A DNA stretch of 64,000 nucleotides, from NCBI GenBank assembly GCA_013239625.1, contig MU053216.1, forward strand, positions 62,001 to 126,000, written 5' to 3'. Positions 1 to 64,000 of the stretch are shown here, one piece after another; positions within the stretch are counted from its first letter, which is position 1; the number at the start of each line of letters is the position of its first letter. Position numbers and translations under genes: made by a program. The notes under the pieces are model-generated. The model was not told where the DNA came from and did not search any database. It saw nothing but the letters and a program-made list of their open reading frames with translations. The stretch is from Lama guanicoe. Its lineage: Eukaryota.

Positions 1-17
1 TCTCTGCTGTGTTTCAG

Positions 18-132
18 CCTTTCATCCGCTGCAGTTTACAGTGCAGGGACCTTGTGGATGAAGCAAAGAAGTTTCATCTGAGGCCTGAACTGCGCAGTCA
101 GATGCAGGGTCCCAGGACAAGGGCCCGTCTAG
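18..132 (+). CDS. KLHL12: KLHL12 internal coding exon (BACK/IVR region; gene starts upstream of window)
   Basis: tttcag| acceptor at 17 and G|gtgag donor at 133; encodes [38 protein letters not shown]; phase 1 joins the next exon. Confidence 0.95.
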
Positions 133-232
133 GTGAGCTGGTGTCATGGCGGAATGAGGGGTGCTTTTCAACTATCCCTGGCAGGCAGCATGATATACCT
201 GAAAAGAACGTTCTGTAAGAATCAGACCTCAT

Positions 233-240
233 TTCAGACC

Positions 241-272
<32 letters not shown>

Positions 273-370
273 GAGTAAAGGTAGGTTTATTTAGAGAAAT
301 ACATACTGCATAGAGTGTGGGCTGCTACAAAAGGCAATGAAAAGGTCACAAGATGTGGGGGTTCAGACCT
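233..370 (-). mobile_element. Short polyadenylated retroposed insertion (LTR-like 3' end) with target-site duplication
   Basis: Poly-T about 247-272; on the - strand AATAAA lies about 15 nt before the poly-A; ttcagacct at both 233-241 and 362-370. Confidence 0.65.
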
Positions 371-384
371 GTTTTTAATCTTTT

Positions 385-515
385 ATTAGTTGTGACATCT
401 TGAACAAATGTCTTTACCACCCTGAGCTTTCTTTCCTGTAAACCAGGAATATCTTCCCTATTTCACATGATGATTTGGAGGAGTAAATGAGATAAAGTGT
501 GTGACAGCACTTCAT
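385..515 (+). mobile_element. MIR SINE fragment
   Basis: tgtgacatcttgaacaa...ctgtaaa...taaatgagataaagtgtgtgacagcactt resembles the MIR core. Confidence 0.6.
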
Positions 516-769
516 CAGTTGTTAAGCATTATGCAGTATAAGCTATAATTCTGTTTCAGTACATTTGGAGTCTGTGAGCTGGGAATCATCTCAGATCCAC
601 GCAGTAAGGGGTGTGCTCCCCCGCCACCTCCCATCTGCACACTGAGAGAGGAGAGGCAGGGCGAGTGGCAGTGCTGTGCGGGGCAGAGGAGTTCCGAAGA
701 ATGGACGCACAGAATTTGGGTGGTGGCGGGACTCCAGAGCCAGGCTGTGGGGCAGATCCCTGCTGCTGT

Positions 770-950
770 ACTGGGCATGTTAGCTTCGGTAGGAAGTTTA
801 ACCGCCCTGTGTTTCAGTTGACTCATCTGTAAACTGGGGGTCACCATAGCTCCTGCCTTGAGGTTGTTGTGAAGAGCAGATGAAAAAGTTACGTGAAAGG
901 CTTAAAACAGTTCTGGGCACATCATAAGTGCTATGTACGTTGGCTGTCAT
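770..950 (+). mobile_element. MIR SINE fragment
   Basis: ctgtgtttcagttgactcatctgtaaactgggg...gttgttgtgaag...ggcacatcataagtgct. Confidence 0.65.
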
Positions 951-3112
951 TTCAGCAGACAGCTGGGTTCACATCCCATCCAGCCAGGGATGGTGTGAGG
1001 GAGCCGATGCTCCTGCCTCTGAAGCAAGGGCCCTTGCCGTGAGGCATTGACATCTCTCTGACCACAGTCAGTACTCAGATGTCACTTAAATGCACTTCCG
1101 TTTCCCATCGTCACAGTTTTACTGTCCCCGGAGCCCAGATACTGTGTGTAAAAGCATGTTGTGGGTTATAAATTACTCTGTATATGTGGGCCAGTATTTT
1201 GTTTTCATTGTTTCCTTTTTTTGCTCTTCTCTGACTGTGGACTCGTGCGTGCTGAGGTGTTAATTGATAATTAAGTTTTTCATTGATCAGTTTAAGTAGA
1301 ATGATGATTTAATCCCTTATATTTTTAGTGGCATAGTTACTATATGTCAATGTAGAAATTTTAGAAATTCAGAGAAGCAAAAAATAATCATCCATAATCC
1401 CACCACCCAGAGATGCTGGTTTTTGTTATAGTTGTTGTCAAAGGGCTGCTGTTCTGTTAGTTCCTTAGGGTGACCAAGTGCGATCTGTATCTCGTGTCAC
1501 ATGCAGAGATAGAATTGACACAAGACAGGGTGAAGGACTAACTGAAAAATCATGAAAGTAGTGGGGAAATTATAGGAAAATACTTGTATAACTTCTGAAA
1601 CTTTTTTTTTCTATTTTTAATTGTGGTAAAATATATATAGCATAAAATTTATCATCTTAACCATTCTATATTCACATTGTTGTACAATCGCTAGAACTCT
1701 TCATCTTTTAAAACTGAAATTCTGTATCTGTTAGGCAACAACCTCCATTCCCTCTACTCCCCTGGGTAGGAACCATTTTAATTAGTACAGAAAAAACTAG
1801 AAGCCTTCAAGGTTACTTGACTGCATCAGTTTTTGTTTTTTGTTTTTTTCTAATTGATGGGAAAAGACATAAAGTTAAAAGACAAGGGCTGGGAGAAAAT
1901 ATACACAATATGTATGACAAAAGGTTAATATTTCTAGTATAAAAAGAACCCGTAAGTATCAAGAAGAAGAAGAGCAGGAACCCCGTGGAAGACGGGTGTG
2001 AGAGATGTCGGGCAGCACACAGAGGAGCACGAGCACAGGAGCAGCACACACTGAAGAGTTTGCTCCACTGGCAGGTCTGGAATCGCAGAGTTTAAAATGC
2101 TACCCTGTGTGCCCCACCTCTGGGCACCAGGGCTATAGAGAGAGTGTATCAGTGTAGGAGTAACATGTGTAAGTACAGATAATTGCTAATAATCCAGAAA
2201 AGAAGGGATATAACCTGAATTGCAAATGGAGGGGAATGATTGTTGACTGGACTGTAGCCCAGCCGTACCGTGGAATGCTGTGAAACTGTGAAAGGCATTG
2301 AGCCATAATGTACATGAGACCAACTGTGTGCACACTTAGTGAGGGAAAAGAAACCGGTTTTATTGGAAAGAAAAAAAGAAAGGCAAAAACTCCTATATAT
2401 GTGTGTTTCCTGAGCATAAACAAAGGCTGTGTATGCAGGATGAACACTAAACCTTAAACAAAATGGGATTGCAGGAGAATATTAACTACTGATACTTTGT
2501 TTATATACCTCTCTGTTATTACCATAAGCTTGTGGTTACATCTGTTACTTAAAAAATGATAACAAACATACATATTCTTTAAATACCAGTGATGCAGTGG
2601 GAAGAATCTGGTGCTAGGAGGTCAGACGCTTTGCTCACTTGGATTTCTACTCCCAGCTCTGTCGCTTACTCTAGTAACTTGCTTTCTGAACTTGGACAAG
2701 TCCTTTAGCTTCTCTAGATTACCATTTCCTCTTCTGCATGTCAAAGGAGTTAAATTCAGTCACTAAGATTCTTTCCAATACAGAAGATATGTTTCTTTTT
2801 TGTAGAGCCAAAGGGGTCCCAGAGAGTACATGATGGCTTCATCAGGTTGCTTGTTAATTGTACAAAAGCCAATGAAAATTTGTGTGAACTGGCAATTCTA
2901 GAACGTTCTCTGGAGTACATTTCGTGCATTCCTATATAGGAAGCAGAAGGCTCCTACTTGCTCCGAGAACTTGCTTATTGTCCTGACCTTGAGGGATTAG
3001 AAACTGATTCTACATGCCCTCATAGTTTTGAGGTTATCTTTTCAAAAATTTTAGAGAGGAAAATAATGAAGCTATTCCCAACCAAATTTTTTTTTTAATT
3101 TTTGCCAAGTAC

Positions 3113-3203
3113 TTTTTTTTTTAAGCAGAGGTGCTGGGGATTGAAACCCAGGACTCCGTGCATGCTAAGCATGTGCTCTACCACTGAGCTACACCCTCCC
3201 CCC
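3113..3203 (-). mobile_element. tRNA-derived SINE (camelid Vic-1-like)
   Basis: Reverse complement GGGGAGGGTGTAGCTCAGTGGTAGAGCACATGCTTAGCATGCACGGAGTCCTGGGTTTCAATCCCCAGCACCTC plus A tail; pol III A and B boxes. Confidence 0.85.
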
Positions 3204-5619
3204 CACCCCAGTTTGGTTTTTAATTTAGCATCTCCTTGTTAGTGCCTCAGAAATAAATTGTTCCAACCACCATGTCCTCTGCTCAGCTCTATTTATAGGG
3301 GTAACTGTGGTACTTGGTAACTGTGGTACTGCTAAACCAGTTTCCAAGATGATGACTCTTCTGCATACAGCATGAGGAAACTAAATATGCAGCTAAGTAA
3401 AAACAGCATGCCAAATAACGTGTGGGCATTGTGTTTTAATTATTAATCTTACCCATTACTCTCTCACAAAAGACGTCATAGGAATTGCAGTTTCTCTGCC
3501 TCTTTTTCTGGGCGTGTGGAAATGTAGGTCTCTGAACCTGTCATTCTGCAGTCCTGCAGTCTGCTCTCTATTTCTTTGACTACACACCCCAGCGCACATG
3601 CCTCCCCTCCCCAACCTGCGAAAAATAACCACGGGCGGCACTGTCAGGCCTCAGTGTTAGTAATGTGCCTTTTCATGTTGTTCTCAAAGATGTTTTAGAC
3701 ACCCTTTCCTCCTCTTAAATATAAAAATCTAACTCAACAAGTGCCGTGTTTGTTGTCGGAGAGCAGACATGCTTCATTCTGGTCGGCCCTTTCATCAGCT
3801 TTTATCACATGAGGCAGACAGTTAGAGTAGGGGCCCCCCACTCAGGGTCCAAAGACACTAAGACCCCTAGAAGTTCTTCTGAGGGAGGAAGACTTTCTAG
3901 GCACAAAGTAGTAGAAAAAATGACAAAAGAAAAGGTCAGTGTATCTGAATAAAATCACGTACAACATTCTAAGACAGATTAGGAAAACAGATTTGCTACA
4001 GCCACAGCACAGGGTTAAAATCAATTGTATGTAAAGAGCTCAAAAAATACATGAGAGGAAGAAACACTAGAGACGTGAGTGCACAGTTCACAGAAGGGGA
4101 GTCCTACTAAACAGAAGGGGCGAGATTCAAACTGATTAGTTACAGAGTCTTATTAGTAATGAGAATTACAACAGATAAAATTTTTTGCCTACCACAGTAT
4201 CAAAGAGTGGAAAACAGTACGCAGTGCTACATAGAGTAGAATGAACTGACACCTCTAGAGTGTTGGTAGGAATATAAATGTGTTGAACCTCAGAAAGCAT
4301 CTTGTGATACATACAAAATACCTTCATAAAGTTCATGTTCTTCATTCCAGTAGTCCTTCCATTTTTATGCTAAGAAAATGACTGGGGAAAGTTTCACATT
4401 CAAGAATATTTATCACAGGATTATATGTGATTCTTTATAACCCCAAATTACACACCCCTGAAATACCTAAAAATATTAAAATCGTATTTTAAAAGATTTG
4501 GTTAATATCTTGGGAAAGTGAAATAAAAACAGGATGCAATACAATACCATCTGGTCCCATTTATGTTTCATCAATGTTTAGAAACAAAACTGGAAGGAAA
4601 TCATCTGATACATTTTGGTGTGTCTTTGTATTGTGGATTTATGGCTAAATGTTTTTCATAATATTTGTCTATATAAAGTATTTTTGCAGCAAAATCTGTT
4701 TTATATATATTACATGTTTTATCATGAGAAATTAACATTGAAAAAATTTTTAACCAAACGGTGGGTAATATGCAAGTAAGGACAGCAGTCATACTAGTCC
4801 TTGAGTTATTTTTTAACCTTTCTAAAAGAAGATCATTTTTGGACTAGAAAGAGCCAAACAAAGACATCAGAATTGACTAAAATTGCGTATATTTGGTGTT
4901 AGAACACTGGTGCTCCCATCTTCATCGGAAGCTCTGGGGGACGTACGTCGCATGGGCCCTAGTCGGGGAGTCAGTTACTCTGCTTGGCAGGTGGTCTTTC
5001 AGAACACAGGGTCTGTCAGGGGAAATAATGAAAGGAGCCTTCCTGGCAAAGAGGTTTGGGAGCCAGTGGTCTCGGACCCCCAGCATTCAGAGCCACAAAT
5101 CCCTGCGCTGTTCCGCTGTGAACACAGAACTACCAGGATGATGAGTGAGAAACTTTTGGCCAACGGGAATGCTGTCGGTTCTCTGGGTTTTGAAATTGCA
5201 GTTTAAAATAAATGGAATTTTTTTTACTGTGTGAAGCATAGAAAGTACCCTTGGTTGTTATACAGTGTTTTCAGTCTATTACCCTTCAGGTCTCAACCAC
5301 TAGCATTGCATTTACCTAAAGGGAGATGTGTTTGGGTAGGATTGTCTCACCTCCTCTATTCAAGTTCCAGGGAGAGAAGAGATGGGAGAGAGGGGGGCAA
5401 ATAGTAGGAAGCCCTGCCATGAAGGGCCTGCCCTCTCCCAGCTTGAAGGAATTTTACGCACAAATAAAATTAGCATCATAAGAAAGGGCCCATTGTTCAA
5501 ATGCTTTGTTTTTTAAAGGGAGATGACTGCTCACCTTGGAAAAGGGTCCACTTTATTGGGCAACTGCACAAACAGGAGCCCTCTCAGAAGAGGAGGTTAA
5601 ACTCCATGGTTTATGTGTG

Positions 5620-6340
5620 GGTTATTAAGAAAAATTTCAAACATGTATAAAAACAGAGTATATAAGGATTCCCCTTCCACATCACCCAGTTTCAAAAATT
5701 ATCAACTCAGGGCCTATCTGTTTTGAAGCAAAATCACAGACAGGGTAAAACTCCATTCATGTATGTTATGCTTTCATGTGTATCTCTGGAACATCAGGAG
5801 TCTTTTTTTACCAGATCCAAATTGCCATCATCACTCTTTGAAGCACACAACCAATTCTTTATCATCATCAGATACCAAGTACACGTTTCCGATTCCTCAA
5901 TTTTCCCATAATTTATTTTCCTCTGTTCTTAGCACTTCGTTTGCTCCAATCAGGATCCAGATGATGCCCACGCATTGCACTGAGTTTATATCTCTCTTTA
6001 GTCTCTTCTAACTCATAGGTTTTTCCATCCTGCTTTTGTTTTTTCCTTGCAATTTATTTGTTGAAGAAACCTGTAGAATTTCCCACTGTGTAGATTTTGC
6101 TGATTGCATCCAAGTAGTCTCATTTAACGTGCTCTTCTGTCCCCTGTGTTTTCTATAAACTGGTAGTTAGACTAGACGCTTGGTAAGGTTCAAGATTCAG
6201 CTTCGGTTTTCCAACAAGAACACTCCACAGGTGATGGCAGAGTGCTTCTGCTTGAGCGTCGTAAACCAGTGGGTTAGCTTCCCCCAGTGATCAGAGCAGC
6301 CATTGATAATTGTCAGAGCCATTGTTGCATTAGAGGTTTA
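5620..6340 (-). mobile_element. Old LINE-1 (L1M-type) 3' fragment
   Basis: aaaatttcaaacatgtataaaaacagag..., ccaatcaggatcc...cacgcattgc, gattttgctgattgcatc typical of ancient L1 3' ends. Confidence 0.5.
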
Positions 6341-7128
6341 CCTGTATTTCTTGTCAATTTAGAGGTACCGCATTTGCTCTTTCAAGTCCAGGCCAACTAA
6401 ATGTGCTCTTGGTGATTGAATTGTCCAGACAGCTCCAGCTAACCATTCTTTCCACGAGTTCTAGTAGAGCGGGTACACAGGGGGATTTCCTCGGCAGAAA
6501 TACTGTCAGAACAACGTTATCCAAATAAGTCCTTAGGGGAAAGGGGAAGATATAAAAGCTATCAAAATATCTTGTTTGGGAAAATAATAGAGGAAAATGA
6601 TTCCCTTTAGAAGTGTAGTCTTGTGATTACTGGGCAGTTGCGATGAATTGGCCGGGAACATGGTCAAATAGTTGGCTAACTTGGAAAAATAAAAATTCAT
6701 GGAAAAGATTTTTTAAATCCATCATTTGGTTCCTAAGCCACAACTCTCAACTTTTGGGAGACAATGTTAGGAGCCCATTCTTTACTATCACAAGATAACT
6801 CCCATTTTGAGTTTTACAGGCGGAGAAGGGCAGGGAGCACCCCCGGCCTCCAGCCTACACTTAGAGCCTGTTACGAAATCAGCCAGTCTTCTGGATGGGT
6901 TGAAATGGTGTGGAGTATGTTGCAATGTCATACAGAAATTTAAATTTCAGAGATTCATGTCCTCAAGAAGAAATAATTTCCTATTAGGCAGCTTTGTGAT
7001 GAATCTCTCCTATTTCAGATTGCTTCTCTGGGCTTCATAAAACAATATATCCTAGAACTGTTCCACGTCTCCTCCTGTGTGTACTCACCCAGCCAGCAAT
7101 GGTAACATCTCTCCTCCCTCATCTTCAG

Positions 7129-7235
7129 GAGCCAATGAGGTGCTTCTGGTGGTCGGGGGCTTTGGAAGCCAGCAGTCTCCCATCGACGTGGTAGAGAAGT
7201 ATGACCCCAAGACTCAGGAGTGGAGCTTTCTGCCA
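7129..7235 (+). CDS. KLHL12: KLHL12 coding exon, kelch repeat 1
   Basis: cttcag| ... CCA|gtgag; (G)[35 protein letters not shown]. Confidence 0.96.
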
Positions 7236-8030
7236 GTGAGTACGGGTAGGGCTGGGCGCGGGTAAGGAGCTTGAATGTCCACACCCCTCACTCTAGATCA
7301 TAACTAATCCCACCCTAGTAGTCGAGGCGCCTAGTAACAGCATAGAGGTCCTTACCACAGTGTTCACACCATGGGCACTTAGTAGTTATAGACTGATTCG
7401 ACTTCAGAAGTATGAGTAGCACTGTGTCACACTAAACCCAGCTGGCCGCCACTGTTTGAGCGCCTTCCTGAGCTGTGGGTATAACTCCCAGGGTGCTCTA
7501 CCAGTCATGCCCTGAACTCACTGTTAAATTGTGTTAAACTGGTGTTTGGTGGAACTCAGAAGTTTGCATCTTTCTCCCTTCATATGTCTCTGTTTCACTG
7601 CTGAATGAACAATAATAATTCTAAGAAAACATGGAAATCTTTTTATCAGTTCTCCTAACTTTTCAGGCCTTTGAACCCTGGCCCTTAGACAGCAGCGTGC
7701 TAATGCTTTTCCACTTTAGGGAAGGAGGTCAGTCTTCAGCCCAGTGCCTTATGGAGTAGAAAGGAGTCAGATACTGGAGAATGGAAAGACTTTAGTTCCT
7801 CTGGAATCCTTGGAAAGAGGCAGACGTACAGAAGGCCTGCCTCTCTGAGAGCACCACAGCAAGCAGGAGGTTTTCATCCAGTAGGCAGAGAACCTCTGCT
7901 TAGAAGGCTTCTCGGTGGCAGGTGAAGAAGCAGAGGTGTGTAGATAAAAACAGAAAGGGCAGCAAAAAGTGAGGCCTAAGACTTGTGTGACTGAAATGAC
8001 AGAGGTGCCCCTTCACTCCTGAACCCACAG

Positions 8031-8226
8031 AGCATCACTCGAAAGAGACGCTACGTGGCCTCAGTGTCCCTGCATGACCGGATCTATGTGATTGGTGGCT
8101 ATGACGGCCGTTCCCGCCTCAGTTCAGTGGAATGTCTCGACTACACAGCAGATGAGGATGGGGTCTGGTATTCTGTGGCCCCTATGAATGTCCGGCGAGG
8201 CCTGGCTGGAGCCACCACCCTCGGAG
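8031..8226 (+). CDS. KLHL12: KLHL12 coding exon, kelch repeats
   Basis: ccacag| ... G|gtagg; [38 protein letters not shown]...GATTLG. Confidence 0.96.
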
Positions 8227-8652
8227 GTAGGCTGGTGCACAGGGCGGTGTTTCCATTTGGGGTGGCTGGATTGGGGTTCATACCACTCCACAAAATGTAG
8301 GAGCCACTGGTAAGGTCAGAGGTGCCTTTCTGCTTTTGGAAATACTCATGGATGTCTCAACACTGACAACAAAGGTGGTAAATCAAGTTCCAGTGTGCTG
8401 AGTGGGGAACTGGCACTAGTATTTTTGCAAACTCACATCTAGTCTTGGAATGTTTTTGAAGATTCTGTCTTACCCCATTCTTTTTCTGTGTCTTGACTGT
8501 ACTATTCTCTTTGAAAAAAGAAAAAGACTTAATTGATTTATCCCATAAAAAACACTTGTCTTTACCCCCAAACATTTGAAAGAGTTGTGGAGAAAAGAGT
8601 TATTAGAAACCTCTCATTCTCTAATAGTCTGTGGTTTGTTCTTTCCAAGCAG

Positions 8653-8811
8653 ATATGATCTATGTCTCTGGGGGCTTTGATGGAAGCAGGCGTCACACCA
8701 GCATGGAGCGATATGACCCAAACATTGACCAGTGGAGCATGCTGGGAGACATGCAGACAGCCCGGGAAGGCGCCGGCCTTGTCGTAGCCAGCGGAGTGAT
8801 CTACTGTCTAG
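8653..8811 (+). CDS. KLHL12: KLHL12 coding exon, kelch repeats
   Basis: aagcag| ... G|gtgtt; (D)[27 protein letters not shown]...VIYCL. Confidence 0.95.
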
Positions 8812-9121
8812 GTGTTCCATCTGGGCGCAGGAGAGAACTTGATGGGTGGCGTCCTCTGGGTGGGGATCCCTGTTAGTAGAATTAAGTTTGTAGACTTCCT
8901 TGAACTGAAACCTGAGTCTGTCCCATTGTCTTTCATTAACTGGGGTTCTTTTTTTCCTGAAAGCAAGGAACAGGGGCCTGTCAGATTTCTCTTTGGATTA
9001 TTGGAACCCTTGAGGGAGAACCAGAACTAGAAGAATTAGTTGAAACCCTGGAGAAAGGCAGCCTGGGGTGGGCGTAAGGATTTACCGTTCTTTCTGGAAT
9101 GGTCTCTGCTTTGTCTTTCAG

Positions 9122-9220
9122 GAGGCTATGATGGCTTGAATATCTTAAATTCAGTTGAGAAATATGACCCCCACACAGGACACTGGACTAATATCACGCC
9201 AATGGCCACCAAGCGCTCTG
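9122..9220 (+). CDS. KLHL12: KLHL12 coding exon, kelch repeat
   Basis: tttcag| ... G|gtaag; (G)[32 protein letters not shown]. Confidence 0.96.
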
Positions 9221-9902
9221 GTAAGACCCATCATATGGGAGGGGGCAGTGGACAGTGCTGTCAGATCTTCACACGTGTAGGGCTGCAGCCACAGGTCAGG
9301 CATTGAGCCTGAGCTGGAGTCCCTTCTGCACTGGAGATGGAGTAAAACAGGAGTCAGACCCATTCTCCCCGCAACCTCAGCTTCCAGCCAGACTACAGTT
9401 TGAGGGCAACGCCTTCTTGTCTTACTCATTTTTAATGTCTTGGTTCCCTCCCTGCATTCTGAGTATCTGGTCCAATTCCATGTATATAGTGCGTGCAGAG
9501 TGGTCTCACACACGTGCAGTAGAGGGGCTCCTGAGTGCCCTGGGCGGGGACACAAGGAAGGGGAGAGCCCTGCCGCTGGGCACAGTGCTGCAGACCCAGA
9601 GTCACAGCCTTTCCTCACAGCCTTCTTTTCTCCCTTCCTCTTCTCCTGATGAAGAGGGCTGGGCTCTGACCTGATGAAAGCGAGGTTAACAACCAGTTCA
9701 TTTTCTCTTTTCTCATTTCAAGTCCTGCCCAGAGGGTTTACAGGTGGGATAGCCTATGCTGGCCTGGATTCTTCTAGGCCTGTCTGGCCCAAGTCCACAT
9801 CCCTCAGCCACCCCATGTTTCAGCTCGCCACCACTGACCACGTCTTTCCAGGATTCAGGCCCTAAGCTTAGTACTGTTCACTTTGTGTACCTTTCTCCCC
9901 AG

Positions 9903-10089
9903 GTGCAGGAGTAGCCCTGCTGAATGACCATATTTATGTGGTGGGGGGATTTGATGGCACAGCCCACCTGTCTTCTGTTGAAGCGTACAACATTCGCACC
10001 GATTCCTGGACGACGGTCACTAGCATGACCACCCCGCGATGCTACGTCGGGGCCACAGTGCTTCGGGGGAGACTTTATGCAATTGCAGG
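9903..10089 (+). CDS. KLHL12: KLHL12 coding exon, kelch repeats
   Basis: ccccag| ... GG|gtgag; (G)[35 protein letters not shown]...RLYAIA; not in ORF track, read manually. Confidence 0.95.
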
Positions 10090-10270
10090 GTGAGGGTTTC
10101 AACAGACCAGAGTCCTTGTGCCTCCAGAGCAGTGTGATCCAATCTGCACTTCGGGGTTCAGGGTTTGGTTCAGGGGTGATGTCTCCACGGCACCCTTGCT
10201 GTAGGACTTGTGAGGGGAGGACCGTGCGGGGAGGGATGGGGAGCTCATCTCCTTGCCTCTCCCCCATCAG

Positions 10271-10397
10271 TTACGACGGGAACTCCCTGCTGAGCAGCAT
10301 CGAGTGCTATGACCCCGTCATCGACAGCTGGGAGGTCGTGACCTCCATGGGAACCCAGCGCTGTGACGCTGGCGTGTGTGTTCTCCGAGAGAAGTGA
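10271..10397 (+). CDS. KLHL12: KLHL12 last coding exon
   Basis: catcag| then (G)[44 protein letters not shown]. Confidence 0.96.
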
Positions 10398-11682
10398 CCA
10401 GTCCAAGGGGCAGTCTGCAGAGAGCCAAGGATCCTTTCCAGGATGTCTGTTTCTCACTGTGTGCATGGGAGGATTACAAGCACCAGTGCCGTGATGATTG
10501 TACTTATTTAATACCCCCTCTCTCACTGGTCCTTGTCTCCGAGGAGGGTGGGTAACAGACACTCAAGGGAAGAGAACGCGTGCTGAGTGGGTGTGAGAGG
10601 CCAGACCACTTCTCCTTGCCGAGGGAGCACTTTCTTGTCATTTTACCTTAGCGTGTGCTTGGGAGAGTGTACGTGTTAAGTTGTGCCCCGTGTGTTATAG
10701 AGAATACGGTGAGTATGACCTGCGGGGTGTAGGCAGGATCCAGCCTAGATGACTGGAAAGATACCACCTCTTGTTTTCCAGGAATAAGTATCTTTCCTAG
10801 TCTACAGGTAGCAAGGGGCAACACCGTCCTGTTCTGGAGGGAAACAGAGGGAAGAGCTGTGTCAAAACTTCAGGGGCCTGGGGAGGGGTCTACCTGACAC
10901 TCAAGGGGAGCAGGGTTGCTGTCAGAACTGGGTTCAGCGTGAAGTGAACTGAATTTGGTGGGATGTGAGTGTGCCTGCAACATCTGGAGGAGTGAGAGGG
11001 AGTGTTATTTGGAGAGTCTTCCCATTGCCCCACGGTGTTTCTGAGCTAGAATGTTGTGCCCTTGGCTCTGGAGACTGTGAGAGAGTAACAAAGAGGTGGG
11101 GGGGGTGAGCGGAGATGGAGGAAGGGGCATTCAGTATGCCGGGACAGGCTAGATTCCCTGCCACAGCTCATCTGCCTTGAGTGGGTGAAAGACCGTCTTT
11201 CTTTATTGAATCAAATACTACTACACTATTACACATCCATACTATTTATAGGGGGATGGGAGGGGTGGGGTGGCAGCCACCTAGAAGTTCAGCTACCTGA
11301 TTACTCCCCAGTTCTTTTAAGGGCATACTTCTGCTAAGAAGTGGTTTTTACTGCTGTGTTTTTTTACATTTAGTCCTTTTCCTACTATAATATCCCTTCC
11401 CTGTCTTTAGAGTGGATTTTATTCATCCCAGGAGAGAATAATTACCGGCAACCAAAATCCTTTTGTTAGTTTCAGTACATGCTGTCCCTGTGTCTGAGCT
11501 GCCATCCAAGGCTCTCCTGTACTATGGAGTGACATTCCTGCTTCGTGGGTGTTGGGAGCGTGGGGACGCGATAACCTAAACAAGGATGCACTTTCCTTTT
11601 GCTCGGAAATTCCACTTTTTCCTCTTTTCCCTGAGTTGTGTTGACCTAAAGTTCATTTCCTTTGTATTTTTTTTAAGAAAAT

Positions 11683-11688
11683 ATTAAA
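11683..11688 (+). terminator. Candidate KLHL12 polyadenylation signal (ATTAAA; alternative AATAAA at 11949-11954)
   Basis: Hexamer about 1.3 kb after the stop codon, preceded by a U-rich tract containing TGTA. Confidence 0.5.
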
Positions 11689-13963
11689 AAAAAAAAAACA
11701 GGGGTCTCAAATGTCTGTAAGCAAGTTTGTGGCAAACCAGCACCGCCTTGCAGACATTTTGGGGGCCAGGCATAGAGATTAGGTGTAGGTCCTGTCTCTT
11801 CAACCTGTTCACCTGTGTGTTTGCCAATCAGCTCTGCTGTGTGTCTGTTAGACAGGGGAGAGGTCTCTGGAGATTCTCATCAGTGAAATGTCTGTACGCA
11901 TGTTCATGGACTCCTCTCACAATTGGGGTTTACTTGAAAACCACAAGAAATAAAGGAGAGGCAGTTTGGGCTTCAAGTTGTACCTACTTGTTTTAGAGTT
12001 TTAGTTGCCCCAGTCGTTTTTCCATTTGCTTCGGTTTGTGCCACGTGATACAGTTATGCAGAAGGCCTGCAACACTGCAAAGATGCTGATACTCCGAGAG
12101 CAAAGGGAAGGGGGGGAGCCAGAGCCTTTCACAAAAGCAGCCCGCCCCTCGTGAGCACGTTGATTGTGCCTGCTGATTAAACCAAGCTGTGATACACAGG
12201 ACTCAGCCTCTCCGAGGCAGAGAAGGGCTCCTAGGCCAGCTTCTCTGCTTGCTTTTCTGAGTTTCAGACCAGATTCCCAGTCGTTCTCACGTGGCAGCCG
12301 TGGCTGATGCCCTGTTGCGTCCTCTGTGCCTGCCCTAGTCTTCGGTACTGCGCTGCTTGCGTACCTGCACGAAGCTGCCCCTTACTTGCTGGTCCCTCCT
12401 GTTTTTACAGCTCCATGAACTGGCACCAGCCGCTTGGTTATCCAACCTCTGTCACCTGTGTGTGTGACCACCACAGTACAGATATCCAGTTAATTTCCAG
12501 GTTGTAGATAGCTTGGCTTTAATTGTTCCAAACCCATTCCTGTATTTTTATTCCCTCGGCTACCACATAGTTCAGACTTTATCTCTTACCCAGACTCAAG
12601 GTTATAGTCTCCTGATAGCCTTACTTCTGCTCTTCTGCCTGCCAATCTGGCCCCTCCATTTTGTCATCAGTTATATTTCTAAACCACAGATAGGGTATTA
12701 CAGTACCTAACATACAGCACATTTTCAGTAAATACTAAAGTTGTTGCTGACCTAACATTCCATAGATTCCCATTGCCCATATTACAAAGTTTGAATTCCT
12801 TAACCTGACATTAAGACCCACGGTGATCTGGGCACACTCTGCCTTTCTGATCTTACTCCTTCACCCTTTTTCCCCAGTATAATGTGCTCCAACCACAATG
12901 GTCTGCTGGCCATTCCTTAATTTGTTCTCACACACTGTTCCTTCTATCTAAAGTAACCTTGCTCTCCTGACAAAGTCCTAGTCACCTTTTAATGTCCAAC
13001 TCAAGCGTCACCTGGGTAAAGCCTTTCCTGTCTCCCCGGACAGAATTCCTCCTAACCTCTGCTTCCATCTACTTTGTTCCCTTTCGCATAGTTTGGCCCC
13101 ATCTTCCTGGTGAGTCTATGTTCTCAAGTACAAAGTGCCTACCGATCCTCAGGGTGTATAGCCTATTCTGTAACTGCTAGGAAATGTTGTTTGTGAAGGA
13201 CAAAGTGGAAGAAGAAAAAGTGCAGACGGGGTGGTGGGTAGATGAGATATTAATCCAGGGGCTTGGTTCCCCTGTCCTTCAGGAAGGCAGACCACGTGGG
13301 CAGCACTACAACTAATAAGCCAGAGATCTTAAGACTAATCAGAGTAGTGAAACAACGCCGAGCAGTGGCTTCCTGCCATGCCTGGATCGGTGGACTCGGG
13401 AAGGTAGCCTTCCTTCCTGCACTACAATCCTGTAAGGAAACCGTGGTGGCTCGAGAGTTTAGTTTCTAAAGCGCTTCAACGCCACGTCTTGCCACGTAGT
13501 AAATGGTCAGTGTGATGAGAACAGAGCAGCAACTAAAACTTCAAGCACCTTTTTCCGCCCCAGAGGTATGTGTCCCTGCAAGTCGTGCCCCGTGGGAGCC
13601 GCTGCGGCTGAGACCTGGTGATGAGGGTCTGACCCCGGGTCGTCCCCGTCGTTCACGAGACTAAATGCACACCCGCACTGGACCAGTTTTCACTCAGTGT
13701 AAGGGAAGCCCGGCGCCCAGGTGAGCGTGGGCAGAGGCTGTGTCACATCCGCGAGGCGTCTGTCACAAAGCCATGTCAACACCCAGCCTCCCGTCCGGCG
13801 AAGGGCGGCGGTTGTGCAGTGGCGTCCAGGGCGGGGAAGCGGCGCCTGCGCAGAGAGAGCGCCGCCGGCTCCCGCGCCGCCGCCGAGACTGCGCCTGCGC
13901 AGTGCGGAGAGGTCGCACTGAGACCGCGCCTGCGCATCGCCGGGACGAGGTCTAGGTGGCGGC

Positions 13964-14089
13964 ATGGATCCTGTGGCGCCGCGGAGCGAGCTGGTGTCTG
14001 CCGAGGGCCGGAACCGGAAGGCGGTGCTGTGCCAGCGCTGCGGCTCCCGCGTGCTACAGCCCGGCACCGCGCTCTTCTCCCGCCGGCAG
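13964..14089 (+). CDS. RABIF: RABIF (MSS4, Rab-interacting factor) coding exon 1
   Basis: ggcggcATGG Kozak context; MDPVAPRSELVSAEGRNRKAVLCQRCGSRVLQPGTALFSRRQ|gtgag; first CxxC zinc motif. Confidence 0.96.
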
Positions 14090-14403
14090 GTGAGGCGGCG
14101 CTGCAAGGGACGAGGGAGGGCCGGCGAAGCCGGGTCCCCGCTCGGCCCGGACCCCCAGCCGGACGCTCTCGCCACGAACCCGCCGACCCTCAGCCCTGGC
14201 TCCTGCCTGGGTCCGGATGGCGGCCCCGGGGCGGACACACGGGGACACCCGGCCGGACGCCCGAGCCCCGGAGCCGCGCCTGCAGACCGCGGGGTTCCGA
14301 CGCCGGGCCCTGCAGACTGACTTTCGAGGGCGCCTGAGCGTTACTTCCTCGGGGTCGGGTGCTGGTTCCCGTCGTCCCGCTGTTACCTCTCCGAGCCTCC
14401 CCC

Positions 14404-14548
14404 GGGGAGTGGGCGCGGGGGGAGTGGGCTCAGGGACTCAGAAGGGGGGTGCGCATGGGGACCCGGGTTAGGGAGTGGGCTCAGGGACCTGGGATGGGGA
14501 GTGGGCTCAGGGATCCGGGGCAGGGGGAGTGGGCGGGGGGACCTGGGA
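14404..14548. repeat. Degenerate G-rich minisatellite in RABIF intron
   Basis: About 5 copies of gggagtgggc(tcagggac) with roughly 25-28 nt period. Confidence 0.7.
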
Positions 14549-15569
14549 AGAGAGGGAACGCAGGGGACGTCCTGGGGGCGACCCTCAAGGAGAAGGAGAT
14601 GCGGCCTGAACCCCAAGTGCGCTCGCTCCCCGTCGGTGATCCCAGCCCACCTTGTGGAGTTGTTCACGCTGCTGCACAGGTCCCGCGTCCTTTGTCCCTC
14701 GTCTGGGTCTCCCACACCGGAACTGTGGCATAAGGGACAACTACAGACATTGGGATTTAAGTAAAGGAGTGAAGCTCTCAGTCCATGTAACTAAGGGTTA
14801 GTGCCCACCAATCTGACCGTGCGAAGCTGGTGCCCTCAGTCACCTCAGGGACCGTGTTCCTTTTAAGTCCCGTGAACCGTTTCTGGTATAAAATGTTCAG
14901 ACCCCGAACTCGGTTCTTCGTGAAACCACCTGCAGTCTAGGGCAGAGGAACTTGGAATCAGGCTGAGCAGAGGAGGGTGGACAGCAGCAGGACTTCATAG
15001 TTGTGGAGAGAAGTGTGTTTTCCAGAGCTGAGAAGTTCAGCGTGGCCAGACTAGAGACCAGGTGGAATAAGGTCATTGGAACAGAGGAGAGCGGGAGTGG
15101 GCTCTAGGCTACCTCACCACAGGCTGGGAGCCCAGGAACCAGGTGGGATGTGGGATCAAAGGGAGACTAAGCCAGGTACAGTCAGCCATAACCAGACCGC
15201 CTCAGGTGACCTGTGGAGTCACCACACAGCAGGAACCTAAAAGGAGCAGATGTGCTGGGAGGAGGTGGGAGTACTAACTTGGGAGCAAGGACAGTGGTTC
15301 TGGTCTCCAGATACCCAGTGCGTGGCGTGTCCTGAGGGACCGGTGCCCATGTCCTCAGCAGGAGTCATCTGTCCATGAACACAGGAAAAGGAAACACTCA
15401 ATGAAGAGTTTGAGAACTGGGGAAAGAGAGATGACTAGAGAAGGGAATTGTTGCTTTTTCACCTTTTGGGGAGAGGGGAGTCGTGGCAGGAGTGGGCAGT
15501 GGAAGGTGGGCTCATGGGAGGGAGGGTGGAGCAGTGTTTGGACGAGAGCGTGGGAGCCAGCAGGTGTAC

Positions 15570-15977
15570 TCTGGGCGTTTATCAGGGGGATGAAAATGTG
15601 TTCACATGAGGACCTGAGCATAAGTGTTCACTGCACCTTTATTTGAAATAGCCCAAGTGTCCTACAGGTGAACGATTAACCAACTGTAGTACAGCCTCAC
15701 CATGGGTACCCAGGGAATTATGCTGAATGAAGAAAGCTGGTTCCAAAAGATTACACACTGTGTCATTCCATTTATATGACATCTTTGAATTTTAGAAATA
15801 GAGAACAGATAGGTGATTGCCAGGGGTTAGGAATTGGGGGCTTGGGTGTTCATGAGTGTGGTTATGATGGTTGCACAATAATGTGAATGTACTTAATGCC
15901 ACTGAATTATACACTTAAAAGTGATTTAAATGGTAAATTTTGCATTATGTATAGTTTATCACAATACAAAAAAAAAC
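15570..15977 (+). mobile_element. Old LINE-1 3' end
   Basis: attccatttatatgacat...tgccaggggttagg...aatgtacttaatgccactgaattatacacttaaaa...A-rich end. Confidence 0.7.
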
Positions 15978-16019
15978 AGGAATCAAAGTGGAACACACAT
16001 CTCAGATGTGTTAGGCATC

Positions 16020-16462
16020 TGTTCTGGTTATCTATGGCTGTGTCACAAAATCACCCCAAAACAGTGACTTTAAACATTTATTTTGCTTACAAATTTGGGG
16101 TTGGCTGGGCCCGGTCATAGCTAGGCAGTTCTTATCCAAGGTCTCCCCTGTGGCAGCCATCAGAGGGATCATCGCAAAAGTTTTTCACTCATGTGTCTAC
16201 CTGGGGGAAGACCCAGACACCTGAGCACTGGGACAGGCTTTGATAGGTCACTCCTCACGGTCTCCCCACGTGGTTCTTGCATAGTCACCAAGGCTACAAG
16301 AGCAAGTGATTCAAGAGAAATCAGCAGAAGTGACCTGGCCTTTTCTAACCTAGGCTGTCACTTCCAGCTCGGCCTGCCCAGGCACAAGGGAAGAGGCATG
16401 GTCTCTACATCTTGGTGGAAAGATTGTCAAAGAATTTGTGGACGTGTTTTAAAATCACCACA
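16020..16462. mobile_element. MaLR (MLT1-type) LTR
   Basis: Begins tgttctggttatctatggctgtgtcacaaaatcaccccaaaac and ends tttaaaatcaccaca, resembling MLT1 termini. Confidence 0.65.
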
Positions 16463-18398
16463 AGAAGGGGGAAAATCAGAAAAATTATTGTAACAGGTTT
16501 TATTCTCATCTGGACTGTAGCATGTTTGCCAAGTTTTCTATGAGAATGTACTTTCACAAAGAGAAAGAAAATTTTTTATTTTTAAAAGGGTACCCTTAAC
16601 ACTTCTTGAAAAAAGCAAAAGAGGTGTCACAGAGACAACAGATCCTCCTGAGTTGTGTGGTGGTCTTCATGTCTCAGGAGCGGGGGTGCTGGCTAGGCTC
16701 CTGACTGCAAAGTTAACTTACCTGGTCAGGGATCTGGTACTTTGGCCCCCAACCAGCTGAATTAGCTGCTTCAAAGTAGGTACTAGTTTCTTGATTTCCA
16801 TCCCACTGGTCTATCCAGAAAGCCTCATTGTATCCATGTGTTACATCTGTAGCCTGACCATGGCAGCTGTGCTCTGCTTTGCTGAGATCATGTGCACAGA
16901 TATGGGTCTGACGTACAGGATCCCAGTAAAAATGGGAAGTTGAGGAATAGAGGGAGCAGGACCCTGTGGACCCCTCGAATGAACATTGACAATGGTATTG
17001 TCCTTTAGTCACTAATCAGGGAGGGGGAAGTTCCAGGTCAGAGCCCCCTCCTCCCTGTCAGGGATAGCCTACCGGCATCAGTGGCCCAGAGTCCAAGCTC
17101 CAGGGTCTGTCAAAGCCACGGGCAGCTCTGTGGACCTCTCACTAACATTCTGGAAGGGGCCTACTCATCCTCACAGAGTGTTTACCTGCTTCAGACTGAT
17201 GTGAGTCTAATTTTTTAAGTAGTTTTAAATTGCTTTTATTCCAGTTGCTGATGCCAGGCTAGCACAATAAAGCTGTCCTGTTTTGTTAGAGTGTGGGGAC
17301 ACATCAGCCGTGTGCCATGGGGTGGGATATGCTCAGTGTGTCAGCAGAGCCCGGCAAGGAGCAGGGAACAAGCTGCCCAGCACTGTTTTTGCAGTTGTCT
17401 GGGGCAGCTGCAGTGTGAAAGTAAGCGTGAGGATGAGAGCGGAGGGAGCATGTGCGTGTGCGTGTTTGCGTGTGTCAGGGGCTGTCTCCCAGTGGGTGGG
17501 AAGGCATGTTGATCGGGGGTACGAGCATCCTCGAGATAATATTCCACATTCTGGAACTAGATTTTCCTTCTTAGTGCTCCTTTTATAAGACAAATTCAGC
17601 ATATTCGTAACAGTGATGGAACAGAGCAAAGCCAGGTATCCTGTATTTATTCTTGTAACAGCTGTTCAAGTTCTGCTCTGTACCAGTTGCTGTTCCAGGC
17701 ACTGAGGATGCAGCAGTGAACAAGAAAGGTAGTGGAGGGAGATGCATGGTAAATAACCAAGCCAGTAAACTAATGAGATAATTTCAGAGAACGATGAGTA
17801 GAAAACAAAGGGGGAGTGGCATCCCAAAACTTTTAGGGTGATGAGTATGCTTGTTATCTTGATTGTGGCAAAGGTTCAGGTGTGCAGGACACAAGTGCCA
17901 CAGTTTGTCAGATTGTCCACCCTAAAAATGTGCGGTGTGTCATTTATACCTCAGTAGAGCCATTTCACAGAATAAAAGTACAGTGGAGAGTGTGGGAAGT
18001 TTGCCCAGGGTGTCTGGGCAGGAAAGTCTGAGGAGGCTACCTGTGAGCTGAATGTCAGGAAGGAGCTGGCCTTGCAGGATCTGTGGGCAGAGCAGACCCA
18101 CCTGTTGGGAGAAGGCGAGGAGCTGGCAAGGCTGGAGCACGAGGAGGGGAGATGGGACAGGCGGGCCTGTGGGCCTGGTGAGGGCTGAGTTACCACGGCA
18201 ACCAGTCAGCTCCTCCCTGTCTCCTGGGAACCAGGCCTGGACCAGGGGCGGCAGGGCACTGCTGCGTATCCTAGTCTGTAACTTACAGACAAGCTTGATT
18301 TGTTCTCACCAGGAAGGTGCTGGGGGTCTTAGGGGGCCCAGTGGAGCGGGCAGGCGGGCAGGGTAGGGGCTCAGCTTTGTGTCCCCTTATGTCCACAG

Positions 18399-18644
18399 CT
18401 TTTCCTTCCCTCCATGAGGAAGAAGCCGGCGCTGGCTGATGGCAGCAGCCCCGAGGGTGACCTCCTCCAGGAGCACTGGCTGGTTGACGACATGTTCATC
18501 TTTGAGAACGTGGGCTTCACCAAGGACGTGGGCAACGTGAAGTTCCTCGTCTGCGCAGACTGTGAAATCGGACCCATCGGTTGGCATTGCCTGGACGACA
18601 AGAAGAGTTTCTATGTGGCCTTGGAGCGGGTTTCCCATGAGTAA
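18399..18644 (+). CDS. RABIF: RABIF coding exon 2
   Basis: ccacag|LFLPSMRKKP...FENVGFTKDVGNVKFLVCADCEIGPIGWHCLDDKKSFYVALERVSHE-TAA; joined CDS is 372 nt (123 aa). Confidence 0.97.
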   Translation, partial: LFLPSMRKKPALADGSSPEGDLLQEHWLVDDMFIFENVGFTKDVGNVKFLVCADCEIGPIGWHCLDDKKSFYVALERVSHE

Positions 18645-21600
18645 CAGAGGGGCTCAGCCCCGGCCCCACTATAAAAGCCACTCCCCACGAGAACTGGCGT
18701 CTCTGGGACAACTTTCTCTGCCGCCTTCTCTGTGCTCACGTAATCGTGAGTATCTGCGCCTCATCACACTCACCTTACAGCTGCGAGCTCACTTCGCATC
18801 ATGACATTTCCCAGTCTCCCTTTTCCCCCAGTTTGGGACACAGGGATACTTCCCCAGATCTACCCCCACCCCACTCCGCCCCCAGCCTTCTGCTCTCCTG
18901 CACCCGGGGGCTCCCTTGTTTCTTGCCCTCAGAGAGCAGTGTTCAGCCTTTTAGCCACGATGACATGTGACATCTGGTGCCCTTGTGCTGATGGTTGAAA
19001 TTTACCTTTTTCTCTCTCATTCAAGAAAGCGCATGAGCGTCTCAGAGGGACTTTGCGGTGTGGCTGACTTTATGTGCAGTAATTTATTCTTTCTAAAAGT
19101 AAAGCATTTACAAACTGCAGCATTTAAACCACTAACTGGAAACATTACTTTGGGCACACCTCTGATATCATGTGTGAGGGCCTCTGCACTAGGCAGACAG
19201 TGACTTTTTGTTATGAAGGTCAATGTGACCCTTCTTCCTGCAGATCTTGATGTAGTTTCTCTTCATATGAGCTCCTTACTGCTGTAGCCTCTAAGCTGAA
19301 AATCAGATTTTCAACCCCATCTGTCAGGCACCCCAAGGATAACTCAGCACTGCTGTTTCACAAGGTCTCTGGGAATCAGAGTGGGCTGTAGCAGGGCTGG
19401 GTCATATGTGAGCTTACAGGTTTGTCTTATCTGGACACAGAACTCTTCCTTTGCTCCTAGGAAGGACTTCATTAGTGGATGGTGCCGTACAGACCCTCCT
19501 GTGTGTGGTCCTCACTGAGTGCTGGCTTAGGCTCTGGACCAGCCCAGATGCAGGCTGTCCATCAGATGTCTCTGTGTGTAGCCAGCAGTGCTCCAACAGC
19601 TTGGTGTTCAGTGTGACTTTCAGCTCTCCGTTTCTCTCCTGAGAAGACTCACCATCTCAGAGGGACACAGTGTAGCCAGGTGTCAGGTCCCCTCCTGCCA
19701 CTGCTGCCTCTGAGCCTCAGGACCCCAGAACTGAATGGGGACTAAATGGAGACCTTGCCGACATTCCTTCGCAGCTGTGTCCTGGTTGCTTCCTCCTCCT
19801 CCTCCTCAGAGCTTATTCTGAGGGCTTCCCGACTAATTGTGGGTCTTGGGCACAGTTTTGCAACCAGCCTCCTCTCCAGAAAGGTGGCTTCCTTCCCTGG
19901 CCATACCTTCTGAGCTCTGGCAGAAAATCAGAGAACGCTTTCCCAGACAGACAGTCAGATGTCCATGATTGTGGCATTTGTGAGAACATCCACTCAGGTC
20001 AGGAGGGACAAAACCAAGTAGGTGACCCTTGGACACATGGCCCCTCTTTTCACAAGCCAAACCTCAGCATAGCATTCTAGACCTACTTTTTTTCCCCCTT
20101 TTTTAATCACAGAAGCAACACACATTCACTGCAGATAAATACAAAAATGGGTATAAAAATGTTTTTAATCATTCATATTTCCACTACCCAGAGATTGCTG
20201 CTGATGATAATGTGGTCTCTGTGGTTCTCAGTGTTTTTTATATGTGCTGTATACATAAACATGGAGGGGTTTTTAAACAAACAAAGAGATCATACTGTAC
20301 TCTTTTTCCACTTGACAAAGTACACCTCCCATGTCGGTAGAGACCGTCTCTGCACCACTGCTTTCAGTGCGCCTTGTGCTTCTGTTCTGTCATTTATGTA
20401 AACAGTCCACTGTTAGGTTGTCTCCAGTTCCTCATAAACCATGCAATACAACTTGCAACCTTGTAATTAGATCTGTCCACGCACCCTCATTATCTCCTCA
20501 TTAGCAGTGGGATTGCAGGGTTTGTGCGTCTTCAAGGCTTTGTGGTACCCAGCGAGCTGGCGAACAGCTGCGCTGGTCTGCCTCCTCCAGCTGCTGACAC
20601 TGGTTAGTTACTATCATTAAATGAATATGTTGCCACTTTAATGGGAGGAAAAATAGTATCTTGTTTTAATTTGCATTTATTTTGTTTCTAATGAAATTTT
20701 TATACACTTGTCATTTGTATTTCTTTTCTGAGAATTGCCAAAGATTGTTGCTCCAGTAGCCAAAAATATCGAGTGGTTGGTTATTCTGCCTTTTCTGCTT
20801 GTTTGAAAGAAATAAAGGCATTTAAACAGTGGGAATTAGAATCTTGCATGCCCTTGGGAAGAATATATAATTTGAAACAGCAGAGGAGGGCTGAAACCTG
20901 CACCTTAGGGTTTATCATGGGGTCCATCAGCTGATGGTCACTCAGTGTCTGCTGTGAAATGGGTCTTCTCCACAGCCCCTGCACGTAGGGGCTCTTGTGA
21001 GCTGGGTCATGGTATTGGCCATGGGCAGATGGAGGGAACCCACGCTGGTGGCTATGAGTATCCACATTCCCAAGGCCTTCTTGTTTTGACACAGAATCGG
21101 AGATGGATGGGGGTGGACTGACACTTTGCCTGCTGTCACCCCGGTAAGAGGCTCACCAAGTAACTGCTGTGTGACGTGAGGACTTGTGCTTCTGGTAGTG
21201 GTGAGCTGACCGTCCCACTGAGGGCAGTCAGAAAGGCTGGACAAAATATTTTAAAAGTTCAAAGGCCTCAGAGAGCTAACTGAGTTTGGATAATTACTGG
21301 ACCAGGGCCGCTGGAGATGGAGCTCCTGGGCCTCTGGGGGCACGTTTCCCAACTTGGAGGCGGTAGTTCAGAGGCTAACAGGTAGTTCTGACGGCCTTGC
21401 AGAAGGTGGGGACAGGGCCTGTCAAGGGTGTGGCCCTGGCAACCGTCCCTCCCTTTGCGTTGAGTCCCCTGGTTCTTTGCACCCAGGAGTAAGTGAAGGC
21501 TCTCGTGTCTGCCACCCCACTCCAAAGTCTCAGTCCTGGATATTGGATTAAGATGATCCCAAAGTGCTGGTTTCCCAAGCCTCTGGCATAATAGTTAACA

Positions 21601-22009
21601 AAAACTCTAAAATACCATCCCCCTGAACTTCAGATTGTCTCTACGACAGTTTTGCTGACATAATATCCTGAGTAAGATGTACCCAAGCATATGGGACAAG
21701 ATGACCAAGCCAGTGAGACAAAAGGCCAGGGGAAGAGGCCCATTGTGGCTGGGGACATGCAGCTTCCAGTCAGACCATAAGATAACTGCTGACTCTATAA
21801 AGAAGGGACCGATGTGAAAAAACAAATGAATTCTGGGATGTAAATAAATCCAAAAGCAAAAGTAAGAATTCACTGGAAGGTTTTAAGAGAGGATTAGACA
21901 CAGCTGGGGAGATAAGTAGGGAACTGGAAGCTAGACAGTAGATTTGCAAGCCTGCAGCACAAAACCTTCCACAGAATCACTGAGAGAAGTTAGAGGAAAA
22001 CAAGCAAAT

Positions 22010-22220
22010 TCATGGGGCCGGAAACCTGCAGCCCACAGGCCAGATCATTCAAGCCAGCATCTCATTTACTGGAATTCAGGAGCCTGGGAGTTAAGGATGT
22101 TTTTTACCTTTTTAAAAGGTTATGTAAGTATCTGCATAATATTCTCAATTTTGCCTCTTAGACTACAAAGCCTGAAATATTTGCCTGGCCCTTAAAGAAA
22201 AAAGTTTGCCAACTCCTTGC
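22010..22220. mobile_element. MER58-like hAT DNA transposon remnant
   Basis: gcagcccacaggccagatc ... gcctgaaatatttgcctggcccttaaagaaaaaagtttgccaactcc. Confidence 0.6.
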
Positions 22221-22299
22221 TAATTGTAAATATGTCAACTTTTCCCCAAACTTATGTATATAAATTTAATAAAATCCCAAACAAAAATTGAACAGGAGG

Positions 22300-22430
22300 C
22301 GAGTGGGTATAGCTCAGTGGTAGAGTGAGTGTCTAGCATGCATGAGGTCCTAGGTTCAATCCCCAGTACCTCCATTAAAATAAATAAATAAAAATCCAAT
22401 TACTTCTTCCCCTCAACCAAAAAATTAAAA
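22300..22430 (+). mobile_element. tRNA-derived SINE (Vic-1-like)
   Basis: gggtatagctcagtggtagag...ggtcctaggttcaatccccagtacctcc plus (taaa)n tail. Confidence 0.85.
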
Positions 22431-22811
22431 ATGTTTTTAAAAAAAGGTTTTTTTGTATGTGTGAAATTCAAACTGATTCTAAAAGTTACGTAAGTGCAGA
22501 GGACTAAGAATAGCCAAGACAGCTATGGAGAAAACCAAGATGGGAGAGTTTCTCTATTGGAAAAGCATCATGGTTTGTCACAGGATAGACAGAAGACGAG
22601 TAGAACAAAATCGCTCAGAAGCAGACCTGTGCGTGTGGATGCTTGATTGATGACAAAGGTGGGGTCAGACCTGGAGGGCTTCTGCAATGCTGATAATGTT
22701 CTGCGTTTTGGTTTTTTTTTTTTTCATCTGCTTAGTGGCTGTGTAACAAATTAAATTGTAGAAGTGTCCACCAAATTCACTTCAAGTCTATAGAGATTTA
22801 CTGTTTGTTTA

Positions 22812-22932
22812 CTTTCGGGGGGGTGTAGGTAATAGGTTTACTTATTTATTTTTTGGAGGAGGTGCTAGGGATTGAACCCAGGACCTTGCGCATGCTAGGC
22901 ATGTGCTCTACCACTTGACTATACCCTCCCCC
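22812..22932 (-). mobile_element. tRNA-derived SINE (Vic-1-like)
   Basis: Antisense copy flanked by caagtctatagagattta / caagtctgtagaagttta (degenerate TSD). Confidence 0.85.
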
Positions 22933-23784
22933 AAGTCTGTAGAAGTTTAGAATGCATTTTCCCTCATACAGAAACAGTGTTACCCATGAAGAGTAGCTGG
23001 TAGCCTGTGACACAAAACTGTGCACCCAGAGCATAATATAGTAAATGGTTATAATTTGGGGTGCCAGGAAAAAGTCCTCCACTCACTGAGAGCAGGGTGC
23101 CTCTAAAATCCAGACCTGGCGACCCCAGATAGTCTGTTTTAGATTGGGGGCCAGGATGAACTGTGACCTGAGAGCTGGTAAGGAGATGAAATGTGAGCTG
23201 GGGACACTTGGACCCTAAGCAGGTGAGAGGAGAGTGACTAACTCCCACAGGGTTACACATTATCCCTTCCCCCTTCTGTCCTGAACGGGCTCTGGTATCA
23301 GATGTAGAATTGTGTGGAAATGGGTCTCCATCCTAGGGAGCTGTTGCCCCAGCCAATTTCAAGGTAAGACAACAGGGAAGAAAGTGAGCCCAAAGGCCCC
23401 CAACTTGGGCACCTCTATTAAGGTGACCTCCATTGTAAGTCATTCAGTCATTTGACAGCAGGTACCACCTGTTCAGCCTTAGCACTGGCTCAAGAACAAA
23501 TAGCCTAGACATGGCCCTGGTGTCTCCCTGTTTACCTTGATTCTTCACCTCTCGAACAGGACATTCTTGTTCCCGCAAAGTCTTCTTCTTCTACTCCTCC
23601 CTTGCCCAGACTGACTGGTTATCATTTCAATTCCATGTCATTTAACTGCTGTGCAGTGGGGGAGCATGAGAAGAGAATGCACATAGGAGAAGGATGCAAG
23701 CTTATCAGGATTCCTCAGATGGCCCGAAAACTAGAGCTGACCATGGGCCTTTCCCTCTGATCTTGGGAATATTTCAAATTCCTC

Positions 23785-23901
23785 GGGGGCAGGGAAATAG
23801 CTCAGTGGTACAGTGCGTGCACAAGGTCCCGGGTTCAATCCCCAGCACCGCCATCAAAAATAAATAAATAAATAAACCTGATTACCTTTCCCCAAATAAG
23901 T
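23785..23901 (+). mobile_element. tRNA-derived SINE (Vic-1-like) with small internal deletion
   Basis: tagctcagtggta...gggttcaatccccagcacc; aaattcct on both sides. Confidence 0.8.
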
Positions 23902-23928
23902 AAATTCCTGAAGCTGAGATGAGTGGGG

Positions 23929-24385
23929 TGTGAGAATAAATCAAGGAACCTCATCTTACATAGAGTGGGACGGCTGGAAGGAGGAGCTCTCACGCCCGTG
24001 CCTGGAGCACCAGCAGGAAAAGGGAAGTAAGATGTAGCTTTTCCTCTGGTACTAGGGAGGACGTTTTCCACATAGGAATTTTATCTCCTGCAGAAGGAAG
24101 GGAGGGAGGGAGGAAAGACAGAAGGCAGGAAAGCAAGAAAAAAAGAAGATGATCCCTCCCTTCCCAGCAAGGACACTCTGACCATCATTGGCAGCCAGTG
24201 AGAAACTGTCACAACCTCGGACTCCTGTTCTCCAGTGAACTTTTGCTCAGAATACACCTGCCCGCATCCCTCCTGAACCTGGTAAAAGCAAGCCCTTGCC
24301 TGTCCCAAGTCGCAGTTTTCTGGCAGTCCCAAATAAACCCATTTTGCTGGTAAAATAACTGGGTCTTTTATTTTTGAGGCTCACA
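23929..24385 (+). mobile_element. Probable ERV solo LTR
   Basis: TGTGAG...CTCACA terminal inverted hexamers; AATAAA at about 24332; 457 bp; no clear TSD. Confidence 0.5.
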
Positions 24386-26138
24386 AATGATATAAAGAAA
24401 AGGAGGAGGAAAATCAGAAATAAAAATCTAAACTTAGAAAGAGTCTAGATAATAGAAATAAATCCAAATACCTTGTAAGGGGGCTAATTTTGATTGGTGT
24501 GATGTAAATAAGCGTATTGTCAAGAGCAGGGGGTCTGTAATTTCCACAAGTATCACTGAGGATGTCACTGTTTCAAGTGTATTTACCATCCCTAGGTTAG
24601 GGTGACTATTCAGTAGAGGGATGGAAGGACGTTTTAAATAATGGCTGACCTAACAGCAGGTGGAATGAATGCCAAAGAGGAAGGAAGAGAGGAAGAGATG
24701 GCAGCATTGAGTTTACTGCCAGGCAGTTCCACTGTAATCACTGATGGGCCCCCTTCAGTAGGACACACCATGTGACTTGTTTTGTTTAGGGCAGTGACAG
24801 GCAACGGGGCCCACGTCTGAGCCTTGTACATGTGAGGTTTCAAAGCACTCACTCGAATATTCACCCACACACCTTGGTCCCTGACGTTAGTCCCTGGCCA
24901 AAGGCATCCACTCTAGCACTGGCAGCTCAGCAAACCCCACTGCTGAGAGCAAAGAATACTTCCCAGAGTTCCAGGTTCACCTGGACTTGAGCCACCTGGG
25001 CCACCTGGGCATTTAGTTTAAAAATACTTCAGGATGCTTTCAAATGACATGGCTGGAGTCTAGTGGGTAAACAGGTGCAGGAATCCAGGGGTCACTGGCG
25101 AGGGACACAGTAACCTTGTCTTCCTGAGCTCCACCAGCAGGAAGTCATTACTGCTACAGATTTTCTAAGGCAAGAATTCAAGCCTCCAAGGCCAGCCGGC
25201 CCACACCAGGTGCAGTCACCTATCCACTGGGACGTGAGAACTGGAGATGACAGGTGCTTGAGTTCCCATGGAAGGTGCTGTGCATATAAGTAGGGAGGGC
25301 ATCACTGTGCGGCCCCCATCATCTTACACAACTAAACGCCAGCTTGCCCTCTCAAACTGGGAGAAGGCCCAGTGTGCTACACTTAGGTATTTAGAAGCAA
25401 AACCTCACCTCTGACACCAGACAGTTTGGGGAGAGGGACAATGTGTGTGTGTGCCCTGTATCGTAGAAAAAACATGAAACCACTACTGGGGGGGAAAAGT
25501 ATATGTGTGTGCTGCCTAAAATGCTGCTCTAATCACATCACTCCTCTGATCAAAGACGCTCAGTGGCACCCCAGAGCCAGTGCGATTACAAGCAAACTCT
25601 TCAGGCCAGCATCCAAGGCCCTAGCCCGCCTTCCATCTTTACTTACTTACAAGTCTTCTTCAAGCTGGTTCAGGCAGTCTGGGGCTTGGAGTCACCTGAC
25701 CTGGAGCAGTTGCCCCAGTCAAAGGGGAGGTAAGTTTCAATTACCTGCACCAGCAGTGCTCTCCGCACACCTGTCTGCCGCCCTTCCACCCAGCCGCACT
25801 GTGTCCTGCCTTAGAACCCCCAGCTCCCACCTCCACCCCCCGCACCCGGTTGCATCAGCACCTTTCCCTCTGTGGTGGCTGCGAACCTCAGGTGTGCGCC
25901 ACCCTCCAGTTACGCACTTTTCCAACAGGTCCGCGGTGTTCCCCATGTAATGACCTAAGACAACAACGGGATGGAGGCTCTCCCAAAGCTTTAACCTCTC
26001 AGTTCCGGCACACACTCCACTAGAGCAGAGAGGGTCGAGCTGGTGGGAGGACTCGGACCCAAGAGGCATTCCCTCCCTTGGGCTTTACAAACCCCCATGA
26101 CAGGCCAGGGCGGGGATAGTTCAGAAGCGGCAGCCCCA

Positions 26139-26171
26139 ATCGCTTCTCGGCCTTTTGGCTAAGATCAAGTG
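26139..26171 (+). pseudogene. RNU2: U2 snRNA 3'-truncated retropseudogene (nt 1-33)
   Basis: ATCGCTTCTCGGCCTTTTGGCTAAGATCAAGTG matches the U2 5' end; flanked by agaagcggcagcccca / aaaagcggcagccca direct repeats. Confidence 0.92.
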
Positions 26172-26199
26172 CAAAAGCGGCAGCCCAATAGCAGAGGGG

Positions 26200-27060
26200 A
26201 GAGGGACCTCACTGGGCGCCCGGCAGCAGAAGAGCACGCGGGGTGAGGGTGGCCCCGGCCCAATCGGAGCCGCGCTGGGCTGCAAGGTGGCAGCTGGGGA
26301 GATTTACGCCCCTCTAGCCTGCCGGTGCCGGGACTGGAGGAGCAGCACGGGGGTCTCCATGGCCGCCGGGTAGCGGGGAGTGGGGGCGCAGCTGCAGGTA
26401 GCCCGTCTGCTTCGAGGGCCCTCCGCACACTTCACCTATTGGAACAGCCGTGGTAGGGGGTCTGGGGGCGCTCAGGGAGTCTGCGGTGCGCAGGCCGCAG
26501 GGCCCTGGGGAGCTCGTGGAGACGGCAGGAGCCCCTTCCCGCCAGGGGCGCATGCGCTGGAGGAGTCCCGGGCGCCCTGGCCTGGACACCGGGATCCTTC
26601 CCGCCCCCAGCACGGCCCCGCAGCCGAGTGCCCGGGGCTCCCTCAAGTCTGTCCAGTTCTGACTCCTGCTAGAGGTCAGAGGCCCCCGAGCTTCGGCCCT
26701 AGCTGACCAGAGGTGCTCCTGGTGCCAGGGAGGGAGGCCTCTGCGCTCCTCTCCGCGGTCGGCTCCCTATACACGGACGCGAAGTCCCTCCGTTGGACGA
26801 AGAACCCACGTGTGTACACAGCCCCGCCGCCTCTCGGGAAACTCTGGCCGCGACCCCTGTCCGGAGCCCCTGCAAAGGCTCTGAGGCTGTCCTTAGGGTA
26901 GCTCCTAACGAAACTGTCAAACTGCTACGGGTCCGGGAGAACCCCCTGCGCTGGGAGGAGGAAGTCTTTCTAACTGATCCGCTCTGGCGGCAACGGCAGC
27001 GGGCGGACCTGACTCAGGAGTCTGCCCATCGCCGCCGGACTCGCCTGAGTGAGGAGTTCT
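26200..27060. promoter_or_regulatory. Orphan CpG island / promoter remnant
   Basis: Dense CpG; CCAAT near 26260, ATTGG near 26438, perfect NRF1 palindrome GCGCATGCGC at 26548-26557; no intact gene adjacent. Confidence 0.65.
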
Positions 27061-27594
27061 GACTGGTGAGGTGAATCTTCTGCCTCTGTGGTGACCCCTG
27101 AGCAGCCCTCATCTGGATTAACTCAGCTGCACTGCAGAGGCCCAGACAAGTGTCCAGAGTAGAACACCCCCCAGAAGGGGACAGTGTGAGTGCGCTTTCC
27201 AACCGACCCTGACTCCAGAGCCTCTGCCTCTGTGAACCCACAGACCTGCACTTAGCCTTCTGCCCGCAGGGTGTGGCGCACACAGGGCCCTGGCGTGGAG
27301 ACCCCTTCTGCACGGGGTCCAGTGTTAGACGCTTCCGGGACTGTCTTGGCCTGCGAGCCTCTGAGCCTTCCCTAGCCACCTTGGCCAGCGGACACGGCAC
27401 TGGCCAGGTGTTTGGCTGCTTGGTCTTGGTTTTCTTTAGTTCCTGCCCCTGAAGACCTCAAGCCCTGAGTAAATGAAAAATGAGGGCCTTATACGTGGGG
27501 GGCCTGGAAAGGGAGCCCAGTCTGCTAGGCTGCAGCTTTCAGGGAGGATTTCAGGGCCCCTCCCTCCTCTTGGAGCTTTGCTCTGCTTCCCCAG

Positions 27595-27765
27595 CCCCTT
27601 GCCCCCACCTGTGGGCCGGTGGGCAGTGCCAGCCCGAGGGCACCGCACCCAGGGACATGGCCTAGGGACCCATGAGGACCCCTCCAACACACTGTCTTCA
27701 GTAATACCTGAGCTGATGAGCACAGCACAAAGCTGACGTTGTGGACCTGGGGCTTTCTGTCCTGG
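27595..27765 (+). pseudogene. TUBA5P: Alpha-tubulin unprocessed pseudogene, exon 2 remnant
   Basis: ccccag| ... QPEGTAPRDMA*..DPSNT..FSNT*ADEH..VDLGLSVL(G)|gtgagt versus QPDGQMPSDK..DSFNTFFSETGAGKH..VDLEPTVID; phase-1 donor at the canonical alpha-tubulin position; symbol assigned from recalled human synteny. Confidence 0.75.
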
Positions 27766-28501
27766 GTGAGTGGGCACCTGGGGCCCCCTCCCCACCCAAA
27801 GTCAGGGGAGCTCCACACAGGGGGGGAGCTCCACACAGGGAGGGAGCTCTTGGAGTGCAGCAGTGAGGCTGAGCTCCTGTGAAACTGTCTTCAGGAAGGG
27901 GCCCTGCTCCCTGGCAAACAGCTCTGCCCAGAAACTGCCAACTATTTGAGTTGGGGTCAGACCCAGAATGGAGACCGAAATAAAGAGCAGATATGAAAGT
28001 GGAAACTGTAAACTTCCTTTCCTTCCCTCGGACTCTTGAGGACAGCAGAACCAGGGCTGAGGACACTCCCACGTCCCCGCTCAGCCTGAACTGGGACACC
28101 CCGATGGGATGTGGGCCCCCATGAACTCAGCTGCTGTTGGCTCCTGGGGGTCCCCTGCTGCCTCCTTTCTGCATCTAGATCTCCTCTGTTTCCTGTTCCT
28201 GAAAACCCCTCCCCCATCTTTCTGATGACCTGTTGTAGACAGTAAACTATGGGCTGGGTTTTCTACACTAGTCTGTGTTCTTATCCCAATCAGAAGTCCA
28301 TGAGATTCCCCTAAACACCCCTGATTCCTCAACAAGCAGGATGGAGTGTCTGTGATCAAAGGAGGGGCCTGGAAGGGACCCCAGACTCCCCTCACTGGCC
28401 AGGCGGGACTGGTTTGGAAATGGGCCTCAGGTGCCCTCATGCCCTGTTGTGGGTCCCTTGGGGGCTCAGCCTCCCTGTGTCCTTGTGCTCATGTCCTCAA
28501 G

Positions 28502-28624
28502 GTAGGTAAGAACCAGCACTCCCAGGCACCCACCCTGAGCACCTGCCATTGGGCAAGGAAGACCCAAGGCCACTGCTCGTGGGAAGGGAGCTCCTCCACC
28601 AGGTGCTGGAGGGATCGGACACTG
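28502..28624 (+). pseudogene. TUBA5P: Alpha-tubulin unprocessed pseudogene, exon 3 remnant
   Basis: VRTST..HPEH..GKED..VGRELLHQVLE versus VRTGT..HPEQLITGKED..IGKEIIDLVLD; donor decayed to gggag. Confidence 0.75.
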
Positions 28625-29940
28625 GGGAGCAGACCATGTGCCCCTGGCCCCTGCAGGAGATCAGTGTGTCCGCAGCCCCTTCCCTGGCCCAGGAGGCTGG
28701 ATACGTGCGGGAGAAAGGGAACCACAGGTGTGGGCTGTGGCTAGTGCCAGCAGTGTCCACATGGCTCCTCTGGCCTCTGTCCACTTGGTTTCCCCTGGGA
28801 CAGCTGTGTGTCTGCTTGTGGATCCAGGGTTAGAAGCCTGAACAGCTGGCCCTGCCCTGGGTCTCTGGATTCAGGCTCTGCCCAGCTGGCTCCTCGCTTT
28901 GCTGGCCTGATTTCTGACCCCAGCCGCCTTTGGTTCTGATCCGCATCTAGCCCAACAGGTCAGGGGAAGCTGCCCTGATGCTCTGCTTGTCCTTAGACTC
29001 CTGAGCAGGGCTTTCCAGCGGGGAGAGGCTCCTGCTTACCTCCAAGCCCTTCCCCATTTCACCCCGTCCCCTGCCCCAGGAGCAAGAGCCAGGGGGTGAG
29101 GCCAGCAGGGAACCAGCAGTTGGTGCTGGACCTCTAGAGTGTTGTCCAGGTGCTCCCTTTTGCTCAGACTGAGGACTCAAGTGACCTGAGGACATAAAGC
29201 GCCCCTAGGCTTAGACTTTTCTTAAAAGGAGAATTTTCTTTTTTTCAGTCATCACTTCGCATAAATCTACTTTTCTTTTCTTTTTTTTTTGCTTTTTTTA
29301 AAGTTTATTTTTATTGATATAAAATTGACAGGTAACATTATGTTAGTTTTGGGTATACAATGTAACTTGATAGCGTGTATATATGGTGAACAAATGGAAA
29401 ATTTTTATATTGTCACTAGCATGTGTCTGGTACAGGTGGATGCTTTTCTAGTCCGAGGAACACCAAGGGCACCTGTTACAGCTGCAGGCTCCTGGGTTGC
29501 AGTCTGAGGTAGGGCCTGAGAATCTGCATGTTCTACGAGATACCCCACCCTCACTCCCCTGCAGCGAGGTAGCAAAGCTCTGACCACACTCCCTGCATCC
29601 CCTGACCCACAGCACAGCCTTCCAGGTCCTGTGTCTCCCCAGAACTCCATGCCCCCTGTGGGCATTGTCTTGTCACTTCTGAAGAGTGAAAAGAAGGGGT
29701 GGGAATTCCTGTATTTGGCCTGGCTTCTCTCCAGGTGTATAACATTGTCAATCACTCACTGTACAAACAATAAAATGTATGCAGTTAAGCGTAACATATG
29801 CCTCAGAGTCTTGTTTTTTAAACTACAGAAGTGGATACAGTTGTAGAGCTCACAGTGGCTTTCCAGACAGAGAAGGGCTCTGTCGAGAGAGGAGAGCTGG
29901 GGCAGGTGACGTACCATCCACATCCTCAGTGTCACCCTGG

Positions 29941-30513
29941 ATGGACCAGGGCTCCGGCTTCTGGTTCCAGGTCTCCTGACATCCACAGCTTTGGGGGCAC
30001 TGGCTTAGGACCCCCTCCCTGCTGACATGGCAGGAAGCCATGAGTTTGCTCCTTCCCCAGCCCCCAAGTGTCCACAGAAGATGTCGGATCCTTACAGCTC
30101 CAACCTGACCACCGGGGGCACCCAGACTCTACCATGATGGTGGACGTGAGGCCATCCATGATACCTGTCGCCCCAACCTAGACATCGAGCGTCCCACCCA
30201 CACCTACCTCAGCTGGCTCATCACCACCCCACTGCTTCAAGGGTGTTCTGGATGTGGACCTCACAAGCCCCAGACCCACCTGGTACCCCTAGTCAGCAAC
30301 ACACCTGTTGTCTTGGCTACGAAGGATAGCCAGGAGGAGCTCTCAGTGTCCAGGTCACCACTGCCTTCTGTGAACCCTCCAGGCAGAGGTCAAATGTGGC
30401 CTTCGCCGTGGCAGACCCACGGTGGGTATGGTGCGGAAGGGTGTGAGTGCCTCTGTGGCTGTGGTGGAGACCAGGCACTCATCTGGCTGGGGCTGGTGCC
30501 CATGGCTCCCAGG
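29941..30513 (+). pseudogene. TUBA5P: Alpha-tubulin unprocessed pseudogene, exon 4 remnant
   Basis: With frameshifts: DQGSGF..HSFGGTG..DPYSSNLTT..HPDSTMMVD.EAIHDTCRPNLDIERPTHTYLSWLI..LDVDLT..QTHLVP..EELSV..CEPSRQ.VKC..WCP; matches alpha-tubulin about aa 126-352; ends at gcaagt. Confidence 0.9.
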
Positions 30514-31688
30514 GCAAGTGGGGATGTAGGGAGGGGTCAGCAAGCAGCCTGTGTGCCCACCAGGAGGGGAGGGTCCCGCAGAGCTGTCAGCATGGAAACA
30601 AGTGCCGAGGGGAGAACTGGGCAAGAGCAGCTCCGAAGGCTGTCTTCCACTTAACAGATCTCGGCCTATCTCAAACCCAGACTTTGGCCTGTGTGCCAAG
30701 GCTGGTTCTACTGGAAGTTTGCACTGACGAAAGGAAAAGTATGTGTCATGTGTGTCAGCCTGGCAGACAGGCGTCCTGGGCATGCCAGTCAGGCTGGGGC
30801 AGGGCCCGCACCATCCACCTGCTGGGGACACACCCACTGACTGTGGCTCCTGCTTCAAAGGGGTCAGGGATGCAGAAAGGCCTGCCATTTAGACAGTGGG
30901 CAGAGCAGGGCAGAAGGTCTGTGAATACCGTCTCTTCGAGTAACTGGTACGCACTGCCCGAGGGGCTGGGGCACGTGGCATGGTTTTGTTCCAGAGGAGA
31001 TTGTCACAAGGTTTTATATTTTTTAAACTATTAATTTTCTAAATTCCAGGAAAGTGATGAGACTGGTACAATTAACGCCCATGTCCCTACAACCCGGATT
31101 CAACATCTAAGTGTAAAGTGTTTATTTTGCTCTGCTGACCCAGTTACACTCACAGCTACTTCGTAACACACAAGTCTGTTTTTGTCACTGACAAGGCTAA
31201 TAACGCTTCCCTAAAGCAACACCTAGTCAGTAGTCCAACCTTCCCAGTGGCCACAACATTTTTAGTCAGTTTTCCAAAGTTAGGGTATAATCAAGGAGCA
31301 GGCGTTGTATTTATTTGTGTCTTAAATCTTATAATGTAAATCAGTCACCCTTTCTCTTGACTGTGACTCGAAGGGACCAGTCTTGTGGTCTTGAAAATCC
31401 CACACTCTGTTTCCTGGTGGTGGCGAGCACGCAGCTCTGTTCCCACGTTTCTCCCCGGCTGGTAGTGCTGACACCAGGTGACTGCCCATGAAGAGGGGGC
31501 ACGGGGTCCAGAGATGGCAAGGATGGGGGTGAGGACCAGGGGTGCCGACGCCCTCTCCCCCCAACATTGCATCTCCTCCCACTGTTCCCTACACCCTGCA
31601 GATGCAGTCTATTCTGCACATGGTGTGGAACTGTAAAGACCCTGCCCATCCTTCCCAACATCCTTGCTCCCCTTCCAAGTTAAGGCAG

Positions 31689-31860
31689 GTGGCCTCTGCC
31701 TCCAGGAGTGTCAGGTGGAGGCCTGGACCCACGGTCCTGGGTGAGCCGACCCTCCCAGCAGGCATTCAGGGCTCAGAAACCGCCTCAAGAAAGGTGAGCT
31801 GACTAGGGGTTCTGGCCGAAGCTTCTGGGAGTGTGTCGGCCCTGGAGCCGGACACCGGAC
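31689..31860 (+). pseudogene. Possible alpha-tubulin exon 5 remnant
   Basis: Colinear fragments EAW, DL, QQAF, LKKGELT, SALEPD versus EAW..DL..KRAF..MEEGEFS..AALEKD; very degraded. Confidence 0.4.
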
Positions 31861-34775
31861 ACTGGAAAGACTGTCTCAGTCCCTCAGTGGGAAAGGATCA
31901 GCCCCTGTCCTCCCCTCTCACGGCAGCAGAGGGCAGTAGAGAATGCACAGCATCTCTCAGGCCAGTGGGCACAAGGACACTACCTGATGCGTTATTAAGG
32001 CACAGGGTCCAGGAACCAAAAGACCAGGTCTTTAGCTACAAATACGAAGTAACTTATAAAGTGCCCATGAGCCTTGTGGGTGAGGATGTCCATATCTTTT
32101 GCACTCAAAGGGGCCCCAAAGAGACAGGAACTACTGTTCTAGGGCCCAGCCACACAATCTGGGAGGTCAAGGCCCTGTCAGTAAAGGGCCTGGCAGGAGT
32201 TCCATGCTAACCTGGACGCCCCTCGAGCACAGCCCCGGTCCAGGCGGCCTGAGAGGGCCCCTCAGGGAGGCAGGAGTGGCCCCGTGCTCTCCAAAAGGAA
32301 GACCCTCGAGCAGAGCCCAGCCCAGAGTCCCCAGAAGGGTGGCCTGTGATCTGGGCCTGGGTTTACTGCTCTGACTTTTGGACACTCATTTCTAGCATGT
32401 AACTTGGGGTGTGCGTCTGCACCAGTGAGAGAGCACTGCCTGGAAGTATCACCAGTGGCCTTGCCTTGGGTTCAGGGGAGGAGTTACTAGCACTAATCTA
32501 GGCACTGACCCCAACGTCAGTGAGTCCTGCTTGACTGACCCCTGGGAGGGGTTTGCTAAGAGGGTGGTGCCCAGGCACCCTGCCTGTGACTGCTGCAGGT
32601 GGGGGCCGGCAGTCCCAGGCGGTGGGTCTCTGGTTCCTCAGGGCAGAGGTCTGACGGTCTCCCACCCGACAAGGCCCTCAGCCTCCCTTATTGGATTGTC
32701 TTCATTTTACAAAGCCCAGCTCTGACCCTACCTGAGTCTTCCTGACCTGTACCCACTTCCTTCCATTCTAGGGAACAGTCTCCTTTGCTATAGCTGTAAG
32801 CTTTCTGTTTTAGAACCTAACCTCCTGATTCCTCTAGGACCCTGGAGCCCAGGCTGGGGGGAGTTAAGGTATAGGAGGAAGGGAGGAGTTTAGAAAAACC
32901 TGCCTGGTGCCCTGTCAAGGCTCTGGGTCTGTGTCTGGTGGGAACGTCCAGCCTGCTCCAGTTCCTTTCAAATTACAGAGCCCTTGGTGGGGTGAGGATG
33001 GAGAAAGTACTGCCTTGGGAGTTGTGGTCTGAAACCAGACACTTGGAATCTTAACAAGGCTCTACTTAACACACGAGCACAGCGTGAGCATTACTGTTGC
33101 TAGGCTGGGCTTTTCTCAAAGATGCTGCTAGTGGAGATGGCGACTGCTGGACTGTGGTCCTGGCCACAGCAAGGTCTGAGCCCAGATGACCACCTGCGGG
33201 CACCATGGCCTTCCCTCTGCACCTGACCCAGCACCCAGGAGCCCTGCGGGAAGCTGGCTCCATGGAGAGTAGGTGGTTATCCTGCTGGTGATCCAGGCAG
33301 AAGACTAGAGGGAATGAGCCTAGAGCACATGGCCTATAATACAGGCTAAGCCAAAATGCACTCGGATGGGACGGGAGACACGACTGACTCTCTCTCAGTG
33401 GTGCCTGGTTTCAAGCTGGTTCCTCACCTGAGCTGTGTCTGAGGTAGCTGAGGGGGCCTTTAGAGCTGACCTCTCCAGGGGTAGATTTGGATGCACCTGT
33501 TGGATGCGTTAACAGGTTTCTTCACGTATAAGGTGAAGGACCGGATCCTGGGTCTAACTGTTCCTTCGCGAAGATTTTTCCGTCTCCTGACCCCCAGGTC
33601 TTCCCTGACTCCCCACCTCCATAACTCTCCAGGCCTTCCGACCCTCAGCCCTTTGGGGATCTGTGATGTGACCAGCACTGTGCACGGTCCCTCTGCCTCT
33701 GGCAAGGAACCTGCCTGGCGCTCCTCCTGTCTTCCTTCAAGCTCCTTTGAATTGGGATGAAAAGTGTGCACAGTGTGCCCAGATGATGCAGGCAGCCCAG
33801 CCCAGCCACAGGAAGGCGTCTGGGAGGCAGACACTGGGGGTGGCAGGGTGCTCAAGGCCGAGACTGCTGCAGGAAAGGAATGGAACATACTCTTTATTCT
33901 TTAGCATTCACAGCACATTCAGCTGTTCCAACACCATTTGTTGGAAAGACTATTATTTTACCCACAGAACTGTCGATGGCCTTTGACAAACTGGTCCTTT
34001 CTTAGTCCTGTGGCTTCACCTTCTACCCCACCCCTGCTCCAGCTGGCCCCCCACCTCAGTCCCACTAAATGGTGCGCTTTCCCGAATGAGCGGTGCTCCT
34101 TCTCGGCTTGGGCCCACTTCTCTGCATGCCACTGCCTTCACTAGTAAAGCTCCCGAGCTCCCTTCCCCTCCTGGCTATCTTCTCCCATCACCTGGCAGGT
34201 CTAGGCTTAGTCATCGCGTCTTTCCAGAAAGCCTTTCCTAAGCGCCCAATACAGTTTTGGCAGAGATGTGTGCTCCCCAAAGACCCTGTGTTTCTCAACC
34301 CAAAATGAGTTTTCTGTCCTCAACACATAGTAGGGATTCAATAATTCTGAGGAATGGATGAACCCCAGAGGTCAGGGAAGAAGACTTTCAAGGAGTAAGC
34401 CTAGTTTATAGTGTATTGCTGCAGAGAGTTAAGGAGAATGAGGTCTGGAAAAATGCCACCAGGTTTTGACTATCTTGTCCTTACGGTTTCAGCATTACTG
34501 TGGAGGCAGAGGCCAGTGTGGGGGTTAAGGAGTGAACTATTGATGAGAAAGTGAACTATTTATGCCCAAGTTTGTTTGTGAGGATTGGCACATGGAACAG
34601 CTTAGAGGGGCAGAGTTAAGGGGTTAATTTTATTGCCGTCCATCCACCTGCAGCATTCCAGATCTTGACAGTTTGACTTCTAAAGAGAATCTCTTTCTTG
34701 GTTCTTACGGCATCAGTTCCAGGGCCTCCCAATTCACCCTCCTGTTACACCTCACCTCTAACTATGTGTGTTTGT

Positions 34776-34801
34776 ACACACACACACACACACACACACA
34801 C
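34776..34801. repeat. (CA)n microsatellite
   Basis: About 13 AC units. Confidence 0.9.
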
Positions 34802-35057
34802 CCTGTATTTGTGCTGATCTCAGCTGCAAGAATAGAAAAATTCTGAGAGTGACCAAGGCCTTTCCCCAAATGGGGCTAAGCTGTATCTAGCCCAGGAAAA
34901 GATGTCCTGTAAGAGCCGCTTGTTTGGGTGTAAAAAGGAAAGAACGAGTCTGCCATCTTGGAGGACCAGAAGAATGCCAGAGCTTTCTCTCAGCCCTTTG
35001 CTCCCTGCATCTCCCCTGTGGCACTCAGATAGGCGGGAACGAAATGGCTCCAAGAAT

Positions 35058-36231
35058 CTAACTTCTCATCGTGTTGATGGATCTCTTGTCCAGAGCTGCT
35101 TCCATGTCTCTGGCCTTTTCCTCCCGGAGGTAAGTGCGCCTGACGATGAGACCGCCAAGCTGAGTAACGTTCACCATCAGCCTCGCACAGCTCACCTCAG
35201 ACCCCGTGCTCTTCAGAAGTATCTCCTGGTCCAGCTGCCCTTCCAAGAGGTGGCCCAGCAGGGCAAAGCCGGTGCAGTGCTGTGCTGTCCCCTCCAGGCT
35301 GTAGCCTAGCTCCACCTGCCCCTTGTCCAGGGCATGGTTCCCATCCAGGATGGTGCCCATCAGCACCTGTACCCTTGTCAAGTTGCCGGGTGGTTGAGGA
35401 TGACTGTCAGGTGGTTCCCTGCACTAACACTGCAGGTCCAAAAGAACGACCCGTCCAGAGTGTAGGCCTCCCAGGGGAAATGAACACGGAAGACCTTCAT
35501 ACCCGTGAAAACGGTTCCTGGTGGATTATTGGGATCGTAGGGGCCCCTTCTCTGGGCTCTCAGGGCCTTCTGGCTGTCGTTAGAGGTGTGATAGGGCATC
35601 CTGTGGTAGAAGAGGAAAGGTCAGCAGAGGATTGGGTTCTTCTGGGCCAAGATGGCACGGAAATGTGGGATGAGCCGGTCCAGAGGCTTTTCCTTGTGGA
35701 AGAGGAGGAGGAAGTGGGCCAGGACTGGGAGGTCCCTGTTGTGGAAGAGTTTCCCAAGGAAGCCCATGTTGGAGAACTCCAGGAGCACCCAGGGTTCAGA
35801 CTTCAGGGTGTGCACCTTCCAGTGGATGTGAGTAATGAAGCTGGGGTACACAGGACATTGTCCTCCAGCAGCAGGAAGTATTCGGAGAGCTTTGAGGCAA
35901 AACTCATGAGGAAGGCGTGGTCTACATTCTGCTTCGAGTTCAGCCCCTTGCGATCGATCGGCCTTGTCACTGACACCACCCTCGCTGAGGTAGGCGTCGG
36001 TTGGAGCATGGTGCAGCAGCAGCTGCCCCGCCAGGATCTGTGGGCTGAAGAGGCTCGACATGTGGAGGACGGTCTCTCGGAGCCAGGTGAGGTCAGAATC
36101 CGCCAGGTGGACCAGCACCGTGAGGTGTTTCTGCTCCACCTTAGAGGTAGCATGGAACAGGGAAAGCAGTGTGTAGAAGAGGCTGCTCCGGTCTGGCCGG
36201 GGCCCCGCAGAGATCCCCACCGTTAGCCACG
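35058..36231 (-). pseudogene. MGAT4EP: MGAT4E-like (GT54 family GlcNAc-transferase IV) pseudogene, large last coding exon
   Basis: tccctag| then (T)WLTVGIS..LTVLVHLADSD..SKQNVDHAFLMSF..YFLLLEDNV..WVLLEFSNMGFLGKLFH..DLPVLAHFLLLF..PNNPPGTVFT..; three frameshifts and one in-frame TGA (35621-35623). Confidence 0.88.
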
Positions 36232-36314
36232 CTAGGGAGAGGGAACGGCGTGGTCAGCGAGCGATGAGCAGGGGACGGCCTCCCTCCCTTCCCCTCCACA
36301 GAGGGGATGCTCAG

Positions 36315-36462
36315 ATCTGTGCTACTCAAACGGTGGTCCTCAGTCCAGCAACATTAGTCTCACCTGGAAGCTTATTAGAAATGCAGAATCTAGTGAAAAA
36401 GAATCTACATTTTAACAACATTAGCAGGTGCCTCGTGTGCACGTTAAAGTTTGACAAGAGCT
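36315..36462. mobile_element. MER5A-like hAT DNA transposon remnant
   Basis: gctactcaaacggtggtcc...cacctggaagcttattagaaatgcagaatc...attttaacaa...cacgttaaagtttga. Confidence 0.7.
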
Positions 36463-36918
36463 AGGTCGGGTGATGCTGTGTCCCCATGGGCCTCTGAGCC
36501 AGAACTTTGTGGCATGGGGTTTAAGTGCTCAGTAAGTATTAGCTATCTTTATAGTCTTAGAATTCTTTTTGTTTTTACTCGGTTCATCTTCCCAAGGCGC
36601 TTATCTTAGCTCTGCTGCTGACGGTGTGAGCTGACTTCCTCAGCGTAAAGTGGAGCATGGGACTACAGGCTTCGGAGGCCCTTCTGCTGCAGGTGGTTCT
36701 CTAACCCAGCGGTCTCGTCTTCCTACAGCAACTGCTTTCTCTTTCCACCTTCCCTGTTCCTGATCCGGAGATGCCGTGGTGGGGAGCTTACTGTCCACCA
36801 GATTCAGATTCTAGGCACAGACGGCCTTCTGTCCTGCCCTCCCCTTCCCCCTCTGGTCAAGTCACTTCTCCTGATGCCCGTTTCCCTGGGGAACCCCGCT
36901 CCCCTTCTTGGAACTCAC

Positions 36919-37013
36919 TCTTTCTTCTCTGCTGGATTTTTTCCAAATATTTGAAGGTGAAATTCTGAGTCTTGTGCTGATTCCAGGTCTTTCCCTCTCC
37001 TGTAACTGTCCTC
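36919..37013 (-). pseudogene. MGAT4EP: MGAT4E-like middle exon
   Basis: cccag| ... QNFTFKYLEKIQQRRK A|gtgagt; the phase-1 donor joins the 36231 acceptor in frame to give ...RRKTWLTVGIS. Confidence 0.7.
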
Positions 37014-37389
37014 CTGGGGTATTGACAGAGGCAAAACATGGTCCTCTCATCAAAAGTGTAGGGTTTAGGCCCTAGTGGTTTCCTGTAAGCTTTTTCAGGG
37101 AGAGTGGCTCGCTCACTGTCCCAGAGCGAGCCCGGCACATCCTCAGGAATCTGACCACCAGCCAGAGTATCCAGGGCTCAGTGTCTGTTTGCTTTCTTAC
37201 TTAAACAAATATGGGGGGAAATGTAGCTTCCTTGGGGACCAGTGGGTCCAGCCAGGTCCATACCACAACTCCTCTTTGGAGCCTCCAACTCTCTGCTGAA
37301 AGGTACAGGTGTTTTGAGAGTACACCTGTCCACATCCACCCCCCTCCACACGCTGAATTCCACAGAGAGAGCAAGGCTGCTGCGTGGCC

Positions 37390-37509
37390 TCGGATAGCCA
37401 TCACATCTTGGTTGTCTTCAGTTTCCCAGGGGATTTTCAGAACGAAGACGAGCCACAGGAACCCAGCGCCCAGTGAGGTTAAGCAGCAGCGCCTGATGTA
37501 AAACTGCAT
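37390..37509 (-). pseudogene. MGAT4EP: MGAT4E-like first coding exon (type II signal anchor); 3' boundary uncertain
   Basis: ATG at 37509; MQFYIRRCCLTSLGAGFLWLVFVLKIPWETEDNQD shows a short basic tail plus hydrophobic anchor typical of Golgi glycosyltransferases. Confidence 0.6.
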
Positions 37510-39229
37510 GGAGTCCAAAGAGATCTGGCTCTTACAGCAAAAGGGCAAGGTGACAGCGGGGGGTGCTTCCTCCCGTCCAGCCTCCTGGGAGCCAGCCCCT
37601 CACACCCCATATCCACCCTTCCTCTCACTGGTGTGAACTGACTTCCTAACTTGCCTTTCTGTCTGAGCTGGATGGAGCCTGATTCCCTGCCTGAGGAGGG
37701 AGGGCCACCTGCCCTGCGACCTTTGCTGCCTTCTCTTTATAGGTTTGTCTGGAGAGTGAACTTCCCCAAAGTGATAAGGGTCTGCCCAGGGCTTCAGTGA
37801 TGAGACTCCTTTATCTGAGAAAACAGATGGTCACCACCCCCCTGCTTTTCTAAACAAAAGTCAAACTATTTACTAAAATAGCTGAACTTGAAGTGTTGCT
37901 AAGTGCAAAGCAATTTGGTGACTTTCTTACTTTTTGTAAAAGATATCCTTGATTTATTCCAATCCTTAGTCTTATTCACAGACCTTGAGTGGAACAGGAT
38001 TCTGTTAATTTAGAGTTTAAAAAAAAAAAACCTGTTTGTGAGTGTTAGGCTGCTGGAACTCAGGCGGGCTCAGACTCAGAAGCACCTGTGTGCTGCTCTT
38101 TCCTGTTAGTGTCTTTTCTCCAGTGAGAAGGCATTTTTCTGACTGTTTCTAAATGAGCAGAGGACAGACTGTAAGGTACCTTTGCTTCCACTCTCAACTC
38201 TTTCTCTGCATAGTCAGTGCCCGAAAGAAAAGAAATCGTGGCCAGTGATTTCTATGCTCCTGAGGCTACCGTATTCTCTCGTCTCCCCATCTTCCTGGTT
38301 CCCAGCCACTCCAGTATTTTTGGTAGAGGTTAGTAAGCTTCTCTCCCTTTACCATTTAGCTTTTTGATGGGACTTACACTTATAGATGGTAGTAAGGCTT
38401 AAACTTTTCTTATCTGGTTTCCTTAAGCCAGGACTTTTAAATCAGGTAGGTGATTCAGACACAAACCACTACATGCAACAGAAGTAGGCTTCTCTTCTCT
38501 GGAACATAAACGTGTGGATATGCACACTGAATAAAAGGCTTTACAATCGGGGCTAGAGGACCTCACCCTCAAGGAACAGCCCTGTCCCCTCTGCCCCTCC
38601 CTCATGGCTTCCCTGTCTGTCTCACCAGGAGCACTGCCCTCACTAGCCCTCTGAGTTCCACAGGCTCCTGGAAGAGGAGGAGGGAGAGAAAGAGGAACTG
38701 GGCCTCCGAGGATCAGTCTCTCTGGGCAGTGGGGGTGGTGAGCCTGGAAAGGCAATCTGAGCCCTGCCCCCACCCCGCCCAGTTCTCCAGCCTTGAGCTA
38801 AGCTCCCTCTGTGATGTTGCTCTGTGTCCTCACCACCTACACCATCATCAGAGGTACACCTGCTCAGGACATCCCTGTGGGTGGTGCTCACCTGAAAAGC
38901 AAGGACCCACCCTTCACCACTCCTCTGAGCTACGGCGGTTGGTGGGGGGGGGCTGGCTCCTAACCTGCAAACCTCTCACCTCTTCAGACCCATCACCCCT
39001 GCCATCACCCTTTTTCTCTTCTGTGATGCACCCACTCCTCTCACCCTCCTGGACATTCCCGTCACTGGAAAAAGGACCTCCACTAACTTCCAGTGGGTAA
39101 AAGAGCAAAAAGCACACCTCCCCCCTCAAATTCACATCCATGCCAAATTCTGTCCCATCCCCTCAGCCCCACACAGCAAACTCGTTATTAATTTCACATT
39201 TCCTCTCGCCACCTGACCAACTTCTCTGC

Positions 39230-40300
39230 AGCTTTTGACAAGGCTGACTGCTGCCTCCTCCTCCAGACCCTCTCCCCAACACGGCTCTTCCCCCCATCCC
39301 CAGCCATTCCTTCTCAGGTTCTTTCCTTGGTCACCCTCTTCCCAAACAGTGAATGTCAAGGGTCCCAGGACTCTGACCCAGTCTCATGGCTTTAAGTGCT
39401 ATATGCGTTACATATGAGTGTATGTGTGTGCATGCATACAGACATATGCGTATGTGTAATACTCTAATGCGTGTGTGTATCTTTCGACACAGTTTCATGC
39501 ACAGTGTACACACACACACACACACAGATAACCCTAGGGCTGATCTTATCTCCAGCCCTGATCTCTATCCCAAGCTCCAGACTACCCGACTCCAGACTAC
39601 CTGACTATTCAACATCTCCACTTGGGTGAATAAGAGGTATCTTAATCTTAAAAGAGTCAAAAGAGAACTACAGAATCTTGCTACCTCCCCAAGTTTTCTC
39701 CACCTCAGTAAAAAGCACCACCATCCTCTTAACACTCCCTGTTCAATCGATTAAGTCCTGTGACCTTTTCCTCCAAAATGTATGGGGAATAGGAGCCTTC
39801 CTCACCATCCCTGCTGCTTCATCCCGAGTCCACGCCACCATCACCTTCTGCCTGAAGCACTGCAACCACCTAATTGGTCCCTCACCTCCACCCTTGTCCT
39901 CCACACGGCAGAGAGGCCTTTAACGTGGCGGATCAAATATACCCCTTCCCAAACCCCAGACCACGGCCCACGGGTCTGACCCGGTCATCTGTCTGCCTCT
40001 TTGACTTCATCTCCTGCCCCCCACCCTGCCCTGCTTTTTCTGGGAGAGAGCATCCCTCAGACAAACCAAGCTGTTCCTTATCTCAGGTCTTTGCATGTGC
40101 TCTCCTTTTCTTAGAACTCGCCTCTGTAGACTTTCCACAAGCCGCCTCCTTCCATCACTCACGTCGGAGCTCAGATATTCCTTCTCCAGCCTCAGGTCAC
40201 CATGGCCAAAGTCGCCCCTGAAGGCAAGGCCTCTGTTTCACTCGATGCCATAGCACCTGGCACAGCTCCTGCCCAGAGAACAGCTTGGCAAGTGTGTCCT
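39230..40300 (+). mobile_element. LINE-2 fragments (interrupted by a TG/CA-rich simple repeat about 39410-39526)
   Basis: cagtctcatggctttaa, tccagccctgatctctatcccaagctccagact, aacatctccacttggg, ggtctttgcatgtgct are L2-like motifs. Confidence 0.6.
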
Positions 40301-40439
40301 GACTCATTAGTTATCAGGATTATGTGATACGGTGAGTGGTCACTATTTCTTCAACAAACACGATGCAGGATGCCAGGGCACAGCAGTGCCAGGAGGACTG
40401 GGCAGCACACAGAGAAGGCACCACATTGGTGATGATCCA

Positions 40440-40665
40440 GAGCTCAGGTTCTGGACTCAGACTTGGGCCAGAATCTGGTTCTGCTAAACTTACTGGCCAC
40501 CAGAGCTTGGCCAGATGACTGTCTCTGAACCCCAGTTCCTCATCTAGAAAATGAGGATGAAGGTACATGACATCCAGCGTCCTGAGGATTAAGAGCTCAC
40601 CCGCACAAACATGCCCAGCACACAGCGAGCACTGGAGTACTTGGTGGGCGTTAGCACTTTCGCTA
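40440..40665 (+). mobile_element. MIR SINE
   Basis: ctggactcagact...acttactggc...cttggccag...tctctgaaccccagttcctcatctagaaaatgaggatga. Confidence 0.7.
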
Positions 40666-40784
40666 TCAGGAGTGATGAGTGTTTTTCAAACATGGAGACT
40701 CGCCCTGCCTTCTTTTCCCTCATAGGAGAGAGGTCCATCTCCCCCTATTCATAAACCCTCACCCAAATTTTTACTTTTTGGTTC

Positions 40785-40908
40785 TTTTTTTTTTTTTTGG
40801 TGGGGGGACAGTAATTAGATTTATTATTCTGAGAGGAGGTACAGGGGATTGAACCCAGGACCTCATGCTTGCTAAGCACCGTGCTCTACCACTTGAGCTA
40901 TTCCTCCC
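40785..40908 (-). mobile_element. tRNA-derived SINE (Vic-1-like)
   Basis: Poly-T, then ggggattgaacccaggacctc...gctctaccacttgagcta; tactttt on both sides. Confidence 0.85.
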
Positions 40909-43649
40909 TGCTACTTTTAGGTTCTTACACAGATGCACAGCACTTTGAGAACTTATCCCTGTCTTGGCATCTGATTCCCACTTCTCTGAGGGCTTTAGTG
41001 GCAAGCAATAGAGGAAAAGGGGAAAATATATATTTTTTAATTTAAGTATAGTTAATTTAAAATGAAAATAAATATTTAAAAAACCATGACACCTCAGGTT
41101 CCTCATCAATGGTGCATTTTGGGGTAAGCCACCTGTGACACTGTGCTCCTGCCACGGCATGTCCTGGATGTGGACTCCGAACTTCGCTGACGAGAGAGTT
41201 CTCCTAGAAGCGTGAACTCGACCCTTGGGAGTGGGGGAAGATGGGCAGACGCTCACCTCCATCCCTCCAGCACTTGCTCTGGGTGCTTCAGCTAGAGCTC
41301 CTTGGGTAATCAGTGTTCTTTCTGCAAGTCAGCAAACTCATCATCCCACTAGCCTCGCAAGGGAGGCGGCCCCACCCAGAACTGTCTGACCACCAGCACG
41401 TTTGGTTGGCCCACCCACTGTTTTTTAAAAATTCAACTGAAGATTGAACATTTAAAAATTCAGAGGGCTTGTATAAAAACTTTTGGCTTCTCTTGAAAAA
41501 TGGCAACTTGCTGTCACCCTGGCATACAGCAGTGGCCCCAGGAACTGAACATGTGCCCTCCCTGTGGGTCCATCTGGCTGGCTTCTCTCATTTTTCCCTG
41601 TCCCTGTAGGCATTTGGGTCTTGACCTGTGCTCCAAGTCAGCTCTTTGGAGACTTGAAGACTCTGCTAGGTCCTGGTCTTACATTGGGCACTCATGTGTG
41701 ACAAGGTGCTGAAAAGACGGGGCAAAAGCAATCCCTGGAGTTGGATGGCTGTGGACAGGGGTAGGAGGGAAATGAATAGATTTCAGACAAGTGAATAATA
41801 AACGGTGGAAAAACAAACTGAAGAGATAAGAAATACGGTTGAGTTGTATACGGCATGGACAGTGCTCTGGAGGACTTAGAGAAAACAAGGAGGGGAAGGA
41901 GCAGTGGCTGAGATTCAGGGTTAGGTGGATCTGACAGAACTCACTACTTGATCCACCTCTTGTTGAAAGCTGCCAAACATCAGGAACGCTCCAAGCAGCA
42001 CTTTTCCAGTTGAGGGTCACAATCCACAGTGGGTTACAAAACCAACTTCGTGGGTCTCAGCAGCATGTAGTGCATCACTGTATAAGCGCAAGTATTGTTT
42101 TGTGATAGTGTTATATGTGAGCAAATGCACTATAGATGACAGTCCCCAAAGTGTGAGAGCAGTGTGGCTCAGCAGGGAGAGAAGGGCCAGCTGGTGGGCA
42201 GATTTGGGATGGGGCTCCCATGTCCTCTTCCCTCAGCTTTAGAAAAGGGAAGCTTTTCTAAAGCTTGCTGTTCAGGGAAGATCAAAGGCACTAAGATTTA
42301 TTATCTGTGTAACTTTTGTTGATAAACTTTTCTGAGTCTCAGCTTCTCCAACTGAAAAGTGGTGACAATATTACTCATCTACTTCACAGCACTAATACAT
42401 CCAACAGACTGAATGTCTCCCAGCCTCTGGCCCCATCTTTTTCCCACAGTGCAGTATTTCCAGGTGCTCACACATCATCCTGCCTGCCAGGGGAGAGAAG
42501 AAGGGAGCTGGCATTAGGGTTCTTGTCAGACCCTGTGCTGTACACTCAACAGGACTTGCTGACCATGGTGGATCTGGGAGTGCTCTGTGAAATTCTGATA
42601 TAATTACATAGAAGTTTTATTCCTCTTGGAAGACTTGCACCATTGACAAAGAGAATTCCAAACATTCCAACCATCCAAGGCCCTAGAGCTGCAGAGAGGG
42701 GTTCCTTAGTGCAGAGACCTTAGGGGTGATGGTGGCTGCTGCAGGGTGAACAGGGCACCTGAGTTCTCTTCTCTGCCTCTTGGCATCCCTCAGCAGAGTC
42801 CAGAGCCTCCAAAGTGGCCCAACCTGAATGGGAGGAAAACACCCAAAGTGAGTGTGGGTGACGCTGCCACTCCCTACCCCTGCGGGCAGGGCTGGCTGTG
42901 CTGGAAAGGAGGCTCCCTGAGGAGGGGCCCCACACACCCAGGTAAATCCAAGTCCTGAACCCTGGGTCCCTTTGGGCTGAGTCAGCAGAGAAGGGGTCCC
43001 AGGACTGGAGAGGGTGAGATGGGCAGCAAGGAGAGGTATTGAGTTACCAAGTGTCTCCCCAGGACCCAGACCCAGCTTCCCAGGGACAGAAGTCCCGAGA
43101 GAAGACCTCGGTCACGGTGTGAACTGATCCGCAGGGCAGCCCCGGAGCTGGGCGTGGGGCAGAACAGGGAGCACAAAAGTCCCACCAGAGATCATCCAGC
43201 AGAGCTGGAGGAGTTGCTGGTTCCAGGGAACCGAGTAGGGCAAAGGTATGGGGAATGACAGGGGCTCATCTCACAAAGGGAAGTCCACCCCGCCCCGGGT
43301 CCCCCCACCCCCGGCAGACCGGTCTGTTGTGAGATTTCTTCCTGCTTCACCTGGGCAGCCAGATTCTTCTCTTTGCATGGTCCAAAACTCCATCCTCGGC
43401 CAGACGGAGCCGCAGACACCAAAGGCCATTTCCTGTCCAACAAATGCGTGAAGCTTCTACCCAGTCCTCGAGCTGGAGACTCTGCCTCCTTCCCTCCAGC
43501 GTCTTACAATCTGGTGGAGAGGCCTGCTCAGGGAAGAGGGCAGGGACAATGTGAACAGACAAATACCGAGTTAAAGGTGCAGTAATAGAGACGTCCTGGG
43601 AGTGCACAAAGTAAATAAAATAAAGTAAAAGAGGGGTGCCACCAAGGAG

Positions 43650-44550
43650 GCAGCTCATCCTGAAATTTCAGGGTCTATGCGTTTCCACAGGGTACATCTG
43701 ACACCAAACATTCCAGGGCCCCCAAAACGGTGGCGAGATAACAGCAATGAGCTGGAGGGAGGAGCTGAGGTGGACTGTCAAGAGGTCTTTGGGAAAACTG
43801 GGGGAATGGAGAGGAGAGAGGAGGTCCAACAGGGCTGGGAGGTGACGAGTGGTGTAGGTAGGGAGGCCGCGTGAGGCCGGCGCAGAGACGCGGGGTCGGC
43901 CGGATGGAGGGGAGGCGCAACACCCACCCCGTGCGTCCCGGAAAGCGGCGGGAGGCCGCGGCGGGCGCAGGGCAGGGAGCCGCCCTCCACGTGCGCTACG
44001 TGCCGTGCGGGCCGCCCTGTCCGCGGCCGCTGGGGAGCCGGCCTCCCGGGTCCCCCAGTCCAATCCGGGGGACAATGCACGGGACCGGGTCGCTCCCTGG
44101 TTTGCGAAGTCTGCAGCGCGGCGCCCGGAAGGAACGCAGGGGCGCCCCATCTTTGGGCGGCAGGTCCAGGGCGCAGGCTGCAGACCGGGGGCAGCGGCCG
44201 GGGTGGGGTCGGACAGGCTTGGCGGAGGAGCATAGAGACCCCAGGAACTTGTGCGAGGCTCTGGGCCGCACAAATGCTGCGGCTGGCGACGGAGCCGGGC
44301 GGGGCGGGGTGTCGTCCCGGTTAAGGAGGGGTTCCTGGAGACGTGGCACCCGGACGGGGGTCGGTTCCGCTCCGGCTGCCGGGGCTGCAACCCGCCTGCC
44401 CCGGCCCCGGCCGCGACCCCGGCCCGCCCTAGCTCCGCTGCCCGCTGCCCGGAGCCCTGCACCTCCAACTCGAAGCACATCCCGGGTTCTGAGGCGCCCC
44501 GCGGCTGTGGAGCAGACAATGCAGCGCGCGCCCCGCCCCCGAGCGTCGCA
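43650..44550 (-). ncRNA. Possible orthologue of lncRNA PCAT6 (KDM5B-AS1); boundaries approximate
   Basis: Position divergent from KDM5B matches human PCAT6; - strand caggaacccctcctta near 44322-44337 resembles recalled human PCAT6 sequence; no transcript evidence available. Confidence 0.35.
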
Positions 44551-44990
44551 CCGGCTGGCCAATCAGCGCCCGCGGCCTGCCGGCCAATCAGCGCCAGCGG
44601 CCGGGCTCTTTAAAAAAAGAAGAGCCGGCGCGACGCGGCTGTCAGCTGGAGGGATCCCTCCGCACATGTAAACACGCATCATAAAGGGCCGGGAGTGCCT
44701 CCGCGTCCCCGCGGGCGGAGTGGCCCCTCCCGGGGCCCCTCCCTGGTCCTCCCGGGCGGGGCCCCTAGCCGCCCGGGGGCCGGCGCTCCTCAGTGTCACG
44801 GCGCGTCAACGAAGAGCGGGCAGCCGCTGCCCGGTCTGGGAGCCGCGGAATTCCGTGGCTGGGGTCGCTACCGGAAGTGGGGGGCGCGGGGCGGGGAGGC
44901 CCGGGGCGGGAGCTGCGGGCGAGCTGGTGCTCAGCTGGGGACCGGAGTTTTCCGAGGGCTCGCCCCCCTGCATCTCGGTCATAACCCGAT
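43860..44990. promoter_or_regulatory. CpG island about 2.4 kb upstream of KDM5B with twin CCAAT boxes
   Basis: ggccaatcagcgcc at 44557 and 44582; TTTAAA at 44609; GC box near 44531; ETS motif ccggaagtg at 44871. Confidence 0.75.
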
Positions 44991-46269
44991 CATGTCTGCG
45001 GTTTTCCTCAAAGTTATATCTACCTGGCTTGGAGGATGATAGTGTTAAGTGTGGGATAGTCTTAACGGCACTCCCAGGAAAGAGCACATGACAGGAAATC
45101 AACTCCAGCGAGACCCTGGACAGCCCAGACCGCCCACGGCAAACAGCGACAACGAGGAATTTTCTCCCCAGCCTTTTATTATGAAGAAATTTCGAATATT
45201 CAGCAAAGTTGAATTTTTTTGCAGCAGATTCCTCTATACCCACGACCTAGATTCTACCATTAACACGTTATAACTTGTTACATCTCATATTTATCTTACA
45301 CTGATGACTTTTTCTCCAGTAGGATGCCAGCAGCTCCTCGGCTTAAGTCTCCACCACAGCGGCTTAACTAGGTTCCGAAGCCCTAGGCGGCAAAGAAAAG
45401 GACTACCTTCTACTAGGACCTCTCAACTCTTTTGAGGGCCAAGTACCTATGGGCATCCTTAAGAGTTTACTGAAGAGGAGGCTTCTTCCCTTCCAGCTTT
45501 TTAGTCGAAGAATCGTCAAGAATAAGATAATTATTTTTTTCTCCAGATGAATCTGAAAGCAGGGCTAGTACTCTGTTGACACCTATCTACCAGGGAGGCC
45601 CCAGCAAACAGTCCTTCCATGGGTTTGGCTGCTTTCTGGATAAGAGAGGTCTTTTTAGTGTTGAAGTCCTCCTTTTTAAGCTCCCTCTCTCCCCTTTTCG
45701 GGCGCAGGACATACCCCCCAACAAAGAAGAAAGTGTGCCAAAAGTCCTTTCACTGCTCTGCAAAATGGGATTCCGGTACCTGCCTCGCGGGCTGGTAGTG
45801 CGTATTTAAGGAGCTAAGGACCATTTGCAGCAATGCCTCACACACAGTAAGCATCAGGTAAACAACAGCTGTCGCTCCTGCTAATCATCCCCAGGCTTAC
45901 ATCTCCAGTTCTGACCGCTCCCCTTCGGATTGTCCCTTCAGCCTGCTGGGTATCTCCACCTGTACCAGACACCTAATACTCATCACGCCCAGAAGGGAAC
46001 ACATGACCGCCCCCACCCCGCCTCCCCAGACTGCCCTCTCATCCCGCAGAGATGCCAACGGCCCGCACCACTCTGGCAGGCACACTTTAGTCGTGCCGCC
46101 CACATTGTCACCTTCGTGTCCTACATCTGCACCCCTTCCTCCTAAGGAGGAGGCTGCCTTAATTTAGGCCCCAGCATTTCTCCTCTGGACTGGTTCAGGT
46201 CTTCTCCTTGTATCCAGACTCGTCGTCCTCTTTTCCCTGCAACGCCCCACCTTCCAGTGAGTGGAGTCT

Positions 46270-46450
46270 CCATCACTTCTTAGCCATATGACTTGGACAA
46301 ATTGCCTGATCAACTTGTGCCTCGCTGTCCTTATTTGTAAAATGGAAACAAGCAGCTGCCTCGCAGGGTTGTTGCGCACATTAAAGATTAATCATGAAAG
46401 CACGTGGCTCAGGGCCGAGGAGAGGCGTGCTCAGAGTGTATTATCCTCCT
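46270..46450 (+). mobile_element. MIR SINE
   Basis: acttcttagccatatgacttggacaaattgcct...gtgcctcgctgtccttatttgtaaaatgga...gggttgttgcg. Confidence 0.7.
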
Positions 46451-46479
46451 CCTAACTGCTGTTTTCTCACCTACAAGGC

Positions 46480-48030
46480 TGCTCTCACGTTCCAACTGCT
46501 GCCTCTACCTGGAGAAGTCTCCTCCGCGCCCAAGATTCCGCGCCCCTCCGGGGTCTGACCCAGTGTTCGGGCACTTCCCCCAGGGCGCCTCCCACGGCGC
46601 GGGACGGGACTGGACTGGACAGAGGGTGCACTCGTGGGCCCGGCCTCTCCCCAAGACTGGTAACTTCCTGAGGGAGGGAAGGGACTCTGGCACGTAGTCA
46701 ATGGTCTGTGGATGCGGGCTGGGCTGGATCGCGAGGACGAGCTCGGTCCCCGGAGGCCGCCCCGCCCGACCCGGGGGCGGGCGCTCGGCGCCGGGCGGGT
46801 GGGGGTGGGGCGGGACTCCTTTTCCTCGCCGTGGCGGCGGAGGCGCACGGCGTGGCTGGCGCGGAGCGGCACGGCGGCGTCGGTCCGGGTCGGAGTCTGA
46901 GTCTGAGGAGCCGGATCGGAGTCTGAGGAGGACCGGGCGGAGGAGGAGGAGGAAGGCAGAGGAGGAAGGCGAGGAGCCGTCGCTCAGCCGCGTCCGTGGC
47001 GGCTGCGAGGATGGAGGCCCCCTGCCCGCGCCCCGCGCCGGCCCTCGGCGGCCCCGGCCCGCTGGGCGAGTTCCTGCCGCCGCCCGAGTGCCCGGTCTTT
47101 GAGCCCAGCTGGGAGGAGTTCGCCGACCCCTTTGCCTTCATCCACAAGATCCGGCCCATAGCCGAGCAGACCGGGATCTGCAAGGTGCGGCCGCCGCCGG
47201 TGAGTCTCGAGCAGGGCTCGTTGCCGGGAGGGCGTCGGGGCCTCGGCGCGGGGGCGGGGAGCGGCCGGGCCGGGCAGGGGTTCGGATCCGGACGCGGCGG
47301 CAGCGGCACCGGCCCCGGGGCCGCGGCCGCCCGGAGCCCGCGGGGCGGAGGCGGGCAGGGAGGCGGGCGCGGAGGCAACCTCGGGGGCGGGCGCGGGTGC
47401 GGGGCGCCGGGCGGGTGCGGGGTGCGCGCCCCGCGAGTTGTCGCGAGGAGGAAAGTTTTCAATATGGCGGCGGAGCCCCTGGTCCTTTGTGTGGAGGCGG
47501 CGGCGGCCCGGGCGGCCTCACCTGGCGCCCCACCCTCCGGGCCCGGCCCCCCGCCCCGGCCCGGACCCTCGGCGGGCCTCCTGAGGCCGGAGGCGAGGCA
47601 GGGCGGCCGCGCCGGGCGGGAGGAGCCCCGGGCCGGGCCGAGCGGACTTGCTGAGGGGGCGTGAGCCTGGGGGCCGGCCGGGCCCCTGTCCCGAGGGCCG
47701 CCTGCAGCGGGAGGTGTCACCCCGGAGACGGATGCCGCCCCGTGTCGCGACCTGGAGCTGAGGGCCCCGCGCAGCCCCCGGCCCGGGTGGGCTTGAGGGT
47801 GGGTGTTCCTGAAACGGTCCCCAACGGCTGTAACGTCACGGCGGTTGGACGGCCAGGGACCGTTGGAAGGAGATTCAACTGCTTTTCCTACAGTTTGAGA
47901 ATCTTGTCCCCACTTCGCCCCCGCCCGCACGGAGGGAGACCCCCCTCCCTCCGCTGTCTGTCTTCGGCTTGCTCTTTAGTGACGTTTGAGTTGCGGGGGT
48001 TCTGTGCGTCGCCGTTCTGCTCTGGAGAGC
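46480..48030 (+). promoter_or_regulatory. KDM5B CpG island promoter / exon 1 / proximal intron 1
   Basis: Very high GC and CpG; several GGGCGG boxes; GGA-rich 5' leader. Confidence 0.88.
47011..47199 (+). CDS. KDM5B: KDM5B (JARID1B/PLU-1 H3K4 demethylase) coding exon 1, JmjN domain; rest of gene is outside the window
   Basis: aggATGG Kozak context; [63 protein letters not shown]|gtgagt. Confidence 0.96.
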
Positions 48031-50259
48031 TGTTTTGAGGGAGACCCCTCAATAAGTCTTCCTTACCCCAGCTCCCTTCTCCTCCCCCCCAAATTGAACC
48101 GGGGACACCATACTTTAGTTCTTCTTGGGCCAGTTTGAACATGGACATGAAATATATGGTTCGAAAATAACTGGTCAGCTAGTATGGGGGAAATGTTCGA
48201 AAATAGATGCATTTCTATCAAGAAGTGGGCAGGGTTGATTGTTGCTTAAGGGAAGTGCGTTCCGGTTAGAGCGCAAAGAGGCCTGCAGAAGTTGTGCCGG
48301 GTGTTTGGAGCCAAGGTTTTAGTTCTGGAAGAATAGGTCATGTACAGGTAGCAGTTGAGCTGTACGTTAAGAACGGTGAATATGAATATTCTACGTTTGC
48401 ATCAATGGGATTTTGTTCAGAAACTAGGCAACTTGAGTAAGTTCTCGGTGGCCCAAATGTGTGCAGTCACTCCTGGGAGTGAGTTGTCCTCCATGTTGGT
48501 ATTGTGGTGTACTAGGGCTGGGGTAAACCTTTCATCTACTTTCTTATCCTGTGCCCTTTGTAGGGCTCTTTCCCCAAAAAGATAGTGTTACTCTGGTTAG
48601 GTCTGGCTCCTCATGTCCTTGTCCTGGCTAGGATATTAATGGTAAGCTTTGCAAAATGTGTGATCTTGCTGCATTTCCCCATTCTGAATGTCAGACAGAC
48701 ATGATGGCCACCATTTTGTATTGAGAGTGGTACGAACTACAGTCCGAGGAAGGTGTTAAAGAGGCACAAATAAATAATCCACAAACAAAACCAATGCTCT
48801 GTTTTGAAGACTTCTTTTGTGTAGAGGAGGCTTGTTTCCTCCTTTGTTTAACAAACTCCTGTGCCAAATGGAAAGAGTTTGGGAGTATTCGTTGTTGATA
48901 CAACTAGAGAAAAGGGAAATATTTTCATAAGTTGTAGCTCTTGAAGAAAGGTCTTGTTGGAACAAAGGATTCTTAAGAGATGAGGATGTAGACCGTCTTT
49001 GTTTTAGAAAACTGTGAACAAGTGGTTTCATATAATTGAAATAAAGCAACCCAAAAAAACCAAGAGGTAGGAAATATTTTCCATGGCAATAGCTGTAAAA
49101 TGCCTGTGTTTCTAGATAATTTATGGCCACTAAGTTTTTGGAATACAAGTGGCTGTATTAAAGTGGGGATTTGGTCTGTTGGTATTGTATTTCTCTGAGG
49201 TAAGGGGAAGAATTATAAAGCATTTCTGCTTCCTTTTATCTTTATCTTTGCATTTTTAATTAATGGTACTTATGGAGCTTCAGTTTATAGTTTCTTCTCA
49301 GTGATGGTCCTAAATTGCTAAAACCTTGGGGTTCACAGAAATGTATGAAAATACAGGAAGATAAATGTGACAAAATGTAATAAATCAAGAAGTTGGTACT
49401 CAAATCCTGAGTTATAAGTTTAAAGAGGAATGTAAACAAACCTTTTTTCAAGTTACATCAAGTATGTAGGATTACTAGGCTTATTTCCTGGGCTGCTCTT
49501 TAAAATTTTATTTTATTTTGTTAACGGTCTGACTTCTGGTTTTGTTACCTTTAGAATGCAAATGTTTATTTCCTCCTTGATGTACTTAGATTTCTTTTTA
49601 AGGACAAATTATATTTTCCATGCCGCTTTGTAGTATTTGGAGATGATTACTTTTAGGGTGTAACTATTAGGCAGAAAATAGTTGGCTGCTCAGTAAATAC
49701 TTTTCTGTCTCCTGAGTTTGATTAGAATGTATTTGATGGCTTTAATAACCTTCTTTGTTGCCCTCAAACATGTAACACTTGGCCATAGATGGGCAGGTTA
49801 CACAGTTTTTTTCTCTGGTGTTCAGAAGTCAGGGATTTATTTAAGTCAGACCCCAGATGGCACAGTAGATACATTTTTCAACTTTAATTTCCTGTGGTTG
49901 TTAGTTTGATCCCTTCATCTGTATAGCCAAAGTGTAAAACTTTCAAGTGTTTTGATACAGTGAGCAGCTTTGAGTCAGCCTTTTGGTTCCACCTTTAGGA
50001 ACAAGGTGGAACTTAAACACACATTTCTTTGTATGTGGAGGTGTTAATGATACCAAGCTCTTTTTCTCTATTCCAACCTATCATTCTCTCTAATTTTAGG
50101 TTTTCTTGACTTTGGCCTAATCCTGTTGTTTTCCCAATTTTTTTGGCGTCATGAAATTTTTCTCTAGCTGTGATTCCTTGCCACCTTACATCTTTTAACA
50201 TTTGAGGGAAAGGCTTATCAATAGAAACAATCTTGAGTGAAGGAAGAATTTAAAATTAT

Positions 50260-50425
50260 TTTTAAAAAAATAACAGCTTTATTGAGCTGTGATTCATATA
50301 CCATACAGTTCATCAATTTAAAGTGTGAGATTCAATAGTTTTTAGTGTTTTCACAGTTTTACATAACATCACCACAATCAGTGTTAGAACATCATCATCC
50401 CCAAGAGAAAGCCTGTACCCAATTG
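50260..50425 (-). mobile_element. Old LINE-1 3' end fragment
   Basis: aacagctttattgagctgtgattcatataccatacagttcatcaatttaaagtgt...catcaccacaatc. Confidence 0.7.
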
Positions 50426-52320
50426 TAATTACTTTTTAAGATGAATTTAGGATTCTACTGCTCAATAGAAAAACTTTTCTTTCTCATTTGGTAGGAGTCT
50501 GGATTAAGTCCTACAGTTTTAGTTAGAATGTGTCTTCCTTAAACAAAATTAAGAACAAACTTCATTTGTTGTAGTCTTTGAATGGGTGTTTAGCTAAATT
50601 TGACTTTGCCAGTGGTAAATTGGTCACACGAGGAGCCACAAACATCCATCTAGCTGTACCTCTTAGCGAACTAATCAATAAATTAATAGATTCTTAGAAT
50701 GTAATGTGAGTGATACTACAAATATATGAGGGGGCTAAAGATTCACATTCCCCACCCCCATTGGAAAAGTTTCCCTTCCTGTGGTTATAAAAAAAGTTTG
50801 TTTAAACATGCAGTATAAACCTTTTTAAAGAGCAAAATGAATAGAGAATTGCCTTTGAAAAGTGTTAATGTTTTGAATTAAGACTTGGGATTGAGTTCAT
50901 TATTGAGACACTGATAACAAAAATTAGAGAAAATTAACGCTCAATTTCATTCTTTGTCTCTAAGGTACTTAATTTTCTTTATTTCTGATTGATAGAGCCA
51001 ATAGGAAACTTGCTTACTTATTTACATAATATAGGCAGATAGAAATCTGCCAGTGAGAGAATTTTCTTTTAGAAAGATAAAAACATTGCAAACTGTTTGA
51101 TTAAAAAGGGGAGGGGGCGGTTTATGTGCTGTAAATGGGATCTTCTTGTAGGCTTTTGCAACCTCTCATTGTTTTAATTGGACCACACTAAAGTTTGGTT
51201 ATAGAAAAGGATAAAGGGAGAGCTCATGCCCCAAAATGAAAGTGCTAATTAATTAGGATCTTGGACTTAGGTTACAGGATGCCTACTTGGGTACCTCCTT
51301 GCAAAGCCCATCTATGGATTTTAAAACCGGTAACCTAGAAAGACCTTGCTTTCCTCATTGTGCAGTCCTTGCGTTGAGCTGGTGGTTTGATGTTTCCTTT
51401 CCAAGAGAGTTAGATATTCTCTGGAGATTATGCTAGTATACCTGTTTTCAAGTGCAGAAAATCATTGCAGACTCAAGAAAAAATTTAAGTTAGGTGGGAT
51501 TAATGTTGAGAACTGAAGAGGTGGCTACTTTCCTTTTTGAAATTTCTAAGTTTGAGTCCTTTGAGAAGGAATCACCAGAGGCACACTGATGAGCCCCTTT
51601 GAAATGAGTGGGTCCGTGGAGTGATATTCTGGGAAAGCCATTGCCACTGGTCATTCTCATTTACTTTAGATTAAGTTTGAGAAACTGGTATCTGGATTTT
51701 AAACTCTGAGTTGTGAGAAATTTGTTTTGTACATGAAAATTGTATGCAGCTTCACAAGGATTTTCTAAGTATTTTATTAACTGGTATATCCTAGCATGGG
51801 ATTAAAGAGAAGAATGAGAGACTACCTTTGTACACCTCAAAAAATTCTTCCAAAAATGCTCCCTTTTCTGTCATTAACTATTAGATGAGTTCTGTGGTGA
51901 TTTTGGTTTTTCAGTTCCCAAGTTTATGAAGACTAATGAGAAGAAGCCACCTCTAGGGCAGTAAGACATTTTTGTTCCATAATTGTAAGATTTTTGGAAC
52001 AAAGATGTGGAATTTGAGACTTTTTTTTTTAAACATCAGATCTTTAATTGTAGACCATTCCTGTTGAAGCATCATTGCCATACACCTTTAGACATGGCCT
52101 AGAGTCATCCAGTCTGTACGTCTGGGGAGTTTGTTTTTTAATCAGTTAAGCTTGCTTTCTAGACTAAGGACTAGTTACTTGTTCTGCAAAAGCCTTCATT
52201 TGCAGGGTGTACATGGAATTTTTTTATTATGAAAATTATTTAAGTATACCCAAAACCATAGAGAATATAGTCTCTTTACCTATTTTTCTAGGTATAAGAG
52301 CAGAAGGCAATATGGATGGA

Positions 52321-52940
52321 TCTCTAGGTCCATCCATGTTGCTGCAAATGGCATTATTTTATTCTTTGGTATGGCTGAGTAGTATTCCATTGTATATTTA
52401 TACTGTATCTTCATCCAGTCATCAGTTGATGGACATTGGGTTGTTTCCGTGTCTTGGCTTTTGTGAATAGTGCTTCTTTGAACATTGGGGTGGGTGTGTC
52501 TTTTTGAATTATATTTTTCTCTAAGTATATGCCCAACAGTGGGATTGCTGGATCACATGGTAAGTCTATTTTTAGTTTTTTAAGGAACCTGTGTACTGTC
52601 CTCCATAGTGGCTGCACCAATCTACACTCCCACCAACAGTGTAAGAGGGTTCCCTTTTCTCCACACCCTCTCCAGCATTTATTGTTTGTAGACTTTTATT
52701 GATGGCTGGTGTGAGGTGATATTTCACTGTAGTTTTGATTTGCGTTTCTCTGACAGTTAGCAATGCTGAGCATTTTTTTCACTGCCTATTGGCCATTTGT
52801 ATGTCTTCACTGGAGAATTGCTTGTTAAGGTCTTTTGCCTATTTTTGGATTGGGTTTCTTGTTTTTTTGATATTAAGGTGTACGTATGAGCTGTTTGTAT
52901 ATTTTGGAAATTAGTCCCTTGTCGGTCACATCATTTGCAA
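52321..52940 (-). mobile_element. LINE-1 ORF2 C-terminal segment lacking 3' UTR and poly-A
   Basis: - strand ORFs [28 protein letters not shown] and [31 protein letters not shown] match the L1 ORF2 C-terminus. Confidence 0.9.
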
Positions 52941-54023
52941 TTTGCCAGTGACTTTCTTACTTTTTGTTCTTTTTGGTAGAGTTGCTTGTATTTTTCCAAT
53001 TGTGTTTTTATTTGAGTCTTCTTGAAAACTTTTCATTTTGGAGAGTTCAGATTCCAGATCTTTAATTCTGAGTTCCATTTGACTTCTTTTTGAAGAATTA
53101 TTATTCTCTCTTAACGGCTCTAAGTTTTCTTGAGATGCAGCTTGTGTCTGTAAACATAGGTTGACATCTTCTAATTTTTCTGGTATATCCTGTCTTGCTC
53201 GTTCTTCACTCTCCCATTGATACTGCTCTACTTGACTGTTCTGCCGTATTCATTTCTATATGACTTTAAGGTTTACTACTTCTTGTTCCAATTTCTCTTT
53301 ATTCTCTAGTTTTCACATTTCTTTTGCTTTACTTTCGGAGATAATAACTCCTGTTGAAGAATTTGATTTCTGAATCCAGATGTAAACATTTTAAAGATGT
53401 AGTTTCCAGTTTTGTTGTAAGATCATCAATCTTATGTTTGAGCATATTAGTATGAATATCTATTTCAATTTGATTGGTTTTTAAATTTCCATGGAAACTA
53501 ATCTCTCCAGTTTCATATTCATTTAACTTCCTTCTTGTCATTTTTAAGAGTTCCTTATATCTAGTATTCTCTTTTTCTAATTCATCATTTTTTTTATTTC
53601 TTTATCCAAACTATATTCCAGAGATTGCTTTAACTCAGTTAATTTCTTTAATTGTTCCTTTTCATCCTCAGACAAACTTGTGCTTAACAGGTTTTTCTGA
53701 AGCTGTTCAATTTTGCCTGCTTGCTTTTTGATTGTAACTTTTAACTTGGAATTTTCAATTTCAAGCTTTTCAAGCTTTTGCATGTGATCCTGTGCCTTCT
53801 CAGCACATCTCATGGTCTCTGTGTGTCGATCCTGTGCTTCTTGCAATTGACTTGTGATTTGACGTAGTTTCTTTAAATCCTGTGCCTCATCTTCTAAATT
53901 AGTACAATAACGTGATGCGACCTCCAGTGAAGCCTCCAACATAGGTTGCTTCTCTAGGGTGTGAGCCAGTTCTTGTTGAAGCTGTCTCACAATGGCTTCT
54001 CTTTCTGCTTTCTCATTTTCATA
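52941..54023 (-). pseudogene. ANKRD26: Processed pseudogene fragment of ANKRD26 family (C-terminal coiled coil)
   Basis: YENEKAERE..RQLQQELAHTLEKQPMLEASLEV..LQEAQDRHTE..LSEDEKEQLKKL..MTRRKLNEYE.GE.SFHG..KHKIDDLT..KCLHLD..KVRKSL; continuous with no introns; frameshifts and stops. Confidence 0.88.
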
Positions 54024-54955
54024 TTAATAACAATAAATGTAAAATTTAAGAAGTATTTTGCAGGGATAAAAATAAGCTTTAATAAGGAAAGTGTGTGTGG
54101 ATTTTTTTTCCTATTATGTAAAAGGAGTCAGTGTTTCTAGATTTTTAGAAATAAGTGGGTAGAATCTTGAATCTAACTCCATCATGACCTTGGACAAAGT
54201 CATTTCTTTTTCCAATGTATGCCTTCTCATCTGCTATAAGGAGATCTGACACTGACCTAGGGCTGCTGTCCAGATTAATTAATTGATGGATTGCAAGGAG
54301 CTTAAATCCCAGAAGCTTTATTTGCTCACAGCTAAGAAGGGTCTGGGGACAGATTTAGAGACAGAGGTTAGGGCCAAATACATAACCCTCATTTTCCCTA
54401 CAGCAAAAGAATTTTTAAAAGTGAAACTTGAAAAGCCAAAAGCCTCGTGTCATAACTAGAATATACAGAATGTAATTCTTCCATTGATTTAGATAAAGCT
54501 TTTCTGTACTTGGATTTTTAAAAAAATTAATTGAAATAAAACTTTCAGGTAGAGCTGTTGCAAGCTATTTCAGAAAATGTGTAGTACATGTGTGTTATGC
54601 ATAGCGTGTGTATATGGGCAAAAGTTTGTATTCACCGAGCTTTGTGTTAAAAACTGTTTAAGATTACTTTAATTTCCCCTAGGGATGGCTGTGATGCTGT
54701 GGAAGCCCTGCAGATGGAGTGCATTATGTTTTATCTAACAATTTAACTATCCCAATTCCTGCCTGACAAGAGGGTTAGTAGATTGAATCTTTAAATTACT
54801 TGTAAAGTGGGGAGAAAAGTACAACAGGTGGTAAGAAAAGCTTTACCTTTGATGTTCAGGACAGAGCCTGATTTTGTTCTTTTAATAACAAGTAGGCAAA
54901 CTTTTTAAAAACAAAGCTGGTTAGAACTCCTATATAGTCATACAAGTCTGAATTC

Positions 54956-55092
54956 TTTTTTTTTTTTTTTTTGGTGGGAGGAGGTAATTAGGTTTGTTTA
55001 CTTATTTATTCTTAGAGGAGGTACCAGGGATTGAACCCAGAACCCCATACATGCTAAGCATGCACTCTACCACTTCAGCTATATCCTTCCCC
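54956..55092 (-). mobile_element. tRNA-derived SINE (Vic-1-like)
   Basis: Full antisense copy; tctgaattct TSD on both sides. Confidence 0.88.
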
Positions 55093-56552
55093 TCTGAATT
55101 CTCCAATTTTTTTGTTCAACTATGTATCTTCTGTTATGGAACTTTGTTTCTTAGGTGGACCCATATATGTTGTATTTCTCCTGGTGTGGCTTTTTTTGTT
55201 TTTTTCTTCAGTCAAGCAGTTCACTCACTTCTGCTTTCTGGATTAAAACACTGTCTAATAATGGTATATATCAAGTTCTAAAATCTTTAAGAATGCTGAG
55301 TTTTTTAGTTGTGAGCTGGTAGCTAGGCTGAGCCTTCTCTTTATAGCTATGTTTCTCATGTGGCCCAAGCAGATTTTTGTGCATTCCTGTGTTAATTCTT
55401 GCCACCTCACAGCTTGACCAAATTGCAATGTTAGAGAACTCAGTTTAAACCTGTATTTTCAGCACTTAGTGGGACTTTTATTCAGCATGTGCTCCTATGA
55501 GGCATACTGATACCTGAACATCTGCTCCACCCTTCTAACTCCAGAGACAAAGAACAAATCCCTATCAAAACCACATAATTACAAGGTCTTTAAGGCAAAA
55601 TCCTCCCAATTTTCTGTGTGGTTGTATCAATTCGTCATTTGGTGACATTTAAACCAGATGGGAATGGCTCATCCTTGCCAGGCTTTAACTTGGATGGGAG
55701 AGTGAGGATCTCTTAGGATTAGTACTTTGGTATCTTTTTATTTGAGTGATGGGGGTTGAGGGCATGGAAATGAGTGAGGTCTATGAAGCGAATTTTGGGA
55801 GTATGATCTCCATTTTGTGAAATTCCAGGTATTCCAAGCTTTTTCTTCTCCCAGAGAGGCTGTTATCCAGTATTAGGACGCATTTTGGACAAATTGAGAA
55901 TAGCCACCAAATTTTCAAGTGAAAGGCTGGCCTCAAGGATTTGTGTAGGGTGTGGATTTGGGTTTTTTTAAAAATTGTACTTGATGGCAACCTCCTCTGG
56001 GTTCCTCTCTATAACCACGTTTTTTCCCCCACTGCTAACCTTGCAGCTTTCCCTATTTTTTATGTATAAAATAGATCTTTGAGTTATGTGATAGATAATT
56101 GCTCATCAAGATTTTTTGAGGGCAACCAGGTTTAAAATTTGATTTAAGATGTAAGATAATGTGATTTTGGAGGTTGGTATTAACTAGCTAGGAAGTGAGA
56201 ACTTGCACAGAATAGAGATTTTGTGGAAGGATTGTGGAGCTGGAATCCAAACATTTGGCTTTTGATGTATGTTCCATTACTTACATGTTATCCTTGAGCT
56301 TCCAGCCTTGGAGGTCATGACTTGTTTTCGGAGTTTTATTCCATTAGCCTGCCTTATGAAATGAGAATAATTCTGGCTCTGCTTTATATGATGAGGCCTG
56401 AATGTGCTCAAGGTCACCTGACCACGAAGTGGTGGAGCCTGTTTTAAGCTGATACAGTACAGAGTTAGTGCTCTTGGCCACTATTTATGCTGCCTCTTAT
56501 ATATCCACATGCAACGGGGTTACATGAGATGGTTGGAAAGTTAAGAATCTTA

Positions 56553-57300
56553 CTTTTTTTTAATTGAAGTATAGTTGATTCACAATATTGTGTTAGTTTC
56601 AGGTACACAGCAAAGTGATTCAGTTATGTATATACATATTTTTTTTCCAGCTGCTTTTCCATTATAGGTTATTACAAGATACTGGATATTGTTTCTCATG
56701 TTAATACAGTAAATCCTTGTTGCTTACCTATTTTATTTATGTAGTTCGTATCTGTTAATCCTGTACTTCCCTGCCTTTCCCCTTGGTAACCATAAGTTTG
56801 TTTTCTGTGTCTGTGAGTCTTTCTGTTTTGTATATAAACTCATTTGTCTTATTTTTTAGTTTCTACATAGCTTAGTGGTATCATATAATATTTGTCTTTC
56901 TCTGTCTGATTTACTTCACTTAGTACGATAACCTCTAGGTCCATCCATGTTGCTGCAGATGGCATTATTTCATACTTTTTATGGCTGAGTAGTATTCCAC
57001 TGTATATATGTATAAATATACACACCACATCTTTATCCAGTCATATGTCAGTGGACACTTAGATTGCTTCCATGTCTTGGCTGTGTTGTATGTGATGCTA
57101 CTGTGAACATTGGGGTGCGTGTATCTTTTTGAATTAGAGTTTTTGTCTTTTCCAGGTATATGCCTAGGAGTGGGATTCCTGAATCATGGTAGCTCTATTT
57201 TTAGTTTTTTTAAGGAACCTCCGTTCTATTTTCCATAGTGGCTGCACCAATTTACACTCCCACCAACAGTGTAGGAGGGTTCCCTTTTCTCCACACCCTC
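56553..57300 (-). mobile_element. 5'-truncated LINE-1 3' end
   Basis: ttttttttaattgaagtatagttgatt...ccatccatgttgctgc...gggttcccttttctccacaccctc; aatctta on both sides. Confidence 0.88.
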
Positions 57301-58033
57301 AATCTTATTCTTTTTGCTTACACTTTCTATTCTGGTAGGCTGCCTTTTTTTCTGATAAGTTTAGCAAAAACCATTTTTGTTAACTTAGTTCTTGCTGCTA
57401 AGGTAGGACAATTTTATAGATAAGCTGTGCTGAGAGAAGTTAAGTGACTTGTCTAAGGTGCACAGGTTTTAAAGGACAGATTGGGGAATTCCAAACTTTT
57501 GCTTCTAAGTTCAGTCAGTGTTCCTTCTAATACATGGTGGCCTGTGGCTTCTTTCAGAGATCCTAGAAATTAGCTGCGCCTTTTTGGGAAGGAGAGTATG
57601 ATCTTGCTTTCTTTTGGGAAATCAAAAATTGAAAGCTGCATATATATGATACCAAACTTTTTACAGTACCATTTCATTTTGTCTATTATAGTTGTATATA
57701 AAATTTCCAAAATTTTAAATAAAATGTGCCCTCATTTTTTTAGTTTATCAGTATGTATGGGCTTAGTCTTTTCATGTACTGTTGGTTGGCTCATTTGTGT
57801 GGAAACCCCTGGCTCTTCAATTTCAGTGACCACTCAGCTTCAATTAATTAGAAGAGTATGTAAGTAAGAAGCTCCTCATCATGCTTCTTTGAAAGCTCTG
57901 CTAGGTTTGAGAACTACCGGTTTGGTATTTCCTTGATGAGGTTAGGCAGCTGTTAATATAAGGAATCTTCTTACCTGTTGACTTTGAATTAATAGGAATT
58001 CTCAGTTCTACTGCAGGAAACTAGGGAATCCTT

Positions 58034-58159
58034 TTTTCTTGGGGGTGGGGAATGAGGGTTATTTATTTAATTTTTAATTTAACAGAGGTACTGGGGATTG
58101 AACCCATGACCTCGTGCATGCTAAGCGTGTGCTCTGCCACTAAGCTATACCCTCCCCCC
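58034..58159 (-). mobile_element. tRNA-derived SINE (Vic-1-like)
   Basis: Antisense copy; gggaatccttttt TSD at 58024 and 58162. Confidence 0.88.
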
Positions 58160-61139
58160 TGGGGAATCCTTTTTGTTAGCTCTGGTGAATGAAGAAATGA
58201 GTTGGGTCCTTGAGATTGGTTATGGGTTCAGTTCAGTACATTTATTGATATGTCATTAAGTACCAGGAATTGTGTTAAGGTTCTACAGTTAACAGCTTTA
58301 ACTTAAAGGAACTTATAGTTTACTGATGAGAAAGATCTGCAACCACATTACATAGTATGATGTGTGCAAGTAATGGAAATTGTATATAGAATGGTTGAAG
58401 ATGTTAGGGTTGGGGGGACGTGGAGGTGGGTGGAGTATGGGGAGGGGGCTGCCTGGGTGTCGAGGAAGGCTTTGGGGTAGGGGGAAAATAGTATAGAATG
58501 ACATGACAACCCCCAGAAACACCAGCATTTAAAGAATGAAGGGGATCTTAGCTGGAGGCTGCAGGAAATGTGCTGGGAAGCCAAAGAAAGAAAAAAGCAG
58601 GTTTGTTGAGAGTCTATTTCAGACTTATGTGACTTCTTGGCGATGGTGTTCTTAGGTCTCAACTCTAGACACAGCTGTAAAAATCCTCTATTTAAAATCT
58701 GGAAAAGTAGATAATAGAAGAGTTTTATAGTGTGTGACCCACTGATACCAGGCAGCCATTCAAATCAGAACCAGTTTTCAGGCTGGAACTTCGTCATATT
58801 TTAGGTTAAAGTGGGTTATCTTTTAATTCATATTGATTATTAAATGTGGCAGTAAATGTTAAAGAAGTAAGACAGTGCTATCTCTACAACGCTGAGATAG
58901 AAGGTAGATTTATTTTAAGATATTTGGACTTAAGACCTATTTACCATCCGAAATTGAGCTTGCTTATGTATTAGTATATCCTTTTCTCTTTCAAACAGGA
59001 GATCTAGCCTTGAAGCATGGGTCAGGATTATAGTATATTTATTGAACAGACAAGCAGGTTGTGTCAGTATCAGATGATTAGATGATTAGGGATAAACAGA
59101 GCAGCTTGCTAGCAATTCCAGTTCAGGTTCAAGCTTCAGTCTTTTACTTCACATATGGCCATTAGGGATCATACATGTTCTAAAATTATTTCTACTTTTA
59201 TTGTTAGATTCATAGTTAATATGTCTTAATTGCAGCAGGACTGAATAGCTGTTAAATATTTGTGTTTAGTAGAATATATGGCTTACTATTTACACTTTTT
59301 TTTTTTAGTACAATTGCAGATGTGTCTTCAGATGGAACATCAAGCAAAACAAAAGATTTCTTAATCCTTTAGTATCTTCTCTGCGGCTCAGGGTGATTTT
59401 TAGTGACACTACTTACTGTCCCGTTCCTGACCTTGATTTTGAACCTCCAGGAGGGACCAGTTTGTGAAGTACTAAAGATAGAGCATGTGTTTACAGATCT
59501 GATGAGGCCTTAAACTTAGGGTGTGGGATGTTTAACTTTCTCTGCCCTTGGTGCCCAGGTAGCTTTGGGTGTTGCTGTGTGAAGGTTGAGGGGGCAGAGT
59601 CCAACCTCATTCTTAAAACCTCTTTCCCTGAAAATCATTTTTGGAACCTTTCTGAAGTGTGTAAGCTTCTCTTCACTTTTGCAGTCTCAGTTTTCTGCCA
59701 GGAATTGTCATTTTCTCACTAGGATCCTAGATATGAAAGAAAACAGTCAAAACTACTTCTTAAATAATTTCCTGGGAGAAAAACTGTGGCATTATAGCTA
59801 CTTGATCATAATATGGCTTAGTGCAGGCTTATTGAAGTGGTATTTGCACCACTTATAGTTGCTATAGAGGGAGAAATTTTTTCTGGACTATTCAGTGACC
59901 GTAAGATGTCTATGAATGACCTGAAAAAAATAATGCTTTCCTGTTAACTTTTTATGATTGACCATCATATTGTCAGCCCATTTAAGTGGAAGATGATTTG
60001 TTCTAGGGGCTTAACTTTCTTAGGATTCCTCATTGGTGAATTTTAAGAGGATGTTTTCATTATAGACCTTATACAACTTCTGGGATATGCCAAAAATCTG
60101 CATGAATCACTCCAGGTAACTTTGTCTGATATCTATTCAGGACATTTTGGAAGAGTAAGGAGGCCTGCGTTTGATCCAGTTATTCCCTTACTCTTACTGT
60201 GTACAAACCAGGTGGTACTTAGCTTGTTCCTATGGCAGGGCCTAGAAGGGAACTGTTTCTTTGAGGTTTGTGGAGCAGTATCAATGCTAGGACCATTTTA
60301 CATTTTCACATGGCTTTAACAATAATATATTTAAATCATTTAGAAGCCCTGTAAATACAGATTATGTCAAAGTTTTATTAAAAGTGGTGAAAAAGGAACT
60401 TACTGGGACTAATGCTTAAGTAAATACCTTGGCATGTCTCTTTTTTCTGGTGTATTTTCATTTACCAGTAGATGGTTAATAGAAATAATGCTTTGCCTTC
60501 CTGAATATTTAATATTCAGAAATTAAAAGATTCTTTTAAACAAAAAGTTGTGTAAAACCAAAAATTGGTGTTTACCAGGCCCTATCTATAGGAATTACAA
60601 TTTTAACAAAAGTTCTTATCCCTTGGTATTTATTATCTTAATACAGCTATTGGAAGTCCGTAAATGTTTGCAAATGACTGCATTGGTATTTTCAGGATCT
60701 TTTTGGTGGTAGGACTTTAACACAAGTCCAGAACTTACATAAATGAACTTGGCTTTTACCTAATGTCCCTCTTCTGTTCCAGGATCTCATCTGGGCACCA
60801 CATTACATTTGATTGTCCTGTCTCTTCAGGCTCTTAGCTGTGGCAGTTTCTCAGATTTCTTGTTTTTGATGACCTTGACAGTTTTGAGGAGGGCTGACTG
60901 GGTGTATGGGCAATTGCTTTTTTTCTTTTCTTTTTTTTTAAAGGGGACATATATTCTTGCAGTCTTACCTGTTGGCTGTGGAAAGATTTAAACACTAAAG
61001 CTGTGAGAGTTTTTGTATCACCTTAACTAAGTAAACCTTGTGCTATAGTATGAACCTCACTTGATAACGATTGCCCATACCTAAATAAGGAGCATGATGT
61101 GTCTTTACTAAAATATTGTTCCCTTTGTTTCCAAATTCT

Positions 61140-61712
61140 GTTTGTTTGTTTGTTTATATTGAAGTATAGTCAGTTACAGTGTATCAGTTCTTGGCGTACA
61201 ACGTAATGTCCTAGTCATGCATATACACGTATATTTGTTTTCATATTCTTTTTCATTAAAGGTTATTGTAAGATATTAAATACAGTTTCCTGTGCTATAC
61301 AGAAGAAATTTTTTTTAAGTCTGTTTTTATATATAGTGGCTAACATTTGCAAATCTCAAACTCCCAAATTTGTCTCTTCCCTCTCTATTTCCCCTGGTAA
61401 CCATAAGATTGTTTACTATGTCTGCAAGTCTGTTCCTGTTTTGTAGATGAGTTCATAGTGTCCTTTTTTGTTGTTGTTGTTACTTTTGTTTTGTTTTTTA
61501 GATTCCACATGTGAGTGATAACATATGGTATTTTTCTTTCTCTTTCTGGCTTACTTCACATAGATTGACAGTCTCCAGGTCCATCCATGTTGCTGCAGAT
61601 CTCATTATTTTATTCTTTTTTATGGCTGAGTAGTATTCCATTGTATAAATGTGAACTTCTTTATCCAGTCAACCATCAGTGGACATTTAGACTGCCTCCA
61701 TGTCTTGGTGTT
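61140..61712 (-). mobile_element. 5'-truncated LINE-1 3' end
   Basis: (gttt)n tail, attgaagtatagtcagttac...ccatccatgttgctgc; ccaaattct TSD at 61131 and 61714. Confidence 0.88.
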
Positions 61713-62642
61713 ACCAAATTCTTGTCACCAAGTTTTCTTCATTGGCAGATTTTTAGCAGTCAGAGCTGTTTTGATTTATACTTTTTAATCTTAAGCTTTA
61801 TAGAGACATTTAGAATTAATTTTCCTAATTAGAATTTTTACTTGTTCACTAACCCTTGTTGAACATTGTAGTACTGTTCTGTGAAGATAGTTTTCATTTA
61901 AAATTCTTCCTTAATAATCATTTTTACATTTGGCTATAGAGCCAGGACACACCATCACCCCCTGCCCCCAAACATTCTTAAAATACAGTCTCAGGCTTTT
62001 GGTCATGTTGATTTCTTTTTCCTGTAACTGCCGTATGTAAAATATGACCCTTGAATGAAGCTGAACCAGGCTTCCTAGAAGGTATGGATGTTTTGTTTGT
62101 AATGAGTAACATTGGAATGTAAAGGAAAAAACCTAATGTCCAATAATAGGAAAAATTTAAAGTATCAATACAATGAAATATTAGATATTCATAGTATAGT
62201 AATAAGTAAAAGGCTATATAATTTTCTTTTGGTTTGAAATTATGAAGCATTTTAGAAAAATAATGAAGGATGTGTACCAAAATGTAGCAGGTTTTTCTCT
62301 GAGATTATGGCTAATTTTTTCTTTATATATTTTTCCTGAAATTTAAGTAATAAGTGTTACTTTTGTATTAGGAAAAAAAGTATTTTAAACCTATCCTATC
62401 CCCGTAACAGAATGTACAGTCAGGAAATTTTGCACAGTGGACATACAAGAAATGGCTTGATTAGTATAAAATACTGATATTATTTAACCATATGTAGGCT
62501 TGCCCACTACAGTGTTGTTTTTTAATGTTACAGAAGTTGAATTCCATTGCCATTCCAGCAGCTCCTCTCAGCAGATCCATTGTTAACTGCCTCTACCCCT
62601 GAATTAATATACCTAAAACGATCTTATAATAAGAAGCTCTTT

Positions 62643-62770
62643 GAGGGGAGGATGTAGCTCAGTGGTAAAGTGTAGGCTTAGCATTCCCAGTACCTCCATT
62701 ACAATGAGTAAACCTAATTACCACCTCCCCAAAATAAATAGATGAATGAATGAATAAATGAAAAAATTTT
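62643..62770 (+). mobile_element. tRNA-derived SINE (Vic-1-like) missing its B box
   Basis: ggggaggatgtagctcagtggtaaagtgtaggcttagcat joined to tcccagtacctcc; aagctcttt TSD. Confidence 0.8.
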
Positions 62771-63089
62771 AAAAGCTCTTTAAGCATGGAAATCTGACAG
62801 TATATTCTCTGACTTTAAAAAGCAAGATGCATGTATCAGTGCTGGAAAAAGAATACAGCAAACAATCAATTAATGGGCCTTGAATAGTATATACTAATTT
62901 ACGAATTCCATTTCATACAAATTTATAACGAAAATCAGAGAATCAAAACCATTGTTTAAAAAAAAGAAGGAAAAAACCATGTGTTAAACATAACCAGTCA
63001 AAAACAAAAACAAGATTGCATTAGACTTACTGGAAGCTATAAAGGTTTGCAACATGAAAATTTCCTAATCAATAACATTTTTTGACCAT

Positions 63090-63280
63090 TTACTTTCTAA
63101 ATGCCAGGCACCTGTCTAAAGGCTTTGCGGATATTACTTCATTTAAGCCTCATGGTTTCCTCTATTTACTTGTATCTAAGGTGCAGGGAAATTAACGTAT
63201 ATCAGAGCCACGCAGTAGAGTTAGGATTTGAACCCAGACAATGTGACTCAGAGCCTCCCCTCTTTAACGTCTGTTTCACT
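63090..63280 (-). mobile_element. MIR SINE
   Basis: atgccaggcac...tcatttaagcctca...gtagagttaggatttgaacccagacaatgtgactcagagcc. Confidence 0.7.
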
Positions 63281-64000
63281 GTACAGGAGAAGGCAGTGAC
63301 ATCACTGTGGTTTAAACCTGAGCAGTGAAGAAATGACAGATGAGGATGATATAGAGGAGCCCCCCCCCACTTTTTTTTACTTCATATACATTGATTGCTA
63401 TGACTTTCTTTATTGAGTTGAATGTATAAAATAGTGAATATACAGAAGGATTTAATGCAAAACATATATAACTATCTTTAAAAAGCCAGGATGCAAGTTA
63501 TAATAAAAAGTTCTTTTCTGTTCTCAATATACTGTTATTTCCTTTTTAATATTGCTTTCTTTTTTAAAGGTTTTATTTGTTTATGGTTATTCTAAAGTAT
63601 TTGCTATATTTAGGGGTGCCCTTTCACCTATGTAGAAACTACTGTGATGAAAAGTGCTAGTTGGCAGTTAGATATGAACTGGAGTCAGTCTGGAAGGGTA
63701 GGTTCCTTAAAGGTAGAGATCAGAGGCCAGATGCTCCTTGAAAGTTGAGGTTGCTTTGACTTCTTGCTAGAAAAAAATTGTATTTCAGTGATCAGAACTG
63801 AATGTAATGTAATACTTATTATTTTTGCTTTTTAATTTTTAAAAACCTTTGTATTTGTAATTTCTGTTCTCACCCTAGTCCTAAGGGTAGGTATTGTTTG
63901 TACTTTTCCGATGGAAAAGTTGGGATTCTTCAAGGGGTAAAGAACCAAAATGCAAACTCTGGTCTTCCGACTTTCAGTGCGTTGCTCTTCTTTTCTGTCC

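Follow-up and report, generated by a model that had tools for sequence, protein, structure and literature searches.

The closest described element is the human pseudogene TUBA5P (ENSG00000214796), which is derived from an alpha-tubulin gene. The original prediction named it, and it is listed in PMC10374689 as a transcribed_unprocessed_pseudogene; PMC12506408 names it as the source of the long non-coding RNA RP11-480I12.5. Cancer papers give TUBA1B and TUBA1C as the "parental genes" of this RNA, on the basis of BLAST (PMC7452110). None of the papers seen in our literature searches on TUBA5P, RP11-480I12 and RABIF/KDM5B deals with where TUBA5P came from or where it lies.

The other relevant systems are the alpha-tubulin genes and retrocopies of the same genome. 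The names used here for the paralogues (TUBA1-like, TUBA4A-like and so on) are those that we take to be indicated by their C-terminal tails. Genes with four coding exons, namely the TUBA1-like L011 and L012, the TUBA4A-like L015 and its neighbour L014, have a long last exon; those with five coding exons, namely the TUBA3-like L016 and L017 and the TUBA8-like L018, carry an intron of 1.6-2.6 kb after codon 352. The alpha-tubulin retrocopies are numerous (L001-L005 and L007-L010), intronless and mostly decayed, with 84-95% protein identity to their parents, and a near full-length open frame is retained only in L008 among these nine.

We describe here what is very probably the remnant of an intron-containing alpha-tubulin gene (hereafter, the relic), located between RABIF and KDM5B in a 64-kb stretch of DNA from Lama guanicoe, the whole of which was analysed (the window). 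The relic shares two introns and the canonical exon 2 loop with the four-coding-exon genes, from which it differs in having no open frame and in having lost its ends. The same two introns are the first two coding introns of the five-coding-exon genes, whereas the intron that these genes have after codon 352 is not demonstrable in the relic. It has its parent family in common with the retrocopies, but is intron-bearing and far older. Human TUBA5P is unprocessed, as is the relic; the label "transcribed" belongs to the human pseudogene.

Detection and genomic setting of the relic

A DNA profile constructed from seven alpha-tubulin coding sequences of the same genome was used to search both strands of the window (nhmmer --max). 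Exactly three blocks were obtained, colinear and on the + strand: 29943-30594 (E 5.3e-62, 202 bits), 27629-27824 (E 8.1e-10) and 28530-28634 (E 5.4e-5). The next best matches had E-values of 3.3 and 3.6, such that, on either strand, the window holds only the three relic blocks below E 3 and no tubulin neighbour that could have been the source of a tandem copy. At the DNA level, the relic is a single copy in its own genome. Four colinear blocks had been proposed in the original prediction; three are supported by nhmmer, and those of exons 2 and 3 also by shuffling, whereas the fourth is at chance level.

A protein-to-DNA alignment tolerant of frameshifts, based on dynamic programming (DP) and run over positions 26000-33000, yielded significant tubulin similarity in exon order. 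The score was 292 against a retrocopy reference and 319-353, when chained, with six intact canonical paralogues (238 with a TUBAL3-like gene), versus null values (jump penalty 30) of 56.5±8.6 for 30 shuffled proteins and 54.4±10.5 for 14 other 7-kb windows or strands. The relic derives from an alpha-tubulin rather than from a beta-tubulin or another tubulin: the same aligner gave a score of 353 with the alpha-tubulin reference and 110 with the beta-tubulin reference, and a phmmer search of PDB with 30139-30252 matched alpha-tubulin residues 206-232 (E 2.3e-5). Among the best 60 PDB matches, all the names specifying a type of tubulin were alpha, with two entries also bearing the generic name "tubulin". 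A tblastn match to the exon 4 relic had an E-value of 4.7e-10.

The relic escaped both the open reading frame (ORF) tracks and Pfam. None of the 80 matches listed in a six-frame search of the whole genome with PF00091 lay on the contig of the window, stop-free ORFs of at least 70 amino acids over the relic gave nothing in Pfam at E≤0.01, and none of 325 protein candidates of similar length matched the 181-amino-acid ORF at 30109-30651 at E≤0.001. The element does not reach the PF00091 threshold and has no open reading frame; it is therefore a pseudogene and not a gene.

The RABIF-KDM5B setting given in the original prediction is confirmed: RABIF lies on one side of the relic, the first exon of KDM5B and a pseudogene of MGAT4 lie on the other, and KLHL12 was also identified among the flanking genes (Table 1). 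The relic would have the same orientation as its neighbours. Upstream, a CpG island was delimited by base composition, with a GC content of 0.62-0.72 and a CpG observed/expected ratio of 0.56-0.67 in 500-nt windows, versus a ratio of 0.11-0.28 in the body of the relic. The ORFs of at least 70 amino acids within this island had no Pfam match. The relic accounts for a GC-rich, CpG-poor stretch in the RABIF-KDM5B interval.

Table 1. Positions in the window of the relic, its parts and the flanking features
Feature	Positions	Strand	Basis
Kelch exons (KLHL12)	7995-10394		Pfam domain
Mss4 (RABIF)	18333-18641		Pfam, E 1.5e-30
CpG island 5' of the relic, perhaps a promoter that has survived	26000-27250	.	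base composition
Exon 2 relic, codons about 31-76	27629-27765	+	nhmmer E 8.1e-10
Intron 2 relic, codon 76 phase 1	27766-28500	+	junctions of intact genes
Exon 3 relic, codons about 76-125	28501-28624	+	nhmmer E 5.4e-5
Intron 3 relic, after codon 125	28625-29939	+	position as in intact genes
Exon 4 relic, codons 126 to about 352	29940-30512	+	nhmmer E 5.3e-62
Probable (weakly supported) exon 4 continuation, codons 353 to about 390	30513-30641	+	nhmmer, DP
Fourth block of the original prediction, not assigned to the relic on the evidence obtained	31583-31860	+	
MGAT4_cons (MGAT4 pseudogene)	35624-36253	-	E 2.5e-40
JmjN (KDM5B exon 1)	46927-47661		Pfam domain

Exon-intron organisation

About 735 nt separate the first block from the second, the break falling at codon 76 phase 1, and about 1315 nt separate the second from the third, with the break after codon 125. 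Both positions are those of introns in the nine alpha-tubulin genes of the same genome with a complete alignment, and L013, which is shortened by an assembly gap, has the same two introns. Because the gaps coincide with the intron positions of the family, the relic is an unprocessed, intron-retaining pseudogene and not a retrocopy, as originally suggested from the same two breakpoints.

The residual splice signals that had also been reported were traced at two of the four internal sites. The exon 2 donor, G/GTGAGT, is intact (junction 27765/27766, GT at 27766-27767), and an AG at 28500-28501, preceded by a pyrimidine-rich run, lies no more than 1 nt from the predicted exon 3 acceptor. The other two sites are mutated, the donor of intron 3 from GT to GG (28625-28626) and its acceptor from AG to TG (29938-29939).

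Each exon relic is degraded. The exon 2 relic, in which 22 of 53 codons are identical, obtained a DP score of 62 versus 24.3±3.9 for shuffles, none of 200 equalling it; its reading frame is broken three times and interrupted by a TGA at 27709, and its variable loop is of the canonical type rather than TUBA8-like. The exon 3 relic (DP span 28506-28633, 22 of 51 codons identical) scored 54 versus 22.3±3.8, again with no equal in 200 shuffles, despite four frame breaks and a deletion of five codons. Exon 4 is the best-preserved part: its match begins at profile position 372, corresponding to codon 126, and 96 of its 224 codons are identical, with 13 frame breaks and seven runs of in-frame deletions. 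Exon 1 was not identified, codons 2-30 being unrecognisable, and DP alignment was at chance level both for codons 3-30 upstream (26000-27640) and for codons 378-451 downstream. The supported part of the relic ends at about 30512-30640, and not at 31860 as in the original prediction.

Relationships to the paralogues and extent of decay

The DNA identity of the relic to the canonical paralogues ranged from 67 to 69.5% (591-614 of 883 positions), with a codon identity of about 43%. The highest value (614/883) was obtained with the gene lying beside the TUBA4A-like gene. The relic is no nearer the TUBA1 class than the other classes, unlike TUBA5P in the literature, which is tied to TUBA1B and TUBA1C. 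A maximum likelihood tree of the relic and seven paralogues had supports of only 52-63 and did not settle its placement; L013 was omitted from this tree for its assembly gap, L017 for encoding the same protein as L016, and L019 for being broken.

The best alignment path through the relic meets a single in-frame stop, about 20 breaks of the frame and many deletions; the profile alignment contains 11 insertions and 28 internal deletions. The relic encodes no protein: its frame is broken, only two of the four internal splice signals survive, and neither end of the coding sequence is recognisable. The changes on the relic branch are uniform over the first, second and third codon positions (57/255, 59/273 and 25/103, respectively; Fisher P = 0.61), which fits neutral decay. 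Neutral drift would amount to about 0.26 substitutions per site, and at the neutral rate that we assume for mammals, this decay may have taken something like 100 million years. Any activity today would probably consist of a non-coding transcript with the CpG island as its promoter. The ten sequencing runs considered, from four studies (six recorded as RNA and four guessed to be RNA), had word shares of 0.05-0.12 and gave no evidence of expression.

Origin of the relic

From the type of gene and the position of human TUBA5P, which we take to lie in the RABIF-KDM5B interval, the relic is most likely the orthologue of TUBA5P. The original prediction favoured the unitary loss of an ancient tubulin isotype. 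In this history, a functional isotype, for example the mammalian counterpart of the frog and fish tuba5, would have disappeared a single time, in the mammalian stem, leaving mammals with no orthologue of it today; we consider this nearly, though not quite, an even prospect. The decay-corrected third-position identity of the relic to the classes of paralogues is 0.63-0.72, close to the values of 0.53-0.70 found between the extant classes themselves, which points to a lineage of roughly the same age as these classes, and only about 22% of the first and second positions have changed, implying a time of protein conservation during which synonymous sites diverged. The position of the relic outside every extant class in the tree (with the supports given above), the lack of a tubulin neighbour for tandem copying and the persistence of a CpG island upstream are consistent with such a loss. 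The third-position argument is nevertheless worth about two standard errors over about 294 sites and is confounded by shifts in GC3 (0.62-0.92 among the paralogues) and by gene conversion; furthermore, sites invariant in six paralogues have no third-position excess on the relic branch. The third codon positions give a weak indication that the lineage is old and was once functional. A gene bearing the name Tuba5 is expressed in Xenopus (bioRxiv 10.64898/2026.08.28.747525), but chick TUBA5 is taken as the orthologue of human TUBA4A in bioRxiv 10.64898/2026.02.19.706651, so the tuba5 name alone proves nothing.

Alternatively, an intron-containing gene of TUBA1 or TUBA4 type may have been duplicated in an early mammal, the copy being dead on arrival and never functional. 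We regard this as a real possibility, although a doubtful one. The evenness of the relic-branch substitutions across codon positions is as expected for such a copy, the probable four-exon layout (see below) fits TUBA1- and TUBA4-type genes, and the gene with the best identity to the relic adjoins the TUBA4A-like gene. However, the identities to the different paralogues differ little and the tree provides no clear placement, and, after correction, third positions match the best class at 0.71-0.72, less than we would expect of a source gene copied only about 0.26 substitutions per site ago.

Returning to the unitary loss, its fullest version, in which the relic and TUBA5P together represent a distinct ancient vertebrate isotype that sat between RABIF and KDM5B, functional until its single loss in the mammalian stem, with a CpG island that outlived it by about 100 million years and drives a non-coding RNA, is put forward as a tentative proposal.

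Number of coding exons

The weak similarity that runs straight past codon 352 favours a four-coding-exon gene, and the most likely layout, as judged from these alignments, is that of the TUBA1/TUBA4 type, with no intron after codon 352. The nhmmer alignment crosses codons 352/353 with insertions of only 5 and 12 nt and reaches 30594, this extension adding only 3.6 bits. In DP alignments of codons 353-451 with 30513-30900, scores as good were found in 12 of 300 and 6 of 300 shuffles and at one of 266 random places, corresponding to a P value of about 0.004-0.04 for similarity reading through the junction.

The TUBA8-like intron after codon 352 that had been claimed is thus not borne out, and a five-coding-exon architecture, with exon 4 stopping at codon 352 and exon 5 located further downstream or deleted, is unlikely. 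It would account for the cessation of strong similarity within a few bases of codon 352 (the nhmmer signal of a profile cut at this codon ends at 30502-30512); an intron lies at exactly this place in the genome's own TUBA3-like and TUBA8-like genes, and the GTGGGGA following relic codon 352 resembles a donor as much as the start of exon 5. Against it, searches of the whole window turned up no exon 5: the best matches of an exon-5-only DNA profile had E-values of 1.1 in 30400-33500 and 0.58 elsewhere in the window. In addition, the 388 nt after codon 352, when aligned with codons 353-451, outscored 294 of 300 shuffled sequences and, of 266 random places, 265. The fourth block, read in the original prediction as EAW..AF..GE..ALE.D, does not supply the missing exon. 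Its score over 31500-31900 was 31 versus 26.4±4.3, with 32 of 200 shuffles as good; it had no nhmmer match at E≤10 with the full profile and was missing from the list of matches to the exon 5 profile at E≤100, and was therefore rejected.

The last reading, a processed retrocopy later split by insertions or a chance similarity in GC-rich DNA, has a negligible probability despite the many retrocopies in this genome, and is effectively refuted by gaps that coincide exactly with two introns of the parental genes, the donor consensus being preserved at one of them, and by nhmmer E-values as low as 5e-62.

Significance

The relic is real but ordinary, and unprocessed pseudogenes are themselves commonplace. 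The practical value of the finding lies in the annotation of an element invisible to ORF tracks and to Pfam, and the relic may also account for the CpG island beside it. If the unitary loss is true, the ancestral vertebrate set of alpha-tubulins would have included one more isotype, and the human long non-coding RNA RP11-480I12.5 would acquire an evolutionary origin.

Detection of the relic

The decayed alpha-tubulin locus on the + strand is a real, very old, intron-retaining pseudogene. The genome itself supplied the references: the almost complete open frame of a retrocopy (L008) and ten intron-containing loci (L011–L020), with class names (TUBA3-like, TUBA8-like, etc.) assigned from their C-terminal tails. 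The cleanest evidence for tubulin similarity was obtained at the DNA level: when a profile built from the coding sequences of seven paralogues was searched with nhmmer against both strands of the window, every filter being disabled, it gave three significant, colinear matches (see table), the next-ranked matches having E-values of 3.3 and 3.6. In a block-wise shuffle test, exons 2 and 3 were each exceeded by none of 200 shuffles. The three nhmmer matches correspond to three of the four blocks in the original prediction. The fourth, weak block (31500–31900) scored 31, against 26.4±4.3 for shuffled sequences, 32 of 200 of which did as well, and was recovered by nhmmer with neither the full nor an exon-5-only profile; it was treated as chance. 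The exon 2 match extends into intron 2, where 27790–27850 has some likeness to the 5' part of exon 3 (profile positions 255–281) and contains two copies of a short direct repeat, gggagctccacacaggg; both features are probably due to chance in GC-rich DNA.

At the protein level, a custom frameshift-tolerant protein-to-DNA aligner (26000–33000, jump penalty 30) gave a score of 292 with L008, against 64 for the reverse strand, 53 for the reversed protein, 56.5±8.6 for 30 shuffled proteins and 54.4±10.5 for 14 other 7-kb windows or strands. Scores were 319–353 with the intact proteins of six canonical paralogues, 238 with the TUBAL3-like gene and 110 with a beta-tubulin reference. A tblastn search with the L008 frame matched 30142–30387 and 30395–30661 (E 4.7e-10), with E 0.66 for the exon 3 block, and a phmmer search against the PDB aligned 30139–30252 with alpha-tubulin residues 206–232 (E 2.3e-5). 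The tubulin family was absent from the Pfam results for any ORF of at least 70 aa over 27595–31860, and none of the 80 matches listed in a six-frame whole-genome search with PF00091 lay in the contig of the window. The relic is too broken for detection by protein-family tools.

Features of the relic and its neighbours (window positions)
Feature	Position	Strand	Evidence or state
Kelch-repeat exons (KLHL12-like)	7995-10394	+	Pfam on ORFs
Mss4/RABIF first exon, weak	within ORF 13922-14317	+	Pfam
Mss4/RABIF second exon	18333-18641	+	Pfam, E 1.5e-30
Match to relic exon 2	27629-27824	+	nhmmer, E 8.1e-10
Exon 2 donor	exon end 27765, then GTGAGT	+	intact
Exon 3 acceptor	AG 28500-28501, behind pyrimidine-rich run	+	at most 1 nt from predicted site
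Match to relic exon 3	28530-28634	+	nhmmer, E 5.4e-5
Exon 3 donor	28625-28626	+	reads GG
Exon 4 acceptor	29938-29939	+	reads TG
Match to relic exon 4	29943-30594	+	nhmmer, E 5.3e-62
MGAT4 pseudogene-like stretch	35381-36253	-	MGAT4_cons, E 2.5e-40, split over frames
JmjN exon (KDM5B exon 1)	46927-47661	+	Pfam on ORFs

Exon-intron structure

In each of the nine own-genome genes that could be aligned over their whole length, introns interrupt the coding sequence at codon 76 phase 1 (...G/GTGAGT) and after codon 125; both also occur in the aligned part of L013, a gene truncated by an assembly gap. The gaps in the relic (~735 and ~1315 nt) coincide with these positions, the nhmmer exon 4 match beginning at profile position 372, corresponding to codon 126. 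Splice signals were read from the window against the junctions of intact own-genome genes; with the GTGAGT donor and the AG kept and the other two sites mutated, two of four survive. Introns at parental positions with surviving splice signals exclude a processed retrocopy, as had been predicted.

Of the own-genome genes, only the two TUBA3-like ones (L016, L017) and TUBA8-like L018 have a further intron, located after codon 352. The TUBA8-like intron originally proposed at this position was not demonstrated; weak similarity runs on past this codon. The full-profile alignment crosses the 352/353 junction with insertions of only 5 and 12 nt, reaching codon 377 at 30594; this extension is weak (202.0 bits, vs 198.4 for a profile cut at codon 352), and a profile of codons 353–451 alone did not reach significance (E 1.1 in 3.1 kb). 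Aligned at the protein level to the 388 nt directly 3' of codon 352, codons 353–451 scored 40 vs 29.5±4.6 (12 of 300 shuffles as good), or 50 vs 35.4±5.5 with jumps allowed (6 of 300), and among 266 places in the window chosen at random only one did as well. The register past codon 352 is ambiguous, and the bases that follow it are also donor-like. Support for a gene of four coding exons is moderate, making this structure fairly probable. No trace of codons 3–30 and 378–451 was detectable.

Genomic setting and human counterpart

Pfam was run on all 293 stop-to-stop ORFs of at least 70 aa (148 + 145) in the window (G000:C371:62001-126000; genome of 2.05 Gb in 55,231 contigs). The resulting gene order confirms the predicted placement between RABIF and KDM5B. 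The MGAT4 pseudogene-like stretch lies between the relic and KDM5B; it is frameshifted, since its matches are spread over three ORFs (a second MGAT4_cons match, E 2.2e-9, lies in an overlapping frame, and a third ORF matches MGAT4A_C, E 1.3e-3). Farther on, past KDM5B exon 1, the DNA is AT-rich, and ORFs at 52929–54023 (- strand) match CCDC144C (E 1.5e-33) and DUF3496 (E 1.4e-10), probably representing a pseudogene fragment within the first KDM5B intron.

The relic is most likely the orthologue of the already annotated human pseudogene TUBA5P, which we take to lie between RABIF and KDM5B. TUBA5P (ENSG00000214796) is listed as a transcribed_unprocessed_pseudogene (PMC10374689) and is reported to give rise to lncRNA RP11-480I12.5 (PMC12506408), and in work on breast cancer BLAST was used to designate TUBA1B and TUBA1C its 'parental genes' (PMC7452110); the relevant passages of these papers state neither its position nor its origin. 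Chick and Xenopus have genes that bear the name TUBA5 or Tuba5; one preprint equates chick TUBA5 with human TUBA4A, so the name is no proof of orthology.

Other tubulin loci

The ten intronless tubulin retrocopies retrieved from the genome (L001–L010) comprise nine alpha-like copies, mostly broken, and one beta-like copy (L006); L008 retains a 452-codon open frame. A second unprocessed alpha-tubulin pseudogene, far younger than the relic, seems to be present in L019 (G000:C9121:1136500-1141500), an intron-containing TUBA1-like copy that has lost four codons and carries both an in-frame stop and, near codon 319, a frameshift. In TUBAL3-like L020 (G000:C4415:4387500-4397499), the spliced translation of exon 3 is broken by an in-frame stop (...NNYA*GRY...); either the gene may be dead in this species or the sequence may contain an error. 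L014 (tail ...EEEEGDEY), with four exons and apparently intact, is an alpha-tubulin gene lying head to head with TUBA4A-like L015, ~13 kb apart (G000:C55231:6568000-6590000); the corresponding place in human is presumably occupied by the degenerate TUBA4B.

Decay, age and origin

The best alignment path up to codon 352 contains 20 frame-breaking events, one TGA (27709) and nine in-frame deletion runs; the profile alignment has 11 insertions and 28 internal deletions. Codon identity was 150–158/360 with five of the six canonical paralogues and 153/370 with the TUBA8-like gene, and DNA identity was 591–614/883 with all six and 552/883 with the TUBAL3-like gene. At the DNA level, the relic is single-copy in its own genome. 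With no frame, lost ends and two splice sites gone, it is non-functional as a gene. The relic body is CpG-depleted (o/e 0.11–0.28), and a CpG island at 26000–27250 (GC 0.62–0.72, o/e 0.56–0.67) would fit a promoter that has stayed free of germ-line methylation, which transcription of the locus, like that of the presumed counterpart in human, would lead one to expect. Low word shares in RNA sequencing runs carry no weight as evidence for such transcription.

Where all six canonical paralogues share the same base, the relic differs at 57/255 first, 59/273 second and 25/103 third codon positions. These similar rates (Fisher p 0.61) indicate neutral decay. The Jukes-Cantor distance of this decay is 0.26, which at a mammalian neutral rate of ~2.2e-9 per site per year would give a rough age on the scale of 100 million years; the estimate errs on the low side, since sequence that cannot be aligned does not enter it. 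The loss may have been unitary, as originally proposed. The tree placed the relic in no paralogue class (supports 52–63). Third-position identity with the paralogues was 0.51–0.58, or 0.63–0.72 after correction for the relic's own 23% decay, resembling the 0.53–0.70 between extant classes. With a margin of about two standard errors, and with GC3 differences and gene conversion as confounders, this resemblance suggests that the lineage is about as old as the paralogue classes, its protein having been conserved for a time before death, and such an age signal would favour the once-functional locus originally proposed.
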